A stretch of 64,000 nt of DNA from assembly GCA_963796685.1 (NCBI GenBank), contig CAWCMR010000025.1, positions 1,984,001 through 2,048,000 of the forward strand. The letters are read 5' to 3'. Positions within the stretch are counted from its first letter, which is position 1. Each line of letters opens with the position of its first letter. This DNA comes from an uncultured delta proteobacterium. GTDB taxonomy: Bacteria; Myxococcota_A; Polyangia; Fen-1088. The notes below the pieces were generated by a model, which saw only the letters and a program-made list of their open reading frames with translations, made no database searches and was not told the origin of the DNA. The position numbers and the translations under genes are program-made. This document shows, in pieces, positions 1 through 64,000 of this stretch.

Positions 1-157
1 GGAGGATCTCGAACACGGAGGACAGCCCTAGCCCGGTTTGGGTGAGAAGCTTCTCGATTTGGAAGATGTCCACCATGACGGCCGCGCGACGCATTCTACC
101 CCCTTGGAAAGTGCCGTGTGACGAAATGGCGTGTTGCGTGTTAGCTTTCGCACCGTC

Positions 158-1468
158 ATGAAAATCGCCGTTATTGGGACCGGCTACGTCGGTCTGGTTG
201 CAGGGGCCGGCTTCGCCGACATGGGCAGCGACGTTGTGTGCGCGGATATCGACGCCGCCAAGATCGCCATGCTCGGGCGCGGCGAGATTCCAATCTACGA
301 GCCAGGGCTGGAAAAGCTCATCGCGCACAACGTCCGGGAAGGGCGCTTGTCCTTCACCACCGACGTTCCCGCCGCCGTGGCCGGAAGCGCAGTGGTCTTC
401 TTGGCCGTGGGCACGCCGCCACTGGCCGACGGCTCGGCCGATCTCAGCCACACCTTTGCGGCCGCCGAGACTGTCGCGCGCTCTCTTACCGGCTTCACCG
501 TCATCGTGACCAAGTCCACGGTGCCGGTGGGCACGGGAGACCGAATCGAAGACATCGCGCGCAAGCACGCCCGGTGCGAGCTCGCGGTGGTTTCCAACCC
601 CGAGTTCCTGAAGGAGGGCGATGCGGTGGGTGACTTCATGAAGCCCGACCGGATCGTCGTGGGCACCAGCGACGCGCGCGCCATCGCCGCGCTGCAGGCG
701 CTCTATGCGCCCTTCACGCGCTCGAGCGATCGCATGCTGGTCATGGACCGTCGCTCGGCCGAGCTGACCAAGTACGCCGCCAATTCCATGCTGGCCACGC
801 GCATCTCGTTCATGAACGACCTGGCCAATCTCTGCGATGCCGTCGGGGCGGACATCGAGTGCGTGCGCAAAGGCATGGGGTCGGACGCGCGCATCGGAAC
901 CAAGTTCCTGTACGCGGGGGTCGGGTTCGGTGGCAGTTGCTTCCCCAAGGATCTGCGCGCGGCCATCAGTACCGGGGACGAGGCGGGCGTACCCCTGCGT
1001 GTCCTCCAAGCCGTGGTGGCCGTGAACGAGAGGCAGAAACACCGGCTGTCTGCGGACATCCTGCGCTTCTTTCACGGCGACCTCGCCGGCAAGCGCATCG
1101 CCCTGTGGGGGCTCGCGTTCAAGCCAGGCACCGACGATCTGCGCGAGGCAGCGGCCCTGGTGCTGGCCGAGGATCTCCTGGCCGCGGGAGCCGAGGTCGT
1201 GGCGACCGATCCGGTGGCCATTTCCGCCGCCCAAAAACTGCTGGGCCAGCGGGTACGCTTCGCGGCCTCGAATTACGACTGTGCCGAGGGCGCGGACGCG
1301 CTTGCACTGGTCACCGAGTGGCGCGACTACCGCCGTCCCAACTTCAAGCGCCTGGCCGGCCTCATGCGCGGCAAGGCACTGTTCGACGGACGCAACATCT
1401 GGGAGCCCTCCGAAGTGCGTGCCGCCGGGCTCGACTACCACGGTATCGGGAGAGGGCACAGAGGGTAA
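158..1468 (+). CDS. ugd: UDP-glucose 6-dehydrogenase
   Basis: MKIAVIGTGYVGL Rossmann start, SNPEFLKEG, GFGGSCFPKD catalytic motif, GLAFKPGTDDLRE; ATG at 158 chosen. Confidence 0.95.
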   Translation: MKIAVIGTGYVGLVAGAGFADMGSDVVCADIDAAKIAMLGRGEIPIYEPGLEKLIAHNVREGRLSFTTDVPAAVAGSAVVFLAVGTPPLADGSADLSHTFAAAETVARSLTGFTVIVTKSTVPVGTGDRIEDIARKHARCELAVVSNPEFLKEGDAVGDFMKPDRIVVGTSDARAIAALQALYAPFTRSSDRMLVMDRRSAELTKYAANSMLATRISFMNDLANLCDAVGADIECVRKGMGSDARIGTKFLYAGVGFGGSCFPKDLRAAISTGDEAGVPLRVLQAVVAVNERQKHRLSADILRFFHGDLAGKRIALWGLAFKPGTDDLREAAALVLAEDLLAAGAEVVATDPVAISAAQKLLGQRVRFAASNYDCAEGADALALVTEWRDYRRPNFKRLAGLMRGKALFDGRNIWEPSEVRAAGLDYHGIGRGHRG

Positions 1469-1738
1469 CAGGAGAGGGCGCAGAGCTTTCCGCGATAGCC
1501 GCAGAAGGTCGTGGCCCTGGCCGATTGTCATGGCCGTCGGCCAGGACGGCGAAGACGCCTACGGATACGGCAAGCCGTCCCCGTCCACGTCCACGGCCAC
1601 GGTAGGCCGTCTACGTCCGAGGCCACCCGTCATCCCTCCGATTGAGTCAACGGAACACAACCTTCTATTTCCGCGTTTTCTCTGTGCTCTCCCTGCTTCT
1701 GTGTTCCCTCTTCTTCCGGATGCTCTTCTCTGCGCTCT
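1469..1738. repeat. Intergenic REP-like/low-complexity region between convergent genes
   Basis: GGAGAGGGCGCAGAG near 1471 is roughly complementary to CTCTGTGCTCTCCCTG near 1680; internal short repeats CGTCCACGTCCACGGCCACGG. Confidence 0.4.
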
Positions 1739-2458
1739 CTACTTCTTGGGCTTGCGCGCTTTTTCCAGCTCCTGCACGGCCTCGGTGATGCGGTTGAAGA
1801 TCTTGGCCAACTTTTCGCGAAACTTTCCCAAGTCTTTGCCGAAGTAGCGGTCGGGGTGCAGTTCCTTCGAGGCGGCCCCGAAGGCGCGCTTGATGGCGGC
1901 GCTGTCCGCGTCCTTGGCGACCCCGAGCAGCTCGTGCGGCGCCAGTTTGCGCATGCGCCGGTGCAAGCGGATGAGGCGCTTCTTGGTCTCCTCCGAGAGA
2001 TCGGGTCCTTCGACGAGCTCGCTGGGATCCACGGGGCCGCCATCGTCCAAACGCTCCAGCATGGAGACCTGTCCGATTTCGGCCTCGCCGGATTTGCCCC
2101 CGGCTCGTTCTTGCGCCTGGCGCAACATATCGTCCGTGACCACGACGGGCGGAGGGGTCTTGGGGTGAAAATCCGGGTTCGTCGAGCGCAGCGAGCGCTG
2201 GGGTCTGCGCGGGGGGGCGGTTTCGCCCGGGCCCAGGATGAGCTTTTCCGTCTTCAGCTTGCGCAGGATCGCCAGCGTCTCTTCCCGGCCGAGCGAGGAC
2301 ATGCGGCAGACCTCGTCGTAGCTGGCGCGGCCGTCGATGCGCGAGAGGATGAATCCTTCGGTGGGGGTGAGCTTGAGCTGGGTGAAATCGAGGTCGGAAT
2401 TGAGTCGCGGCTTGTCGCTCTTGGCCCCGAGCCCGGAGATTTCATCGCGTGTTGCCAT
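1739..2458 (-). CDS. J-domain (DnaJ-like) protein
   Basis: C-terminal HELLGVAKDADSAAIKRAF...KELHPDRYF with HPD motif. Confidence 0.85.
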   Translation of the reverse strand: MATRDEISGLGAKSDKPRLNSDLDFTQLKLTPTEGFILSRIDGRASYDEVCRMSSLGREETLAILRKLKTEKLILGPGETAPPRRPQRSLRSTNPDFHPKTPPPVVVTDDMLRQAQERAGGKSGEAEIGQVSMLERLDDGGPVDPSELVEGPDLSEETKKRLIRLHRRMRKLAPHELLGVAKDADSAAIKRAFGAASKELHPDRYFGKDLGKFREKLAKIFNRITEAVQELEKARKPKK

Positions 2459-2482
2459 AGGCGCCCCTATCGTGATCCCAAG

Positions 2483-3439
2483 CTAGGGCAGCAGCCACTC
2501 GAGCAGGGCTTTCTGCGCGTGCAGCCGATTCTCCGCCTCCTGCCAAACGACGCTGGCGGGCCCCTCGATGACCTCGTCGGTGATTTCCTCGCCCCGGTGT
2601 GCGGGAAGGCAGTGCAGCACGATGGCCTGGGCGTCCGCGGCGCCGACCAGTTTACGATCCAGGCAGTACCCGACGAAGGCCTTCCGCCGCGCCTCGACCT
2701 CGGTCTCCTTGCCCATGGACGCGAACACGTCGGTGGAGAGGATGTGGCGGCTGGCCACGGCCTCGCGCGGATCTTGCGTGAGGTGGATCCTGCCCTTGCC
2801 GGTGCCCCTGGCCCGGGCCAAAACGTCGGTGCTCGGCTCGTAATTCTTGGGACAGGCCAGCGCGAGGTCGAGCCCGAGCAGCCCGGCCGCCTCGACCCAC
2901 GTGTTGGCCATGTTGTTGCCATCCCCGACCCACGCGTAGCGCACGCTGCGCAGAACCGACAGCACGTCGGGCGCCTGGCCCGCGGGAGTGCGGCCTGCAA
3001 CATGGGCGTACACCGTTTGCAGATCGGCCAGCACTTGGCAGGGATGCAGCAGATCGGTCAGGCCGTTGATCACCGGAACCGACGCATACTTGGCCAGCTC
3101 TTGCGCGCCCTCGTGCGCGAAGGTGCGCACCATGATGCCGTGGCAGTAGCGTGCCATCACCCGCGCGGTGTCCTTGATGGGTTCGCCTCGACCAAGTTGC
3201 GAATCGTTGCGGCCGATGATCACCGCGTGCCCGCCCAGCTCCTCGATGGCCACTTCGAAGCTCACGCGGGTTCGGGTCGAGGCCTTCTCGAAGATGAGCG
3301 CCAGCATGCGCCCCGGCCGCGTCGCATGCGGCTCGCGCATCTGGCGGAGGAAGCGCAGCTCCTCCGCGCGTCGGATGAGCATGGCCAGCTCCACGTCGCT
3401 GACGTCAAATAGGCTCAGAAAATCGCGTTTCTTGTCCAT
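2483..3439 (-). CDS. argF: Ornithine carbamoyltransferase
   Basis: FEKASTRTRVSFE, HPCQVLAD and LHCLPAHRGEE motifs. Confidence 0.96.
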   Translation of the reverse strand: MDKKRDFLSLFDVSDVELAMLIRRAEELRFLRQMREPHATRPGRMLALIFEKASTRTRVSFEVAIEELGGHAVIIGRNDSQLGRGEPIKDTARVMARYCHGIMVRTFAHEGAQELAKYASVPVINGLTDLLHPCQVLADLQTVYAHVAGRTPAGQAPDVLSVLRSVRYAWVGDGNNMANTWVEAAGLLGLDLALACPKNYEPSTDVLARARGTGKGRIHLTQDPREAVASRHILSTDVFASMGKETEVEARRKAFVGYCLDRKLVGAADAQAIVLHCLPAHRGEEITDEVIEGPASVVWQEAENRLHAQKALLEWLLP

Positions 3440-3490
3440 GGTCTCTTGTTCTCTCGCTCTTGTCTCTCGCTTGCTCTCACCTTGGCTTCG

Positions 3491-4690
3491 CTAGCCTTCG
3501 ACCAGCACCTCGTCCAGGATGGCCACGGCCTCGTCAATCTCGTCTTTGCCCACCACCAGGGGCGGAGCAAAACGCACCACCTGCCCGCCCGCCACGGACA
3601 GCAGCAGCCCGCGGTCGCGTGCCTTCTGCACCACCGGGGCGGCTTCACCGTCGAGCACCAGGCCCTGCAGCAGTCCCCGGCCGCGCGTTCCCCGCGTCTT
3701 CGGCCGACGCCGCTCGGCCAAGCGCGACAGCGCCGAGCCCAGGTGCGCTCCCATTTCCTTGCACTGGGCAAGCAGGCCTTGCTCGTCGATGGCCTGCTGG
3801 ATGTAAAGGGCGGCGGCGCATGCCAGGGGGTTGCCGCCGAAGGTGGAGGCATGGGTGCCGGGCTCGAAGGCGCGTTCGACCTCGTCGCTGGCCAGCATGG
3901 CGCCCATGGGTACGCCACCTGCCAGGCCCTTGGCCAGGGTGACGATGTCGGGCACCATGGCCTCGCGCTCGAAGGCATAGAACGTTCCGGTGCGGCCCAC
4001 GCCGGTTTGAATCTCGTCGAAGATGAGCAGGGCCCCCCGCTCGCTGCACAGCCGGCGCAGCTCTTGCAAATAGCCGGGCGGCGGCAGGTTGATGCCGCCC
4101 TCGGCCTGGATGGGCTCGGCGATGACCGCGCAGGTGCGGTCGCTGATGGCCAGACGCGCGGCCTCGGCGTCGCCGAACGGGATGAAGCGAACGTCGCCCA
4201 CCATGGGGCCGAAGCCTTGCCTGTACTTGGCTTGGCCGGTCACCGAGAGCGCGCCCATGGTGCGGCCGTGAAAGCTGTTCTCGAAAGAGATGAATTCGAC
4301 CCGCTGGGGCTTGCCGCGCACCACGGCCTGGTAGCGCCGCGCCAACTTGAGCGCCGCCTCGTTGGCCTCGGCACCCGAGTTGCAGAAGAACATCTTGCCG
4401 GCAAAGGCGCGCTTGGACAGGGCCTCGGCCAGACGAATCTGCGTCTCGATGAAATACAGGTTCGAGGTGTGGTGCAGCCGCGCCGCCTGCAGGGCGATGG
4501 CCTCCGCCAGGCCCTGGTGGCCGTGCCCGAGGATGCACACCGCGATGCCGGCGGTCATGTCGAGGAAACGGCGGCCGTCGACATCCCACAGCACGCAACC
4601 TTCGCCCCGCGACATGACAATGGGCGCGCGACCATAGTTGTTGATGAGTAGTTTTCGCCCCGTGGCGAGTAGTTGATCTGAGAGCGTCAT
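3491..4690 (-). CDS. argD: Acetylornithine aminotransferase (class III PLP enzyme)
   Basis: NSGAEANEAA, FHGRT, DEIQTGVGRTG, AKGLAGG, STFGGNPLA; adjacent to argF. Confidence 0.93.
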   Translation of the reverse strand: MTLSDQLLATGRKLLINNYGRAPIVMSRGEGCVLWDVDGRRFLDMTAGIAVCILGHGHQGLAEAIALQAARLHHTSNLYFIETQIRLAEALSKRAFAGKMFFCNSGAEANEAALKLARRYQAVVRGKPQRVEFISFENSFHGRTMGALSVTGQAKYRQGFGPMVGDVRFIPFGDAEAARLAISDRTCAVIAEPIQAEGGINLPPPGYLQELRRLCSERGALLIFDEIQTGVGRTGTFYAFEREAMVPDIVTLAKGLAGGVPMGAMLASDEVERAFEPGTHASTFGGNPLACAAALYIQQAIDEQGLLAQCKEMGAHLGSALSRLAERRRPKTRGTRGRGLLQGLVLDGEAAPVVQKARDRGLLLSVAGGQVVRFAPPLVVGKDEIDEAVAILDEVLVEG

Positions 4691-4756
4691 CGAAAGGGCT
4701 AACCATAACAGAAACTCGGGCGACCATTGATCGTCAGATCGTCGATTTTGCCGCGC

Positions 4757-5533
4757 CTAGAACAGTCGCAGCTTCACGCCGATACGAAGCAAATCGAGCC
4801 CGGAACGCAGCGCCGCCGCCGGGCGCAGCTTGGACCCTGGGACGTCGGTCCACGCCAGCAGAGGCTCCTCGCGAATCCTGCTTTCGGAGATACCCGCGAT
4901 TCCGGCGCGTGGGCGTAGCAGGCGCGCGAGCAGCTCGACATCGAAGACCCAGCGCGAAATGAATGGCTGGTCGAGTGCCGCCGCCAGGGCATCGGTGCGG
5001 AGGAAGAGCTTGGCCCCGCACTGGGTGTCGTAAACCGGCAGGTTGAGGCTGAGGCTGGCACACGTCGCGAATATGCGGCCGAGGTAGTGGCGTGCATGCT
5101 TGCGCTCGATGGTGCGGCCCAGGAGCTGAACGCGCGAGCCCATCAAGATGTCGTACGCGCCCGCGCGCATGATGGCGGCCAGGCGAAGCAGCTCGCGCGG
5201 CGGGGTCGCGAGATCGGCGTCGACGAATCCGACGATCGGGCTACTCTGGGAAAGGGCGCGCAGCATGCCCTGGCGCACGGCCTCGGCCTTGCCTGAATTC
5301 TCGGGCAGGGCGATGACTTCGATTTGGGCGGGCCGCTGTTCGGCGATGGCGCGCAGGCAAGCCGGGGTCTCGTCCCGGGAGCCATCGTCGACGAAGATCA
5401 GGGATGCCGGCGCGTTTTCGTCCAAGAAGGCGAGAAAGGCCGGGCCATCGATGCGTCCGGCCTCCTCGAAGCACGGGACGACCCACGCGATGCGATCGGT
5501 TCGTTCGGTCCGGTCGGCGTGGTCGGTGGTCAT
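4757..5533 (-). CDS. Family 2 glycosyltransferase (polyprenol-phosphate glycosyltransferase-like)
   Basis: VVPCFEE, VDDGSRD, NSGKAEAVRQG, DADL, DTQCGAKLF, FDVELL. Confidence 0.9.
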   Translation of the reverse strand: MTTDHADRTERTDRIAWVVPCFEEAGRIDGPAFLAFLDENAPASLIFVDDGSRDETPACLRAIAEQRPAQIEVIALPENSGKAEAVRQGMLRALSQSSPIVGFVDADLATPPRELLRLAAIMRAGAYDILMGSRVQLLGRTIERKHARHYLGRIFATCASLSLNLPVYDTQCGAKLFLRTDALAAALDQPFISRWVFDVELLARLLRPRAGIAGISESRIREEPLLAWTDVPGSKLRPAAALRSGLDLLRIGVKLRLF

Positions 5534-6303
5534 CGGCGTTGGGCCAGCACCCAGGTTGAAAGACCCGCGAAAGGAAGGCGAAACCGCGAGGCGATGCTCG
5601 AGCAGTGCGCATCCAGGGAAAGCACCGCCGTCACCGCTGCGGTGACGACCCGTCCGTGTTTCCAGGCCCCCAGGGAGGTTTCGATGTGCGACGGCTCATG
5701 GACGACGTGGACGGAATTCTCGTTCGCCAACACCTCGCCCAGCTTGGCGGCAGCGCGGGGCAAGAGCAGGCTGGCGAAGAGCGCGCCGTGATCGACGATG
5801 GCAAGCCCCGCGTTCTTGGCCAGGTCGCACAACCGGGCGGGTGCGTACCGTCGCCGGTGGCCGAGGAGCCTGTCGTGGCGCGAGAAGAGCGCCTGGATAG
5901 CCGGCACGCTGAGGAGCATCCAGCCTCCGGTCTCGAGCAGGGTCGCGGCCGCCTCGCGCAGGGTCGCCACATCGTCCTCGACGTGCTCGAGCACATCGAG
6001 CATCAGGACGAGATCGTGCTTTGCCGTGGGTTTGTGTGCGGTGAAGGACAAGCGCGCATCGCGGGAGGACTTCTCTCGTACCCAGCTGGCGTCGTAACCC
6101 GGATCGAAGCAGGTAAGCCGCGCCACCGCCGGCAGGTCCGCCAGCAGCCGCCGAGCGAGATATCCGTCGCCCGATCCGATGTCGAGGGCCGAAAGCCCAT
6201 GGCCGGTCACGCGCCTGCGCAGGCGGCGAATGAGGAAATCCGCGCGCACGATTTCCCAGGGATGGCGCGCGAACGGGCGGGCGGGCAGCTCCTTCAGGTC
6301 CAT
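5530..6303 (-). CDS. Class I SAM-dependent methyltransferase
   Basis: LDIGSGDG, LDVLEHVEDD, SVPA..FSRHDRLLGHRRRY; start trimmed to ATG 6303; stop overlaps the GT2 start. Confidence 0.85.
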   Translation of the reverse strand: MDLKELPARPFARHPWEIVRADFLIRRLRRRVTGHGLSALDIGSGDGYLARRLLADLPAVARLTCFDPGYDASWVREKSSRDARLSFTAHKPTAKHDLVLMLDVLEHVEDDVATLREAAATLLETGGWMLLSVPAIQALFSRHDRLLGHRRRYAPARLCDLAKNAGLAIVDHGALFASLLLPRAAAKLGEVLANENSVHVVHEPSHIETSLGAWKHGRVVTAAVTAVLSLDAHCSSIASRFRLPFAGLSTWVLAQRR

Positions 6304-6549
6304 GCACCATTGCCCTGTGCAGGCAGGGCCAGGATTCGTTGGCGCCCGGCCAGGGCCGGCGGTGGTGCGGGTAAGCGTTGCTGCTTCGCCACGTGCCCAG
6401 GGTACCACGCCCGCCGGTGCCATTCCCAGGATCGGTGTGGTCGATCCGGTGTCGGCCGGAGCGGATCCCGACGCAAGTAAAGTACCGGGGCCTATCTGCC
6501 GAGCGATCGGTTGCCACGAATGGAATGACTTCAACCAGGAACAGCACCC

Positions 6550-7074
6550 ATGGCCCAAGCGAACCTAAACGAATGGCTTACCCAGTTCTGCGAGTGGCAC
6601 GACGGCTTCAAGAAGGGCTCTCTGCCGGCGGAGACAAGCGGGGCCTACATGCAGGGCCGTCGCGAGCTTTGCTCGGCCTTGCTCATGGCCCAGCGTCTGG
6701 CCATCGAGCCGGGAGCGGCCGCGCGAGGCGCTCTTCGCGTGGCACGCGCGTACCAAATCGAATTCGGCCTTCCATCGGGCGCCGTGACCGCCATCACCAG
6801 CGACGTCAGCACGAGCGGGCTATCCGCCTTGGTGGCGGAAGCGCCAGCCGACGGGACGGTGCTGTGGATGCGGCTCAAGATCGGTGGCGGGGCTGTCATC
6901 GTCGGGCGTTGCCAGGTGGTGAAGAACCTGCCCAAACAGGGCAGTATTCTGATGTGCGTGGCGTTCGAAGGCCTGCCCGCGGAGGCGCGCGAAAAGATTG
7001 AAACCGTCGTCTGCGATGTGGTGGTAAGCGAGCTGCGCGCTTCGCTGCGCCAGCGCCACGCGGCCGTGGGCTGA
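6550..7074 (+). CDS. PilZ-domain protein
   Basis: RGALRV and DVSTSG resemble the PilZ RxxxR / DxSxxG motifs. Confidence 0.7.
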   Translation: MAQANLNEWLTQFCEWHDGFKKGSLPAETSGAYMQGRRELCSALLMAQRLAIEPGAAARGALRVARAYQIEFGLPSGAVTAITSDVSTSGLSALVAEAPADGTVLWMRLKIGGGAVIVGRCQVVKNLPKQGSILMCVAFEGLPAEAREKIETVVCDVVVSELRASLRQRHAAVG

Positions 7075-7199
7075 CCCTCCAGCGGTGGGCTGGGGCTGTC
7101 CCCGACGGTGACCCGAATCCGGGTCCTAGGACTTGTCCTGTTGCACGGTGGCTTCTTGCGGTAGTATGCGACCCCTGTCCACAACCACAAGGAGAGCAC

Positions 7200-8591
<1,392 letters not shown>

Positions 8592-8623
8592 TCGAAAAAC
8601 GCACCCCTAGGTGCGACGAACGA

Positions 8624-8663
8624 AAAGGGCTCGGGGACTTCGCAAGAAGGTCCCGGGCCCTTT
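8624..8663 (+). terminator. Intrinsic terminator-like hairpin after the OmpA gene
   Basis: AAAGGGCTCGGGGACTTC-GCAA-GAAGGTCCCGGGCCCTTT stem with GNRA loop, A-run before and T-run after. Confidence 0.75.
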
Positions 8664-8705
8664 ACTATTGGGGGAGGGTTTTCCATCATCTTCGAGAGGT
8701 AGGTC

Positions 8706-8807
8706 ACCACCGAGGACACAGCGGCCCGCAGAATGAAGGGTTCTCCGGATCTCGATCCGAACCCTTCATTTCTCATCCGTCTCCGTGCTCTCTGTGTCCT
8801 CTGTGGT
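8706..8807. repeat. Long imperfect inverted repeat (REP-like hairpin)
   Basis: ACCACCGAGGACACAG...CTGTGTCCTCTGTGGT outer arms; AATGAAGGGTTC...GAACCCTTCATT inner arms. Confidence 0.65.
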
Positions 8808-8848
8808 TAGAATCCGGAAATTGGTCGGGTTTCAAACCGTTCGGTGCT

Positions 8849-10954
8849 CTAGAAGTCGGAGCCGTCTTTCGCGTAGTGCGTGTTCACGGTGAGCGACAGA
8901 TTCAACGGTTGGGCGTAGAGCTGGCGGTAGCGGGCGTAGATACCGAGGACGCGCTTGATGTATTCGCGGGCCTGGTCGTAGGTGATGAGCTCGACGAATT
9001 CGTCGAGAGGTCGGCCGGCCCACTGGTCGCACCAACGCATCATCGCGTGCGCGCCGGCATTGTAGGCGCCAGCGGCAAGGGCCTCCTGGCCCTGGAAGCG
9101 ACGGAGAAGATTGCCCAGGTAGGCGACGCCAAGGTGCAGGTTGGTGTCGGGATCGAAGAGCTCGTCGGCATAGGATGCGAGCACGAGATTCTTGGCCACC
9201 TCGGCGGCGGTGGTGGGAATCAGTTGCAACAGGCCGCGCGCGTCCGACCCCGAAACCGCGAAGGGCAGGTACGTCGATTCCTTTCTCATGATGGCGTAGA
9301 TGAACAGCTCGGGGCTACCGAACTCCTTGCCGTAATCTCGGGCGGCGTCGCGATAGGCGCGCGGATAGGCGGCCTCCCAAAAGAGGCGCGCGCCGTCGCC
9401 CAGCGCGGCCTCGCCGGATGACTCCGCAAGCTTGAAGGCGCGGTGGAATGCCAGGAGGCGCGCGTAGGTGGCTAGCAGGAAGGGCAGCGCGTGTCCCTTG
9501 CCGTTGCGCTTGAGAACCCCCGATTCGTTGCGCTCGAGCTCGGCGCCTGCTTCGATTTTGAGCCCCACGCGCTCGAGCTCGAGAGCGCGCGCGACCACGG
9601 GATCGCGCAAGGACGCGGGCCCGACCGCCCGGCCGGTTAGTTGCGGCCAGGGCAACGATTCGCCGAGCTCGCGCAGCCGCGCCCGCGCCAGCAGGCCGTA
9701 GTAATGGTATGGGGCTCGGCTCACGCACTCGCGCAGGAGGGCCCGCGCTTCGTCTTGCCGTCCGGCTTGCGCGAGGATGCGCGCGCGCCAGTAGCGTGCG
9801 CGCAGGGCCGCCTCCTCGTTGCGTCGCCCGGCGATCTCGGCATAGGTGGTGATGGCCTGCAAGGCTTGCGCCGAATCGCCAAGCAAGTAGTACGCGAAGG
9901 CGAGATACCAGGCGGCGTCGTCGGCGAAAGCGCTCTTGGGGTAACGCTGCAAGGTCTCGCGCAGACCCGGCAAGGCCTCGCGAAAATGTCCACGGTTGAT
10001 TTCCAGCCAGCCCGAGCGGAACTGCGCCTCGGCAGCCCAGCTGGAATTGGGATAGCTCGCGACCACGGTTCGATAATTGGCGATGGCCTCGTCGTCGCGG
10101 TCGATGCGCGACAAGGCGCGCGCGCCGTGGAACGTGGCGAAGGCCGCCTTCTCTCCAGGGAGCTTGGGTGCCACGCCGAGGAGAAGTGCCGCCGCTTGGG
10201 CGTAGTCGCGACGCGCGTGGTACTTGGCCATGCCCATCGCCAGATCGCGCTCGACGGCCAGGTCTTGGGGCAGGGAAGCGGGCAAGCGCGCAAGCTCGTC
10301 GAGGGCCTCCTGGAAGTGACGGCCCTTGGACAGCGTGGCTGCCCGCTGCAGACGCTCGCTCGGCGATGGCTCGCTGGCCACCGATTTGTCCGCGGTCGCT
10401 GGCGCCAGCAGTGCGGCGCGCCTGCCGGCCTCGTCGCCGAGCGGGTGCGCGGGAAAATCCACGTGAACCTGCATGAAGGCACGCGCCGCCGCGTCCGTCG
10501 CCGATCTGGCGTCCTTGGCGTACGGTGCCGCCTCGGCTTGTGCCTCCGCCATGCGAAAACGCGCCACCGCCTGATCGAACGCAGGTTTGCCGCCGAGGAG
10601 CTTGCGATAGGCAACGGCCGCCTCCTCGTGCTTGCCCTCCATCCACAGGCAATCGGCGACCCGTGCCGGCGCCGCTGCGGCGAAACGCGAATCGCGCTGC
10701 TTGCCCAGCTCCGAAAAGGCCGCACGAGCCTTGGCGTAGGCGCCGGCATAGAACTGACTTTCGCCCAGAAAATAGAGGTAGTAGTCCTTGTTCTTGGGCA
10801 GGGCATCGCCGAGCCCGGGTAGGGCGCGCGCGGATTCCTCGTAATCACCAGCCCGGAACGCGGACAGAGCCTTCCCGAAGTCGCCGGCCTCCGTGCGCGT
10901 CTTGGTCGTGGCGGAAGCGGCAAGCACGAGTACTGCGAAGACGGCGGGCGACAT
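8849..10954 (-). CDS. slt: TPR-containing soluble lytic murein transglycosylase (Slt70-like)
   Basis: TPR-like helices, then AIMRKES, ARGLLQL, AGAYNAG and EYIKRV SLT motifs. Confidence 0.9.
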   Translation of the reverse strand: MSPAVFAVLVLAASATTKTRTEAGDFGKALSAFRAGDYEESARALPGLGDALPKNKDYYLYFLGESQFYAGAYAKARAAFSELGKQRDSRFAAAAPARVADCLWMEGKHEEAAVAYRKLLGGKPAFDQAVARFRMAEAQAEAAPYAKDARSATDAAARAFMQVHVDFPAHPLGDEAGRRAALLAPATADKSVASEPSPSERLQRAATLSKGRHFQEALDELARLPASLPQDLAVERDLAMGMAKYHARRDYAQAAALLLGVAPKLPGEKAAFATFHGARALSRIDRDDEAIANYRTVVASYPNSSWAAEAQFRSGWLEINRGHFREALPGLRETLQRYPKSAFADDAAWYLAFAYYLLGDSAQALQAITTYAEIAGRRNEEAALRARYWRARILAQAGRQDEARALLRECVSRAPYHYYGLLARARLRELGESLPWPQLTGRAVGPASLRDPVVARALELERVGLKIEAGAELERNESGVLKRNGKGHALPFLLATYARLLAFHRAFKLAESSGEAALGDGARLFWEAAYPRAYRDAARDYGKEFGSPELFIYAIMRKESTYLPFAVSGSDARGLLQLIPTTAAEVAKNLVLASYADELFDPDTNLHLGVAYLGNLLRRFQGQEALAAGAYNAGAHAMMRWCDQWAGRPLDEFVELITYDQAREYIKRVLGIYARYRQLYAQPLNLSLTVNTHYAKDGSDF

Positions 10955-10977
10955 GGCCGACGACTATAGCGCAGCCG
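10178..10977 (+). repeat. Left copy of ~800-bp direct repeat (5' part of slt plus upstream bases)
   Basis: Near-identical to 34234-35034. Confidence 0.93.
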
Positions 10978-10998
10978 TTCCCGAAAGATGCCTAGGTC

Positions 10999-11213
10999 GA
11001 CTTGCGCCGGCTCCGCCTCCACGGCCTCATCGCCCGCATCCCGGGCACCCGGCGCTATGTCGTGACCTCCTATGGCCTCAACGTCGCCTTCTTCTATTAA
11101 AGGTCTACATCCGCATCCTGCGGCCTGGCTGGGCTGCTCTTGCCGCCGACGATCACGCCGACATTCCGCGCCCAATAGGCACCATCCTCAACAATCTCGA
11201 CGTGCCCCCATGA
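10999..11213 (+). pseudogene. C-terminal remnant of a putative transposase-like (often MarR-annotated) protein
   Basis: Reads DLRRLRLHGLIARIPGTRRYVVTSYGLNVAFFY, then stop/frameshift, then KVYIRILRPGWAAL; no N-terminus; family recalled from memory. Confidence 0.55.
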
Positions 11214-11310
11214 AGGGGTCTGGTTCCCGGCTGGCGTTGGCGCGTGGCGACGTGGCGCTCGCGGTTTTCGCTCGCTGATCGGTCGCTGACGCTGTTACCC
11301 TTGCGCCATA

Positions 11311-12713
11311 ATGATGAAGGCGGGCAATTCGGAAAAGTGGCTGTCCTTTGTTCTTGTGTTGGGGTTGGCGCAGGCCTGCGGGGGCAGTCTCCACCCGAGC
11401 GGGGCCGGTGGAACGGACGCGAAAGGCGACTCAGCCGCAACGGCTGGCGGAGGCAGCAGTGGCACGGGCGGAGCTCAGGTGACCGGAGGTGCGTCGGGGA
11501 CCGGCAGCGCCATTCCTGGGACCGGGGGCATCTTGGGTAGCGGCGGGAGCAATCCAGGCACCGGGGGCGGCGCCTTTGGAGGCAGCGGTGGTGGGGACAG
11601 CGGAGGAGGGGCAGGCGGGACAGCCCTGGGCGGAAGCGCAGGCAGAGTCGGCAGCGGTGGCACCAGCAGCGGCGGTAGCGGTGGCACCGGCGGAGGTGCG
11701 GGCTCGATGGCAAGCGGCGGGAGAAGTGGAAGCTTGGCCGGCGCAGGTGGAAGCGCAGGAGCCGCAGGTGCAAGCACGGGAGAGGGAGGGCATCTGGGTG
11801 GAGCGTCCGGCAGTGGGGGCGCAAGCGGCGGCGCAGCGGGGTGAGTGGGAGCGCCGGCGACTCGTCCGGTACCGCGGGCACGGGCGGCACAGGCGCCGGC
11901 GGAGCCGTCACACTGATGACGGGATCTTGTACGGCTCCGTGTGGGCTCAAGTTCGGCACGACACCGCTGCCCGGCTCGTCCGCAACGTCGCAAGGCGCGC
12001 TCCTTTACTACAATTTCGACACCGGCGTCGCCACGCTCGAAGATGCTCCCGAGGGAACCGGCACGACTGGAAAGGCCATCCTGATGTTCGAGTTCGAATC
12101 CGCCAACGATTCTTCCCACGATCGCGGGTACAGCATTTATACCCAAGGGAACAATCTCTGGGACGAATTCACCGAGCCTTATCAATACGACACCACGGTG
12201 GGACCCTACAGTGTCGCGCAGTTCGTCCTCATGACAGACGAGCTCGTCGATGTAGCCTCGAACACGCTGCTGGTCGCCAAGTACTACCTGGCGGATCACG
12301 GCGTGGTCATTCAGTCCATCGCGGTGCCAAGCTGCACGACAGGGGCGGGTGCTTGTCAGTCGGCGACCAGTTGTCCCATCGTCGATAGCGGCGCAGCCGG
12401 TTCTCCGTCCGCGACGTGCGATGCGAGCTGCTCCGGTGCTGACGCATGCGCCGCCCAGTGCGTGGCCGATGCGACAGGCCTGCCGTTGGCATGCGCCGAT
12501 TGCTACGCCCGCTTCGTAGCTTGCTCGAGAACGAAGTGCCCGGGCCAGTATGAGTGCCCGACGCCCAGACTGGCCGGTAACGGTTGCCTGAGATGTGAGG
12601 TCGACCAGGGGTGTCACCACGACTTCATGGCCTGCAGCGGTCTTGACTATATGCCGCTCGGAACCTTCGTGTTGCCGCTGCCTAGCCCCAATGCCAGTCG
12701 GTTAAGCATTTGA
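11311..12713 (+). CDS. Gly/Ser-rich lipoprotein with Cys-rich C-terminus, split by a probable 1-nt frameshift near 11840
   Basis: Lipobox LAQAC; the Gly-rich linker runs across ORFs 11311-11844 and 11841-12713; one more G in the run at ~11838-11841 fuses them; last 7 codons come from IS4. Confidence 0.7.
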
Positions 12714-12936
12714 TGGCCGTTTTCTCGGGAAATTGCTCATTTTGATCTTCACGGCCCGTGGATATCTGCGGGCCGTGCGCCGCTCTGGGAGAACAAGGCT
12801 GGTGAAGAGCTCTCGCATGGTCTTGAGGCGAGTAGGCAAAGCGCCGGGCGAGGCGAGCGCACACCATGACCAGGTGTCACAGATGATCCGAAGTGACGTG
12901 ACGAAGCTGATGCGCGTGGGCTCGACGCCGAAATCG

Positions 12937-14347
12937 GGCTCTCCTGACATCTTCGTAAGGGGAGATCTCGTAGGTGCGACGCACGTCGTCGACGGAGATG
13001 TGGGCGGCATGAGTTTCGGGTGAGGTGGAGACGAAGTGCGCACGGGCACCTGGGGTATCGTGTGGCTTGTCTAGAACCCACAAGCCCAGGAGCCCATGCG
13101 CGCAACCACCCTATTCCGAAACCTACTCCAATTTCCACATACCCGTGTCCTGGCGGTCGAATTCGATCTGCTTGGCATATTGGTGCACGTGGCGCCAACG
13201 ACGACCGTTCCCTACTGCTCAGGCTGCGGATGTCGGGTCCATGACGTGTTCGATGCTCGGGCTCGGAACTGGCGGCATCTGGACGCGTGCGGGATGGAGG
13301 TTCTTCTGCGCTACACCCTGCGCAGGGTTGACTGTCCTCGGTGCGGCGTGGTCATCGAGATGGTCCCTTGGGCCGAGCCGAAGGTCGGCTTCACGCGTGA
13401 CTTCGAGGACCATGTGGCCTATCTGGCCCAACAAGCAAGCCAGACGATGGTGGCCGAAACCATGCGCATCGCGTGGCGCACCGTCGGCGCCATCATCCAG
13501 CGGGTGGTGCCGCGGCACCGAGATCCTAGCCTTCTCCTCGAGGACCTCGAACACATCGGCGTCGACGAGTTGTCGTACCGGCGGCACCATGAGTACGTCA
13601 CCGTCGTTGTCGACCACGTCTCGCAGCGGGTCGTCTGGGCACACGAGGGCAAGAACGCTGCGACGCTCGGCTGCTTCTTCGACGCTCTCGGCCCGGAACG
13701 AACTAGCAAGCTCAAGACCGTCACCATCGACATGTCCGCGGCCTACATCGACGCGGTCACCTCGCGAGCGCCACAAGCGCAGATCGTCTTCGACCGCTTC
13801 CACGTTCAGAGACTCGTGCAGGAAGCACTCGACGAGCTCCGGCGTGCGGAGGTCCGACTCCTGGAGGACACCGACGAACGCGGGCAACTGAAGAAGACCA
13901 AGTACCTTCTGCTCAAGAATCCGTGGAACCTATCCAGGGCCGAGTCTGAGAGGCTGTCGACCCTCCCGAAGACCAATGCCCGACTCTATCGCGGCTACCT
14001 GCTCAAGATCGCCATCTGCGACATCCTCGGTCGTCGCCAGGTCAACGTCGTCAAACAGAAGCTCGAAGAATGGATCAGTTGGGCCAGGCGATCCAGACTA
14101 CCTTCCTTCAAGAAGGTCGCCGCGACCATCAAGAAATACCTGGACGGCATCGTGGCCATTGTCGCCACAGGGCTCAATAACGGAAGAACCGAGGGCCTTA
14201 ATGGCAAGATCAGGGTCATCACCCGCAGGGCCTATGGCTTCCACAACGCTCAAGCCCTCATTGGCTTCATCTTCCTCTGCTGCTCAGGCGTTGTCCTTCA
14301 TCCCGTCTTCAAGGTGCCCGCGCTTCCATGAAGATGTCAGGAGAGCC
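12937..14347 (+). mobile_element. ISL3-family insertion sequence (1411 bp)
   Basis: Perfect 18-bp IR GGCTCTCCTGACATCTTC; 8-bp TSD CGAAATCG at 12929-12936 and 14348-14355. Confidence 0.95.
13096..14331 (+). CDS. ISL3 transposase
   Basis: CSGC/CPRC zinc finger, IGVDE, TIDMS, FDRFHV, NGRTEGLNGKI. Confidence 0.95.
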   Translation: MRATTLFRNLLQFPHTRVLAVEFDLLGILVHVAPTTTVPYCSGCGCRVHDVFDARARNWRHLDACGMEVLLRYTLRRVDCPRCGVVIEMVPWAEPKVGFTRDFEDHVAYLAQQASQTMVAETMRIAWRTVGAIIQRVVPRHRDPSLLLEDLEHIGVDELSYRRHHEYVTVVVDHVSQRVVWAHEGKNAATLGCFFDALGPERTSKLKTVTIDMSAAYIDAVTSRAPQAQIVFDRFHVQRLVQEALDELRRAEVRLLEDTDERGQLKKTKYLLLKNPWNLSRAESERLSTLPKTNARLYRGYLLKIAICDILGRRQVNVVKQKLEEWISWARRSRLPSFKKVAATIKKYLDGIVAIVATGLNNGRTEGLNGKIRVITRRAYGFHNAQALIGFIFLCCSGVVLHPVFKVPALP

Positions 14348-15643
14348 CGAAATCGTCGGCAGTCCTTTCCATTTCGAGGCGAATCAAGTTGTATGCGAGA
14401 AGAATGCCCCACAATTCCTGCTCGACGCCAGCGACGCTGCGGCAGCGGATGCTTTCGAGACGGTCGAGCATATCGGTCTTGATTTCGCCATAGCCCAGTT
14501 CCAGCTCCCAGCGCTCGTGATAAAGGCGGGCGACCTCGGCAGCAGGAAAGGCGTCGGGGTCGAGCATCGAGGTGAGCACGATCTGCGGACGGAATCCCTT
14601 CACCTGGTAGGTGATCGCACGCGCCAGATAGGTCGCTGGCAAGCTTGGGTCCTGCTTTCGCGCCTCGCGCGAAACCGTCAACTCGACCAAGTCGTCGTTC
14701 TTCCCGAGGTGCTCCACGACGCGCCATTTTGTGGTCGACTTGGCGCGGGTCAGCCAATGGCGATTCTTTCCGTCGCGAGCCAGCGGCACCAGGATTCCGG
14801 CTGCCAGGAAGCCGCGGTCGACCATCACCAGCGCATTGTCCGGCACGGCTCGCCACAGAAACGCGCTCAGCGTGATTTCACTGTCTTCGTAGGGGCCGAA
14901 TTCGGCGGCCACCAGGATGTGCGAACGCAACGCCATCAACGCGGCGATTCGAACCAGCGGATAGCCACTGTCGCCTCGGTCGCCTCGGGTTCCACCGAAA
15001 TGAGCGCGATTTTCCGGAGAGTCTGCCACGCGAAGCGTGGACCCATCCACACCGTAGAGCGCCAGGCCTCTCCATGCGTGCTTGCGCGCGCTCTCGTGGC
15101 CCCACTTCTGAGCGCTCATCTCGAAGATCCGTTCCAGCGGCTCGGCACCAACGCGCGCCCGAGCCTCAGCGACCGTGCTGGGAACAACCGTTGCTCGTGG
15201 TCCAGGCAGAACCAAATTCAGCTTCCCAACCAAGTCCGCAATAGGCCACTTCCGAAACATGGCCATTCCAATCACCAGCCACACCACCTGGTCGGCCGGA
15301 AGCCGTCGCTTTCGCACCGTGGCTGTTCCAGTCGCCGCCAGAGCCTCGGCCACCCACGCAGGGTCAATGTGCTGCCTGATGCTCTCGAACTGCTCGGGCG
15401 CCGTGAATACGCTTACCGTCTTGAGGGAACTATCCAGATGCATGACCTTCTCCATCGAAGATCGATGCATGGTGACTTCGCTTCTTGCCTAAAGGCAAGA
15501 AGCGAAGTTATCCACAGGAATTCCTGATCAATTTCGATCACTTACGCGCTAACCGATCGGCATTGTGCCTAGCCCCTGAGCGCCGTCAGCGTGCCGGGCA
15601 CAGCGCTGCGATCAGGTCCCGGACACTCCGCAGAACCACGTGG

Positions 15644-16894
15644 TCAGTTGAACGTCGTGTTGGTGATGGATATGTTGGCTGTGGCAGTCTGCAAGAAGAC
15701 GCCGATCTCGGCACGCCCCGGCGAGGGCGTGTAGGCGTAGCGTGAATTGTTCACCGCGAACAAGGAACGGTCGATCCAGACATTGCCAAGCAGATCGTCG
15801 GTAGAAAAGTAGACCGCCCCCGCGCTGTCGACTGCTTCGTTGTTCGAAATCGTCGAGCCACAGATTGTCAGATTGATGCCGTTTCCATGACTGTAGATGG
15901 CGCCGCCGCAGCCGCCCCCAGGTGTGTTCGGAGCCGGTGGGATTCCGCCAAAGCTGTTTGCGCCATTGTAGGTCAACTGGGTGTTGAGAATAGTGAAGGA
16001 TGTCGAGCTTCCGCCGAGGCCGCCACCATTGGCCGCAAGGTTGCCGCAGTTACCGCTTCCGCCGAAAAGGCTATTGACGATGTAGACCTGCCCATACGCG
16101 TGTTCTGCATAAATGGCCCCCCCGGACTGGGTCCCGGACTCATTGCTTATGTTGTTGCAGAAGGAGCTAAAGAATATCTTGAGGCCGCCGCCGCGCAAGT
16201 AGACTGCCCCGCCGCCGAGGCTGTCGGAGGCCGCCGTGGCATTGGCAAGCGCCAGGTTCTGAATGACCAACGACGGATTGGGCGAGCTCGTGCAATCGCC
16301 AGCAACCTGTCCCAGGCTCTGGTCGCAGGCATCCTGATATAGGAGCCTAGTCGTGTCGCCACCACTCAGCACCACCTTGCTTCCTCCGTCGATGACCCGG
16401 TGGCCAAGACCGTCAGGCCCCGCGTTGTTGAGGAGCTTGATTTGATGGTCGAGCGTGATAGTGGCTTGATCGTGCCCGCAGTTGAAGGTGACGACTCCGC
16501 CTTTTTGCACGGCAGTCTCGAATGCCGCCGCCGTGCAGCCCGCAGGCGTGCCATCGCCGACCACGGTCGCGCCGGCCGTCGACTCGGGTTGAGCGTCGGC
16601 TGGGACATCGCAGGTCCCCACCGCCACCGTGCTGGCTGTCGAGCCCCCCGTGGAGGGTGCACCACCCTGGCTGGAGATCCCGCCACTCCCTGCCGTTCCT
16701 CCTGTGAGACCTCCCGTTCCGGTGGCGCTGCCGCCGGAGCCACCCAGGACCGCTCCTCCGGTCCCGCTATGGCCCCCTTCGCCCGAGCTCTGCGAGCTCG
16801 AGCTGTGGCAGGCACTTAGCAGGACAGTGGCGAGACAGACATACGGGATGGCGGCGATGATTGCGCGATGCATGATTTTCCTCAGCACAGCCAT
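15644..16894 (-). CDS. Lipoprotein with Gly-rich linker and right-handed beta-helix (pectin-lyase-like) domain
   Basis: Lipobox LLSAC; repeated GGAVY/GGAIY and FxxN motifs. Confidence 0.7.
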   Translation of the reverse strand: MAVLRKIMHRAIIAAIPYVCLATVLLSACHSSSSQSSGEGGHSGTGGAVLGGSGGSATGTGGLTGGTAGSGGISSQGGAPSTGGSTASTVAVGTCDVPADAQPESTAGATVVGDGTPAGCTAAAFETAVQKGGVVTFNCGHDQATITLDHQIKLLNNAGPDGLGHRVIDGGSKVVLSGGDTTRLLYQDACDQSLGQVAGDCTSSPNPSLVIQNLALANATAASDSLGGGAVYLRGGGLKIFFSSFCNNISNESGTQSGGAIYAEHAYGQVYIVNSLFGGSGNCGNLAANGGGLGGSSTSFTILNTQLTYNGANSFGGIPPAPNTPGGGCGGAIYSHGNGINLTICGSTISNNEAVDSAGAVYFSTDDLLGNVWIDRSLFAVNNSRYAYTPSPGRAEIGVFLQTATANISITNTTFN

Positions 16895-16992
16895 ACTACC
16901 GCAGCTTCGCGATCCTCAGCCGGAGAATCGCCCGCTGACGCCGCCCACGAACCAACTCCGAGATGCCGCCCGCTTGCCAGCCTGCCGCTCGC

Positions 16993-18276
16993 TCACTCGA
17001 CTGGCTTTACCATGCGTCCCATGAAGATGATCGCGCCGCTCTTCACGTCGCGGATCAGGTACAAGAACGGATGGTTCGCATGGAAGATGACCGGTGGCGG
17101 TGGCGGCGGCCCCAAGGCTTGAGACTGGTTCACGAGATCCATCTCGAAAGCAGTTACCGCCGCAGCCGCCGTCCCCTTCTCGTTGGTTTCGAGCCAAGCC
17201 TTCTGGATTGCATCCCCGATGAACAGCCTAGTCTCGGTCACGCCCGAAAAGTCCGCGTGATTGGGATCGAAAGCCTGACGGATCCCCATCGTTTTCAGCA
17301 TGCCTACCAACGGCAACTCTGTCTCCACAGTGAAGCGGGGCAACTCCAGATCCACCTTCTTGTATTCCAGAGCTCCGATCCACCCGGCGTGCGAAGTGCC
17401 CAGCTGGTCCTCGATCCTCTCCAGGCCGTCAACGTCGCTCGGCAGAACCACAATCATCGACAGACCACCCTTGTAGGGCAGCTCGACCAGCTTTGCCCCA
17501 CCCACTTGCGCATACCGGAACATCGAGATCTGTCTCATCATCTTGACCGAGGTCTCTTCCTCCACGGTGGTGAACTTGCCGTCATAGGTCGCGCGTTCGT
17601 CGAACGGCTGCTGCCACCCACCCATCATGTAGACGGCATTGGCCAGGACCATGCGAGCCGCCGGGTTAAGCTTGCCGAGGATTTGCGGAATGCGGCCATG
17701 GGTCTCGTCGGAGGACCATTGGTTAATGGCGGACAGCGCGGCTTCGCGGTTAGTTGCGAAGTCCACCTTAGCCAGCGGCGCGTGAAAACCGTCGCGAAGC
17801 CGTGAAACATACTCCGGCCGCAGCTTGAGGTCTTTCTGCACCCACACGCGATCGGCCACGTTCAGCACCAGACCGTCATTACCGTTGCGCGATGTTAGTG
17901 CGTTGAGAATGGCGGCAAACGATCTATAGGTCTCGTCGAGGTTCGCGGGATCGATGTGCAGCGTGTGCAGCATCTCGTTCTGGGTTTCACCTTCCGCGCC
18001 CGCAGCGACCATGGTCAGCGCGATGGCTGCCCCGGCGGGCGAGCACACAAAGTTGTCCTGGTCTCTTCGAGCCTGGCGGTAGAAGTCGAATCCGAAGGCA
18101 TTGCAGGCCTTCACCGCCCCGTCTACTGTCGAGGCTTTGAAGCTGGAGGCGCAGCCTCCGGCTAACAAGGCCAACGAAGTCGCGGCAATGGCGGCGGAAA
18201 CGCGCATACTCATGACTCCAACACTAGCGAGTCCCATGGAGAACACAAGCGGTGCTGCTTGCTCAAACTGACTCAC
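16993..18276 (-). CDS. Serpin (serine protease inhibitor), lipoprotein
   Basis: NFVCSP, INQWSSDETHGRI, LANAVY, ELPY, LPRF, hinge NEKGTAAAAVT, FHANHPFLYLIRD; lipobox LAGGC; true start may be downstream. Confidence 0.95.
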   Translation of the reverse strand: MSQFEQAAPLVFSMGLASVGVMSMRVSAAIAATSLALLAGGCASSFKASTVDGAVKACNAFGFDFYRQARRDQDNFVCSPAGAAIALTMVAAGAEGETQNEMLHTLHIDPANLDETYRSFAAILNALTSRNGNDGLVLNVADRVWVQKDLKLRPEYVSRLRDGFHAPLAKVDFATNREAALSAINQWSSDETHGRIPQILGKLNPAARMVLANAVYMMGGWQQPFDERATYDGKFTTVEEETSVKMMRQISMFRYAQVGGAKLVELPYKGGLSMIVVLPSDVDGLERIEDQLGTSHAGWIGALEYKKVDLELPRFTVETELPLVGMLKTMGIRQAFDPNHADFSGVTETRLFIGDAIQKAWLETNEKGTAAAAVTAFEMDLVNQSQALGPPPPPPVIFHANHPFLYLIRDVKSGAIIFMGRMVKPVE

Positions 18277-18370
18277 TACCGTCTGGTCGATCAGTCGCAG
18301 ATTTTGCTACAAGCGATTGTCCAGCGATATCAAGGTGTTGCACTGCGGTGGCTCTAATGAGCAAGATATC

Positions 18371-18402
18371 TCTTGACAAGGCGTGATGTGTCAAGATAAA
18401 AA
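18371..18402. promoter_or_regulatory. Palindrome TCTTGACA-N10-TGTCAAGA in the serpin/protease divergent region
   Basis: Perfect 8-bp inverted repeat giving TTGACA on both strands; TAAAAA 18 bp after the plus-strand TTGACA. Confidence 0.55.
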
Positions 18403-20184
18403 GGCACTGTGTCAGAAGGGTGGTAATTCAGATGCATAATGGATCTAAGTCCCGGTGGTTAGTCGCGTTCATTGGTAGCGTCGTCGCCCTGTACTTTGGT
18501 TGCATCTCTGATCCTTTGCCCAAACGCTCCATCTCGACGCCAGATGGTGCCACAGAGGCCGCGCCGCTTATGCCCGAACTCAAGGACCAACCGGGCACAA
18601 GGGTGCTCAAGTGCACGGACGCCTACGGCTCCTCATCGCGCTATGCAGTCGATGATATGACCCGCAAGTTGGTGCGGTTCCCGAGCCTTGCAGCGTCCAT
18701 CGGCCTTACCTCTGTCAGTAACTGTGACGAGGCGATATCCTATGCCGGCGGCTACGATGAGTATTCGGGGCGCAACCCTGGCTTTGAGGAGCGCCCTGAT
18801 CCTAAATGGTCGGGCAATCCACCAACGGTGGACGATCGCGCGATCTTACCGAGGATCAAAGTGAAGGGCGGCGGGAAGACCGACACCTGGGCATTCCCTA
18901 CCAAGGATCATCCCGGCACCAGTCCGGGCCCTGTTGTTAAGATCGAGTCCGTATCTTGGTGGCCAAATGGGCAAGAGCAGATATTCCACAAGACTGCGGC
19001 AGATGGCATTGAATATAACGCCAACCAGTTCTGCGAGATATCCAGCAGCTGTACGGCCTTCTTTATCAACAGAAGTTGGCTATTGACGGCGGCCCACTGT
19101 ATGCAGAACGTGAACAAGTTCCCGGTGACTTACAATCCAGTCATGGTAGACGGACTCCTCACGTGCCAGTATCCTAGCGAGCCTAATCCTGCTTCCACTG
19201 ACCCCAAATACCCCCAAACTGGTGACCACAACGATTACCTTCCGGGCAAGGACATGCATGCGTCACATACGGGAGTTGCCCGCTACGTAATCTCTTGGCC
19301 AGCGAACGGTGATTACCCAAACGACGCTAATCAAGGTGTCTACTCGGTGCGATCAAATGCAGAGGAAATCTACTATGGAGTAGGCCTGTATCAGTTCCCG
19401 CATGAACAGTATGACCCGACGCAGGGTCAGCCCGACCTCAAGCAACCGGAAAACGTGGGCTCGCCAATCAGGCGCGGTCCCGATGTCGCGCTTCTCTCCA
19501 TGGCCAACTGGACCTCAGCGGCCGAATACATGGCACCTGACCTCGACAACGAAGCAGCAATGTACATAAAGGGAAAGCCGACATCGGCGACCGGGAACCC
19601 TGGCGCCGGCCTAACCTTCTGGGTCGCTGGTTATGGGTATAATCCGGCGCAGAACGATGGCGCGCTGTATGACGGAGTTCTGACGGGCAATGTGACATTC
19701 ACGGCTGATTGGCAGGACCAGGACACAAACAACAGGTTCGGCGGCTTCGGTAGCGTTTCGATGAACGTGACCTCTTTGGCCGAAGTCATCGTTTGCTCGG
19801 GAGACTCAGGCTCCCCGCTTTACACGGTGTTCACACCTGTCGATGGCGGACCCAGAAAGTTTATCGCATACGCCGTCCATTCCGGGGCATATCAAGCTCC
19901 ACCGGATGACGGTCGGGCGTGTTCGAAGCCGCCGGGTGACATTCTCTACTGGTCGCGAATAGAGGCTGATGACAGGTTGAGACAGTGGATGAATGTCAAG
20001 ATGGCTAATGGCCCCATAGCAACGACGGAAGATGAACAGGGTAAGTACAACCAGTGCCAACCCATGACCGACGCGGTCAACGGCTTGTACTACAAGTGCT
20101 GGGGAGATCCGTGTGACGGCCTAGATAAAGATGGCTCCTCGCTGTCTAAAATGGACGCGAGGTTGGTTGTTCCGCTAATCTTCC

Positions 20185-21462
20185 GTGGTGCAAAATCCAA
20201 GTTCTGGTCTTGACGTCAATGCGCTTTTTACAGTGGCTCTCGGCATGGTCAATCCATGGGAGGTCGTAGAGCTGAACCTTGACGCCGAGAAGAAGCGCCT
20301 CGACATCAAAGTCGACTTCAAGCCGGGGAGCACCTTCCCTTGCCCTACGTGTGGCGATGCTTGCAAGGTACACGATGCCTCGCCGCAGACATGGCGACAC
20401 CTGAACTTCTTCCAGTACCTCACCTATGTCGAGGCAAGACAACCTCGAACCAAGTGTGACAAGCACGGCGTCTTGACGGTCGATGTGCCATGGGCTCGTG
20501 GCGGGTCGAACTTCACCCTTCTCTTCGAGGCGATGGTGGTGGAACTGGCACGCAACGGCCTCACGGTGGCGGCGGTCGGTCGCATCGTCGGCGAGCATGA
20601 CACGCTCCTGTGGCGCATCCTGGAACACTACGTGGACGAGGCCCGTGAGCGAGCCGACTACAGCCAGGTCGCCGAGGTTGGCGTCGACGAGACTTCGCGG
20701 CAGAAGAACCACGTCTATGTCACGGTCTTTGCCGACATGGTTGCGGCGAAAGTCTTGTTCGTCACGGAGGGGAAAGATCACGGCACGGTGGCTTGTTTCA
20801 AGGACGATCTGCTCGCTCACGGTGGAGACGTGAAGAAGGTGACGGACTTCAGTCTCGACATGTCGCAGGCATTCATCAAGGGCATCTTGGAGACGTTTCC
20901 GGCGGCGCACCTAACCTTCGACAGGTTCCATGTCATCCAACTCATGAACGACGCAATCGATGAGGTGCGAAGGCAGGAGCAGAAGTCCTCTCCGGAGTTG
21001 AAGGGCACGCGCCACGACTGGCTGAGGAACGAGGCCAACATCAAATCCGAGAACAGGGAGCACTTCGCGGTCTTGCGCTCCTCCAAATTGGCCACTGCGC
21101 GGGCCTACCACATCAAGCTCATGCTACAGGAGTTGTATAGCCTGAGTGCGGATGAAGCGGAGGCGTGGTTTCAGCGCTGGTATTTCTGGGCCACCCATAG
21201 CCGATTGGAACCCGTCATCAGGGCCGCCAAGACCCTCAAGGCGCACCAGGCAGGCGTGATGAGATGGTTCATGTCAGGCCTGACGAATGGTCTCTTGGAA
21301 GGACTCAACAGCCTCATCCAGGCGGCCAAGGCGCGGGCGCGTGGCTTTCGCTCCGCGCGCAAAATGAAGACTGTGATTTATGGCTCCTCGCTGTCTAAAA
21401 TGGACGCGAGGTTGGTTGTTCCGCTAATCTTCCGTGGTGCAAAATCCAAGTTCTGGTCTTGA
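20185..21462 (+). CDS. ISL3 transposase of the outer copy, C-terminus replaced by the nested insertion
   Basis: Identical to 21434-22696 up to MKTVIY, then reads into the inner IRL. Confidence 0.85.
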   Translation: MVQNPSSGLDVNALFTVALGMVNPWEVVELNLDAEKKRLDIKVDFKPGSTFPCPTCGDACKVHDASPQTWRHLNFFQYLTYVEARQPRTKCDKHGVLTVDVPWARGGSNFTLLFEAMVVELARNGLTVAAVGRIVGEHDTLLWRILEHYVDEARERADYSQVAEVGVDETSRQKNHVYVTVFADMVAAKVLFVTEGKDHGTVACFKDDLLAHGGDVKKVTDFSLDMSQAFIKGILETFPAAHLTFDRFHVIQLMNDAIDEVRRQEQKSSPELKGTRHDWLRNEANIKSENREHFAVLRSSKLATARAYHIKLMLQELYSLSADEAEAWFQRWYFWATHSRLEPVIRAAKTLKAHQAGVMRWFMSGLTNGLLEGLNSLIQAAKARARGFRSARKMKTVIYGSSLSKMDARLVVPLIFRGAKSKFWS

Positions 21463-22705
21463 CGTCAATGCGCTTTTTACAGTGGCTCTCGGCATGGTCA
21501 ATCCATGGGAGGTCGTAGAGCTGAACCTTGACGCCGAGAAGAAGCGCCTCGACATCAAAGTCGACTTCAAGCCGGGGAGCACCTTCCCTTGCCCTACGTG
21601 TGGCGATGCTTGCAAGGTACACGATGCCTCGCCGCAGACATGGCGACACCTGAACTTCTTCCAGTACCTCACCTATGTCGAGGCAAGACAACCTCGAACC
21701 AAGTGTGACAAGCACGGCGTCTTGACGGTCGATGTGCCATGGGCTCGTGGCGGGTCGAACTTCACCCTTCTCTTCGAGGCGATGGTGGTGGAACTGGCAC
21801 GCAACGGCCTCACGGTGGCGGCGGTCGGTCGCATCGTCGGCGAGCATGACACGCTCCTGTGGCGCATCCTGGAACACTACGTGGACGAGGCCCGTGAGCG
21901 AGCCGACTACAGCCAGGTCGCCGAGGTTGGCGTCGACGAGACTTCGCGGCAGAAGAACCACGTCTATGTCACGGTCTTTGCCGACATGGTTGCGGCGAAA
22001 GTCTTGTTCGTCACGGAGGGGAAAGATCACGGCACGGTGGCTTGTTTCAAGGACGATCTGCTCGCTCACGGTGGAGACGTGAAGAAGGTGACGGACTTCA
22101 GTCTCGACATGTCGCAGGCATTCATCAAGGGCATCTTGGAGACGTTTCCGGCGGCGCACCTAACCTTCGACAGGTTCCATGTCATCCAACTCATGAACGA
22201 CGCAATCGATGAGGTGCGAAGGCAGGAGCAGAAGTCCTCTCCGGAGTTGAAGGGCACGCGCCACGACTGGCTGAGGAACGAGGCCAACATCAAATCCGAG
22301 AACAGGGAGCACTTCGCGGTCTTGCGCTCCTCCAAATTGGCCACTGCGCGGGCCTACCACATCAAGCTCATGCTACAGGAGTTGTATAGCCTGAGTGCGG
22401 ATGAAGCGGAGGCGTGGTTTCAGCGCTGGTATTTCTGGGCCACCCATAGCCGATTGGAACCCGTCATCAGGGCCGCCAAGACCCTCAAGGCGCACCAGGC
22501 AGGCGTGATGAGATGGTTCATGTCAGGCCTGACGAATGGTCTCTTGGAAGGACTCAACAGCCTCATCCAGGCGGCCAAGGCGCGGGCGCGTGGCTTTCGC
22601 TCCGCGCGCAAAATGAAGACTGTGATTTATCTGCTGCTGTCAAAACTGGACTTCAGACTTCCCTGTGCATTTCCCAATTCAATCCATTCCAAATAGCGAG
22701 GAGCC
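21382..22705 (+). mobile_element. Inner intact ISL3 copy (1324 bp)
   Basis: 23-bp IRs (19/23 match); TSD TGATTTAT at 21374-21381 and 22706-22713. Confidence 0.93.
21434..22696 (+). CDS. ISL3 transposase (intact)
   Basis: CPTC...CDKH, VGVDET, SLDMS, FDRFHV, TNGLLEGLNSLIQAAKARARGFR. Confidence 0.95.
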   Translation: MVQNPSSGLDVNALFTVALGMVNPWEVVELNLDAEKKRLDIKVDFKPGSTFPCPTCGDACKVHDASPQTWRHLNFFQYLTYVEARQPRTKCDKHGVLTVDVPWARGGSNFTLLFEAMVVELARNGLTVAAVGRIVGEHDTLLWRILEHYVDEARERADYSQVAEVGVDETSRQKNHVYVTVFADMVAAKVLFVTEGKDHGTVACFKDDLLAHGGDVKKVTDFSLDMSQAFIKGILETFPAAHLTFDRFHVIQLMNDAIDEVRRQEQKSSPELKGTRHDWLRNEANIKSENREHFAVLRSSKLATARAYHIKLMLQELYSLSADEAEAWFQRWYFWATHSRLEPVIRAAKTLKAHQAGVMRWFMSGLTNGLLEGLNSLIQAAKARARGFRSARKMKTVIYLLLSKLDFRLPCAFPNSIHSK

Positions 22706-23065
22706 TGATTTATCTGCTGCTGTCAAAACTGGACTTCAGACTTCCCTGTGCATTTCCCAATTCAATCCATTCCAAATAGCGAGGAGCCATAAAGATAACG
22801 GAAGCCAACACTGGTGCGACGACTACCAATCATGTGTTGGGTCTGGCAAGCAGCTTGATGATCAGCACCGTCCGTGCCTAGGCTGCCCCAATGCCCCGGC
22901 TGACAAGCCTTGCTCGTGTATCATGGGGTACTGCCAGTGGGACTCAGCAAAATTGGCCAACGCCGGTTTCGGAGGTGCGGGTGGAGCAAGTGGCGCGGGG
23001 GGGTCTAGCGGTGAGGGTGGCTCCACAGATGAGGGTGGCTCCACAGGTGAGGGAGGAAGTGCACC

Positions 23066-26000
23066 ATGAAAGGGTATACCGTGATGTTGAGGCGATCCGG
23101 CTCAGCCTTTGCGGTGCACGGCCTCCCGGCCTATCGTGCGCTCTTGGCCGCAACGATTCTGGCTGCAGCCGTCGGCTGCAGCTCGAAGGATGACGCCACT
23201 GGGAATGACCGCACAGGCTCAGCCGTGGTTGCGGCGAGGTCGAAAGCAATCATTACCGTGACCTCCACGCAAACCGCGACCGGAACCGTGACATCAACAG
23301 CCTACGGGACCAATTCCTGGACATCACTCGGGACGGTGACGACCACGGCCCTCGGAACGGTGACCTCGACGGCACTGGGGACCGTGACGACTACGGCGCT
23401 CGGGAGCCAGACCTGGACTTCGTACGGGACCGTTACATCTACCGCGCTCGGAACCCAGACTTGGACGTCGTACGGGACGGTGACATCGACGGCACTTGGG
23501 ACGGTGACATCAACGGCACTTGGGACGGTGACATCAACGGCGCTTGGGACGGTGACTACGACAGCATTGGGGACGGTGACGTCGACAGGGTTGGGAACGG
23601 GAACTGTGACGGCGACCGTAACAAACACTGCGACGATGATATCGACAAGTACGCAATACGTCACGGTGACCGGCACCGTTTCTGGGACGTGGACTGTGAC
23701 GGCGTGGTCCACTGGTTCTTGGACGGGCCCCGCCACCAAGACCCAGACGACGACGAACGTTTCCCCCAATCAGAAGCCTGTTACATCTAGCATCACTGGG
23801 ACCAAGACAGCCACCGATACCTCTGGCTACAATAGCGGAGTAACGAAGACCGTCACGGGCACGGTCACACAATTTGCCACCTGGGCGGGGACAACGACTG
23901 TCACGATGAGCGACACCGCGACCGGGACAAACCACTACAGTGGTTCTGGCACGCGAACGGTCAGCGGGACCGCGTCCAATACCGGAACGGCTACAGGCAC
24001 TTGGACCTACAGACTTACAAGTACGGCAACTCAGACGGCCCACAACACGGTGACGAACTACAATACACTGACGAACTACAATACCGTGACGGTCTATAAC
24101 ACGGTAACGAGCTACAACACGGTGACGGTATCGAATACGCTAACGAACCACAATACCGTGACGGTATCAAATACGCTGACAAACCACAATACCGTGACGA
24201 TTTCCAATACGGTGACAAACTACAACACCGTGACGAATTCGAATACGGTGACAAACTACAACACCGTGACGAATTCGAATACCGGGATCGTCACCACGAC
24301 GGGTACGGGCACGGCGACGGCAACTTCAACCAACACAGTTACGATCATCGTTCCGTTCCCAGTTGGGCTTGGGGTTGACACCAGGGCTGTCGGTGCTAAC
24401 GGGTCGCTTCAGGTGGGGGATCGTTCCAAGTCTCAGATGGGCGACGGCACGCCTGGCCCAATGTCCAACGCAGGGAGCGGTGTGGCAGATATCGGGGTGG
24501 ACTGCCAAATTGGAAGCCTGACCAGCCTAGGTTCGGTCTCGCTGCGGGAACGGGCACATATTCTTGGAAATCTGACGACATCGGGCACGGTGAATCCGCA
24601 AAACGATACCGTGGTTACCGGAACGACAACCCAGAATGCAGTGTTGACGCCGCTCTCGATCATGGCCTGGAGCACAGTGGTTCCGGCGACGAACATGGGC
24701 AACGTCCTACTCTATCCCGGTAGCAATGCCACGGTGAATCCTGGCGCGTACACAGATCTTACCGTCTACACCGGGTCAAACATGACCCTGACTTCTGGCA
24801 CGTACTACGCAACATCGTTCGATATCGAGCCGCAGGCGACGCTGACCCTTAATATGACCTCGGGCCCGATCGTGGTGTACGCGACCGGGGCAATCGTATA
24901 CAGGGGGACCATGGTGAACCAGGGGGGGACTGACGGAGCCTTCATGCTGGTCGAGTTGGGCGACACCGATATGGCCGTCGAGAACACATTCATCGGCACC
25001 ATCGTGGTGCCCAACGCGACGTTGACGTTGGGGGCAACCGTTCCCCTCACACTGCAGGGCCAGTTCTATGGGCAGAATATCGTCGTTCGCCCGGATACGA
25101 CCCTGGCGGCGAAATCGTTCCCGTGGACTGCGCTTAACCCGCCGTCCGGGGGTGAGTGCTGGTCCGCTGACGACACGGACAACGACGGGGTGTGGGATTG
25201 CCATGACAAGTGCCCGTACGATAAGAATAAGACAGAGCCTGGCGTCTGCGGTTGTAACATTCCTGATGTCAATAGCGACAGCGATGTAGCTCCCGACTGC
25301 ATCGATCAATGCCCCACTGATCCTAACAAGACCACGCCGGGACAGTGTGGGTGCCTGGACAAAGGATTTACAGCTGCGGGAACGCCATGCACCGACCGAC
25401 CCTGCCCACAACTTGGGCCACAGGAAGACACGGTGTGCAATGGCATGGGGGCCTGTGGAGATGTGAGCTCGTGCATACCAAATGAGGGGGACTGCAAGCT
25501 CTTAACCCTGGGCCAGATGGCCTATTATTTCTGCGACGCCACCTCGATGCCAGGCGAGCCACCACCTGCGGGGACTCCTCAGGCGAACGCAGAAAACGCC
25601 TGCCGGCAGAAAGGCATGGCGTTGATAAGTGTTGAAGACGCCACGAAGAACGAGAACATCCGGCGGATGCTTTCGGCGCCTATCTGGCTTGGGGCGAATT
25701 CCCTCTCAACCGCGGGTGTGTGGAGATGGGCGACGGCGGCCACAGACGACGGCAGCCAGTTCTGGAGTGGCGGTGCGAACGGGTCTAGGGTTGGAAACAT
25801 GTATGTGAACTGGGCAGCCAATGCCCCAGCGGATGGACAGTGTGCAGCGATGAACCCGGCAGATGGAAAGTGGTTTGCTGCAGACTGCGGATCGAACCTG
25901 GGCTATGTCTGCGAGTATTGGATGCCGTGGGCGAGCGTGCCCCCTCTTGGTGGTCCCCCAGTCCCGCTAGCTCCGCCGCCGATGGATAAGTGTACCCCCG

Positions 26001-28747
26001 AGAGCGCATCGATAGCCCAGCTGCCGCAGCCCGTCGGGAATCCTCCATCGGATGCCGCAATTCTTGCTGCTCAAGACGAGCTGCTGTGGCAGATAGGGCA
26101 CCCCGATGCAGGACAAGGCGCAGCGAGGAATCCTCCTGGGCCAGGCTCAACCTGTCCTCAGCCTGACCCATCGACCCTCGCGCTAGGACCAGTAGGACCA
26201 AGCGGACTGGCCGGGGTAGGCTGTCAGATTACAAACCAGAAGCTAGTTGACGGAGGGGCAGCTGGGGAGTGTACCAGCGATGAGCAGTGTCAGAGGAATT
26301 TTGGCGCCTCATATGTCTGTCGCGAGATCATGGATGATCCGCAGTGTCCAAAGACCTACGACCCGAACACCGACGCTTCACCGTGTAAGGAACGCGCCTG
26401 GTGCGTTGTTCTTGACTGTTCAGGACTGACGCTTCCAGGTGATAATAATCCATGCGACGAGATCCAAATCTGCAATCCGGGCAGCGAGTATGACGCCGGC
26501 GTGGATCCTGACACGAGATGGGATCCCCCGACTTTCGATCCTGGTCCGCTATTCCCGGGTGGCACGGTTCCCGACGCGAGCCCATCATCGGCCTTTAACA
26601 AAGATGATCCGAACCCGGGCGAAGCCGATGCAGGTGTGAACCACCCGTGGTGCAAGTTCACCACGCAGAACCCAGCGATGCCTGCGGCGGATCAACCAGG
26701 CAACAACAGCCCTAGTGCGAAGACTGATCAGAGCAAAGCAATCAGCCTTAGCTTCGACCCCAAGCTCACCTTCAATATCAACATAAGCCCAATTGCGATG
26801 GGCGAGACTAACCTTTCGATCAGGGCAGGGGCGAGTATGGGCGCGACGGTAAAGATCAATTCGTTCCTGGGAATGCCCTCGATGGAGAAGACCATACTCT
26901 ACGCTGGCGCAAGTCTTGCCCTGGAACGGTGCACTTTCCGAACAGACGATACACGACTTGAGCTCTTCGGCATCAATGTCCCGATCGACGACTATGTTCC
27001 TATCCTCAACACATCGATTAACCCGGAGGATCCGAGCACCGGTGACCCGAACCATTCAAACCAGGCGTTGTACAATGTCAGCAAGGCTTGCACGGATGCG
27101 CTGAATACGTACCAGGTCTGGTCCGGTCGCGTGAAGAAGTCTTTCCGCGATGCCCAACAGCTTCTCAAACAGTATCACGCCTTGGCCGGTATGCTGAACA
27201 AGGACAGCCTGTGTGCTGCAATCGAGTCGGTTGGCCCCGAGGTTCATGACTTTCCCGGTGGCGCAAAGTGCTACGAGAATGAATCGGTCGAGGACCTCAT
27301 CAATCGGTTCGTCTACTATTATCAAGCTCCGGGTATCGGACAGGTCACCAAGATGAAGGCCATGGCAGGCGGGCTGAAAGGTGCAAGCGCCGCGCTAATC
27401 CAGGGGATTATCGGAGCGTTGGCGGCGAAATGGAAGGAGGGGGGGCCGGGTGACTCAATGATTGAAATCAATTTCCTGAAGATCGACCATCCATATGCCC
27501 AGACCATCGCAAACGTGCCGTTCGCTATCGGTCCAATACCATGTGTGCTGCAGGTCGACATTGCGGCCAACTATGGCATCGTCGGCAATTTCGGGCTCGA
27601 CCTCAATTTTCCGACGGATATCCTTTTCGGCGACCCACCAGTATATGGACAACAAATAGCGCATGCTCGGGCGCAGGTTGTACCTTATGCGTCGGCGAAG
27701 TTGTCGGCATTTGTCGGAGCTGGATTTGACTACGGACCGTTCTCTGCAACATTAGGTATCGAAGGCTCGGTCAGTCTTGCGAAGATCCGCCTACCGATGT
27801 ACGGGGGAGCGGGCCTTGACGTGGATGTGCTGCAAGATTACCGCCCAATTCCTACTGACGTCGGGCCCCCCGTCTCCATAGCAACAAATGCTTTCAGTTT
27901 CGGGATTCCGAAAAACTTTACCTTCCACGCCACATACGACTATGGGATCAGGGTTGACGTGGACGACATTCTAGCTGGGGCCATCAATGCCCGGCTTCGC
28001 ATCAAGTTCGGCTGGTTTTTCAGCAGGACCTGGCGCAAGCAGATCGCGAAGTTCAATGGCATGAGTTTCCACAAAGACATTCTCGAGGGTCAAGGTACGA
28101 TTGCGAACGTTAACGTCAATTTGAGCCGCAACACACCTCCGCTGCCACCAACGGGGGCTTCTGCCCAGCTGCTTGGGGCTCCCGATGGTACGAAGGTGGA
28201 CGATGCAACGGCTACCACCGCGGTAGGTAACGCCACGATGGGGATTTCGGAGAGCGAAGTGCCATTGACTGTTCTTGCCTATCTGCCCGGCCCGGGCGAC
28301 CCGAACTACCACTATACTCCGGGGACTCTACCCGACGGTGGGGTCGGCGTTGATGGCGGACCGACCGGGCCAGGCCAAGTGACCTTCGAGAAGCTGGCAG
28401 GGTTGTTCTACGATAATCAGTGCTGCGCAAAGCTGGGAGATGCCTGCGAGGTAGACTATACCCCGTACCCGCCTTGCTGCCCAGGCACAGATTGCACTCC
28501 GGATACGAATGCTCCGTCGGTCAAGCACTGTACACAAGGGTGTCGAGCTCAAGGGGTGGAGTGCACAGGCGGTGGCCAGTGCTGCCCAGTCAATGACAGT
28601 GTGATTTGCAACAGTTCTGGTCTCTGCGGGACCTGTTCCAAAGGGCCCCCCGAGGACAGCCTAGGATGCACGACCGATGCGGACTGCTGCTACAACTATG
28701 CCTGCTATCATGGCGACCACTGTGTTTACCAAGGCGTCATCTACTGA
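23066..28747 (+). CDS. Giant 1893-aa multidomain lipoprotein: Thr repeats, beta-helix, TSP3-like repeats, C-type lectin-like domain, beta-sheet domain, Cys-rich tail
   Basis: Lipobox AAVGC; GTVTSTAL and NTVTNY repeats; DTDNDGVWDCHDKCP; IWLGANS..WRW..WAANAP..C..W...C...LGYVCE. Confidence 0.85.
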   Translation: MKGYTVMLRRSGSAFAVHGLPAYRALLAATILAAAVGCSSKDDATGNDRTGSAVVAARSKAIITVTSTQTATGTVTSTAYGTNSWTSLGTVTTTALGTVTSTALGTVTTTALGSQTWTSYGTVTSTALGTQTWTSYGTVTSTALGTVTSTALGTVTSTALGTVTTTALGTVTSTGLGTGTVTATVTNTATMISTSTQYVTVTGTVSGTWTVTAWSTGSWTGPATKTQTTTNVSPNQKPVTSSITGTKTATDTSGYNSGVTKTVTGTVTQFATWAGTTTVTMSDTATGTNHYSGSGTRTVSGTASNTGTATGTWTYRLTSTATQTAHNTVTNYNTLTNYNTVTVYNTVTSYNTVTVSNTLTNHNTVTVSNTLTNHNTVTISNTVTNYNTVTNSNTVTNYNTVTNSNTGIVTTTGTGTATATSTNTVTIIVPFPVGLGVDTRAVGANGSLQVGDRSKSQMGDGTPGPMSNAGSGVADIGVDCQIGSLTSLGSVSLRERAHILGNLTTSGTVNPQNDTVVTGTTTQNAVLTPLSIMAWSTVVPATNMGNVLLYPGSNATVNPGAYTDLTVYTGSNMTLTSGTYYATSFDIEPQATLTLNMTSGPIVVYATGAIVYRGTMVNQGGTDGAFMLVELGDTDMAVENTFIGTIVVPNATLTLGATVPLTLQGQFYGQNIVVRPDTTLAAKSFPWTALNPPSGGECWSADDTDNDGVWDCHDKCPYDKNKTEPGVCGCNIPDVNSDSDVAPDCIDQCPTDPNKTTPGQCGCLDKGFTAAGTPCTDRPCPQLGPQEDTVCNGMGACGDVSSCIPNEGDCKLLTLGQMAYYFCDATSMPGEPPPAGTPQANAENACRQKGMALISVEDATKNENIRRMLSAPIWLGANSLSTAGVWRWATAATDDGSQFWSGGANGSRVGNMYVNWAANAPADGQCAAMNPADGKWFAADCGSNLGYVCEYWMPWASVPPLGGPPVPLAPPPMDKCTPESASIAQLPQPVGNPPSDAAILAAQDELLWQIGHPDAGQGAARNPPGPGSTCPQPDPSTLALGPVGPSGLAGVGCQITNQKLVDGGAAGECTSDEQCQRNFGASYVCREIMDDPQCPKTYDPNTDASPCKERAWCVVLDCSGLTLPGDNNPCDEIQICNPGSEYDAGVDPDTRWDPPTFDPGPLFPGGTVPDASPSSAFNKDDPNPGEADAGVNHPWCKFTTQNPAMPAADQPGNNSPSAKTDQSKAISLSFDPKLTFNINISPIAMGETNLSIRAGASMGATVKINSFLGMPSMEKTILYAGASLALERCTFRTDDTRLELFGINVPIDDYVPILNTSINPEDPSTGDPNHSNQALYNVSKACTDALNTYQVWSGRVKKSFRDAQQLLKQYHALAGMLNKDSLCAAIESVGPEVHDFPGGAKCYENESVEDLINRFVYYYQAPGIGQVTKMKAMAGGLKGASAALIQGIIGALAAKWKEGGPGDSMIEINFLKIDHPYAQTIANVPFAIGPIPCVLQVDIAANYGIVGNFGLDLNFPTDILFGDPPVYGQQIAHARAQVVPYASAKLSAFVGAGFDYGPFSATLGIEGSVSLAKIRLPMYGGAGLDVDVLQDYRPIPTDVGPPVSIATNAFSFGIPKNFTFHATYDYGIRVDVDDILAGAINARLRIKFGWFFSRTWRKQIAKFNGMSFHKDILEGQGTIANVNVNLSRNTPPLPPTGASAQLLGAPDGTKVDDATATTAVGNATMGISESEVPLTVLAYLPGPGDPNYHYTPGTLPDGGVGVDGGPTGPGQVTFEKLAGLFYDNQCCAKLGDACEVDYTPYPPCCPGTDCTPDTNAPSVKHCTQGCRAQGVECTGGGQCCPVNDSVICNSSGLCGTCSKGPPEDSLGCTTDADCCYNYACYHGDHCVYQGVIY
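23282..23593 (+). repeat. 13 x 24-bp coding repeat (GTVTSTAL-type octapeptide)
   Basis: Counted from the translation; synonymous codons differ between units. Confidence 0.9.
24044..24277 (+). repeat. 13 x 18-bp coding repeat (NTVTNY-type hexapeptide)
   Basis: Counted from the translation. Confidence 0.9.
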
Positions 28748-28866
28748 GGACTCAAGTTTACTCGGTCGATGCGAAGTGCCGCGCGGCTTTCGGCTTTGCT
28801 TGTTATCACAGCGCTATACGCATCCGCCCCGAAGCTATCCCATCGATTTCAGGAGAGACACGAGAG

Positions 28867-30780
28867 GTGCAGTTGCGAACGATTCATGCAGTAGCGATTG
28901 GCTGTCTGGCCTCTTGCCAGCCGGCCGGACGGACTAGCGTTAAAGCAGCGCGGGAATCGAGCGCTGTTGGTGCGGCGCACTCGACGCAGACGAGGGCACT
29001 TGCGCCGGCCCCGTCTCCACCGGGGGCGATTTGGGCCGCGGGAAAGGTATACGATTTCCGCGTACATTCGACGGCGATGGTTGACTTTGGCAGCGCGGCA
29101 AGCGGGATCAGCTACGAGCTTGAAGCAAGTCCCAGGATCATGGTGGTCGACCATCGCGGGGATCGTACGACCCTCTATCTACGGCTATTGGGAGTTACGG
29201 TCAGGAATCCCCAGGCCAACGGCGGAGCGAACTTCGACCAGTTGGCGCAGGAGCTTCGTGAAGGCGCATGTCTGGCTGTGTTGTCCAGTGGACGCTTGGT
29301 AGAGCTCGGCTTTCGAAAAGGCGTCTCCAACGCGGCATTGGCCACCTTCAGGCAGCTAGCTTCAAGTCTCCAACTGGCGAAGCCGGGGACTGGTAGCTCC
29401 TGGCAGGCGGAGGAGTACGACACGAGTGGGCAGTATGTGGCGCAATATACTTTTGACGATGGGTCAAAGGTCTATCGCAAGGAGAAACTGCACTACCTGG
29501 CTCTGCTAGGGAGGCCTGTTGTGCCTGGTGTGGGGCCGCTCCAACTGGTTCCAGAGGTCAGAAAGTCAACAGGCGAAATCCGCCTGACCCACGATGGTGC
29601 CCTTGAGCTGGTGGACCTTGAAGACGCAGTGGTCCTGCAGGGCGCGCAGGTGCCCATGCTTTCTGAGACGCATCTCGTGCTCAATCTGACGGCGGTTGGG
29701 ACATCGGGAGTGGCAACCGATCCGACTCGGCTGAGATCAGAGTTCACGATTATGCCGGCCTCGGAGCAAGGCGCCAACATGCCAAGCCTGGAATCTTTGG
29801 ACCGGGCGCGGACGCAAGGGGCTACCTTTCGCGCAATTCTATCCCGCATTGAAGCGGAGCGTGAGACTCGCCAGCGCGAGACATCCAAGAATGTTCCAAA
29901 GCGCAAGAGCCAATCCGCGCACGGACAGCAGCAGATAAGCGTTAGAGCCATTGGTGATGTCGGGCTATTCAATGCCTTGGTTGCGTCGCTTCGCGAGAGC
30001 CAAGAGGCAGTGGATACAGCGGTGCGAATGATCAAGGAGGAGTCTCCCCTTCTCGACGTGCTGATCGACGCTTTGGGCTCGGCCTCCAACCCGGGATGCG
30101 AGGCTGCCTTGACGGGATTGCTGTCGTCCGCAGATTCGGAAACCAAGCCTCGCATTCTGTATGCGCTGTCACAGGCGCCCAGACCTGGCGACAAGGGTGT
30201 GGCGGCGATGAAAGCGTTGCTGGCAGAAGATCCCTTCAGCCAGACCGGCCTTTACGGGCTTGGGAGCTATGCCCGGCGATTCGCTGAGCAGGGGAACAAA
30301 GAAATGGCGGCTGAATTGGGCGAGTTTTTGATTCAGAAGCTGGAGAAAGCGCACGGGGCGACGAACAAGATTACGGCGCTGCGAGCCATTGAGAACTCAG
30401 GATACGCGCCGGCGATTAGCAGCTTGCAGCGATATTTCGACGATCCGGATCCGTTCGTTCGCACCGCCGCTATTCGAGCTCTTCGGCCGATGAAAGATCC
30501 CTTGGTGGCTGATGTCCTTGCTTCTCGAATCAGGTCAGATCATTCTTCCGAGGAGAGGCTGCTTCTCTTGGAGATTGTTGAGAGCAGGGAGCCGTCCAAC
30601 ACGCTGATTGGAGCGGTTGTGGATGCGTCGAGCACTCTCGACGTGAAGGTGCGTCGGCAAGCTGTCGGGCTATTGGCCAAATGGGTTGCCGGGCAACCAC
30701 AGTTGCGACAAGTGCTCAGGAAGATAGGCGAATCCGATTCCGATCCGCAGGTCCGCGCCGCGGCGCGCGTGGATCTCTAG
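28867..30780 (+). CDS. Lipoprotein with beta-rich N-domain and HEAT/superhelical C-domain; resembles the vitellogenin/MTP N-terminal lipid-transport module
   Basis: GTG start with upstream AGGAG, lipobox LASC; EEYDTSGQYVAQY..YRKEK; LIDALGSA, ALRAIENSG, VRTAAIRALR helices. Confidence 0.65.
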   Translation: MQLRTIHAVAIGCLASCQPAGRTSVKAARESSAVGAAHSTQTRALAPAPSPPGAIWAAGKVYDFRVHSTAMVDFGSAASGISYELEASPRIMVVDHRGDRTTLYLRLLGVTVRNPQANGGANFDQLAQELREGACLAVLSSGRLVELGFRKGVSNAALATFRQLASSLQLAKPGTGSSWQAEEYDTSGQYVAQYTFDDGSKVYRKEKLHYLALLGRPVVPGVGPLQLVPEVRKSTGEIRLTHDGALELVDLEDAVVLQGAQVPMLSETHLVLNLTAVGTSGVATDPTRLRSEFTIMPASEQGANMPSLESLDRARTQGATFRAILSRIEAERETRQRETSKNVPKRKSQSAHGQQQISVRAIGDVGLFNALVASLRESQEAVDTAVRMIKEESPLLDVLIDALGSASNPGCEAALTGLLSSADSETKPRILYALSQAPRPGDKGVAAMKALLAEDPFSQTGLYGLGSYARRFAEQGNKEMAAELGEFLIQKLEKAHGATNKITALRAIENSGYAPAISSLQRYFDDPDPFVRTAAIRALRPMKDPLVADVLASRIRSDHSSEERLLLLEIVESREPSNTLIGAVVDASSTLDVKVRRQAVGLLAKWVAGQPQLRQVLRKIGESDSDPQVRAAARVDL

Positions 30781-30812
30781 AGGATGTTTTCTTCTGCATG
30801 TGGAGAAATGGC

Positions 30813-32036
30813 ATGATTGAAGCCAGACACGTCATACGGGTATGCAGCGGCAGCAGGTGGCTCATTGCGGTCGCGGCTTGCATTCTATTATTCGGTGATG
30901 CCTGCCGGGAGTCGGGCAGCGGAGCTGGGGTCCGGGATGGAGGAAAGCAGGACGCATTCGCGAATATGAGCACAAGTGATGTTACTACAAGCGACTTGAA
31001 TGGAAACGACGCGGGTACATCTGGAAACGTGGGAGGCTCCGAGGTAGGCTCGGTGATCGGTGGGGACACTGCCGAGGGCAGAGAGGCGAGCGCCGAGGTC
31101 GACGCACGGTTTCAGGTGGATGTGGGCAGCGGCGCATCAGCGGACGCGCTGGATTCTTCTTCATGGTCGCCAGCCTGTTCGGCATATGCGAAAGCGGCAT
31201 GCACGCTGATAGCCTGTATCCCGAGCGGCTTGCACGTGCTATTCGGCAGCGAGCAGAACTGCGAGAATCGATACGGAGGTGCCGCCTGCGAAGCACAGAT
31301 GACGAGCGTGGGAAGCCATGTCACACAAAGCAGCCTCGCAGCCTGTGCCCAGGCACTGGCAACGGAGAGCTGCGCGGAAGCCAGGACGGAGTTCCCGGCA
31401 GAGTGTTCATGGCAAGGCGATCGAGCGAACAATTCCCCGTGTACCTACGCCCAGCAATGCGAATCAGGGGTGTGCGTGCCGGCCACCGGTACGTTCTGTG
31501 GCACGTGCCAAGCAAAGCTACCCGTTGGCGCATCCTGCCCGTCTACCGCGCATGCGTGCCAGAACGGCCTGGTGTGCACGGATAGCGTTTCATCTGGTGG
31601 CGACTGGTTCTGCACGGAGCCGGGGTCAGAGGGGGATGCGTGCGTATCACCGGCACAGTGCGCTTGGGGGCTAACCTGTTTTGGCGCACGCTGTGTCCGC
31701 GTGAGGAGCCAGGGAGATGCCTGCACTAACACAGTCGAATGCGATCAGGGGCAGGATCTGACGTGCAGTCCGAACGTCAGCGGAATCGCGAGCAGTTGCA
31801 TCCCTCGGACGTACGCCGATGCCGGCGAAAGTTGCGGTACGACGGCAGCGATGGAGTGCCTGGATAACGCGAGCTGCGTCGACAAGACCGGCAGCCCGGC
31901 GGTTACCGGGGTTTGCAGCGCGTCTGCCGCGAACGGGGAATCCTGTGAAATCGGCACTACTAATTGTCAGTATCCAGCCCTTTGCATAGGTGGAAAGTGC
32001 AAAACCGCGGCAGACATGGCCTCATCATGCGATTGA
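30813..32036 (+). CDS. Cys-rich secreted protein/lipoprotein (EB/Dickkopf-like repeats)
   Basis: GGAG RBS, hydrophobic signal ending GDAC, repeated GxxC...C...LxC units. Confidence 0.75.
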   Translation: MIEARHVIRVCSGSRWLIAVAACILLFGDACRESGSGAGVRDGGKQDAFANMSTSDVTTSDLNGNDAGTSGNVGGSEVGSVIGGDTAEGREASAEVDARFQVDVGSGASADALDSSSWSPACSAYAKAACTLIACIPSGLHVLFGSEQNCENRYGGAACEAQMTSVGSHVTQSSLAACAQALATESCAEARTEFPAECSWQGDRANNSPCTYAQQCESGVCVPATGTFCGTCQAKLPVGASCPSTAHACQNGLVCTDSVSSGGDWFCTEPGSEGDACVSPAQCAWGLTCFGARCVRVRSQGDACTNTVECDQGQDLTCSPNVSGIASSCIPRTYADAGESCGTTAAMECLDNASCVDKTGSPAVTGVCSASAANGESCEIGTTNCQYPALCIGGKCKTAADMASSCD

Positions 32037-33580
32037 CTCCCAAGAGAGATTTCAGGATTCGCGCGGATCGCAGCTGGTCGCACGCGTGGAGTATTGCTTG
32101 GGTGGGGACTTTGACGGTCCTTTTCGGCGCGGCCTCGTGCAGTCACGGCTCGCGAGTTTCAACCAAGCAGGATGCCTCAAGCATCGAAGCTGAGGCCTCG
32201 ACGGAGACTGGAGCCGATTTGTCGCCAGACAGCGAAGTGGAAATCGGGCAAGACCGCACCATCGAATTCTCTTCGGACGGCGGCCAGCCATCGTTGGTCG
32301 ATGGCGCTGTCGAGCTCACTGCAGACAGCGGCGGCAGCCAGCTCCTTCCAGATGGTGGCGGATCAGCTACCCAGACTGACTCGGTCGATGGTGGCGGACC
32401 AGTCACGGGCGCAATTCTCTCCACATGGGGGGGACATGGCTTCCCGGGGCGCCAGGTGATCATCGGAAATCAGAGCACTGTGACCGATAGCGTTGGAGGA
32501 TTCTCCTTCGAACAGGTGGCTGAAACCTACGACGTCGTCATGGTTGAGCCGGGCGGATGGGACGTCTCTGTCTACTATGGATTGACGAAGCGAGATCCGA
32601 TTCTGTCAGATAGCGGGAACGGTGGTTCTAGCCTGGATACCCTGATGCAATCCGTCTCGATCACTGGGACACTGACCGCGGATTTTCCGTTCCCGGTCGA
32701 CTCGTCGCATCTTGTCACGCTGTACTATCTCGCTGATCGCGGACACGGAGCTGTGCAGGTCGGGAATGGTCTTGCCAGTGCTGGCCCGGGCTACGGTCCG
32801 ATTTGGGTGGGATGGAATGGAGACACCTCGATCACCGGAAGCCTGGTGGCTGTTGGGCAATACGGATTGGCGGGCGCGCCCTGGACGACGGCCTTTCTGG
32901 CAAGCAAGCCGCTTTCGCTTGCCAGCGGCGACGCGCCCACCGTGGATCTCGCTCTGGCTGAAGTTTCAACCGGGCAGATCGGCGGCACCGTTCAAATGTA
33001 CAACGGCAACGCAGTAGAAGGAGTCGACTTCACCTATCGTCTCACGGGCATGATGGGTGCCATCGAGCTTGGTCGATGCAGTACGACGGGCAAATACAGT
33101 TGCGGGATTCCCGATCTGAGCGCGCTAGGTGGTGACTACTGCGTGTCTATCGTCGATGTTCTGGGGTTTGCCCAAGCGAAAAGGTGTGGCGGCGCGATCG
33201 GCCTGAGCGATTTCTCAGTCCAGGTTCAGGCTCCGCCGGAATTCCAGAAGCCGGCAGACGGTTCGCCCATTACCAAGGACTCAAAGTTGTCATGGACGGG
33301 CATCTCGAATGGCGTCTATATGCTTGACCTGAGCCCTGACAGCCCCTCGGTCGCCTCACCCCACATCCAGGTCTACACGACTGCGACCCAACTTCTCTGG
33401 CCGGACCTTCATGCGATCGGGGTAGAGTTTCCGGCAGGCGCGACCTATACCTGCCAGGTTTCCGGGCTCTCGCCATATGCGTCGATAGACGACCTGGCGT
33501 CATCGCGAGGGTTGTTCAACGATCAGATGGATCGTCAATGGCTAGATTCCACCACGATAGACCTCTCCCTGGTTCAATAG
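32027..33580 (+). CDS. Beta-sandwich-rich lipoprotein of unknown function
   Basis: Lipobox GAASC; TVTDSVGGFSFEQV..YDV resembles carboxypeptidase-regulatory/Ig-like folds; overlaps the previous stop. Confidence 0.7.
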   Translation: MRLTPKRDFRIRADRSWSHAWSIAWVGTLTVLFGAASCSHGSRVSTKQDASSIEAEASTETGADLSPDSEVEIGQDRTIEFSSDGGQPSLVDGAVELTADSGGSQLLPDGGGSATQTDSVDGGGPVTGAILSTWGGHGFPGRQVIIGNQSTVTDSVGGFSFEQVAETYDVVMVEPGGWDVSVYYGLTKRDPILSDSGNGGSSLDTLMQSVSITGTLTADFPFPVDSSHLVTLYYLADRGHGAVQVGNGLASAGPGYGPIWVGWNGDTSITGSLVAVGQYGLAGAPWTTAFLASKPLSLASGDAPTVDLALAEVSTGQIGGTVQMYNGNAVEGVDFTYRLTGMMGAIELGRCSTTGKYSCGIPDLSALGGDYCVSIVDVLGFAQAKRCGGAIGLSDFSVQVQAPPEFQKPADGSPITKDSKLSWTGISNGVYMLDLSPDSPSVASPHIQVYTTATQLLWPDLHAIGVEFPAGATYTCQVSGLSPYASIDDLASSRGLFNDQMDRQWLDSTTIDLSLVQ

Positions 33581-33594
33581 GGCCAGAAACCGTC

Positions 33595-34071
33595 ATGCTG
33601 TTTCGCCGCTCTAGACATTGCCAGGTTGGGCTCCTTGGCTGTCTCGCAGTAGTGGCAGCCATGGCCGGCGCTGGATGCAAGCCGACGGGAAACTCGCAGC
33701 AGACCCACACCGGGACCGTCGAGCCTCAGCGGGATGCAGTGGTCGCGCCCAGGGCGCCCGCCGTGAAGGCCGCATCAACTCCGACGAACGAGAAGACAAG
33801 CGACAAGACCCGCAAGTGCGAAGAAATCTGCCGGATAGCAGTCCCGCTCCATTGCACTCACCAAGACGAATGTGTGCAGGGATGCGAGTCCATGGCCTCG
33901 GCGCCTATGTGCAAGGCCGAGCTCAATCGAATGTATGACTGTTTGCTTCGGCAGCCGGTCGAGAGCTGGGAGTGCGATGAAAACGGGGTCGGTGCCATCC
34001 GTGACCCGTTCTGTGGCAAGGAGCAAGCTGCAGTGGTGAATTGTGTAGGGGGCAACCTCGATAGGATGTGA
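33595..34071 (+). CDS. Small Cys-rich lipoprotein
   Basis: Lipobox GAGC; 10 Cys in the C-terminal ~90 aa. Confidence 0.7.
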   Translation: MLFRRSRHCQVGLLGCLAVVAAMAGAGCKPTGNSQQTHTGTVEPQRDAVVAPRAPAVKAASTPTNEKTSDKTRKCEEICRIAVPLHCTHQDECVQGCESMASAPMCKAELNRMYDCLLRQPVESWECDENGVGAIRDPFCGKEQAAVVNCVGGNLDRM

Positions 34072-34183
34072 CGGTCCGCGCAGAGGAGGGCCAGAGGGTG
34101 GTGGCCGCTGCCGACAGGACTCGGGGGCCTTCCCGCCACTCCCCCCCTCGCGCTTTGCGCTCGTGACCTGACAGCATGATAAG

Positions 34184-35011
34184 CTACCGCCCAGCACCGA
34201 AATGGCATGCCCGGTCACCCTCTCGGAGTAGCGGAGTAGCAGCGCCGCCGCTTGGCGCGTAGTCGCGACGCGCGTGGTACTTGGCCATGCCCATCGCCAG
34301 ATCGCGCTCGACGGCCAGGTCTTGGGGCAGGGAAGCGGGCAAGCGCGCAAGCTCGTCGAGGGCCTCCTGGAAGTGGTGGCCCTTGGACAGCGTGGCTGCC
34401 CGCTGCAGACGCTCGCTCGGCGATGGCTCGCTGGCCACCGGTCTGTCCACGGTGGTCGGCGCCAGCAGTGCGGCGCGCCTGCCGGCCTCGTCGCCGAGCG
34501 GGTGCGCGGGAAAATCCACGTGAACCTGCATGAAGGCACGCGCCGCCGCGTCCGTCGCCGATCTGGCGTCCTTGGCGTACGGTGCCGCCTCGGCTTGTGC
34601 CTCCGCCATGCGAAAACGCGCCACCGCCTGATCGAACGCAGGTTTGCCGCCGAGGAGCTTGCGATAGGCAACGGCCGCCTCCTCGTGCTTGCCCTCCATC
34701 CACAGGCAATCGGCGACCCGTGCCGGCGCCGCTGCGGCGAAACGCGAATCGCGCTGCTTGCCCAGCTCCGAAAAGGCCGCACGAGCCTTGGCGTAGGCGC
34801 CGGCATAGAACTGACTTTCGCCCAGAAAATAGAGGTAGTAGTCCTTGTTCTTGGGCAGGGCATCGCCGAGCCCGGGTAGGGCGCGCGCGGATTCCTCGTA
34901 ATCACCAGCCCGGAACGCGGACAGAGCCTTCCCGAAGTCGCCGGCCTCCGTGCGCGTCTTGGTCGTGGCGGAAGCGGCAAGCACGAGTACTGCGAAGACG
35001 GCGGGCGACAT
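34184..35011 (-). pseudogene. Truncated 5' duplicate of slt
   Basis: First ~255 aa nearly identical to 8849-10954; 1-nt insertion near 34256; homology ends at QAAALLL; no SLT catalytic domain. Confidence 0.9.
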
Positions 35012-35034
35012 GGCCGGTAACTATAGCGCAGCCG
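34234..35034 (+). repeat. Right copy of ~800-bp direct repeat
   Basis: Near-identical to 10178-10977, with mismatches clustered toward the ends. Confidence 0.93.
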
Positions 35035-35074
35035 GGAGCCGCCCAGGCCGACGGCACTCGAGATACCGAGCCCA

Positions 35075-36517
35075 TCAGCCCGCGAGCGGGCCGGGCGTCG
35101 TCCGGATGGCGACCATCTGGATATTGGTCATCTCCTCGATGGCGTAGCGCACGCCTTCGCAACCGATTCCACTTTGACGGTTTCCACCGTAGGGCATGTG
35201 GTCGGCCCTGAAGATCGGGGCGTCGTTGATGATCACGCCGCCGAAGTCGAGACGTGCGATGGCGCGAAAGACCCGGTCGATGTCGCGCGTGAACACGCTC
35301 GCTTGCAGTCCGTAGGCGGTCGCATTGGCCTGGGCGAGCGCCGATTCGAAATCGTCGCTGGCCAGCAGGGAGGCCACGGGCGCGAACGCCTCCTCCGCAA
35401 CGACCTTCATCGCGTCGTCGACCTGGGCAAGGACCGTGGGCCAATAGACGGCGCCCACGCGTTTGGCCCCGGTCAGCACGTGCGCGCCCGCACCCCGGGC
35501 CTCTTCGACCCAGTGCTCGATGCGCGCGGCCTCGCCTTCGTCGATCATGGGCCCCACGTCCACGCCCTCGTCGAGCGGATCGCCTACCACCATGGCCTGG
35601 CTGGCCTTGACAAAGCGATCGCGGAACGGCTCGTAGACCTGGCGCTGGCAGTAGATGCGCTGGACCGAAAGGCACACCTGGCCCGAGTTGTAATAGGCGC
35701 CCACGGCACAGCGCCTGGCGGCGAAGTCGAGATCGGCATCGGGGGCGACGATCACGGGCGAGGTGTTCCCGAGCTCGAGGGTGATCTTCTTGATGCCGGC
35801 CAACTCGGTGATGCGCCGGCCCACCGCCGGACTGCCGGTGAACGTGACCTTGGCGACGCGCGGATCGGCGACCAGCCATTCCCCCACCGTGCTCCCGCTG
35901 CCCACGACCAGGTTCAGCGCGCCCGCCGGCAGGCCGGCCTGGGCCAGCACTTCGCACAGCTTCACCGCGGTGATCGGCGTCGACGAGGCGGGCTTGAGCA
36001 CGACGGCATTGCCTGCCGCCAGGGCCGGCGCCACCTTGTGCGCCACCAGGTTGAGGGGAAAGTTGAAAGGCGCGATAGCCGCCACCACGCCGACCGGTCG
36101 CCGGATGAAGAAGCCGAAGTAGCCCTCGCCGGAGGGCACCGCGTCCAGGGGGACGGTCTTGCCCGCCACGCGTTTGGCCTCCTCGGACGCGATCGAGAAG
36201 GTCTGGGCTCCGCGATCGACCTCGGCCCGAGCGTATTTCAAGGCCTTGCCCGCCTCGGCGGCGATGGTGCGTGCGAAGTCTTCACGCCGCTCGAGGATCG
36301 CTGCCGAGGCCCGCGCCAAGATCTCCGCCCGATGGAAGGCGGGCAGCGCGGCCATGATGCGAGCTGCCCGCTGCGCGGCATCCACTGCGGCGTCCACCTC
36401 CTGGCGGCGCGCGGTCGAGACCGTGGCCAGAAGGTCGCCCGAGTACTTGTTGCGCACCTCCAGCGGGGCACCCCCAGGTGCCGATCGACCATCGATGAAC
36501 AGCGGGTACTCGGGCAT
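35075..36517 (-). CDS. NAD(P)-dependent aldehyde dehydrogenase
   Basis: PFNFPLNL, LKPAS, FTGS, LELGN, GQVC, EEAFAP; GGAGGAG RBS before ATG 36517. Confidence 0.93.
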   Translation of the reverse strand: MPEYPLFIDGRSAPGGAPLEVRNKYSGDLLATVSTARRQEVDAAVDAAQRAARIMAALPAFHRAEILARASAAILERREDFARTIAAEAGKALKYARAEVDRGAQTFSIASEEAKRVAGKTVPLDAVPSGEGYFGFFIRRPVGVVAAIAPFNFPLNLVAHKVAPALAAGNAVVLKPASSTPITAVKLCEVLAQAGLPAGALNLVVGSGSTVGEWLVADPRVAKVTFTGSPAVGRRITELAGIKKITLELGNTSPVIVAPDADLDFAARRCAVGAYYNSGQVCLSVQRIYCQRQVYEPFRDRFVKASQAMVVGDPLDEGVDVGPMIDEGEAARIEHWVEEARGAGAHVLTGAKRVGAVYWPTVLAQVDDAMKVVAEEAFAPVASLLASDDFESALAQANATAYGLQASVFTRDIDRVFRAIARLDFGGVIINDAPIFRADHMPYGGNRQSGIGCEGVRYAIEEMTNIQMVAIRTTPGPLAG

Positions 36518-36647
36518 GGCTCCTCCTGCGTGACTCGTTAAGCGTAGCAGCCCGGGCCCGGCTGACGGGAGAGCTACCCGTGGAGCGCGCGGGCAAATCG
36601 TCCGTGCTGGATAACTAGACATCGGTCTGCTATAGCGGACACATACC

Positions 36648-37391
36648 ATGACGAACGATCTGCGAATCGATTGCGCGAAAGCCCACGAGAGGCTCGGACC
36701 GCTTGCCGCCGAGGAGCGGATCCAGTGGGCCGCCGAGACATTTTCCGACGATCTCGTGCTGCTCTCCAGCATGCAGAGGACAGCGGTGGTGTTGATGCAC
36801 ATGGCCCACGCCCTCCGTCTACCAAACGAGATCCTCTTCCTCGATACCGGTTACCACTTTAACGAGACGCTGCAGATGCGCGACGAGTACATGCGGCGCT
36901 ACCACATGAACATCGTGACCCTGTATCCCGAGCTGACGATCGAAGAGCAGGAAGCCAAGCATGGCAAGAAGTTGTACACGTGCGCGGACGGTCAGCCCGA
37001 GTGTTGCCGCTTGCGCAAGGAGATCCCGTTGCTGCGCCACCTGGCGACGAAGAAATGCCCGGTGACGGTCAACGGATTGCGCCGCGCCGAGGGGGGCAAG
37101 CGGGCGGACATCCTGGCCATCAGCCCGGATCCGCGTACGGGCGGCTACGGATTTTCGCCCATCTTCGATTGGACGTCCGAGGACGTGCAGGCCTACATCG
37201 ACAAGCACGCGCTGCCGGTCCATCCCTTGTATGCGAAATGCTATGCCAGCATCGGATGCTCTCCCTGCACCACGCCGATCGCGCAGGGGGAAAACCCTCG
37301 CGCGGGCCGCTGGCGGCACCTGCGGCCGCCCGAGGCCGAGGAGGCGCCCAAGTACTGCGGGGTCAATTTCTCCGACGGCAGCGGCATCTAG
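36648..37391 (+). CDS. cysH: APS/PAPS reductase (4Fe-4S APS-type motif)
   Basis: FLDTGYHFNET, ECCRLRK, GLRRAEG, SIGCSPCT, RAGRW. Confidence 0.88.
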   Translation: MTNDLRIDCAKAHERLGPLAAEERIQWAAETFSDDLVLLSSMQRTAVVLMHMAHALRLPNEILFLDTGYHFNETLQMRDEYMRRYHMNIVTLYPELTIEEQEAKHGKKLYTCADGQPECCRLRKEIPLLRHLATKKCPVTVNGLRRAEGGKRADILAISPDPRTGGYGFSPIFDWTSEDVQAYIDKHALPVHPLYAKCYASIGCSPCTTPIAQGENPRAGRWRHLRPPEAEEAPKYCGVNFSDGSGI

Positions 37392-37553
37392 GAGGCTGGT
37401 GCTAAATGGCGGACCGAGCTCTGGCGGAGCGAGGAGCCCCGGTTGCGAGGCGCGACGAGGGCGAATACTGGACGTATTTAACCGACGAGCAACGAAGCGG
37501 GCGGGACCCGCAGCCCGCCAAGCGACGGGAGCCGTTTGACACTAGCTTCCTAG
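37388..37553. mobile_element. MITE/REP-like 166-bp hairpin element bounded by CTAG
   Basis: CTAGGAGGCTGGTGCTAAATGGC ... GCCGTTTGACACTAGCTTCCTAG imperfect terminal inverted repeats. Confidence 0.6.
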
Positions 37554-37572
37554 AGCCGGTCGCGCCGAGCCC

Positions 37573-39045
37573 TCAGACCTTTGCTGAGCCGTCGAAGCGA
37601 ATCGCCACCAAGGAAACGTCGTCGTTGGGGCGGGCGCACCAGGCCTGAAGCTTCGTCCACACCCGGTCGCACAACTCATCCGTCGAGCCTTCGCCCCACG
37701 TGGCGATCTCGCTACGCAGTCGTTCGATGCCGAACATGTCGCCCGTCTTGTTTCTCGATTCGATGAGACCGTCGGTGAACGCGACCAACAGATCTCCGGG
37801 ATCGAGGTGGATCTGCAAGTCGACCGTGGTCGCCTTGATATCGGGTATTGCGCCCAGCCATGCACCCTGCGTCGAAATGGTCTCGCAGGTTCCTGTTCGC
37901 GCCCTGCGGATGAGCAGCTCCTCGTGACTGCCAGCAAATACGACACGCCCATCTTCGAACACGCGGAGAAGCACGAACGTCACGTGGTCGTCGCTCTCAA
38001 GGCGCTCGCGAATGTTCTTGTACATCACGCTGTTCAGCAGCGTCACAAGCTCGCTCGGCTTGGCGCCTGGTCGAGCCGCCGTCAGCGTCGCCACCGCACT
38101 CTGGAGCATGAAGGTGATAAGACCGGCCTCCAGGCCGTGTCCCGACACATCGCCAACTCCAATCCAAGCCCCGTCGGCAACCGGAAGTACATCGTAATAG
38201 TCGCCACCGACCTCTTCAGCCGGCACCATGCGCGCCGAGATGGTGATGGACGGGGCCGTGGTCGATTTCGGCAAGATCGACGTCTGGATCCGCCGAGGCA
38301 GATCGCGCAGCTCTCGGTTCCTGCTGGCCAACTCCTGGGTGCGCTCGCGAACGCGTTGCTCGAGGGTCTCGTTGGCGGCGAGCAGCTGCCCGGCCGCTTC
38401 CTGCAAAGCCTGGTCCCGCTGCTCCAGGGTCGAATTGACCTGCCGAAGCCTTTTCTTGTCCAGCTCTAGCTCAGCCACCAGGAGCGCATTCGCCAACAAG
38501 GACTCCACATGTTGGGCGGCATTGTTGAAATGTGCCGCGTCGCTTTCCAGAAACGGCGACTGAAAGGCGGCCTTGGCGTGGTCGAAGCCTGCCGCCATCA
38601 AGATGGGTGGACGCCCGGCGCACGCGATTCGACTCCACATGAATTGATGCAGACCAAGCGTCTCGGCCAAGGCCGCCACGCCGGAAGGAGTCGAAGCTCC
38701 CTTGGGATCGTTACACAAGCCCCAAGGCTGAGCCTCCAGCAACGAGCGCGCCTCGATGGGCAGTCGACAGTCCGGGCCGGTGGGCGCGAGGGCGTACAAG
38801 GCTTCCGTGCGAACTTCCAGCAGCAGTACCCGCTGTAGCCGCAACTTGGCGACGAGGGTTTTTCGGATGTGGCTCCACACCTTCTCTGGCGAAGCGCCTC
38901 CATTCAGGAACAGGTCGGGCAGCGCTTGTCCGAAGACCAACCATGCCGCAACCTGATCGAGCTTCAGGCGCAGCTCGAACAGCTCTCGCTCGCGCTGTAG
39001 CAAGAGCCTGGCCTTTTCTCTCAGAAGGTGCTCCTCGGCTACCAC
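37573..39045 (-). CDS. SpoIIE/PP2C-type Ser/Thr phosphatase with N-terminal sensor-like region and coiled coil
   Basis: VGGDYYD, VGDVSGHG, FTDGLIE, DDVSLV. Confidence 0.9.
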   Translation of the reverse strand: MVAEEHLLREKARLLLQRERELFELRLKLDQVAAWLVFGQALPDLFLNGGASPEKVWSHIRKTLVAKLRLQRVLLLEVRTEALYALAPTGPDCRLPIEARSLLEAQPWGLCNDPKGASTPSGVAALAETLGLHQFMWSRIACAGRPPILMAAGFDHAKAAFQSPFLESDAAHFNNAAQHVESLLANALLVAELELDKKRLRQVNSTLEQRDQALQEAAGQLLAANETLEQRVRERTQELASRNRELRDLPRRIQTSILPKSTTAPSITISARMVPAEEVGGDYYDVLPVADGAWIGVGDVSGHGLEAGLITFMLQSAVATLTAARPGAKPSELVTLLNSVMYKNIRERLESDDHVTFVLLRVFEDGRVVFAGSHEELLIRRARTGTCETISTQGAWLGAIPDIKATTVDLQIHLDPGDLLVAFTDGLIESRNKTGDMFGIERLRSEIATWGEGSTDELCDRVWTKLQAWCARPNDDVSLVAIRFDGSAKV

Positions 39046-39097
39046 GAAACTAGGAGCCTAGCAGAGGAACCGGTTTGTAGTAAGGCTTGGCAAACGC

Positions 39098-40294
39098 TCA
39101 CCGCTCTTCGTCGGCCAAGACGAGCAGCGGGTAGCTGTAGTTGTGAAAAGCCGGCCTGCCCGCGCAGGGGCCGATCTCGCCCCAAGCCATCATGCCCAGC
39201 CATGCTGCCTCGGGTGCCACGGCGGCGCGCAAGCCCTTGTGTTCCTTGCACGTGTTCGCTTCACCCAGAAACGGAAAAGTTCGGGCTGCGCACTCGAAGC
39301 CAAGCACGGCCCAGGGGCGGCGCCGTTCCAGGCGGGCCGCCAGATCGCTGGCCATGATCTCCGTACCGCCCAGGACCTTCTCGATGGTCCTGTGATGCAA
39401 CATCACTCGCGTTCCCTCAGGCACCGCGGCCTGGAGGATGATGGCGCCGGTCTGCGGGTCGAATCCAAATGCGCCGCGGATCAGGCGCTCCACTTGACCT
39501 CCGGGCCCCTTCCTCTCCACACCGAGAGCCCAGGTCGCAAAGTGGCTTTGGTGCACCAAATCTTCGCCCCGGCAACCCGTGGTTTCGCGCCAAACGTCAC
39601 CGGCCGGGCGGCCATCCATCTCCAGCACCTGATTGCCAGCGGCCTTGGTGACTACGCTGACGATTCCACTTGGGGCCGTGCCGTGGCAGAGATCCATTTC
39701 CAGCGCGAAAGGGCCGGACAACGCCATGCCTACGACCCCGTGAGAAAGAACCTCCCTGTCCCAGTACTGGAATGTTTCGCGCGGAGGTCCCCAGGGCTGG
39801 CCAGCGGCCCCGCCCACGAGTGGGCACTCAACCTCATGCTGCAATCCTTCGAGGATCGCTTCGACATCGGCTCCGCACAAGGGATCGTAGAGCAGCACCA
39901 CGACCTTGGGCGCGCTGCCGAGGTTGTGCCTGAGCGCTTGTCCGAGCCGGCGCCCCTTTTCCTTGGAGCCATTCTGGATCTCTCGCTCGACCGCCGCGGC
40001 ACAGACGAGATCGCTACCGCCGAAGCCCATGACCCCCAGCGCGAAGCCATCCTCGGTCAGGTGATCATTGGACACCAACCCCTGAACAGAGCAGCCCAAC
40101 AACGGAATGTCCTTGCCGAGCACGTCGCGCAGACCCGCCAGCACCGCCGGCTGGTCATGGTTCATGGTGGCGTAGACGAGCACCACTTTCGGCACCTCGG
40201 CGCCGAACTGCGCAAGAAGTTCCCTGCCGGCACTTCGAGCTGCATCCAGCGATTCCGGCTCATCAGAAAAGACACTCCGCGCTAGCTTCCCCAT
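39098..40294 (-). CDS. FIST N/C-domain protein (NosP-like sensor)
   Basis: PLLGCS, PLVGGAAG, VTKAAGNQVLEMDGRPA, FECAAR, WGEIGP..FHNYS. Confidence 0.85.
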   Translation of the reverse strand: MGKLARSVFSDEPESLDAARSAGRELLAQFGAEVPKVVLVYATMNHDQPAVLAGLRDVLGKDIPLLGCSVQGLVSNDHLTEDGFALGVMGFGGSDLVCAAAVEREIQNGSKEKGRRLGQALRHNLGSAPKVVVLLYDPLCGADVEAILEGLQHEVECPLVGGAAGQPWGPPRETFQYWDREVLSHGVVGMALSGPFALEMDLCHGTAPSGIVSVVTKAAGNQVLEMDGRPAGDVWRETTGCRGEDLVHQSHFATWALGVERKGPGGQVERLIRGAFGFDPQTGAIILQAAVPEGTRVMLHHRTIEKVLGGTEIMASDLAARLERRRPWAVLGFECAARTFPFLGEANTCKEHKGLRAAVAPEAAWLGMMAWGEIGPCAGRPAFHNYSYPLLVLADEER

Positions 40295-40381
40295 CTTGAC
40301 CTCCTGCCGGTGGATTCATCGGGCAGATCTCAGGACCCGTCAAGTGAGGAACGGCGGCGATAGGGAGAACCTTTAGCCGCT

Positions 40382-43300
40382 CTAGAAACGGATCGCCTGC
40401 GCCGTCGAGGCGCGGGCGCGCAACAAGTCGAGCCAGCCGTCGCCCGAGAGGCGGCGGGCCAACTCGACGACGATGTGGCGCGGCCTTGCGTCGGTGTCCA
40501 CATTGCGGCCGAGACCTTGCAGGCACGACGGGCAGTTGGTGAGCAAGGTCGTGCCGCCCTCCGTGCCGAGGATCTCCCGGGTCGCGACGGACTTGCGGTG
40601 GCGCATGGCCTCGGTGATATCCGGGCGCGACAGCGCGAGCGTGCCCGCCTCGGAGCAGCAGTGAGGCACCGCGCGTACGTCGATTCCACAGACCGCGGCC
40701 AGGACTTGAGGGCCGCTGCCATCGAGCGAGTCGTGGCAGGGGGCGTGGTACGCGTAGTCGCCGCCACCGGGCAATCGTAGCCCGCGGTCGGCCGTCCAGC
40801 GCGCGACATCGACCACCGGGCAGCCGAAGATCTTGGCCGCCTCCATGGCGCCCAGGGCCTCGCGACAGGTGCCGCACGTGACCGCGACGGCATCGAAGCG
40901 GAGGTAGGCGAACATCTCGCGGATCTGGGTGAAGAGCAGCGCGCTTCGCAGCACGATCCGGCCGTGGAGGTCGGAGCGGCCGTTGGCGTGGGCCGGGAAC
41001 CCGCAGCAAAGGTAGGGCGGCGGCAGCACGACCCGGGCGCCTGTCTTGGTCAGCACGTGCAGCGCCGCCATCGAGACCGACGAGTAGAGTCGTTCGGAGC
41101 CACAACCCGGAAAATAGAACACGGTGGGGCTCGCCTCGCTCTCGGGCTCGAAGACCAGAGCCTGATCGGACGCGCAAGGGGGCAAGATGTCGCGCAGGGT
41201 GACGGGATCCGGGGCCGGAATGGGCGAGCGCAGAATCGACGCCACATACGAGCCCCTCGCGGCGTCCGCGTCTCCGGTCGGGGGGCCAAGGCGCGCCATC
41301 GAGCGCTGGACCGCCCCCAGCACACCCAGAACGCCGGTGCGAAAGATCGCATTGTAGGTGGGCGACCGGCTTTCCAGGTATCCAAGCGTCGCGCGCGTGG
41401 CCAGGGCGGTGTGCTTGTAGCCGTGCGCGACCAGGATCTCGCGCTCCAGCACCGAGACCTCACCGGTGTCGATGTCCACCGGGCAAGGTTTCTCGCACTT
41501 GTGGCAGATGGTGCAGTGGTCGGCCACCTCTTCGAGGTAGCGCAGAAGCTCGAAGCTCGAGCTGCGCTCGCGTTGGGCCTCGTAGAGCAACGCCTCGATG
41601 AGGGCGCCGATGGCCAGGTTCTTGCCACGCGGATGGTAGAAGAGATTGCGTGCGGGATAGAAGACGCAGCAGTTCGGCTTGCAACGGCCGCAGCGCACGC
41701 ACTGGGCGATGCGCAAGGCCAGCTCCTCGAGCTTGCCGTGCTGGAGGATGCGCGCTTCCAGGCTGAGCAGATTGAACGACGGCGTGAAGATGTGCTCGAT
41801 GGCCGCCAGATCGGAGAGCTTGCCCGGGTTCATGATCCCGGACGGGTCGACCCTGCGCCGGTAGTCTCCGAGCTCGGCGATGATGCTCGGTTCGATGTAG
41901 CGCAGCTTGGTGACGCCGATGCCGTGCTCGCCCGAGCACACCCCGCCGAGCTCGGCGACCTTGTCCATGATCCGATCCACTGCCTGTTGCGCGCGCCTCA
42001 TCATGGCGCGGTCGTTGGACAAGACCGGAATGTTCACGTGCACGTTGCCGTCGCCCGCGTGCATGTGCGTGGCCAGCACGATGAGCCGGCGCCGCTCCTC
42101 GGCGAACGCGACCTCGAGGTCGTCGCCGAGATGCTCGTGGCCGCGAACCAGCTCGCGAAGCTCATCGCGCAGCGCCTTGGCGATGGACAGCGAACGCAGG
42201 CTGCTCGGATCCGCGTCGGCCAAAACGGCGACTGACTGATCGCACTTCGCCCTGGCCTGTTCGATCTTCTCGGCCAGCCATGCGTCGTCCTCGCCACCCG
42301 CTTCGATCTGCAACAGCGTGCGCGCCCTCTCGATGAAGGCGAGCTGGCTTTCGCGCTCCTCTTCCACGTTCACGCCGTCGCAGAAACGCGCCAGCTCGGC
42401 CAGCGCGTCGAGGGGCAGGACGATGTCCTCGTTGAGCTTGAAGGCGTTGGTGCGTGCCGCGATGGCGCCGAGCTTCTTGCGGTCGGCCCAGTAGCGCTTG
42501 GTCTCGGCCTCGCCCTTGGCCTCGAACAGAAACGTGTTCTTGTGGTGCTCGAGGAGGTGGCGGATGCGGGCCACGCCGCGCGCCACCTCGGCCGGCTCGT
42601 GGCCGACGACATCGATCAGCAGCACGGCCTTGGGCGCGTCACCGCGCGGGGCCTTCACCTTGTAGCCGATGGCGCGGACATATTCGTTGTCGAAGTGCTC
42701 GAGCGCTTGCAGGACCTCGTGGCCCTCGTTGGGGAAGCCGCGCGACAGCTCGACGATGACCTTGCTGGCCTCGTCCATGTCCGGGCCGAAGAACTCCAGG
42801 CACAGCGTGGCCGCAGCCTCGTACTTCGGGTACAGGACGAAACGGGCCGAGGTGATGACGCCGTCGGTCCCCTCTTTCTGAAGACCGGGCACTCCCCCGA
42901 GGGTCTTGTTGGTGATGTCCTTCCACAGACCGCGCCGTCGGATCTCGCCGCCCTTGAGCGCAAGGGTGTCTGCGACCTTGCCGTCGCCGTCGAGGATTTC
43001 GAAGAGGACCTCGTCGCCAGGCAGGATCTTGCGCAGCGGGTGGCCCCTGCGCCGGACGGTCACGCGCTTGCCGCCCGGCATGGCGATGTCGTAGGACAGC
43101 AAGTTGTCGATGCACGTGCCCCACAGCACCGCCGTCTTGCCGCCGGCGTTTTCGGCGATGTTGCCGCCGATGGTGCAGGCCCACGCGCTCGTCGGATCGG
43201 TGGCGAACACCAGGCCGCGCGCCGCCGCAAACTCGATGGCCTGCTCGGTGACCACGCCGGCCTCTACATCGATGACGTTGGCCTTGGCTGTCGCGCCTGA

Positions 43301-44005
43301 GGCCAGGCGAAACGCTCGCTCGTCGATGCCGCGGATCCGACACAGCTTCTCGGTGTTGACGATGATGCAGCCCGGACGCAGAGGCACGGCGCCACCCGTC
43401 AGCCCCGTGCCGGCACCGCGCGGAATGGCGAACAGGCCCAGCCCGGCGATGGCCGCCAGCAGCGGCGCCACCTCCGCCTCTTCGCGGGGCATGGCCACCG
43501 CGACCGGCAGGTGCAGGCGCCAGTCGGTCGCGTCCGTGGCGTGCGACACGAGGGTATAGGGATCGAACAGCACGTTGGCCTTGCCGACGACGGCGCCGAG
43601 CGCGGCCGCGATACGCTGGCGCTCCGCGGGCGCCTGCGTGATCTCGCGCTTGATAGCGGCCAGCAGGCCGCGGCAGGCCCCGATGACCTCGCCGACCAGG
43701 GCCTCGCCCCCCGCGTTGGCCTCGACGATGCCGAGGTCGGTCTCGAGGTTGCGCAAGAATCTACGGCGGCGTTTTCGATCGTCGATCAGCTCCTGGTACA
43801 GGTAGGCGTTGCGCCGGTGGATGAGAACTTCGCCGAAGAAACGCATCAGCAAACGCGCCGAGCGACCGGTGACCCTGCGCTCGCGCAGCCGTTCGAGCTT
43901 GCGCCAGATGTCGTCGCCGAGCAGCTGCGACACGGCCTGCCGATCGTCGGCCGACGTGTAGTTGAAAGGGATCTCTCGTGGGGACTCGGGGCTGGGCTGG
44001 CGCAT
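40382..44005 (-). CDS. FAD-linked oxidase / Fe-S oxidoreductase fusion (DUF3683-type, glycolate/D-lactate oxidase-like)
   Basis: REIPFNYTS, PRGAGTGLTGG, HAGDGNVH, GEHGIG, CVRCGRC, CTICHKCEKPCP, CCG motifs. Confidence 0.85.
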   Translation of the reverse strand: MRQPSPESPREIPFNYTSADDRQAVSQLLGDDIWRKLERLRERRVTGRSARLLMRFFGEVLIHRRNAYLYQELIDDRKRRRRFLRNLETDLGIVEANAGGEALVGEVIGACRGLLAAIKREITQAPAERQRIAAALGAVVGKANVLFDPYTLVSHATDATDWRLHLPVAVAMPREEAEVAPLLAAIAGLGLFAIPRGAGTGLTGGAVPLRPGCIIVNTEKLCRIRGIDERAFRLASGATAKANVIDVEAGVVTEQAIEFAAARGLVFATDPTSAWACTIGGNIAENAGGKTAVLWGTCIDNLLSYDIAMPGGKRVTVRRRGHPLRKILPGDEVLFEILDGDGKVADTLALKGGEIRRRGLWKDITNKTLGGVPGLQKEGTDGVITSARFVLYPKYEAAATLCLEFFGPDMDEASKVIVELSRGFPNEGHEVLQALEHFDNEYVRAIGYKVKAPRGDAPKAVLLIDVVGHEPAEVARGVARIRHLLEHHKNTFLFEAKGEAETKRYWADRKKLGAIAARTNAFKLNEDIVLPLDALAELARFCDGVNVEEERESQLAFIERARTLLQIEAGGEDDAWLAEKIEQARAKCDQSVAVLADADPSSLRSLSIAKALRDELRELVRGHEHLGDDLEVAFAEERRRLIVLATHMHAGDGNVHVNIPVLSNDRAMMRRAQQAVDRIMDKVAELGGVCSGEHGIGVTKLRYIEPSIIAELGDYRRRVDPSGIMNPGKLSDLAAIEHIFTPSFNLLSLEARILQHGKLEELALRIAQCVRCGRCKPNCCVFYPARNLFYHPRGKNLAIGALIEALLYEAQRERSSSFELLRYLEEVADHCTICHKCEKPCPVDIDTGEVSVLEREILVAHGYKHTALATRATLGYLESRSPTYNAIFRTGVLGVLGAVQRSMARLGPPTGDADAARGSYVASILRSPIPAPDPVTLRDILPPCASDQALVFEPESEASPTVFYFPGCGSERLYSSVSMAALHVLTKTGARVVLPPPYLCCGFPAHANGRSDLHGRIVLRSALLFTQIREMFAYLRFDAVAVTCGTCREALGAMEAAKIFGCPVVDVARWTADRGLRLPGGGDYAYHAPCHDSLDGSGPQVLAAVCGIDVRAVPHCCSEAGTLALSRPDITEAMRHRKSVATREILGTEGGTTLLTNCPSCLQGLGRNVDTDARPRHIVVELARRLSGDGWLDLLRARASTAQAIRF

Positions 44006-44205
44006 GCGCGATGGTGCCCAAGTTGTAGCAGATCGGCCAAGGTCAAGTGGGGCGACGACCCGCTCCGCGCCCACTTCCATGGCGACATCGTGTGGGCCTG
44101 GTTCGAAGCCGCCTCGAGCATCACCATGCACTTTGCCCGCGTGCACGCGGGAGGCACCTACACAGCTGGGTTGCCGAACGCCCTGGTGGTGCTACATAGA
44201 CAGGC

Positions 44206-44718
44206 GTGACGTCCATCCATCAGAAGACCAGTACGACGCATGCGCTCCTCGTCGCGGCACTCAGTGGATTCTTGTCCGTCGCTGCCGCATGTGGCGGCAA
44301 GGGGCCAGCGCCCGGCCCCACGGTCCCCACGTCGCCGGCTGGCGCGAACGCCGCGGATGCGGACAATGGTGCGCTCTACGACTCGGCGGCCGGTGCGTTC
44401 TCCGCCGATTCCGGCGCCTTGGTCGCGAGCTCCTCGGACACCCCGGCGAACCCGCATACACCAATCCCCGCGACCAAGTGTGCTTCCGGTCAGGTGCCCA
44501 ATCCGGAAGTGACCTCGACCGTGGTTGGCGCCCTCACCCAAGACGAGTTTGCGTCGCGGTGTGCTGCTCTCGACGGCATTTTCGAGATTCAGCCCCTGTG
44601 CGGCGGCTCCAATTCGTGCCGTGGCATGTCCTACGACTCTGGCTCGCAAACCTTGACCGAGCACTCGTGCCAGGCGACCAACACCTGCGCGGGTTATAGC
44701 TGCGTCGTGTGCGGCTGA
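44206..44718 (+). CDS. Cys-rich lipoprotein, candidate MNIO precursor
   Basis: Lipobox AAAC; CGGSNSCRG and CQATNTCAG motifs. Confidence 0.65.
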   Translation: MTSIHQKTSTTHALLVAALSGFLSVAAACGGKGPAPGPTVPTSPAGANAADADNGALYDSAAGAFSADSGALVASSSDTPANPHTPIPATKCASGQVPNPEVTSTVVGALTQDEFASRCAALDGIFEIQPLCGGSNSCRGMSYDSGSQTLTEHSCQATNTCAGYSCVVCG

Positions 44719-45593
44719 GCGTCCTCGTCGACATCACCGTCGCGGCGAAGCGTGCACCAGAAGCCGAGCTGGATGCTACGCGCGAGCCAAACGCGTACCT
44801 GCTCCGGCAAATTCCCTCGTTCCTGCACCGGGCAGGAGCTTTCGAGGCGCTCGAGCGCCTCGCCCACGGCGTGTTTCCCCAGCAGCATGATCAGCTCGGC
44901 CTCGCGAGCCTCGAGCGGGATGTGCGCGATGCCCGCTTCGCGCCGGACGATCGCCCAGGCCTGCGGTCGTGCGAGAAGTGGGGGCAACTCGGCGGTAGCG
45001 CGGTTCGATGACCCGAGCAGCGTGGTGCGGAGCGCGAGCAGCGCACGGTGCTCCTCGACGAGACGCAACGCCGGGTGGGCCGCCAGGTGCCCGCCAAGCA
45101 GGTCGGCCGCCTCGCTTGCCGATGGCCGATACGGCGGCAAGCTCGCCGCGCGAAACACCTCCCGATACGCGGCGTCGATACGCACGCTTTCGATCAGAGC
45201 GAGGCGCAGAGCGGGTTCGCTCTCGCCCAGTGCGTCCTCGAAAAATGCCGGGAAACCATCGGCGATCTGTTCGATGTCCCAGCCGCGCGGCGGGTGCGCG
45301 AGCAGGTACTTGGAGGCCACCGCATTGAGCTCCCAATAGCCCATCAGGCGCGCAGTGAGCGGAAATCCCGAATGCAGCACACTCAACAATCGAAACCAAT
45401 ACTGCCGATTGTAGACCGCGAGTCGTTCAGCTCCGCTGACCAGGGGGCCGTCCAGCGCTTGGGCGCATAGATGCGGGTCATACTGGGCGACCGCGGCGGT
45501 GAGTGTACCGCTCGCACGATCGAGTGGCGTTCGCAGCATGGTGCCGAACGCCGCTTGGAAGTCGGCGAGCCAACCGGGCGCGGGTCGGCTCAT
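44694..45593 (-). CDS. DUF2063 (HvfC/BufC-like) MNIO partner protein
   Basis: LADFQAAF, ERLAVYNRQYWFRL..L...FP, YLLAHPP; start overlaps the DUF692 stop. Confidence 0.85.
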   Translation of the reverse strand: MSRPAPGWLADFQAAFGTMLRTPLDRASGTLTAAVAQYDPHLCAQALDGPLVSGAERLAVYNRQYWFRLLSVLHSGFPLTARLMGYWELNAVASKYLLAHPPRGWDIEQIADGFPAFFEDALGESEPALRLALIESVRIDAAYREVFRAASLPPYRPSASEAADLLGGHLAAHPALRLVEEHRALLALRTTLLGSSNRATAELPPLLARPQAWAIVRREAGIAHIPLEAREAELIMLLGKHAVGEALERLESSCPVQERGNLPEQVRVWLARSIQLGFWCTLRRDGDVDEDAQPHTTQL

Positions 45594-46444
45594 CACCGCG
45601 CCTCCCGCGCCTTTTCCAGCTCCAGCAACGCCTCGGGCAGCGGTGGGATGCGGGCGTCCCACTCGAGCAACGTGGGGAAGGGACCGCCCAGGCGCCAGGC
45701 GCGCGCGTACAGCTCCCAAACCGGGTTCGCCACGGGGTGGTCGTGCGTGTCGACCACCGTCCCGTTCGGTTCGCGCGTGTGGCCCGCCAGATGCACCTCC
45801 AGCACGCGCGAAAAGTCGATCGCCGCGAGATAGACGTCTGCATCGAAGCCGTGGTTCTGGCTGGAGACATACACGTTGTTGATGTCGAACAGAGACCAGC
45901 AGCCCGACTCGCGCACCACGGCGGTATAGAACTCCCACTCGCTGAGGGTGGAAGAGCGGAGCTCGACGTAGCTCGACAGGTTCTCGATGGCGAAGGGCCT
46001 GCCGAGTCGGCGCTGCACCTCGCATGCGCGCTCGGCCGCCAGCTCGACCAACTCCGGGACGTACGGCGCCGGCAACAGATCGTGGTGGCTTACGCCGTGG
46101 GCGCCGGTCCAGCACAGGTGGTCGCTGACGAACGGCGCGTCCACGGCGTCCGCCAAGCGAGACAGTACCTCGAGGTACCGGTTGTCGAGTGGCGCGTGGC
46201 CGAGCAGGTTCAGGCCTACGCCGTGTAGAACGATGGGGTAGCTTGCCCGCACGCGTTCGAGGCGCGCGCGCGGCGTGGGCGCGGGACCGAGAAAATTCTC
46301 GCTGATGACCTCGAAGTAATCCACCTGCGGCCTGTGCTCGAGGACGTATTCGTAGTGTGGCACGCGCAGTCCTAGCCCGAGGGCCTCGGGCGCGAGCCCA
46401 CGCGCTCGGCGCAGGCTTTCTGCTTGTTCAGGGGAAAACGCCAT
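45593..46444 (-). CDS. DUF692 multinuclear non-heme iron oxidative enzyme (MNIO)
   Basis: GLGLR, FEVISENF, LHGVGLNL, SDHLCW, IENLSSY, DINNVYV, HLAGH, DTH, LLEWD. Confidence 0.95.
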   Translation of the reverse strand: MAFSPEQAESLRRARGLAPEALGLGLRVPHYEYVLEHRPQVDYFEVISENFLGPAPTPRARLERVRASYPIVLHGVGLNLLGHAPLDNRYLEVLSRLADAVDAPFVSDHLCWTGAHGVSHHDLLPAPYVPELVELAAERACEVQRRLGRPFAIENLSSYVELRSSTLSEWEFYTAVVRESGCWSLFDINNVYVSSQNHGFDADVYLAAIDFSRVLEVHLAGHTREPNGTVVDTHDHPVANPVWELYARAWRLGGPFPTLLEWDARIPPLPEALLELEKAREAR

Positions 46445-46736
46445 GCCCTTGACCGTAGCACCGGTTTGGGCCTCAGGTCGTCGCTAGGTGTTCGGAGGAC
46501 GGAACCCGTCCGTCCTGCCCGCGAAGTAACGCTCCGCGAGTGTCGCTGGGGACACGTGTCGCGCGTGCCGCTCATGATGTTCGGTTTGCCCTCTGGTTGT
46601 TAGGCATGAAGCAAGGCTAGCATTGTACCCAAGAGGCTGCCCGGAAGCCCGCGGCCAACGGCCCGCGAGCCGGCGCGTCGATCTTGGCGAAGGCTCAGTC
46701 AACTCCAGAAGCGAAGCCCCTCATGAAGCAAGGAAT

Positions 46737-48455
46737 TCACTGCAGCCCAGCCGTCCTCCCAGGCCGGAGCAGCAAGATCTTGGCGAACTCGTTTTCGTGG
46801 ACAACGGGCAGCGCGCTGACCTTTTGGCGAGAAACGATCCAGTAGCTCAAGCCGAACCGAGCGCCGAGCTCGAGTGCGCGGTGGTCGTCCAGCTTGGCGA
46901 AGGCTTGTGAGGAGGCGACCATCAATCGCGGAAAGGCCAGCTGCGGGTCCATCGGGTCGACCCCCAGCGCCCGAAGCCGCTTGACCCAATCACGCGCAAA
47001 GGGTTGGTAGATGAGCATGCCCGAGCCCTCTTTCCAGGTTACGAAGGAGCTGCGACGCGAGAGCATGCGGAACGCAGCCCACGAAGGGTCTGTGAGAAAG
47101 CCGGCGTCGACCGGAGTCTGGCTGGCAACCCACTGCGTGAGTTGAACCTCAGCCTGGCTGCGCATCTGGAAGGGTGCGTGGGGGGCGGAATGTGACAACA
47201 ACAGCCAGCCCGAGAAGGCCGTGAGTATCCACAGCGGAAGCACCAGTGGTGCGAAGTGAATCAGCCACGGTCGACGCAATCGTCCCCCGATCGCGAGAGC
47301 CAGCCATGCGGGCATTGCCAGGGCTAGCAGCGCGACCTGAAGACCGTGAAAAGTCCAAAGGAGAAAGACACCGGTCAGGGCCACAGCCCCAAGCCCGAGC
47401 GCCCAGCCATTTTGGGCGTACTTCTCCAAGGTCACGACCACGGTTGCGGTGACAAACACCGCGGCCACCGGCGTCCACAGGTCACTGGAACGCGCGAACT
47501 GCAGGTTGATGCAGCCGGCGCTGCCAAGCACCTCGACGGCCACGGCGGCTCCCAGCAGGACCCAATGACCCAAGGTAAGGCCCAGCACCAACCTTGCCGC
47601 GCCCTTGCCGAGGATCGCCACGCGAATACACAGCAGCACGGCGGCACCCGCCAGGCTGGCGAGAATCCACTCCCGCAACGTCCAGCTGGATGGCAGGTAA
47701 TGCTGGGGCACGTACAGCGAGAGCAGACGCAGGTAGGTCTCTGGCTTGATGCGCGGCTGCCGCATGGTTTGCGCGGCCAGGACAATCGCGGGGCTCATGA
47801 TCAGAAAGGCGACCAGCCACGCACGTCGGCGCTTCAGCGTCGAGCGAGCCTCGGGAGATGCGATGGCGACCGCGGCCATCATGATTGCTCCGTGCATCGC
47901 GTGCATGATATTGGCAATCCCGACCACCCCGAAGAAGACTCCGGTGTGGAGCGGCTTGCCCTCGAGAACGAAGCTCAGACACAGGAGGTAGCTCGCCACC
48001 GCCAAGCTCGTGTGTTCGAAGTTGCGGGGCAGCACGGTCCCCCAGCCAAGCAGGGGAGACATGCCGAACGCGAAGAGACACCACACCACAGCTTCGGTCG
48101 TGCGACTTTCGCCGGCCAGGGTTCGCGCGAGTCGTCCGGCCCCGTACAGACAATACCCTCGCTGAAGAACCGTCAGCAGAACCAGCAGTGGCGCTTCTGG
48201 AATGAAGCGAAACGGGACCCACAGGATCCGCCAGAGCAATCCGGGGTAGTGAGACATCGCCGCCATGAATGGGTCGCCCGGGTACAAGCTCGGGTCGTTG
48301 GCGATCTGCACGAGCGGGATGTGTTGCTCGTTGTTGGTGTCGTAGATGGCCAAGCCAAGCAAGTGGAAACTCGCCAGGAGAGCGACGAGCTTCACGCCGT
48401 TGCGGACCCAGCGGGCTGACGACGAGGTAGGCGTGATTCCCAAAGCGGGTGCCAT
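46737..48455 (-). CDS. Multi-pass membrane protein (DUF6798-like, possible GT-C glycosyltransferase)
   Basis: About 12 hydrophobic segments; DPSLYPGD; FRMLSRRSSFVTWKEG..W..R; start uncertain. Confidence 0.6.
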   Translation of the reverse strand: MAPALGITPTSSSARWVRNGVKLVALLASFHLLGLAIYDTNNEQHIPLVQIANDPSLYPGDPFMAAMSHYPGLLWRILWVPFRFIPEAPLLVLLTVLQRGYCLYGAGRLARTLAGESRTTEAVVWCLFAFGMSPLLGWGTVLPRNFEHTSLAVASYLLCLSFVLEGKPLHTGVFFGVVGIANIMHAMHGAIMMAAVAIASPEARSTLKRRRAWLVAFLIMSPAIVLAAQTMRQPRIKPETYLRLLSLYVPQHYLPSSWTLREWILASLAGAAVLLCIRVAILGKGAARLVLGLTLGHWVLLGAAVAVEVLGSAGCINLQFARSSDLWTPVAAVFVTATVVVTLEKYAQNGWALGLGAVALTGVFLLWTFHGLQVALLALAMPAWLALAIGGRLRRPWLIHFAPLVLPLWILTAFSGWLLLSHSAPHAPFQMRSQAEVQLTQWVASQTPVDAGFLTDPSWAAFRMLSRRSSFVTWKEGSGMLIYQPFARDWVKRLRALGVDPMDPQLAFPRLMVASSQAFAKLDDHRALELGARFGLSYWIVSRQKVSALPVVHENEFAKILLLRPGRTAGLQ

Positions 48456-48689
48456 CTTCGCCCATTTTCGCGCAGGAGATGCACTTGTCTTCGACGCCAC
48501 GTCGAAGGCGCAAAATCGACCGACGAGGTACCATCCGACCAAGGGGTGGCGTCCAGCGGGATCCTGTTGGGTTTGCGCCTGGAAACGGCTGCGTAAGAGC
48601 GCTCGGCGTGGCGCAGAAGGGCCTCGGGCTGCCGGGATGCGCAGCATGTAGGACTCCCGCACCGGTGCTGTTTTCGTTCAGAGCTCCGA

Positions 48690-49493
48690 TCAGTTGGCGG
48701 TCAAGGAAAAACCATTGACCTGGAAGGTGGCGTCCGCGCCGTCTGTCGACACGATCTCGACACCGTAATCGATGGCACCGACCGTAGAGGTGGCCGGGAT
48801 CCAGCCCTTCGCGATGATGTAGGTGAAGAACGATAGCAGGTTCACGGTCCCGGACGCCAGGTTGGTGACCTCCACGAATGCGATGTAGCTGCCACTCTTG
48901 TAGACCTGATAGCTTTCACCGTCGAAGACCACGGTGTCGAGCACCGTCCCTGATGGCACCTGGTGGTAATTGTCGGTCCAGATCATCACCTCGGTGGCGC
49001 CCGTGGTGGCGACACCGTTCAGCCAGATGTCGTAAGCAAATTCGTAAATCCCGACGTGCGGCGCGGTGTGGGCAAAGCTGCTCCAAAGGGTGCTGAAGGA
49101 GTTGATGAGGGGAGCGCCGTTGAAATCCTTGTGCACGTTGGGATACGTCTTCACGGCGCCATCGCCGGTGACGTTGTCCATGCTTGCGACCACGTACCAG
49201 TTGTCGTAGTTGCATACGTACAGGGTTTGCGTTACCTCGTAGCTCGCCGCATTCCAGGTGTCCGTATCGACGTAGAAGCCACCGAGCGTGATGCCGTCTT
49301 GGGGGTTCCCCGGATTCAATGGCAAGATGTGGGAAGGATTCGTGCAGGTCTGCGCCACCGTGCTGGCGCCGCCCTCTACCGGCAACGTCGTCTGGGTCCC
49401 GCTGCAGCCCGAGAACGCAACGAGAGCCGCCCCGATCAGCGCCGCGCGGTGTTTCCGCAAGGTGGAGATCGTGGCGGCTTGCTTCATGGTCAT
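48690..49493 (-). CDS. Glycoside hydrolase family 12 lipoprotein
   Basis: Lipobox FSGC; VKTYPN, AYDIWL, EVMIW, YGVEI with both catalytic Glu. Confidence 0.85.
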   Translation of the reverse strand: MTMKQAATISTLRKHRAALIGAALVAFSGCSGTQTTLPVEGGASTVAQTCTNPSHILPLNPGNPQDGITLGGFYVDTDTWNAASYEVTQTLYVCNYDNWYVVASMDNVTGDGAVKTYPNVHKDFNGAPLINSFSTLWSSFAHTAPHVGIYEFAYDIWLNGVATTGATEVMIWTDNYHQVPSGTVLDTVVFDGESYQVYKSGSYIAFVEVTNLASGTVNLLSFFTYIIAKGWIPATSTVGAIDYGVEIVSTDGADATFQVNGFSLTAN

Positions 49494-49588
49494 CCCGAAG
49501 ATGTTAATCCCAGCATGGCAGCACGTCGAGACGAGGCTACCGGCGTGTGGCTACCGGCGACGACACGGATCGGTTGCCGGTCGGGCGG

Positions 49589-49774
49589 CTATTTTCCCCC
49601 TTTCCACTGGCGCAACCGGGCGGCCTCGTCGTGAAGCTGCCCCCACACCCGTTCGGATTGCCGCCGTAGTCGCTGCTCGTGGCGCCGTTCGTAGGCCAGA
49701 GCTTCGCGCTCCAGCTTCTGGTAGTGCTCGAGGCGCTCGGCTGCAAGGACGCCAGCCGCGATGGCTGGGCTCAT
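49589..49774 (-). pseudogene. C-terminal fragment resembling the RsgA tail
   Basis: AIAAGVLAAERLEHYQKLEREALAYERR...W resembles the post-zinc-finger helices of RsgA; no GTPase domain. Confidence 0.5.
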
Positions 49775-49817
49775 GCAAGGCGAGTCAACTCTTGCAAAAG
49801 AGACAAAAGAGAATCGA

Positions 49818-50672
49818 TCAGCGGCCCAGCATGGCGTCGAGAATCACGGCGCCCATGACCATCACGGCATAATAGTTGATGGCGTGGAAAGCTCGGCGGA
49901 AGCCCTGTTTGCTCGGGACACGCAGCGAGCGCCAGGCTACGACGGTCAGCCAGGTGCCGGCCGCCGCCAGGCCGAGGCCGAGGAAGGGCGAGCTCGACAG
50001 GCCGAAGATGGGAAGCAGCAGCGCCGAGGCCGCGGTGGCCGCGGTCCACATGAAGGTCACCCGCGACAGGGACTCCGTGCCCATGGCACGCACGAAGGTG
50101 GGGAACTGCGCCTGCTCGTAGTCGCCGCTGATACCGAGGGCCAGCAGCCAGAAATGCGGGATCTGCCACATGAGCAAGAAAAACGACAGTGAGAGGATGG
50201 GGCCGTCGAGCACGCCGCCGGCGCACACCCACCCGATGGCCGGGGGGATGGCGCCGATCACGGAGCCGACCACCGAGGCAAGCGAGCTGACACGTTTCAG
50301 GTAGGTGTAGATGCCGTTGTACCAAATCACGGCCAAGGCACCGAGCCCGGCCGCCATCGCCCCGCCCATGAGCCACAGCGAGGCCAAGGCCACAGCGCCG
50401 AGCGCCGAAGCCAGGACGACGGCCCCGGCGGCGGAAATCTTGCCCGACGGAATGGGGCGCTTTCGCGTGCGATCCATCAGGGCGTCCAGCTTGTGCTCCT
50501 GGGCCTCGTTGAGGGCGCACGCGGCAAAAGCAAGGATCAAGACCGCGCCCGACATGGGCAGCAGTCGCCAGGTCAAGGAATGGGTACGCGCCACGTAGCC
50601 GGTCGCGGCGGACACCGTCGACATCATCGAGATGGGGAACTTGAACAGCTGGGCGAAGTCGCGCCGGTTCAC
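49818..50672 (-). CDS. cyoE: Protoheme IX farnesyltransferase (heme O synthase)
   Basis: LNEAQEHKLDALMDRTRKRPIPSG, YTYLKR, GAIPPAIGW, WQIPHF. Confidence 0.93.
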   Translation of the reverse strand: MNRRDFAQLFKFPISMMSTVSAATGYVARTHSLTWRLLPMSGAVLILAFAACALNEAQEHKLDALMDRTRKRPIPSGKISAAGAVVLASALGAVALASLWLMGGAMAAGLGALAVIWYNGIYTYLKRVSSLASVVGSVIGAIPPAIGWVCAGGVLDGPILSLSFFLLMWQIPHFWLLALGISGDYEQAQFPTFVRAMGTESLSRVTFMWTAATAASALLLPIFGLSSSPFLGLGLAAAGTWLTVVAWRSLRVPSKQGFRRAFHAINYYAVMVMGAVILDAMLGR

Positions 50673-50682
50673 GAAGGCTCCA

Positions 50683-51618
50683 TCATCGCAGGGATTTGAT
50701 GAAGGCGACCAAATCGTCCACGTCGCGCTCTTTCAAATCCACCTTGGGCATCTGCGCCGCGAAGCCCTTGACGACCTCTTGCGGGGGGTGGTGAATAGAC
50801 CGTTTGATGTAGTCCTCGTCGGCGGTGACGGTCGACTCCTTGCCGTCGGTCAGCACCGCGACCTGGCTGCCCCACAGCCCCTTCCAGGTCGGTCCCACCA
50901 GCTTGGATCCATCGGTGGTGTGGCAGGCCACGCAGCCCTTGAGCTTGAAGGCGCGCTCGCCTCGCGCGGGATCGGGACCGGCGGGTCCGGTCTCCGCGAG
51001 CTTGGGCGGCTCCGCCGATTCGCCGAAATACCACGTCGAGAATGCCCCCTCGGGAATGACATGGACCTTGGACAGCATGTACGAGTGGTTGACCCCGCAC
51101 ATGACCGTGCACTCGATGTCGTAGTCGCCCAATTGATCGGCCTGGAACCACGTGTAGTTGTGCTTGCCCGGAACGACGTCGGACTTGACCCGGAACGCCG
51201 GTATGTAGAACCCGTGCAGGACGTCGAGGGACTTGAGGTTGAGGCGGACCGGCCGTCCGAGGGCGACGTAGAGCTCGCTGGTCTGGCGGCCGTTCGGGTA
51301 GGTAAACGACCACGCCCATTGCCGAGCCGTCACCTGAATCACCATGGCGTCGCGTGGAACCTCGCGCAGGTAGCGATAGTTGGTCCACCCGTAATAGAAC
51401 ATGGTCAAGAACAGAACCAACGGGATCCCGGTCCACAGCAATTCGAGCGTGGTATGGCCGTGGATGTCTTCGGCCTTCGCGCCCTTGCTCCGTCGGAAGC
51501 GCACGACGAGGTAGATCATCACGAAGGTGATGAACACCAGGAACGCGATGGTAAGCGCGGAAATGTAGAGAAAGACCGCGTCGACTTTGTCCGAAACGCT
51601 GGAAGCACCGCCAAACAT
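50683..51618 (-). CDS. coxB: Cytochrome c oxidase subunit II with fused cytochrome c
   Basis: QWAWSF, DVLHGF, CTVMCGVNHSYM CuA site, CVACH heme c. Confidence 0.95.
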   Translation of the reverse strand: MFGGASSVSDKVDAVFLYISALTIAFLVFITFVMIYLVVRFRRSKGAKAEDIHGHTTLELLWTGIPLVLFLTMFYYGWTNYRYLREVPRDAMVIQVTARQWAWSFTYPNGRQTSELYVALGRPVRLNLKSLDVLHGFYIPAFRVKSDVVPGKHNYTWFQADQLGDYDIECTVMCGVNHSYMLSKVHVIPEGAFSTWYFGESAEPPKLAETGPAGPDPARGERAFKLKGCVACHTTDGSKLVGPTWKGLWGSQVAVLTDGKESTVTADEDYIKRSIHHPPQEVVKGFAAQMPKVDLKERDVDDLVAFIKSLR

Positions 51619-51624
51619 CGTCGT

Positions 51625-51927
51625 CTACCTATAGAGATAATCGGCAAAGGTTAGAAGGATGAAGATGACGAGCACGGCGACGGCGATGGCGACCATGTAC
51701 TTGAGCGCCGCGCTCTCGTCCTTGAGGTGCATGAAATAGTAGAAAACCAGGCTGGCCTTGGTGGGGGTGATGACCAGCAGTCCGAGCAGGGCCAGATTCG
51801 GCCGGCGCGCGAGGCTCAGCGCGACCAGCATCCCGGTCAACGTGACCAAGGCGATCCAGACCTTGATGTAGGTCGCGTAGCCGAGGACGTGCGGCTGTTC
51901 GACTTGGGATTGCATGCTTTGGCTCAT
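51625..51927 (-). CDS. coxD: Cytochrome c oxidase subunit IV
   Basis: YIKVWIALVTLT, KASLVFYYFMHLK. Confidence 0.9.
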   Translation of the reverse strand: MSQSMQSQVEQPHVLGYATYIKVWIALVTLTGMLVALSLARRPNLALLGLLVITPTKASLVFYYFMHLKDESAALKYMVAIAVAVLVIFILLTFADYLYR

Positions 51928-51945
51928 GGGCGATGGTTCATGGGG

Positions 51946-52581
51946 CTAGGCGGCCAGGTAGAAGAGGGGCAAAAGGAAAATCCAGATGACGTCGACGAGG
52001 TGCCAGTAAAGGCCCGTGTTCTCCAGCTTGATGAAATCGTCCTGGCGGATGCGATCGCGCTTGATGAGGATCAGCATGACCGACATGACCACCACGCCGA
52101 CCGTGACGTGCAAGCCGTGCAGCCCGGTCATGCCGAAGTATAGGCCGAAGAACAGGCGCTCGCCCGGGGGACGTGTCATCAGATGCTCCGCGCCGGGGTA
52201 GAGGCCGTGATGAATCTTGGCCTTCCACTCGAAGAACTTGTTCACCAAGAAGACCACGCCGAGCACCATGGTCGAGCTGAGGAAAATCATGGACTGGAGC
52301 TTGCGCCCGAGACGCAGGGCCACGATGGCCAGCACCATGGTCAAGCTGCTGGTGAGAAGGATGATGGTGTTGGTGACCCCGAGAGTGACGTTCAATTCGC
52401 CCGAAGCATGATGGAAATCGTGCGGGTGCATCGAGCGGTACATGCCGTAAGCCACGAACAAGCCGCCGAACAGGATCAGCTCGGTGAAGATGAAGATCCA
52501 CATGCCGAGCTTGGCGCCGGCATAATCGCGATGCTCGGCGGCATGCTCGCCGGCGGGCTGGGGCTCGGCGGACGCGTTCAT
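51946..52581 (-). CDS. coxC: Cytochrome c oxidase subunit III
   Basis: GMWIFIFTELILFGGLF, TGLHGLHV, GLYWHLVDVIWIFL; ATG 52581 overlaps the coxA stop. Confidence 0.95.
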   Translation of the reverse strand: MNASAEPQPAGEHAAEHRDYAGAKLGMWIFIFTELILFGGLFVAYGMYRSMHPHDFHHASGELNVTLGVTNTIILLTSSLTMVLAIVALRLGRKLQSMIFLSSTMVLGVVFLVNKFFEWKAKIHHGLYPGAEHLMTRPPGERLFFGLYFGMTGLHGLHVTVGVVVMSVMLILIKRDRIRQDDFIKLENTGLYWHLVDVIWIFLLPLFYLAA

Positions 52582-54224
52582 GTCGCGGGCTCCTTGGCCG
52601 GGGGATTGAAGGTGTAGGGCGGCTCGGTGATGACCGGAAGAATGTCGAAGTTCTCCACCGGCGGGGGCGACGGAACGGTCCATTCCAAGGTCACGCCGCC
52701 CCACGGGTTGGCAGGAATGTGCGTCTTGCGGAAGAGGCCGCGCAAGAGGTTGGCGAACATGATGAGAAGCCCAGCCACCATGATCCAGGACCCGACGGTG
52801 GCGACGATGTGTCCGGTATGGAACTGGGGAAGGTGATCGTAGTAGCGGCGGGGCATGCCCTCCATTCCCAATACCAGGAACGTGAAATAGAGCACATTGA
52901 AGCCGACGAAGATGTGCACGAAGGCCACGATGGCGGTGCGCTCGTTGTACATGCGGCCGAACATCTTGGGATACCAGTAGTGGATGGCTGCGAAGAAGGC
53001 GAACCCGGTGCCGCCGAACATGACGTAGTGGAAGTGACCCACGATGAAATAGGTATCGTGGATGTGCACATTGATGGCGAGGGCGCCCTGGAACAGGCCG
53101 GTGAGCCCGCCTATGCTGAACAGGAAGATGAAGGCCAAGGCGAAGAGCATGGGCGGGCGCAATTCGATCGATCCCTTGTACAGGGTGGCCACCCAGTTGA
53201 AGACCTTGATGGCGCTCGGGATCGCAACCAGGAAGGTGAGCAGGGAGAAGACGACGATGGCGAATTCGCTCATGCCGCTGGTGAACATGTGGTGTGCCCA
53301 CACCAGCGAGCCGAGGGCAGCGATTCCCATGCTGGAGTACACGATGGCCTTGTAGCCGAAGATGGTCCGGTGGGCGAAGGTCGGGATGATCTCCGAGATC
53401 GCGCCCATGGCGGGTAGGATCATGATGTAGACCGCCGGGTGCGAGTAGGTCCAGAAGAGGTGCTGGTACAGGATGGGATCGCCGCCGATGGCGGGATCGA
53501 AGATGCCGAGATGGAAGACACGCTCGAGGATGACCAGCAAGAGCGTGATGCCGAGGATGGGGGTGGCCAGCACTTGCACCCAGGCGGTTGCGTACAGCGA
53601 CCAGGGGAAGAGCGGCATGCGCATCCAACTCATGCCCTTGGCTCGCATGCGGTGGATGGTGGTGATGAAGTTGAGGCCGGTGAGGATGGAGGAGAACCCG
53701 AGGATGAAGGCGCCGAACACCGCCATGGTGACGTTGGTTCCGGTCCGCACGCTGTAGGGCACGTAGAACGACCATCCCGTGTCGGGAGGTCCCCCGCCGG
53801 TAAACAGCGACAACACGGCGACGGCGCCGCCGGTCATGAACAGGTACCAGGACAGAAGATTGAGACGCGGGAAGGCCACGTCCTTGGCGCCGATCATGAT
53901 GGGCAGAAAGAAGTTCCCGAACACCGCTGGCAGTCCCGGGATCACGAAGAGAAAGATCATGATCACGCCGTGCACGGTGAACATGGCGTTGTAGGTCGTG
54001 GGCTTCATGATCGTGGGGCCCATGGTCAGCTGCTCGATGCGCATGAGCACGCCGATGGTCATGCCCACCAGGAAGAACGTGAGCATGGCGGTGAGATACA
54101 TGAGGCCGATGCGCTTGTGATCCGTGGTGAGGAGCCAAGAGAGAACGCCCTTGCGCGAAGAGCCCGCGTAGAAGTCGGGTTCGCCTGTGGGGGCGACGGC
54201 GATGGTTGCGGCGGCAGTGCTCAC
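52578..54224 (-). CDS. coxA: Cytochrome c oxidase subunit I, type A2
   Basis: TTDHKRIG, HGVIM, YSHPAVY (YS motif), WAHHM, GHFHY, GMPRRY; GTG start at 54224. Confidence 0.96.
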   Translation of the reverse strand: MSTAAATIAVAPTGEPDFYAGSSRKGVLSWLLTTDHKRIGLMYLTAMLTFFLVGMTIGVLMRIEQLTMGPTIMKPTTYNAMFTVHGVIMIFLFVIPGLPAVFGNFFLPIMIGAKDVAFPRLNLLSWYLFMTGGAVAVLSLFTGGGPPDTGWSFYVPYSVRTGTNVTMAVFGAFILGFSSILTGLNFITTIHRMRAKGMSWMRMPLFPWSLYATAWVQVLATPILGITLLLVILERVFHLGIFDPAIGGDPILYQHLFWTYSHPAVYIMILPAMGAISEIIPTFAHRTIFGYKAIVYSSMGIAALGSLVWAHHMFTSGMSEFAIVVFSLLTFLVAIPSAIKVFNWVATLYKGSIELRPPMLFALAFIFLFSIGGLTGLFQGALAINVHIHDTYFIVGHFHYVMFGGTGFAFFAAIHYWYPKMFGRMYNERTAIVAFVHIFVGFNVLYFTFLVLGMEGMPRRYYDHLPQFHTGHIVATVGSWIMVAGLLIMFANLLRGLFRKTHIPANPWGGVTLEWTVPSPPPVENFDILPVITEPPYTFNPPAKEPAT

Positions 54225-55015
54225 GAAGATTCCTTTGTATCGGACCTGGGATGCTTCTTGCGCTTCACGGCCACGGCAAGGCCGAACCCGGCGGCCAGCA
54301 TGATGGTGAAAGCCGCCGCGACGCGCGTGACGTTGAGGGAATACCTGTGGCCGGAGGGGTCGTAGCTGTAGCAGAACCTGAGGAAGCGAGCGATGGTAGG
54401 ACCGGTACGCCCTTGCGCCGCCTCGGTCACGGCCATCTTGACGTCGAAGGGCAGGAAGGTGATCCCATACAGGTAGCGCGTCACCATGCCGGTGGGTGAC
54501 AGCACCATGATGGCGCCCGGGTGAACGTAGTCCTCCCCGTGCTTGGCGAACTTGAACCCGACCGCGTCGGCCAAGCGTTTGGTCGAAATCGGGTCGCCGG
54601 TCAGGAAGCGCCAGGCATTCTGCGGGAAAGCGGGTCCGAGCTGCTTCGTGTAGTTCTTCTTCTTTTCGGCCGCAAGCTCCGCGTTGTCGCGCGGGTCGAA
54701 GCTCACCGTCAGGATCTGGAAGTCCTTCCCCGGGATCTGATCGGTCTTTTGCAGCATCTCGGCCACGCCGTTGAGAAGCGGCGTGCACAGGCCGGTGCAG
54801 CGGAAATAGTTGAGCGTGAGCAAGGTCGGCTTGTCGATGAGATCGTGCAGCGAGACCCGGTCGCCTTGCTCGTCGACGAGCTTGATGTCGAGCGGCACCG
54901 TCTGCCCCAGCTTTTCATCGATGCCGATGTCGGGCGGGTTCGCGGTGGGCGCCGCGGCCAGGGCCATGCGGGCTGGTAGCGACAACAACAGACAGGTTGC
55001 GAGTAGGGTCTTCAT
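54221..55015 (-). CDS. SCO1/SenC copper chaperone
   Basis: YFRCTGLC (CxxxC), VSFDP, YVHPG. Confidence 0.9.
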   Translation of the reverse strand: MKTLLATCLLLSLPARMALAAAPTANPPDIGIDEKLGQTVPLDIKLVDEQGDRVSLHDLIDKPTLLTLNYFRCTGLCTPLLNGVAEMLQKTDQIPGKDFQILTVSFDPRDNAELAAEKKKNYTKQLGPAFPQNAWRFLTGDPISTKRLADAVGFKFAKHGEDYVHPGAIMVLSPTGMVTRYLYGITFLPFDVKMAVTEAAQGRTGPTIARFLRFCYSYDPSGHRYSLNVTRVAAAFTIMLAAGFGLAVAVKRKKHPRSDTKESS

Positions 55016-55974
55016 GGTTGCTTAGCCTGATCCTCCGAAGGGGCCTGCGCCACTGTCTCGTTACCGAGCAGCGCGCGGGCGATGTCCTGCCACTCGGCGG
55101 CCGTGACATCGGCCAGCGAGGGCGCGAAACCGTTGGCAGGCGCGCCGGCCGCCCAGTCGCGCGCCACGGCGGTGCGGTCGGTGCGCGTCGATGTGGCGGC
55201 CACGGTGCGCGCCACGCGCGCCGGATCCACGATCACCTCGCGCAACAGATCCGCCGTCGGGGAAAGGTCGTCGCGGCCGGGCAGCTTGAGCGGCGGTACA
55301 GGACGCTCTTCTTGCAGCATCTTCGTGATGGCCATGGAGACAGGAATGCGGTTGGGTATGTGAACGCCCTTGGAACGGAACAGGTTGGCCAGCGCCTCGG
55401 TCGCCTTGGGCTCTTCGGGACCGTGATCGAACGCGCCGAGCGAGCGGACGTAGTGCACGAGCGCCATGCGATCCGCGGGAACGATGAAGTCGAAGGCAGC
55501 CATGCCGGTTCCCTTCACGCCGGAGGTGATCGTGGTGAAGATGTCGGTGATGCGGTAGCCGCGCGTCCAGTTGTTGGGCTGGGTGAAGTTGCGCGGCTTG
55601 GGGTTGAGGGTACCCGCCGCGGGGCCGTCGCCGTGCCCGGTCTCGCCGTGGCACGACACGCAGTTCTGCTTGAACAGGGCCTCGCCGCGCGCCAGCAGCT
55701 TGGGATTCGGGGTCATGACCGTCGATGGATCCACGGGCGGCAGATCCCTGCCCTTGCTGGGCGGCATCTCCGTTTGGTCGAGCCAACCCACGCTGGCCGG
55801 CGCCGGCTGGTCAGAAGGCGCGCGCTTTCGCGGCTCGCGCTCGCGGATCAAGGCGGGAAGAATGATCAGCCCGAAGAGCACGAAGGTGATGGCCACGCCG
55901 AAAAAGACGGCATAGCGGCCGACCAGCCCCTGGGCTTCCTCGCGCCACGTGGGTGGGGTGTGCTCTTCGCTCAC
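55012..55974 (-). CDS. Membrane-anchored monoheme cytochrome c
   Basis: N-terminal TM helix; CVSCHG..GHGDGPAA..LNPKPRNF; GTGMAAF. Confidence 0.85.
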   Translation of the reverse strand: MSEEHTPPTWREEAQGLVGRYAVFFGVAITFVLFGLIILPALIREREPRKRAPSDQPAPASVGWLDQTEMPPSKGRDLPPVDPSTVMTPNPKLLARGEALFKQNCVSCHGETGHGDGPAAGTLNPKPRNFTQPNNWTRGYRITDIFTTITSGVKGTGMAAFDFIVPADRMALVHYVRSLGAFDHGPEEPKATEALANLFRSKGVHIPNRIPVSMAITKMLQEERPVPPLKLPGRDDLSPTADLLREVIVDPARVARTVAATSTRTDRTAVARDWAAGAPANGFAPSLADVTAAEWQDIARALLGNETVAQAPSEDQAKQP

Positions 55975-57134
55975 AGCTGCCACTCCAATCCCTTGGTCAG
56001 CAGCGGGTCGCCTACGGGCATGTCGGCGCCGCGGCCCATGGCGCGACGAATCTGCAGGAGGCCGAGGCCGAGGAAAAAACAGGCCATGACGAGCTCGGGC
56101 CAGCCGAGAAGCGGCCGCGGTCCGAGCACCGGGAAGACTAGCCAGTACATGTCGACGAAGTGCGCGAACAGGAGGGAGAGCATGGCGACGCGCAGGATTT
56201 TCGGGTTCTTCTTTCCCACGGCTCCGATGAGCAGAAAGAAGGGCAGCGTGAAGTGGAAGACCGGCAGGAGCATGGCCACGGGGTACCAGGGGCCTTCGAT
56301 GCGATGCTTAAACCACACCACTTCCTCGGGCAGGTTGGCGTACCAGATCAGCATGTACTGCGCGAAGCCGATGTAGGCGTAGAAGACCGTGAAGGCCAGG
56401 CCCAGGGTACCGAGATTGTAGAAGTGCTTGGGCTTGACCTCGGGCAGGCGGCCCTTGCGAATGAGGCCGAGCACGCCCAGCGCCATGGCGGCGATGCCGG
56501 ACAGGAACGTGCCGGCGAAGAGATACACGCCGAACATGTCGCTGTACCACTCGGGCTCGAGACCCGAGATCCAGTCGAAGGCAAGGATGGTCACGGTGAA
56601 GAAGAAGACCACCACGAACACGGGCGCCAGCTTGCGCGCCCGAATGGTGAACGCGGCGTCCTTGCTTTCGTCCTGGCGCAAAGATCCGCGCACATAGAAG
56701 GAATAGAAGAGCAACCAGAGCAGGGAGCACGCAGCCAGCCGGATGGCGAAGAAGGGCAGGTTCAGCCAAGGCGCCTTGGCGACCAGGATGGGGTTGTGCG
56801 CCGCCTCTGCGCGCGTCCAGGGGAAGAGCACGGGCAGGCTGAAGAAGGCGACAATGAGCAGGGGCACGGCCAGCGGAATCAGGGACGCGATTCGCTCAGG
56901 CACGCGGCGCATGGGCACGCTCCAGTGCGCGCCAACCAGGCGCTCGAGCGCGACCAGGAACAGGTTGCCGAGACCCAGGGTGAGCAGGAACAGCGTCCAC
57001 ACCAGCCAGTTGGCCCAGAAGCGAGTCGGCCCTTCCTGGGTGTAGACCAGCACGGTACCCACCGCGCCGAAGAGGGTCAGCGCAATCAGGGCGTTGCGTG
57101 CGAGCAAAGAGCGGGGAGCGTCGTTCGGGGTCAT
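55971..57134 (-). CDS. actF: Alternative complex III subunit F
   Basis: NrfD-like multi-TM protein; DWISGLEPEWYSDMFG, QYMLIWYANLPEE. Confidence 0.9.
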   Translation of the reverse strand: MTPNDAPRSLLARNALIALTLFGAVGTVLVYTQEGPTRFWANWLVWTLFLLTLGLGNLFLVALERLVGAHWSVPMRRVPERIASLIPLAVPLLIVAFFSLPVLFPWTRAEAAHNPILVAKAPWLNLPFFAIRLAACSLLWLLFYSFYVRGSLRQDESKDAAFTIRARKLAPVFVVVFFFTVTILAFDWISGLEPEWYSDMFGVYLFAGTFLSGIAAMALGVLGLIRKGRLPEVKPKHFYNLGTLGLAFTVFYAYIGFAQYMLIWYANLPEEVVWFKHRIEGPWYPVAMLLPVFHFTLPFFLLIGAVGKKNPKILRVAMLSLLFAHFVDMYWLVFPVLGPRPLLGWPELVMACFFLGLGLLQIRRAMGRGADMPVGDPLLTKGLEWQL

Positions 57135-58288
57135 GGCAGATCCGAGTCCTTGGCGTCCTGGGACCGCTGCAACACGCGCACGTAGTGCACGACGGCCCAG
57201 CGGTCGGATTCATCCAGATCCGGGGCGTAGCTCGGCATGGCGTTCTTACCCAGCATCATTACGCCGTAAATGTAGCCATCGGGCCGGGCGTGCATCTCGT
57301 TCGACAGCAGGTTGCCTGGCTTGGCGCCGTAGGCACGCGAGAGCATGGCCACGCCGTCGCCCACGACACCGTGGCATACCGCGCAGTGGTCGTTGAACAC
57401 CTTGCGTCCGCGCTCGGCGATCTGCCGGGTGAGCGGCAGCGGGTTGCTGAGCATCGCACCGGCCTGCTCCGGGGTGGTGAAGGCGGGCGGAAGATGCCCG
57501 CGCGCCACCGTGCCTGCAACGGCCGGACGCATCCCGCGACCGTCGGCGAAGAACAGGCTCGGGCGGAAAGCGTCGAGCTTGGGTTGGTCGAGCATGTGGA
57601 CGTAAGGGGGAACGACGGGAATCAGCTTCTCTACCGCGTAAAGTCCCGCACCGGCCACCAGGCAAGCGGCGGCGATGGCGGCGATGGTGTGCAGAAGCCC
57701 GATCAGGCTGAGCGGCCGATCGAAAGTTGGAATCGGCACGATCTCCACCGACTCGGCGCCGCTTTCGAGCAAGGCCTGGCGAGCCGCCTCGGCATCGAAA
57801 GCGGCGCTCGTGCTCTCGATGCTGAGCGCGAGCTTGTCGCGCGTGATGCCCGCGATGGCCTTGGAATGCAGCACCGGATGGCCGAAGAAGGGCAGCTTGT
57901 TCAAGGCGAAGAGCATGGCCAGGCCGGCGGTGAAGGTGGCGAACAGCACCGTGACCTCGAACATCACAGGGATGAAGGCCTGCCACGAGAACAGCGCCTT
58001 GCCGTCCACGATCAGCGGGTAGTCCACCGCGCTCGTCCACCACTCGAAGAGCAGCGCCAAGGCCGCACCGAGCAGCCCCATGCCCATCACCAGCTTGCCG
58101 AGTGGCGAGGGCGGCAACCCGACCGCCTTGTCGAGCCCGTGCACCGGGTAGGGCGTGTACGCTTCGAGCCGTCCGAGCTTGCGCGGGCGAATCTGTTTCG
58201 CGGCCTCGATGATCTTGTCGGCTTCGGTGTAGAGGCCCAGAACCGCGAAGGTGCCGGGGGAGGCGGGGCTACTCATAGCCGCCTCCAT
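57131..58288 (-). CDS. actDE: Alternative complex III ActD (DUF3341)-ActE (cytochrome c) fusion
   Basis: YTPYPVHGLD, AFIPVMFEVTVLFA, then MLDQPK, GTVARG, CAVCHG, MPSY, RWAVVHYVRVLQ. Confidence 0.88.
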   Translation of the reverse strand: MEAAMSSPASPGTFAVLGLYTEADKIIEAAKQIRPRKLGRLEAYTPYPVHGLDKAVGLPPSPLGKLVMGMGLLGAALALLFEWWTSAVDYPLIVDGKALFSWQAFIPVMFEVTVLFATFTAGLAMLFALNKLPFFGHPVLHSKAIAGITRDKLALSIESTSAAFDAEAARQALLESGAESVEIVPIPTFDRPLSLIGLLHTIAAIAAACLVAGAGLYAVEKLIPVVPPYVHMLDQPKLDAFRPSLFFADGRGMRPAVAGTVARGHLPPAFTTPEQAGAMLSNPLPLTRQIAERGRKVFNDHCAVCHGVVGDGVAMLSRAYGAKPGNLLSNEMHARPDGYIYGVMMLGKNAMPSYAPDLDESDRWAVVHYVRVLQRSQDAKDSDLP

Positions 58289-59657
58289 GTCCTGCCTGGG
58301 CGCCAGGCAGGCTGGCCTTCATCTCGCTGGTGGCGATGACCGGCATGACGCGCGCGAAGAGCAGCACCAGCGTGAAGAAGAGCCCGAACGAGCCGAGCAA
58401 GATGCCGAAGTCGATCTTGGTCGGGATGTACTTGTGCCACGCGGTCGGCAGGTAGTCCTGGCTCAGCGAGATCACGATGATCACGAAACGCTCCATCCAC
58501 ATGCCGAGCGTCACGGCCAGGGCCACGAAGATCATGGCCGGGATGGACCGGCGCATGCGGCGGAACCAGAAGATCTGCGGGATGACGATGTTGCAGGTGA
58601 TGGTGGTGATGCCGGCCCAACCGTAGAACCCGCTGATGTAGTTCATGAAGGTGTGCTGGATGTACGGATTGGCGCTGTACCAGGCCGTGCCGCCTTCCAT
58701 GAAATACGCGTAGCCCATGATGCACGACATGGCCAGGATGAGCTTGTTCATGGTGTCGAGGTGGTTGTCGGTGATGAGGTTCGAAAGGTTCATGGTCTTG
58801 CGAACCACGATCAGCGCCATGACCACCATGGCGAAGCCGGCGAAGATGGCGCCCGCGACGAAGTAGGGCGGGAAGATGGTCATGTGCCAACCCGGCACCA
58901 GCGACACCGCGAAGTCGAAGGACACGACCGAGTGCACGCTGATGACGAGGCCGGTGGCCAGGCCTGCGAGCAGAAGGTACGCCTTGTCGTAGTGGACCCA
59001 GTGCGAGGCCGCGCCCCGCCAACCCATGCTGAGCACGCCGTAGATGCGCTTGCGGATACCCTCGGGCGTGCGATCGCGCATGGACGCGAAGTCAGGCACG
59101 AGACCGAGGTACCAGAACACCAGCGACACCGAAAAATAGGTGCTGACCGCGAATACGTCCCAAATGAGCGGTGAGCGGAAGTTGACCCAGATGGAGCGTT
59201 CGTTGGGGTAGGGAAAGAGCCAGTACGCGAACCACGGGCGACCGGTGTGCAGCACGGGGAAGATGCCCGCGCACATGACCGCGAAGATGGTCATGGCCTC
59301 GGAGAAACGGGCGATGGCGTTGCGCCAGCGCGCCCGGAAGAGAAAGAGGATTGCCGAAATCAAGGTTCCTGCGTGGCCGATCCCGACCCAGAACACGAAG
59401 TTGATGATGCCGAAGCCCCAGGCCACGGGGCGGTTGTTGCCCCACGTGCCGATGCCGTAGTACAGCGTCCAGCCCATGCAGAACACGCCGATGCCGAGCG
59501 CGGTCAGGGTCACGGCCAAGGCCAGGTACCAGGCGCGCGGCGGTCGCCGATCGGGGAATTGCAGAACCTGATCGTCGAGGGAGCCCGGCGTGACCCTGCC
59601 CTCGATGAGCTCCATCGGCGCCAGCGCCGCCGGCAGCTCTGCCACCGCGGACTTCAT
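58269..59657 (-). CDS. actC: Alternative complex III subunit C (NrfD family)
   Basis: NFVFWVGIGHAGTLISA, HTGRPW, NFRSPLIWDVFAVSTY, VHSVVSFDF; ATG 59657 overlaps the actB TGA. Confidence 0.93.
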   Translation of the reverse strand: MKSAVAELPAALAPMELIEGRVTPGSLDDQVLQFPDRRPPRAWYLALAVTLTALGIGVFCMGWTLYYGIGTWGNNRPVAWGFGIINFVFWVGIGHAGTLISAILFLFRARWRNAIARFSEAMTIFAVMCAGIFPVLHTGRPWFAYWLFPYPNERSIWVNFRSPLIWDVFAVSTYFSVSLVFWYLGLVPDFASMRDRTPEGIRKRIYGVLSMGWRGAASHWVHYDKAYLLLAGLATGLVISVHSVVSFDFAVSLVPGWHMTIFPPYFVAGAIFAGFAMVVMALIVVRKTMNLSNLITDNHLDTMNKLILAMSCIMGYAYFMEGGTAWYSANPYIQHTFMNYISGFYGWAGITTITCNIVIPQIFWFRRMRRSIPAMIFVALAVTLGMWMERFVIIVISLSQDYLPTAWHKYIPTKIDFGILLGSFGLFFTLVLLFARVMPVIATSEMKASLPGAQAGHGGGYE

Positions 59658-62610
59658 TTCTCCCCCCCACCGTCTTTTGCGGACGGGTTCTTGAGCGACG
59701 CAAGGTAGGTGATCGCGGGGATGGTCCCGAGCTTCCTCGAGCACGTGGAAACCACGGTTGCTGCGCGAGAGCTTGGAGACCTCGCTCTCCGGGTCCCTGA
59801 TGTTGCCGAAGACGATGGCGCTGGCCGGGCAGGCCACCGCGCACGCGGGGACGACGTCCTTGTCGCGTAGACCCCGGTTGTGGCGCTTGGCGACTTGCTC
59901 GGCGTTGCGAATGCGTTGCACGCAGAAGGTGCACTTCTCCATCACGCCGCGCGGGCGGACGGTGACCTCGGGATTGAAAGCCAGCCTGTATCGACGGGGG
60001 CGTCTCGCTGGTGAAATCGAGGAAGTTGAAGCGCCTGACCTTGTACGGGCAATTGTTGGCGCAGTAGCGGGTTCCTACACAGCGGTTGTAGGCCATCTGG
60101 TTGATACCATCGGGGCCGTGGTTGGTGGCTTGCACCGGGCACACGGTCTCGCAGGGAGCGTTGTCGCACTGCTGGCACAGCATGGGCTCGTGAATCACGC
60201 CGGGCGCCGCCATATCCCCCTCGTAGTAGCGATCGATGCGCATCCACTGCATGGCCCGTCCTTTGCGAACTTGCTCGGGGCCCACGACAGGGGTGTTGTT
60301 CTCCGACTGGCAGGCCACCACGCAGGCGCCGCAGCCCACGCACGACGACAAATCGATGGCCATGCCCCAACGCGGACCCGTGTACACCTGTTTGTCGTAA
60401 AGCGTGGGCAGAGCCTCACGCTCGAGCTCGTGCTGGGGCTTGCGCGCGTACTCCGCCAGCGTCCACTGGCGGGCGACGTCGCGTCCGTCCATGGTGTCGT
60501 GAGCCTGCGACAGGGTCAGCTCTTGGCGGCCACCGGTGGGGCCGACCGCCGCGATCGGCACGACCCGTGCGCCAGCCTCGGGTGCGAAGGTCCAAGCACG
60601 CATGCCCACGCCCGAGGCCACGCTCCCCTGCCAGCGGCCATGCCCGAGCTTGAGGCGCAATACCCCGTCGGCCTGTCCAGGCTGACGCAGGACGGGCACC
60701 GGCGTTCCCTTGCCCAGGGTCACGAGATCGCCATCCTTGAGATGCAGTCGATCCGCATCCGCGGGCGACACGGACAGCGGGTTGCCCCACGCGGTCTTGG
60801 TGATCGGATCGGGCATCTCTTGCAGCCACCCGTTGTTGGCGTACCGACCGTCGAAGAGGCGCGGATCGACGTCGAACACCAGCTCGAATGCGCCGGCTTC
60901 CGCCTTGGTGGCGGCCCGGGCGGCGCGGGCACACGCCTCGCCGTTCAAGGTGCGCGCGGCCGGCTTCGCGGATCCACGTAGAAAGAGCCCGTCATGCAAG
61001 GAAACGTTCCAGAAGCGCTCGAACGGGATGGGGCTGGCCTTGGGCTGAACCTCGTCTTGCCAGCGTTGCTTGAGGAAAGCGAGATAGGTCTTGGACAACG
61101 GGCGTCCAAGCTCGGCCAGGCAGTGCAGGAGGATGTCCTCGCCCTGGCGCGTGTCGTAGAGCGGGGCCACGACCGGCTGTTGCAGGGTCAACGTGTCTTG
61201 GCTGGTTTCGAAATCGTTCCAGCTCTCCAGCCAGTGGTTGACGGGCAAAACCAGGTTGCACGAGGCAGCCGTCTCGTCGGGCAGCAGGCCCAGCCGAACG
61301 CGCAGGGCCACCTTGGCCACGGCGGCACGCCAGGCGCCGTCTCCGTCGTCGGACGAGGCCAGGTCGTAGGCGGGATTGACGTCCCAGAACAGCGCGGCAG
61401 CGATGCGGCCTGCCGCCATGTCGTCGACCAGCTTCTTGAAGTCGGCGGGCGTGGCCAGCGCGGGCGCGTCCAGCTCCGAGAGCACGGTCTTGCCTTCGGC
61501 CCCGAGCATGCGGTTCAGCAGGTGGCAGGCAGCGTGCGTCTCGGTCGAGGCCGCCGGGCCGGCCAGCACCAGGGCTTTGTCGCTGGCGGCGCACAGGTCC
61601 TTCACCAGGGCGTCGAGCTGGGTGGAAAACGGCTTGGCCTCGGGCAGCTTGTCGAGCGCGAAGGCGTCGAGGGCCGAGGCCTCCAGCCCGGCCGGCAGGG
61701 CGCGATTGCCCTGGAGATGAACCGCGCGCAAAAGCCCGAAGGCGATGCGCGCGAGAGCGGACGGACGCATGGCCATGCGCACGTCGGCCTTGCTGCCGGT
61801 CAGGCTCATTCCCCCCTCCACGACGTAGAGGCGGTTCATGGTGCCGGCAGACGAAGCAGGGCGGCGCATGCCGGCGAAGCCGGCGATGGCGGATACGGTG
61901 TCGCCGAGGGTTCCCAGAAAATCGGCCTCCAGGGCAAGAATGACCTGCGCCTCACCGAAAGCATACCGAGGCAGTCGGACATCGCCGAAGAGCGCCTGCT
62001 CGGCCGCGCGGGCGGCCTGGTCGGCGGCGGGCTCCCACTGGACGTGGCGCAGGCCGGGCAGCGCCTCGGCGAGCTTCGCCAGCACTGCCTTTCGGCTGGG
62101 CGAAAGCAGCGCCGGCGTGACCAGCGCGATGGTCTTGCCCGAGGCCTCTTTCAGGCCACGCGTCAACTCTGCGAGGGCCTGCTCCCAGGAGCAGGCGCGC
62201 CCATTCGACACGGGGCCGCGCAGGCGGTCGGGGTCGTACAGACCCAACAAATCCGCGGTCGCATGAAAACTGGTCTTGCCCTTGTACAGCGGGTGCTCGT
62301 CGTTGCCCTCGACATGGATGGGGCGGCCCTCGCGTGCCTTGACCAGCACCGGATAGGCGACCTCGCCCTCCTGAAAGGTGCTGGCGTAGTAGTCCGCGAT
62401 GCCGGGAACGATCTCTTCCTGTTTCTTGGTGTAGGGCACGACGGTCGTGCAATCTTTCGCCAGCCCGCACCCTGCGCCCGTGGCCAGGGCCGCGGACGCT
62501 CCGAACAGGGCCAGAAACCGCCGACGGGAAACGCCGTCGCCATCGCCATCGGTGGGTTGGCCGCCGGAGGCGAGCACTGGAAGCTTGACGGGGGGCCTGC
62601 GTTCATCCAT
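59654..62610 (-). CDS. actB: Alternative complex III subunit B (Tat-exported molybdopterin-fold plus 4Fe-4S) with two apparent +1 frameshifts
   Basis: SRRRFL Tat motif; CVGCGACVVACQSEN, CQQCDNAPCETVCP, CVGTRYCANNCPYK; frame change at ~59990 to LAFNPEVTVRPRGVMEKCTFC and at ~59733 to LGTIPAITYL. Confidence 0.88.
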
Positions 62611-62842
62611 GGCGTTTCACGGCTTCGGGGGCTGGCTTGAGCACGAGCTTGACACCGGCCGGGGCATCGGCAGATGCCGAAGCGGGGCGCGGCACCCGGC
62701 TCGGCGCGGTGGACGAAACGGTGGCGCGCCGGCCACGGCGGGGCCAGGACCACGCCGCAAGACCGGCGGCAGCGGCCGAAAATACGCCGAGCCAGCGCCG
62801 GCGCTGCGCGAAGGGTGTCGGATCGGGTGTTTCGGATTTCAT
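62603..62842 (-). CDS. Small 79-aa protein with twin-arginine-like N-terminus between actA and actB
   Basis: ATG overlaps the actA stop and its stop overlaps the actB start; QRRRWLG followed by a hydrophobic stretch. Confidence 0.6.
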   Translation of the reverse strand: MKSETPDPTPFAQRRRWLGVFSAAAAGLAAWSWPRRGRRATVSSTAPSRVPRPASASADAPAGVKLVLKPAPEAVKRHG

Positions 62843-63402
62843 CGGTGGCACGCGTAGCAATTGGTTGGGCCTTGGGTGATCTTGGAACCGGGCGGAACCG
62901 CGGCGTGGGCGTCGCGGTGGCAGGACAGACAGTTGCCCATGCGCATGAGCATCTCGCGCGAGACGCGCTCCATGGTCTCCACTTCGCCGTGGCAGGTTTG
63001 ACAGGCGATGCCGGCATTCACGTGGGGCCGGTGATCGAAGTAGACGTGGTCGGGCAGGTTGTACACGCGCTGCCAATCGATGACTTCGTTGGCCTTGAAG
63101 GCCGCGGTCAGGTGTTGGATCTCGGGCTTATCGACCCGGGTGACCGTATGGCAGTTCATGCACGTCTCCGTCGCGGGCACGCCGGCGTGTCGCGAACGCT
63201 CGGCGCCGGTGTGGCAGTAGAGGCAGGGGATGTGGTTGTCCCCGGCGTGCAGCTTGTGCGAGAAGGCGATGGGTTGCGTGGGCGAATACCCGAGGGCGAA
63301 GCGATCCGGTTCGGTAGCGTAGCCGACCGCCAGAAGGGTCGATAAAACCGAAACGGCCCCGATGGGCAGAATCACGCGCCAAAAACGATCTCGTGGGTGC
63401 AA
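62839..63402 (-). CDS. actA: Alternative complex III subunit A, pentaheme cytochrome c
   Basis: PTQPIAFSHKLHAG; five CxxCH motifs (CLYCH, CMNCH, CQTCH, CLSCH, CYACH). Confidence 0.93.
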   Translation of the reverse strand: MHPRDRFWRVILPIGAVSVLSTLLAVGYATEPDRFALGYSPTQPIAFSHKLHAGDNHIPCLYCHTGAERSRHAGVPATETCMNCHTVTRVDKPEIQHLTAAFKANEVIDWQRVYNLPDHVYFDHRPHVNAGIACQTCHGEVETMERVSREMLMRMGNCLSCHRDAHAAVPPGSKITQGPTNCYACHR

Positions 63403-63554
63403 ACGGTCCTCGCGGGGCAGTCTGTGCCGAATTCAGGTAGAATGGGTCCAGTTCTCGTCAACAAGGGATTCGTTATTCTTGTCACAAATGGTGGCTGGGG
63501 CGAACGTTAGATGCCGCCAAACGGGGCGAGGTCACAGGTCTTTCGCAGTCCGGT

Positions 63555-64000
63555 TCAGATGGCGTACAAACGCCGCAACCCCTGGGCGGCGTCGGCCATA
63601 CGAACGGGTTCGCCGACGCGCCGCGCGCGCCAGAGGAGATGGTGCGGGGTATGCGTGGGGGCAACAAACGAGACTACCGTCGTCTCATAGCCGGCGGCCT
63701 CCAGACGCAAGGTACGTTCGGCATCCACGATGGCCTGGATGAACCGTCGCCTGACCTCCGCATGACGCGGAATCCCCAATGCCTCCGCCTGCCGTGTTGC
63801 CACCCGCGCTGCCGCCACGTGCTCCGAGGTGCAGCATGGTACGAGGAGCAGGTGCCGCGTCCGGCATGCCGCCGCTCGCTCGACGATGGTGTCCGAGGCC
63901 GGTCCGCAAGCGTGCAAAGCGACGACCACATCGGGTTCGTCCGGCCACGCCGCCGCGTTCTCGACGTCGCCTTCCACGATGGTGAAGTCCACCTGCGCAG
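63555..64000 (-). CDS. SAM-dependent methyltransferase, 3' part (runs off the window)
   Basis: VVALHACGPASD, LVPCC, DAERTLRLEAAGY. Confidence 0.8.
   Translation of the reverse strand, partial: AQVDFTIVEGDVENAAAWPDEPDVVVALHACGPASDTIVERAAACRTRHLLLVPCCTSEHVAAARVATRQAEALGIPRHAEVRRRFIQAIVDAERTLRLEAAGYETTVVSFVAPTHTPHHLLWRARRVGEPVRMADAAQGLRRLYAI

Follow-up and report, generated by a model that had tools for sequence, protein, structure and literature searches.

The window, i.e., the whole 64,000-nucleotide stretch of DNA analyzed here, contains the gene for a large protein, P0001, with a module of two Thr-rich repeat arrays near its N-terminus (Table 1). By reading the translation, we identified a lipobox with its Cys at aa 31-38 (ILAAAVGC), based on which P0001 is predicted to be a lipoprotein; the same signal peptide/lipobox pattern is found in other lipoproteins that carry the module. 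The order in P0001 is lipobox, N-terminal arm (N-arm), a Thr-rich domain of ~120 residues (head), C-terminal arm (C-arm), and the rest of the protein. The latter includes a C-type lectin domain, which scored 42.8 bits against a Pfam gathering score of 22.6 and matches mannose-receptor chains in PDB (E 2e-4). In a Pfam scan of the whole of P0001 at E values up to 0.1, this family (Lectin_C) alone was listed, and NCBIfam gave no match to the protein. The C-terminal architecture of P0001 is common to P0003, P0016, and P0019. A close orthologue is absent from the 12 other genomes of the genus, where the best match reached 33% across the region that follows the module, and therefore no further count of octapeptides and hexapeptides is available from that side. 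One DNA sequencing run contains the region at a small share and yielded a single, identical contig of 293 nt plus two short fragments, which are silent on variation in unit number; no RNA sequencing runs carrying the P0001 region were listed.

Table 1. Features of the P0001 gene and its N-terminal module (positions in the window)
Feature	Residues (aa)	Positions	Strand	Basis
Gene of P0001, predicted surface lipoprotein	1893 aa	23066..28747	+	Sole long ORF here, translated
Signal peptide with terminal lipobox (...ILAAAVGC)	1-38	23066..23179	+	Read directly from translation
N-arm entry flank, AIITVTSTQTAT	61-72	23246..23281	+	Thr-rich from aa 64 (Viterbi segmentation); comparison with reversed exit
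N-arm array, 13 octapeptides (putative outgoing arm)	73-176	23282..23593	+	24-nt steps; Tandem Repeats Finder; period-8 region aa 77-186
N-arm inner flank	177-196	23594..23653	+	Thr-x register runs on up to core
Conserved Thr-rich central domain (head)	197-320	23654..24025	+	Homologue alignment, profile
C-arm inner flank	321-326	24026..24043	+	
C-arm array, 13 hexapeptides (putative returning arm)	327-404	24044..24277	+	18-nt steps; Tandem Repeats Finder; period-6 region aa 321-410
C-arm exit flank, ...TSTNTVTII	405-428	24278..24349	+	Thr-rich segment ends at aa 426 (Viterbi)
C-type lectin domain	840-950	25583..25915	+	Pfam PF00059

Cutting the two arrays in 24-nt and 18-nt steps gave exactly 13 octapeptides (5 GTVTSTAL, 3 GTVTTTAL, and 5 variants) and exactly 13 hexapeptides of the NTVTNY type, as stated in the original prediction, which was made from the DNA sequence. 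Tandem Repeats Finder returned a period of 24 with 10.7 copies (23325-23581) and a period of 18 with 12.9 copies (24042-24273), and it also detected higher-order repeats, the periods of which are 48, 36, and 72. The arrays are separated by 150 residues (aa 177-326), which also agrees with that prediction. Every unit opens with G or N, and L, Y, S, or H closes each unit on the Thr face. T-x-T is regular on these short tandem units (GTVTSTAL and NTVTNY), and the Thr face is 71-76% T in P0001. Overall, the module, which lies beside the lipid anchor, contains about 40% Thr and has no hydrophobic face.

The synonymous codon variation between units that had been reported proved to be real. Across all unit pairs, codon differences were 257 synonymous vs 176 non-synonymous among the octamers and 154 vs 129 among the hexamers, and the five copies of GTVTSTAL and three copies of GTVTTTAL occur in five and three DNA versions, respectively. 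This heavy synonymous divergence shows that the arrays are old and maintained at the protein level. Hexapeptide units 10-11 are identical in DNA to units 12-13, indicating a recent duplication, and octapeptide units 9-11 are nearly identical. W-containing octamers and L-containing hexamers indeed fall at units 2, 6, and 8 of their respective arrays; the same three positions of 13 are expected by chance at 1/286 in what is a post hoc test. In each array, units 6 and 8 result from a two-unit duplication (6-7/8-9 in the octapeptides and 5-6/7-8 in the hexapeptides). Because these two units are symmetric about unit 7, they are compatible with a parallel and a mirrored register alike. Thus, the antiparallel match of units 6 and 8 proposed earlier does fit, but a parallel match fits equally well, and unit 2, which alone discriminates between the registers, matches in the parallel index and not in the mirrored/antiparallel one.

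The entry of the module had been described as close to the reverse of its exit, and a comparison of aa 62-74 with the reversed aa 412-428 bore this out with 10 of 13 identical residues, of which 6 are alternating Thr; the non-Thr residues agree at 4 of 7 positions (I, I, V, and A). The head domain aligns with nine homologues (alignment A1), and a profile of it matched at 15 places, spread over 6 of the 89 genomes of the family; in a set of 1.84 billion representatives, it identified 27 proteins. Many large lipoproteins of a single genus begin with the module, which is also present in metagenomic relatives. No Pfam or NCBIfam model matches the module or the head, which represents an unannotated domain family. 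A search of the ESM Atlas with the core gave no usable match, and the open-access literature searched contained no description of such a module. A word-based homologue search with the module returned only three proteins, as its candidate list becomes saturated by Thr-rich words. Gene callers often split or misread genes at these Thr-rich stretches.

Using one composition rule (Viterbi), we delimited the arms in 30 head-domain proteins, of which 26 were kept; 3 of the 26 with visibly over-extended boundaries (L008, L044, and P0021) were retained unchanged. The N-arms span 15-228 aa and the C-arms 24-180 aa, and their lengths correlate with r=0.97 (n=26, kin not independent), in line with the suggestion that both arrays change length together. 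With one protein per 70% core-identity cluster (n=15), r was 0.96, and the mean difference in length between the arms was 15.7 residues vs 66.8 after permutation, with 0 of 20000 permutations as good. Within one close-core cluster, the N-arm/C-arm lengths are 79/68, 88/86, 121/149 (112 with an earlier, anchor-based boundary), and 149/138. Among the short-armed members, the 490-aa lipoprotein of L003 has arms of 39/34 residues. The N-arm exceeds the C-arm by 1 to 14 residues in 19 of 22 members without 8/6 arrays and by 27, 29, 37, and 48 residues in the four proteins with 8/6 arrays, including P0001 (133 vs 106 residues). With these ~2 extra residues per unit pair, the arms of 8/6 proteins match by units, not by residues. 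Such arrays occur in four proteins only; three of the four are orthologous, and each count carries an uncertainty of ~1 unit. Counted by eye, the PilY1-like 8/6 proteins have 18/17-18 (G000), 13/12-13 (G007), and 16/16-17 (G001) units; a periodicity parse with overlapping rows merged gave 13.8/15.0 for P0001, 17.9/19.8 for G000, 14.5/14.7 for G007, and 17.8/18.8 for G001. The N- and C-counts thus agree within about one to two units in four of four proteins. In the three PilY1-like 8/6 proteins, the outer runs are mismatched, with ~6-12 hexapeptide units on the N-side vs 3.6-4.4 octapeptide units on the C-side. In distant PilY1-like proteins with other heads, some Thr segments are far apart in length (350 vs 221 and 572 vs 366) and others are close (137/125, 242/218, and 127/151). 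DNA inverted repeats linking the arms were not found, which argues that the arm match is not a DNA palindrome effect.

Along nearly all arms, Thr occupies every second residue without a break, and nearly all arms of at least 60 residues keep their phase with no net slip, over as many as 228 residues. Where 8/6 arrays are absent, T makes up 83% of the Thr face in the N-arms (989 positions) and 88% in the C-arms (908 positions), and in most of these arms the other face is aperiodic; therefore, the register is not explained by recent slippage of dipeptides. When the reversed N-arm Thr pattern was compared with the C-arm, many offsets and a parallel control scored alike, as the Thr register is so regular that this mirror-register test does not discriminate. 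Judged by sequence, coupling of the two arms is well supported by the matched counts in the 8/6 proteins, the family-wide length correlation, and the unbroken Thr register.

In PilY1-like proteins, the module sits between conserved blocks, the first Thr segment begins one residue past a Cys in most of these proteins, and 20 of 29 have a Cys at both module ends. In P0001, the residues after the exit flank (VPFP...) align with L048, a paralogue without the module, the sequence of which continues from the VPFP-equivalent position. The module can be inserted into another protein, an arrangement that requires its two ends to meet. The C-terminal 830 aa of L045, a PilY1-like paralogue with the same module, matched the PilY1 beta-propeller family PF05567 with 29.6 bits at a cut-off of 28.1, and no family was listed when the full-length protein was scanned against Pfam. 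A PDB sequence search with a PilY1-like protein gave 0 matches at E≤1. For von Willebrand A as an insertion host, the Pfam scans listed no VWA family, and there was no PDB sequence match. Ahead of the insert, L044 and L039 contain what we take to be a DxSGS-like motif. A related-locus search with the PilY1-type core returned one weak metagenome locus and one genome locus, apparently the known place of G007. Short PilY1-like matches of ~1150-1300 aa were considered as insert-free forms and rejected. Of five inspected, four start at an internal MM(T/I)VKRALRR and one in the Cys-rich part; these start points indicate cut gene calls, and the insert-free argument was dropped. PilY1 pilus-tip adhesins have variable N-terminal parts, a diversity stressed in the abstract of PMC13190605, and the likeness to them lies in the PilY1-like paralogue with the same octapeptide/hexapeptide module; the main text of PMC13190605 makes no mention of threonine, Thr-rich, low-complexity, disordered, insertion, or repeat.

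AlphaFold2 without an alignment modelled the P0001 module with a mean pLDDT of 50.3, the octapeptide array being the best part (pLDDT 70-80). In this low-confidence model, the octapeptide array consists of 5-residue strands and 3-residue turns and the hexapeptide array has a 9+3 pattern, and the two form separate solenoid-like stacks, the coils of which comprise 16 and 24 residues. In the model of a relative that lacks 8/6 arrays (9-row alignment, pLDDT 36.7), the strands are 40, 35, 38, and 40 residues long in mirrored order. On beta-rolls, the octapeptide model superposed on 3ult_B with Z 13.7 (rmsd 8.2 Å, 108 residues) and on 7usl_C with Z 9.4 (rmsd 2.1 Å, 98 residues), Z values of a size that is common for repeat models. 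PDB 3ULT is the Lolium perenne IBP. Foldseek against PDB gave no match at E≤0.001. A predicted complex of the N-arm (aa 61-196) with the C-arm (aa 317-430) scored 0.00, which gives no answer either way.

Matching arms around a small conserved domain point to a stalk that holds this domain off the cell. We consider it moderately probable that the module is an out-and-back stalk, in which the arms are paired with unit-matched rungs and the head is located at the tip. The two arrays would be arms of a single module, one outgoing and one returning, with the chain running from the lipid-anchored N-terminus through the N-arm, head, and C-arm to the rest of the protein. The arms would lie side by side in opposite directions, and the head would therefore be at the far end and the chain back at its start. 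One unit would form one rung, i.e., a short strand and a tight turn at G/N with a stacking step of ~4.8 Å, so that 8-residue and 6-residue units could pair one for one. Such a stalk would not be a flat two-stranded ribbon and, with its 13 rungs, would be roughly 6 nm long; if one coil corresponds to two units, the length would be 3 nm. Unit number would set its length, and gain or loss of units in one arm would need matching in the other. The stalk would likely serve to present a binding head at a defined distance from the membrane anchor; in the PilY1-like paralogue, the distance would be set from the host domain of a pilus-tip adhesin family protein. A point against this mechanism is that the separate AlphaFold2 stacks would differ in height and give no reason for equal counts.

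The original prediction envisaged a continuous twisted two-stranded antiparallel beta-ribbon, in which each octapeptide bulges by two residues against a hexapeptide, giving a stalk of ~26-34 nm. The near-equal arm residues of the members without 8/6 arrays and the mostly aperiodic non-Thr face would suit residue-for-residue pairing, the long mirrored strands modelled for the relative and the near mirror-image entry and exit flanks point the same way, and since both unit lengths are even, a two-residue bulge would leave the Thr face in phase. The unequal arms of P0001 would, however, call for 13 regular two-residue bulges, and to our knowledge there is no such ribbon. L/Y ladders at 8- and 6-residue spacing cannot hold register on a flat ribbon, and two strands of >100 residues would have no hydrophobic face to hold them. 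AlphaFold2 predicted for P0001, at low confidence, separate stacks of short strand-turn units and no long strands, and the periodic G/N and L/Y residues are more compatible with one rung per unit than with a flat ribbon. We regard this ribbon as unlikely; of the giant beta-hairpin stalk as a whole, the coupled arms stand and the specific ribbon geometry does not. Alternatively, the arrays could form two beta-solenoids that do not touch, with equal counts by descent or chance and separate Thr-faced surfaces for ice, polysaccharide, or mineral. The two stacks in the AlphaFold2 model, the T-x-T in both units, and the superposition on beta-rolls and on solenoids of the CsgA or SufBD type, with an ice-binding protein ranked first, are consistent with this arrangement. 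It leaves unexplained the matched counts at ~13, 16-17, and 18, the r of 0.97 across the family, and the insertion with Cys at both ends; moreover, Z values of that size are usual among repeat models, and no ice-binding or ice-nucleation family model matched, making this explanation decidedly unlikely.

The arms could also be disordered, possibly O-glycosylated (mucin-like) Thr-rich spacers around a small domain, with no defined structure. The Thr content, the missing hydrophobic face, the adjoining lipid anchor, and the low AlphaFold2 confidence would agree with spacers, and glycosylated Ser/Thr stalks occur in other surface proteins. For a spacer, composition would suffice, yet Thr recurs at every other position, almost free of net slip and with 83-88% occupancy, and the two spacers would be length-matched over a 15-fold range. 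A mucin-like linker, which has a bias with no fixed register or length constraint, does not describe the module, and we rate such spacers as quite improbable. Finally, the equal counts and the W/L positions could be a coincidence in arrays that expand by slippage. The recent duplications visible in both arrays and the post hoc nature of the W/L test fit such neutral repeat dynamics. Against it stand the four of four 8/6 proteins matched within about one to two units, the family arm match that none of the 20000 permutations reached, and the synonymous divergence of old arrays kept at the protein level; neutral dynamics are already disfavoured and, in our estimate, very improbable.

Compared with known systems, the module is best described as a variant of repeat-built surface stalks; the original prediction is partly supported, for the coupling and not for the ribbon geometry. 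Insect TxT antifreezes are Thr-ladder beta-solenoids. The P0001 module resembles such ice-binding solenoids in its short T-x-T tandem units, and its octapeptide array, as modelled, superposes best on 3ult_B; it differs in the rmsd of 8.2 Å, in the lack of a match to any ice-binding family model, and in the equal counts of unlike units on either side of a conserved domain, within a lipoprotein that also bears a lectin domain. The repeats of bacterial ice-nucleation proteins have 8/16/48-residue periodicity, and the octapeptide period, the 16-residue higher order (24 and 48 nt), and the alternate Thr of P0001 are similar. However, P0001 has just 13 units and no Pfam match to these repeats, and ice-nucleation proteins have no counterpart to the hexapeptide partner array or the central domain. 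The dynein stalk is an antiparallel coiled-coil that bears a head. By design analogy, the module would share with dynein-type stalks the equal out-and-back arms, the tip head, and the ability to be inserted in a host domain; those stalks consist of alpha-helical heptads, whereas the module has a Thr-x beta-type sequence, and there is no homology. A glycosylated Ser/Thr-rich stalk or linker is reportedly part of a surface protein in animals (PMC2139957). Such stalks are likewise Thr-rich and membrane-proximal, but the module differs from them by its strict two-residue register, matched arms, and periodic turn residues.

Among the "uncultured Myxococcales" relatives, it is conceivable, if doubtful, that a (Thr-x)n beta-stalk family serves as length-adjustable rulers, with out-and-back arms of selectable length that show heads from lipoproteins and PilY1-like proteins, and that the form found here is heterometric, with each unit of an 8-residue repeat tied to one unit of a 6-residue repeat. 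If such 8-to-6 locking is true, neither the fold nor the pairing rule would have a precedent among solved structures, and the module would be a natural example of two tandem arrays with copy numbers that are compelled to evolve together. If the arms pair, the module would be a beta-type counterpart of coiled-coil stalks and a modular spacer, the length of which is tuned by repeat number and the halves of which are obliged to change together. It would then provide a natural system for addressing the copy-number co-evolution of tandem arrays, the way in which the reach of surface and pilus-tip adhesins is set, and a possible role of extended Thr faces in binding.

Both Thr-repeat arrays lie in P0001, a surface lipoprotein encoded by the sole long ORF of the region, and both were recovered by Tandem Repeats Finder. 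The C-type lectin domain, downstream of the Thr-rich region, is the only Pfam match in P0001, and an NCBIfam scan of the protein matched no family. Cutting the arrays into units and comparing their flanks, we confirmed as written the original prediction's observations of matched counts, W/L positions, codon variation, and mirror-image flanks. W-bearing octamers and L-bearing hexamers are units 2, 6, and 8 of their respective arrays. The five copies of GTVTSTAL have five DNA versions, i.e., the same peptide with different coding, and synonymous codon differences between units outnumber non-synonymous ones in the octamer and hexamer arrays alike. Read backwards, the exit flank matches the entry flank at 10 of 13 positions; of the 7 positions outside the alternating Thr, 4 are identical. 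Two long ORFs that overlap the octapeptide array in other frames were rejected as genes; they arise from the repeated codon pattern.

Features of the lipoprotein gene and its neighbors (nucleotide positions in the window unless marked aa)
Feature	Position	Strand	Remark
P0001 ORF	23066-28747	+	1893 aa
Signal peptide	P0001 N-terminus	+	Lipobox end ...ILAAAVGC, Cys38; read from sequence
Thr-rich region	P0001 ~aa 61 to 428	+	
13 octapeptides	23282-23593	+	24-nt steps
13 hexapeptides	24044-24277	+	18-nt steps
C-type lectin domain	P0001 aa 840-950	+	Pfam, 42.8 bits vs cut-off 22.6
Rejected ORFs over octapeptide array	23302-23769; 23461-23790	-; +	VTVP... / DGD... repeats
Serpin gene	16993-18276	-	Pfam Serpin, E 1.5e-101
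Trypsin-like protease gene	18420-20213	+	
ISL3 region	20131-22793		
ISL3-family transposase genes	20185-21462; 21434-22696		Pfam DDE_Tnp_ISL3
Tandem duplication	22623-22788		Perfect, 83 nt
Downstream ORF	28606-30780	+	HEAT repeats and Vitellogenin_N-like stretch

Among the neighboring genes, the serpin and protease genes stand back to back. The two transposase genes are in tandem, 1249 nt apart; their region contains the duplication, and its terminal inverted repeats stop ~270 nt upstream of the lipoprotein gene. The downstream ORF begins before the lipoprotein ORF ends.

An alignment of the inter-array stretch of ten proteins (A1) delimits a Thr-rich domain of ~120 residues, aa 197-320 of P0001, here termed the core; the Thr-rich segments before and after it are the N-arm and C-arm. 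In a genome search, a paralogue in the window's own genome had 55% identity across P0001 aa 64-425, and two more proteins of this genome match P0001 only between the arrays. The core profile identified 15 places in 6 of the 89 genomes of the family, all in 1 of 19 genera, and matched 27 proteins at E≤0.001 in a set of 1.84 billion representatives. Of these 27, 18 were read, and 15 contain the module (N-arm, core, and C-arm); P0011, P0018, and P0020, also profile matches, were rejected as carriers and are unrelated repeat proteins. A short linker joins the lipobox directly to the module, in proteins whose C-terminal parts differ considerably. Three relatives (P0003, P0016, and P0019) match P0001 in their entire C-terminal architecture, but their Thr-x arms are non-repetitive, and a sister-genome paralogue of P0001 lacks the module, its sequence picking up at the equivalent of VPFP. 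The arrays are the arms of one module around a conserved centre. The literature searched contained no description of such a module, including, as far as a term search covers it, a 2026 survey of PilY1 proteins from myxobacteria (PMC13190605).

Two sequences deviate from this organization. In P0007 (1230 aa), the ~150 residues after the core are H/D/R-rich and resemble a Thr-repeat translated in the wrong frame, owing to a frameshift or a misassembled repeat. L015, a lipoprotein in a 928-aa ORF (G012:C29), has ~560 Thr-x residues and is not matched by the core profile. Its first half is Q-rich with ~44-aa units, and its second half contains P and has ~28-aa units; with halves of comparable length, the protein may be a hairpin that lacks a head.

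P0001 shares its arm types, octapeptides preceding the core and hexapeptides following it (8/6 arrays), with its paralogue in the same genome and with the orthologues of that paralogue from two sister genomes. Counted by eye, the three other 8/6 proteins have 18 and 17-18, 13 and 12-13, and 16 and 16-17 octamers and hexamers. A periodicity parse, applied as one procedure to all 8/6 proteins with overlapping rows merged by hand, gave 17.9/19.8, 14.5/14.7, and 17.8/18.8, and 13.8/15.0 for P0001. Unit numbers vary among the proteins, yet they match inside each. In the paralogue and the two orthologues, a short run of the other unit type lies on the outer side of each array (hexapeptides for the octamers, octapeptides for the hexamers), forming a nested mirror; these outer runs are unequal in units (about 6-12 vs 3.6-4.4). 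Between P0001 and the other 8/6 proteins, the arrays share 72-82% DNA identity, while the cores gave no match at this level; the 8/6 arm pair therefore moved or was conserved as a pair.

To compare arm lengths, we set the bounds of the Thr-rich segments by a single two-state Viterbi rule, none by hand, and subtracted the profile-placed core. Of 30 proteins, 26 were kept; P0012 and P0017 (N-terminus cut), P0010 (ending within the C-arm), and P0007 (out of frame past the core) were dropped, while L008, L044, and P0021, in which the C side is visibly over-extended, were left unaltered. N-arms of 15-228 aa and C-arms of 24-180 aa were correlated with a Pearson r of 0.97. With one protein per 70%-core-identity cluster (n=15), r was 0.96, and the mean |N-C| was 15.7 compared with 66.8 after permutation (0 of 20000 permutations as good). 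Closely related cores carry arms (N/C) of 79/68, 88/86, 121/149 (112 under the earlier boundary), and 149/138; the arms thus changed length together repeatedly. The original prediction that the arrays change length together was therefore right, in the arm lengths as in the matched 8/6 counts. The N-arm exceeds the C-arm by 1 to 14 residues in 19 of 22 members without 8/6 arrays and by 27, 29, 37, and 48 residues in the four 8/6 proteins, i.e., ~two residues per unit pair.

The Thr register is also maintained. Among arms of at least 60 residues, nearly all lack a net Thr phase slip, across up to 228 residues, and the rare flips are either undone a few residues later or located at the far arm ends. 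In arms without 8/6 arrays, the Thr face is 83% Thr in the N-arms (989 positions) and 88% Thr in the C-arms (908 positions); the opposite face has A, Q, G, V, S, N, and similar residues. Periodicity of this opposite face was not above chance (shuffled 95% level) in most of these arms, with L044 and the C-arm of P0002 exceeding that level, whereas the 8/6 arms are strongly periodic. Recent tandem repetition thus does not account for most arms without 8/6 arrays, and their register appears to be under selection. At the DNA level, the two arms are not connected by an inverted repeat.

The full 8/6 paralogue (2029 aa) is PilY1-like: its C-terminal 830 aa matched the PilY1 propeller (29.6 vs Pfam cut-off 28.1), while a Pfam scan of the whole protein listed nothing. 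We found 40 homologues, the long ones with Thr-x segments around other domains (precomputed Pfam labels including PF00754, PF13385, and PF16841). Several of them have segments of comparable length (137/125, 242/218, 127/151, and 120/141), and in P0032 the first (161 aa) about equals the middle and last together (51+119); in others they are unequal (350/221 and 572/366). Complete inserts have a Cys at both ends in 20 of 29 cases, and in most of the proteins the first Thr segment starts one residue past a Cys. A module inserted into another protein has to bring its two ends together, as an out-and-back path would. A vWA domain as the host of the insertion was not confirmed, neither Pfam nor PDB giving a match. 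In six PilY1-like proteins (P0032, P0035, P0036, P0039, P0048, and P0049), Thr-x flanks and separates two or three carbohydrate-binding-type domains. Five of ~1170-1300 aa (P0043, P0052, P0054, P0060, and P0051) are cut gene calls that begin at an internal Met right after the Thr-rich, Cys-rich insert.

The original prediction had the arrays pair as an 8-against-6 ribbon. For a relative without 8/6 arrays, AlphaFold2 with a 9-row alignment (pLDDT 36.7) placed strands of 40, 35, 38, and 40 residues in mirrored order; arms of this type probably pair residue for residue. For the P0001 module, AlphaFold2 without an alignment (mean pLDDT 50.3) gave 5-residue strands with 3-residue turns in the octapeptide array (pLDDT 70-80) and a 9+3 strand-turn pattern in the hexapeptide array (pLDDT 55-64), the core being below 35; Foldseek with this model returned no significant match. 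VIA-align placed the octapeptide part on beta-rolls (3ult_B, Z 13.7, rmsd 8.2 Å, 108 aligned; 7usl_C, Z 9.4, rmsd 2.1 Å, 98 aligned) and the hexapeptide part on SufBD- and CsgA-type solenoids, Z values of a kind common for repeats. Each 8/6 unit opens with G or N, with V inside and L/Y on the Thr face. One rung per unit is the better explanation of the 8/6 arrays, as no other simple arrangement would let octamers and hexamers pair one to one, and a flat ribbon of the predicted kind is the less likely geometry. We consider it less likely than not that the module is a truly new heterometric beta-stalk and rate it as a form of repeat-built surface stalk.

Follow-up and report, generated by a model that had tools for sequence, protein, structure and literature searches.

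A bacterial lipoprotein with homology to the N-terminal module of large lipid transfer proteins from animals, and its conserved partner

To our knowledge, large lipid transfer proteins (LLTPs) are treated in the literature as an animal invention, one that enabled circulating lipoproteins and yolk. Two adjacent genes of an uncultured delta proteobacterium (Myxococcota_A) raise the question of whether the architecture of these proteins also exists in bacteria, distributed there over two polypeptides, as the initial annotation of the sequence had proposed. Both genes lie in the window analyzed here, a stretch of 64,000 nucleotides (contig CAWCMR010000025.1 of assembly GCA_963796685.1, forward strand). 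The peptides quoted in that proposal are all present at their places in the two products. Both products are lipoproteins, as had been claimed: in the translations, a signal peptide at the N-terminus is followed by a lipobox cysteine, within AAVGC in the giant protein of 1893 aa and within CLASC in the 637-aa protein. The gene of the latter has a GTG start with a Shine-Dalgarno-like AGGAG about 10 nt upstream.

The features of the locus, which lies in a lower-GC stretch adjoining two ISL3 copies, are collected in Table 1. A search of 86 loci located homologs of the small lipoprotein d3 at 22, each a giant-type locus, and many of them overlap the end of the vitellogenin-like gene; homologs of the trypsin-like protease occur at 10 giant-type loci. 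For the open reading frames d1 and d2, which occur in a part of the clusters only, neither Pfam nor NCBIfam yields a family above cut-off, and NCBIfam holds no model for the 637-aa protein, the giant or any other gene of the cluster.

Table 1. Coordinates (positions in the window) and basis of the features of the locus
Feature	Position	Strand	Details and basis
Trypsin-like serine protease gene	18420..20213	+	Pfam Trypsin 3.1e-9
Giant lipoprotein gene	23066..28747	+	1893 aa; ORF, translation; upstream of vitellogenin-like gene
Thr-rich tandem repeats, variable N-terminal 'stalk'	23325..24282	+	two arrays: 23325-23586, 24042-24282
Conserved region, then Cys/Asp-rich repeats	24353..25165	+	residues ~430-700; conserved across 42 aligned homologs
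C-type lectin-like domain	25583..25915	+	residues 840-950; Pfam Lectin_C, PDB profile
Giant C-terminal domain, beta to helical to beta	26744..28090	+	residues ~1227-1675; alignment A3, hydrophobic-moment map
Beta-rich conserved core	27458..28135	+	residues ~1465-1690; alignment A7, hhalign
Cys-rich (knottin-like) C-terminal tail	28403..28744	+	many invariant or nearly invariant cysteines, 42 homologs
Vitellogenin_N-like lipoprotein gene	28867..30780	+	637 aa; Pfam and homolog searches
LLTP-type N-terminal beta-barrel	29032..29871	+	residues ~56-335; barrel-only profile, Pfam, Atlas model of homolog
EEYDTSGQYVAQY motif within barrel	29410-29448	+	barrel-only profile alignment
Variable Lys/Arg-rich linker, barrel to helical domain	29872..29961	+	residues ~336-365; alignment A1
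LLTP-type helical (HEAT-like) domain	29962..30777	+	residues 366-637; Pfam, PDB profile match
Secreted Cys-rich or beta-rich ORF d1	30681-32036	+	BLAST matches, 4 loci
Secreted Cys-rich or beta-rich ORF d2	31964-33580	+	BLAST matches, 6 loci
Small Cys-rich lipoprotein d3	33538..34071	+	frequent third gene of giant-type clusters

Homology of the 637-aa lipoprotein to the LLTP N-terminal module

The 637-aa lipoprotein and the N-terminal module of the LLTPs are homologs, and the homology extends to both parts of the module, the beta-barrel and the helical domain. For the helical domain, which includes the solenoid peptides LIDALGSA, LYGLGSYARR, ALRAIENSG..ISSLQRY and VRTAAIRALR, the evidence comes from several searches. 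The suggested check against Pfam Vitellogenin_N gives 42.6 bits (cut-off 24; E 4.2e-11), with residues 366-544 placed on profile positions 324-525; HEAT_2 is matched at 2.3e-18. When the family profile is compared with the PDB, MTP is found at 1.3e-8 in one colinear stretch (357-540 against 325-516), and the helical domain of lipovitellin at 5e-4, likewise at colinear positions.

These matches could be read as HEAT-repeat similarity and nothing else, with the adjacency of the two genes an accident of a mobile island. Consistent with such a reading, designed HEAT proteins (alphaRep) outscore MTP in whole-protein PDB searches, the N-domain of the window's own 637-aa protein on its own has no Pfam match, and ISL3 copies adjoin the lower-GC locus. 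The barrel-only profile A6, from which the HEAT part was left out, speaks against it: of the five PDB matches listed at E<=10, the top four are LLTPs (lipovitellin 6.8e-7, MTP 1e-3, bee vitellogenin 0.08), and the lipovitellin match begins at lipovitellin residue 2. Furthermore, 20 of 37 N-domains searched singly match PF01347. The Atlas models examined are those of homologs of the window's proteins, namely of P0005 (76% identical to the 637-aa protein) and of a partner from Archangium considered below. The P0005 model aligns with eukaryotic MTP clusters over 492-524 residues, starting at residue 43-54, with a TM-score of 0.61-0.62 (by query); in structure, the bacterial module is aligned whole-length with MTP (microsomal triglyceride transfer protein, large subunit MTP alpha; PDB 6I7S, 8EOJ), and in sequence the best match of its barrel is vitellogenin/lipovitellin (PDB 1LSH, 9ENR). 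Taken with the pairing described below (20 of 20 informative loci), the barrel-only profile and the MTP structural alignment contradict a spurious resemblance, which we regard as scarcely credible. The barrel plus superhelix assigned to this protein in the initial annotation is thereby borne out.

The proposed LLTP motif of the ExDxxGxCxxxY type was recovered in part. It belongs to the stretch EEYDTSGQYVAQY...YRKEK (residues 182-207), in which the motif EEYD..G.Y.A.Y is invariant in all 8 close homologs, and D185, G188 and Y194 in all 37 homologs. HMMER places it onto MTP EVDISGNCKVTY, yet the cysteine of the latter is aligned with a tyrosine of EEYDxTGxYxxxY, i.e. Y190, invariant in the 8 close homologs. 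This cysteine belongs to the conserved disulfide of the LLTP barrel (Cys174-Cys194 in MTP, Cys156-Cys182 in lipovitellin; PMC6717300). According to the HMMER alignment to MTP, the bacterial family thus has a tyrosine in place of a cysteine of this disulfide. A further difference is that of location: MTP is found in the ER lumen, whereas the bacterial protein is a cell-envelope lipoprotein. Between barrel and helical domain, insect vitellogenin carries a variable linker, and at this position the bacterial protein has its Lys/Arg-rich linker, which shows gaps and variation in alignment A1 and is missing from the homologs P0009 and P0010.

The 637-aa protein belongs to a large bacterial family whose members are stand-alone proteins of about 630 aa and lack lipid-binding sheets of their own. 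Its relatives amount to 7948 matches at E<=1e-3, and 525 representatives, each standing for a 50%-identity cluster, are found at <=1e-30. The best 150 of the 7948 measure 243-695 aa, and full-match open frames in genomes 573-740 aa. Members share 23-33% identity with the 637-aa protein, except for two close relatives (76% and 42%). A profile search of genome contigs with the vitellogenin-like alignment yielded 2 loci. The Atlas groups such proteins from Myxococcota and Pseudomonadota into clusters of 50-165 members, with PF13646 and PF01347 annotated on 12-75% of them; the protein belongs to the set of bacterial HEAT-repeat lipoproteins that carry the automatic label 'Lipoprotein amino terminal region'. 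We dropped a recent transfer from an animal, or contamination, as a source of the gene in view of the 525 representatives at E<=1e-30, the identities of 23-33% and the bacterial partner gene. A toxin-immunity reading was likewise dropped, since the protein is an exported lipoprotein whose LLTP fold is conserved, and not a small cytoplasmic immunity protein. A full-text literature search retrieved no bacterial relative of the LLTPs and no account of this bacterial family, its barrel or its conserved partner.

The chain stops at residue 637, after the helical domain, with none of the lipid-binding beta-sheets (A/C, open beta-sheet) C-terminal to it. In MTP, by contrast, the A and C sheets (residues 604-884) belong to the same chain. 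Vitellogenin, which has additional sheets as well as a vWD domain, is encoded by a single gene of 1300-1900 aa, whereas the bacterial module comprises two genes. The chains into which vitellogenins are cleaved remain together. Among longer proteins, a fused form of barrel, clamp and sheet was not found (there were two matches only, both to HEAT repeats), which is weak evidence.

The giant lipoprotein and the conserved partner core

Homologs of the giant number 43 and range from 1067 to 1965 aa, with conservation spanning residues ~430-1893. Its N-terminal part fits the predicted stalk: Tandem Repeats Finder resolves the Thr-rich arrays into periods of 24/48 and 18/36/72, and the region lacks conservation in homologs. 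For the region of residues ~430-700, no Pfam family was matched at E<=0.1. The C-type lectin-like domain that had been recognized is confirmed, with Lectin_C (PF00059) at 42.8 bits (cut-off 22.6; E 9.7e-11) and PDB matches of the giant family profile to C-type lectins down to 5.5e-37. Like the C-type lectin-like domains of bacterial surface proteins, it shows the conserved Cys/Trp framework. Animal sugar-binding C-type lectins possess EPN/QPD and WND motifs; at the corresponding canonical Ca2+/sugar motif places, NAP and WFA stand in the giant, and GAPG and WxD in the consensus of its family. Because of these replacements, a calcium-dependent sugar site in the giant is doubtful. One giant homolog bears a precomputed PF07740 label, in line with a knottin-like tail.

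In the C-terminal domain, a hydrophobic-moment map of residues 1190-1720, averaged over 20 homologs, displays beta character at 1221-1305, helical character at 1336-1440 and beta character again at 1480-1650. The amphipathic strands initially flagged, VPFAIGPIPCVLQVDIAANYGI and VVPYASAKLSAFVGAGFDYGPFSATLGIEGSVSL (residues ~1483-1583), fall in the last of these segments, and it is this region that the giant shares with distant partners (hhalign, alignment A7).

The expected conservation of the gene pair is observed. At 47 of 65 giant loci, a vitellogenin-like gene is present; the 18 loci without it all have a short flank, and where both flanks reach at least 2.5 kb the gene is found in 20 out of 20 cases. 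The arrangement is downstream on the same strand at 35 loci, upstream on the same strand at 5 and divergent at 7. In a sample of the phylum, the giant C-domain has four strong matches, each on a contig that also carries a vitellogenin-like gene. Of 21 loci around vitellogenin-like genes that are more distant, 18 contain a neighbor that bears the giant's core at or near its C-terminal end, and a recognizable partner is missing at three. These neighbors measure from 332 to more than 2680 aa and differ outside the C-terminal core, where they have lectin, Ig-like or Cys-rich parts; the small ones (332-430 aa) are scarcely more than the beta-rich domain. Comparison of the giant domain with the small partners by hhalign gives a probability of 97.4% (E 1.2e-11). 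The beta-rich core of the giant is hence the conserved partner element of vitellogenin-like genes. A pairing held in three arrangements, and in distant relatives too, is not what an accident of a mobile island predicts.

What is more challenging is the fold of this core. The initial annotation expected both proteins to match LLTP structures; the profiles of the 637-aa family do match lipovitellin and MTP, but those used for the beta core (A3, A7, A4) match neither an LLTP sheet nor any other solved structure in the PDB. Likewise, no match was obtained in a Pfam search of 20 giant C-domains. Suggestive leads come from the small partners. For the Atlas model of the 393-aa Archangium partner, the named structural match that ranks first is a eukaryotic vitellogenin cluster, and the model aligns to the vitellogenin open beta-sheet (PF09172, Vit_open_b-sht) over 281 residues with a TM-score of 0.47 by query; this is a low-confidence model (mean pLDDT 0.60, pTM 0.48) of a distant homolog, of which about 160 residues are aligned to the giant. 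For another partner, the sole Pfam match at E<=1 is again PF09172 (E 0.11, 21 residues, 12.2 bits, below the cut-off of 23.7). The conserved core, at ~130-220 residues, is smaller than the lipid-binding domain of MTP (280 residues). The model and the Pfam match are no more than suggestive of an LLTP cavity sheet.

Possible modes of action of the pair

The two genes constitute a real and, apparently, hitherto undescribed LLTP-like module of bacteria. Whether they encode a two-chain LLTP-like machine, a split LLTP with its lipid pocket formed in trans, appears to us evenly balanced. According to this model, the 637-aa lipoprotein would supply the N-terminal module, a half beta-barrel and a helical clamp without sheets of its own. 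The beta-rich C-terminal domain of the giant would dock into the barrel pit and the clamp, as the A/C sheets do in MTP and lipovitellin, and would complete a hydrophobic pocket together with the N-module. Stalk, conserved region, Cys-rich repeats, lectin-like domain and knottin-like tail may keep this pocket off the envelope and direct it to a target surface, so that the whole complex would act as an envelope-anchored capture device for lipid or lipoglycan. We infer the sheet-like fold of the core, the physical binding of the two chains, the lipid ligand and the surface exposure. MTP, the smallest LLTP, itself functions in complex with a second chain that braces its lipid-binding sheets (PMC6717300); that partner is PDI, whereas the partner of the bacterial protein is a beta-rich domain.

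The same conserved pairing would be expected if the 637-aa protein were a scaffold or chaperone, i.e. a true homolog of the N-module without a lipid pocket, whose barrel and helical surfaces fold, anchor or present an adhesin or lectin partner. It would then resemble the barrel and helical domains of MTP in holding nascent apoB, to which these domains are reported to bind (PMC6717300), and the beta core would serve as a docking tag only. Partners of 332 to more than 2680 aa that are diverse outside the core suit a docking element shared by varied cargo, and at the sequence level the core is not linked to LLTP sheets. On the other hand, the structural lead and the Pfam lead converge specifically on the vitellogenin open sheet, and since the partners of 332-430 aa comprise little besides the beta-rich domain, they have no obvious cargo. 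We consider a scaffold or chaperone rather unlikely.

The core could also be a membrane-inserted beta-barrel or pore-forming element, with the vitellogenin-like lipoprotein as its plug, cap or regulator, in the manner of outer-membrane lipoprotein-barrel pairs. Its strands are Gly/Ala-rich and amphipathic, with aromatics near the core end; the last residue of some small partners is Y or F, and TonB-dependent receptor barrels and DUF6850/DUF5916 proteins are among the structural neighbors of the Archangium partner. The matches to outer-membrane barrels are weak, however (TM 0.26-0.38), and come after the vitellogenin sheet in the ranking; the C-terminal aromatic signal is inconsistent among small partners. 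In the giants, moreover, disulfide-rich lectin modules precede the core and about 200 residues with a disulfide-rich tail follow it. We hence judge a membrane barrel to be improbable.

Origin of the LLTP architecture and significance

The relationship of the bacterial pair to the animal proteins permits a bolder proposal, which we put forward as a tentative and rather doubtful one. MTP, apoB and vitellogenin may represent the fused form of a two-gene module of barrel-clamp and open sheet, either descended from the bacterial module or sharing an ancestor with it. The giants, in turn, may be stalked, lectin-aimed surface devices with which Myxococcota of soil and sediment pull lipids or lipoglycans from the envelopes of other cells, e.g. 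during predation.

What the analysis provides is a large bacterial family with a complete LLTP N-terminal module and, linked with this family, a single conserved beta-rich partner domain. This module makes both the origin of the LLTP architecture and the two-chain assembly of an LLTP pocket directly testable. The pair from Archangium gephyra (locus L002), of 672 and 393 aa, is a small and cultivable case, far easier to express and to solve than apoB or vitellogenin. Lipid capture, if confirmed, would make the pair a new kind of bacterial device for handling envelope lipids, alongside the Lol, Mla, Lpt and AsmA-like systems.

The 637-aa lipoprotein as a relative of the LLTP N-terminal module

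The 637-aa vitellogenin-like lipoprotein matches the Pfam family Vitellogenin_N (PF01347) with an E-value of 4.2e-11 and 42.6 bits (cut-off 24), and the match covers only the helical part, where residues 366-544 align with profile positions 324-525. The protein also matches HEAT_2 (2.3e-18), and designed HEAT proteins score above MTP when PDB sequences are searched with the whole protein or the family profile. Because HEAT repeats alone could yield the Vitellogenin_N match, the beta-rich N-domain was tested separately against the PDB (E<=10) with a profile of 37 N-domains from which the helical part was left out. This barrel-only profile finds five matches, of which the best four are large lipid transfer proteins (LLTPs); the match to lipovitellin 1LSH (profile 35-164, residues 2-135) has an E-value of 6.8e-7, those to two MTP entries 1e-3 and that to honey bee vitellogenin 0.08. 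PF01347 is matched singly by 20 of the 37 N-domains (best 3.1e-9), while the window's own N-domain alone has no match to this Pfam family. In the helical domain of MTP, the whole-family profile aligns over one colinear stretch (357-540 against 325-516, E 1.3e-8); lipovitellin is matched at 5e-4.

The ESM Atlas model of P0005, a homologue with 76% identity (pLDDT 0.73, pTM 0.52), has two MTP clusters and one vitellogenin cluster, all eukaryotic, among its structural neighbors, with Vitellogenin_N aligned over 492-524 residues within 43-629 and a TM-score of 0.57-0.62 by query. The evidence from sequence, domain by domain, and from structure, over the whole length, is therefore in agreement, and the 637-aa protein is, on these comparisons and on the model of its homologue, genuinely related to the N-terminal module of LLTPs. 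That the resemblance is spurious, a concern raised by the HEAT repeats, seems very improbable in view of the barrel matches. The initial annotation had proposed a barrel and superhelix of LLTP type, and both are recovered by the barrel-only profile, the MTP and lipovitellin matches and the P0005 model; the peptides it quoted are all present in the sequence. Its LLTP-type motif holds in part: EEYDxTGxYxxxY falls on EVDISGNCKVTY of MTP in the alignment with the barrel-only profile, but the bacterial family has a tyrosine where LLTPs have a conserved cysteine.

According to the MTP structure report (PMC6717300), the LLTP module begins with a half barrel (MTP residues 21-297), continues with a helical domain (298-603) and closes with a pair of sheets at the C-terminus (604-884), which holds the lipid. 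Unlike MTP, the bacterial protein has the half barrel and the helical domain and then ends, lacking the sheets that MTP carries at 604-884. Its barrel and helical domain are separated by a variable Lys/Arg-rich linker, for which a role as processing or cleavage site is speculation.

A word-indexed search finds just 8 relatives of this protein. The exhaustive profile search yields 525 matches at E<=1e-30 and 7948 at E<=1e-3, the latter including some plain HEAT proteins; the best 150 of the 7948 have 243-695 aa, most matching end to end. Restricted to proteins of 1127-3215 aa, a search yielded two HEAT-repeat proteins and no fused form with sheets, which is weak evidence. Judged from their sequences, these proteins form a large bacterial family of LLTP N-modules without lipid-binding sheets, and its Atlas clusters belong mainly to Myxococcota and Pseudomonadota. 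In a sample of 401 genomes from the window's phylum, at least 19 contain a match at E<=1e-10, a floor since a stricter filter was applied, and of 12 other same-genus genomes searched only one has real homologs, namely a decayed copy and a paralog. The vitellogenin-like gene is therefore accessory and patchy in its distribution.

The giant lipoprotein and the genomic setting

The 637-aa protein and the giant lipoprotein belong to a row of exported proteins encoded on the + strand (23066-34071), and each of the two begins with a signal peptide followed by a lipobox cysteine. The start codon of the former is also the one used by P0005.

Features of the locus (window coordinates)
Feature	Coordinates	Strand	Remarks
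Trypsin-like serine protease gene	18420-20213		upstream of giant
Two ISL3-family transposase copies, tandem	20131-21405 and 21380-22651		between trypsin-like gene and giant
Giant, 1893 aa	23066-28747	+	ORF
Thr-rich tandem repeats, two arrays	within 23325-24282		giant N-terminal region; units 24/48 nt and 18/36/72 nt
Cys-rich knottin-like modules, several	28403-28744		giant C-terminal end; conserved cysteines
637-aa vitellogenin-like protein	28867-30780	+	GTG start, AGGAG before start
d1	30681-32036	+	ORF without family
d2	31964-33580	+	ORF without family
d3, 177-aa small lipoprotein	33538-34071	+	ORF without family in Pfam or NCBIfam

For the giant, 43 relatives were found (1067-1965 aa), and conservation extends over residues ~430-1893. 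The Thr-rich repeat region before residue ~430 (repeat peptides such as GTVTSTAL and NTVTNY) is variable and not conserved in homologs; it may serve as an extended spacer and could be glycosylated. The sole part with a recognized family is a C-type lectin-like domain at residues 840-950, which has different residues where animal lectins carry their sugar-binding motifs. Residues 1190-1720 have no relative in Pfam or the PDB, and their averaged hydrophobicity changes from a beta to a helical and back to a beta periodicity. One giant homolog (P0179) bears a precomputed PF07740 label (spider-toxin-like knottin).

The conserved C-terminal part of d3 comprises ~85 residues and is cysteine-rich. Homologs of d3 are present in 22 of 86 loci searched, each of the 22 being giant-type, often directly after the vitellogenin-like gene, whose end they overlap in seven loci; d3 may be a third subunit.

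The block at 18000-34000 of the window looks like an acquired accessory island, because its G+C content is lower (56-60%, compared with 61-69% on either side) and because 11 of the 12 other same-genus genomes searched lack its genes. The two transposase copies are nearly identical (1272 aligned bases, alignment score 1259). In one genome of the genus, a decaying copy of the cluster (L005, G004:C7:265519-269016) has a vitellogenin-like gene broken by a TAG stop and a single ORF with matches to portions of d1 and of d2. This genome also contains a paralogous pair that is intact (L105), in which the vitellogenin-like gene (630 aa) comes after the partner (1023 aa). Trypsin-like serine protease genes lie near giant genes in ten loci (L024, L025, L027-L030, L032, L034, L035 and L047), in two copies in L034. 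In L030, which of the metagenome loci is closest to the window's, the protease homolog is immediately upstream of the giant.

Pairing with core-bearing partners

The pairing was followed in 65 giant loci, namely L001 and 64 loci found by scanning metagenome contigs with the alignment of the giant. A vitellogenin-like gene is present in 47 of them, and the pairing is complete (20/20) where the giant ORF has 2.5 kb or more of sequence on each side; the 18 loci that lack the gene are all short-flanked. The 42 full-length vitellogenin-like neighbors reduce to 36 at <85% identity. The gene lies downstream on the same strand in 35 loci, upstream on the same strand in 5 and divergently in 7, an arrangement so varied that it argues for selection on linkage and against one inherited operon. 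Within the phylum the giant C-domain is rare (E<=1e-5 in 6 of 401 genomes), and the four strong matches in this sample all share a contig with a vitellogenin-like gene.

Twenty regions that surround vitellogenin-like genes in 17 genomes, together with a locus of Archangium gephyra (L002), make up 21 distant loci. In L002 a 672-aa vitellogenin-like protein (9764-11779) is encoded next to a partner of 393 aa (11958-13136). The giant C-domain profile has a match in nine of the 21 loci; in eight the matching gene adjoins the vitellogenin-like one, and in L089 the match is on the opposite strand at a distance of ~3 kb. When the profile of the beta-rich core was iterated locally once, 17 of the 21 loci had a match, mostly in a gene directly adjoining the vitellogenin-like gene and at or near the C-terminal end of the product; the two weakest have E-values of 3.4e-4 and 3.9e-4. 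L099, with a neighbor homologous to two core-bearing partners, is the eighteenth, and no partner was found in L094, L095 and L107. Partners range from 332 aa to more than 2680 aa. A profile-profile comparison aligns the giant domain with five small partners (97.4% probability, E 1.2e-11); this match spans giant residues ~1465-1690, and the conserved element is thus precisely the strand region pointed out in the initial annotation. A 789-aa partner (L093:9853-12219, G236) contains a C-type lectin domain (4e-11) and Dictyostelium-type Cys-rich repeats (7e-13); hence the combination of lectin and core is shared by a far shorter partner that does not belong to the giants.

A putative lipid pocket built from two chains

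What is the weak link of the proposal is the role of the core as an LLTP cavity sheet. Core profiles have no match among solved structures, and no LLTP family was found in Pfam for 20 giant C-domains at E<=10. We infer a sheet fold from two signals. The Atlas model of the 393-aa Archangium gephyra partner (pLDDT 0.60, pTM 0.48) matches two unnamed bacterial clusters first and then a eukaryotic vitellogenin cluster (PF09172, Vit_open_b-sht; 281 residues within 14-390, TM 0.47 by query), which ranks above outer-membrane barrels (TM 0.26-0.38). A membrane barrel with the lipoprotein as its cap, the reading to which the latter matches would correspond, appears rather improbable. Of the two clusters nearest to this partner, the closer one (474 aa, TM 0.62) is unnamed and belongs to Bacteroidota, and the other, labelled 'Lipoprotein' (298 members, 645 aa, TM 0.54), belongs to Pseudomonadota. 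The second signal comes from a Pfam scan of 14 partners at E<=1 with 12 matches in all: the sole match of the 977-aa partner in L100 is PF09172 (E 0.11), at the start of the core. About five of the 24,736 Pfam families are LLTP families, and if the 12 matches were spread at random over families, the chance of one being to an LLTP family would be ~0.002, a rough value. Each signal for the open sheet is weak. Neither depends on the other or on gene adjacency, and both point to the one family that a split LLTP predicts.

According to this model, the lipoprotein with barrel and clamp would bind the beta-rich domain encoded next to it, and the two would assemble into an LLTP-like pocket for a lipid ligand; in the giants this pocket would be carried on a stalk with a lectin-like module and be exposed at the cell surface. 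We give this two-chain reading an even chance. The conserved pairing could also be expected if the vitellogenin-like protein were a scaffold or chaperone of its partner, a possible but distinctly less likely explanation.

Some family members carry automatic Pfam labels in databases, and NCBIfam has no model. A full-text search of open-access main texts returned no paper on bacterial LLTP relatives, the barrel or the partner; an earlier mention of such relatives may exist elsewhere. The module is LLTP-like in its N-module, yet bacterial, split over two genes and predicted to be anchored in the envelope.
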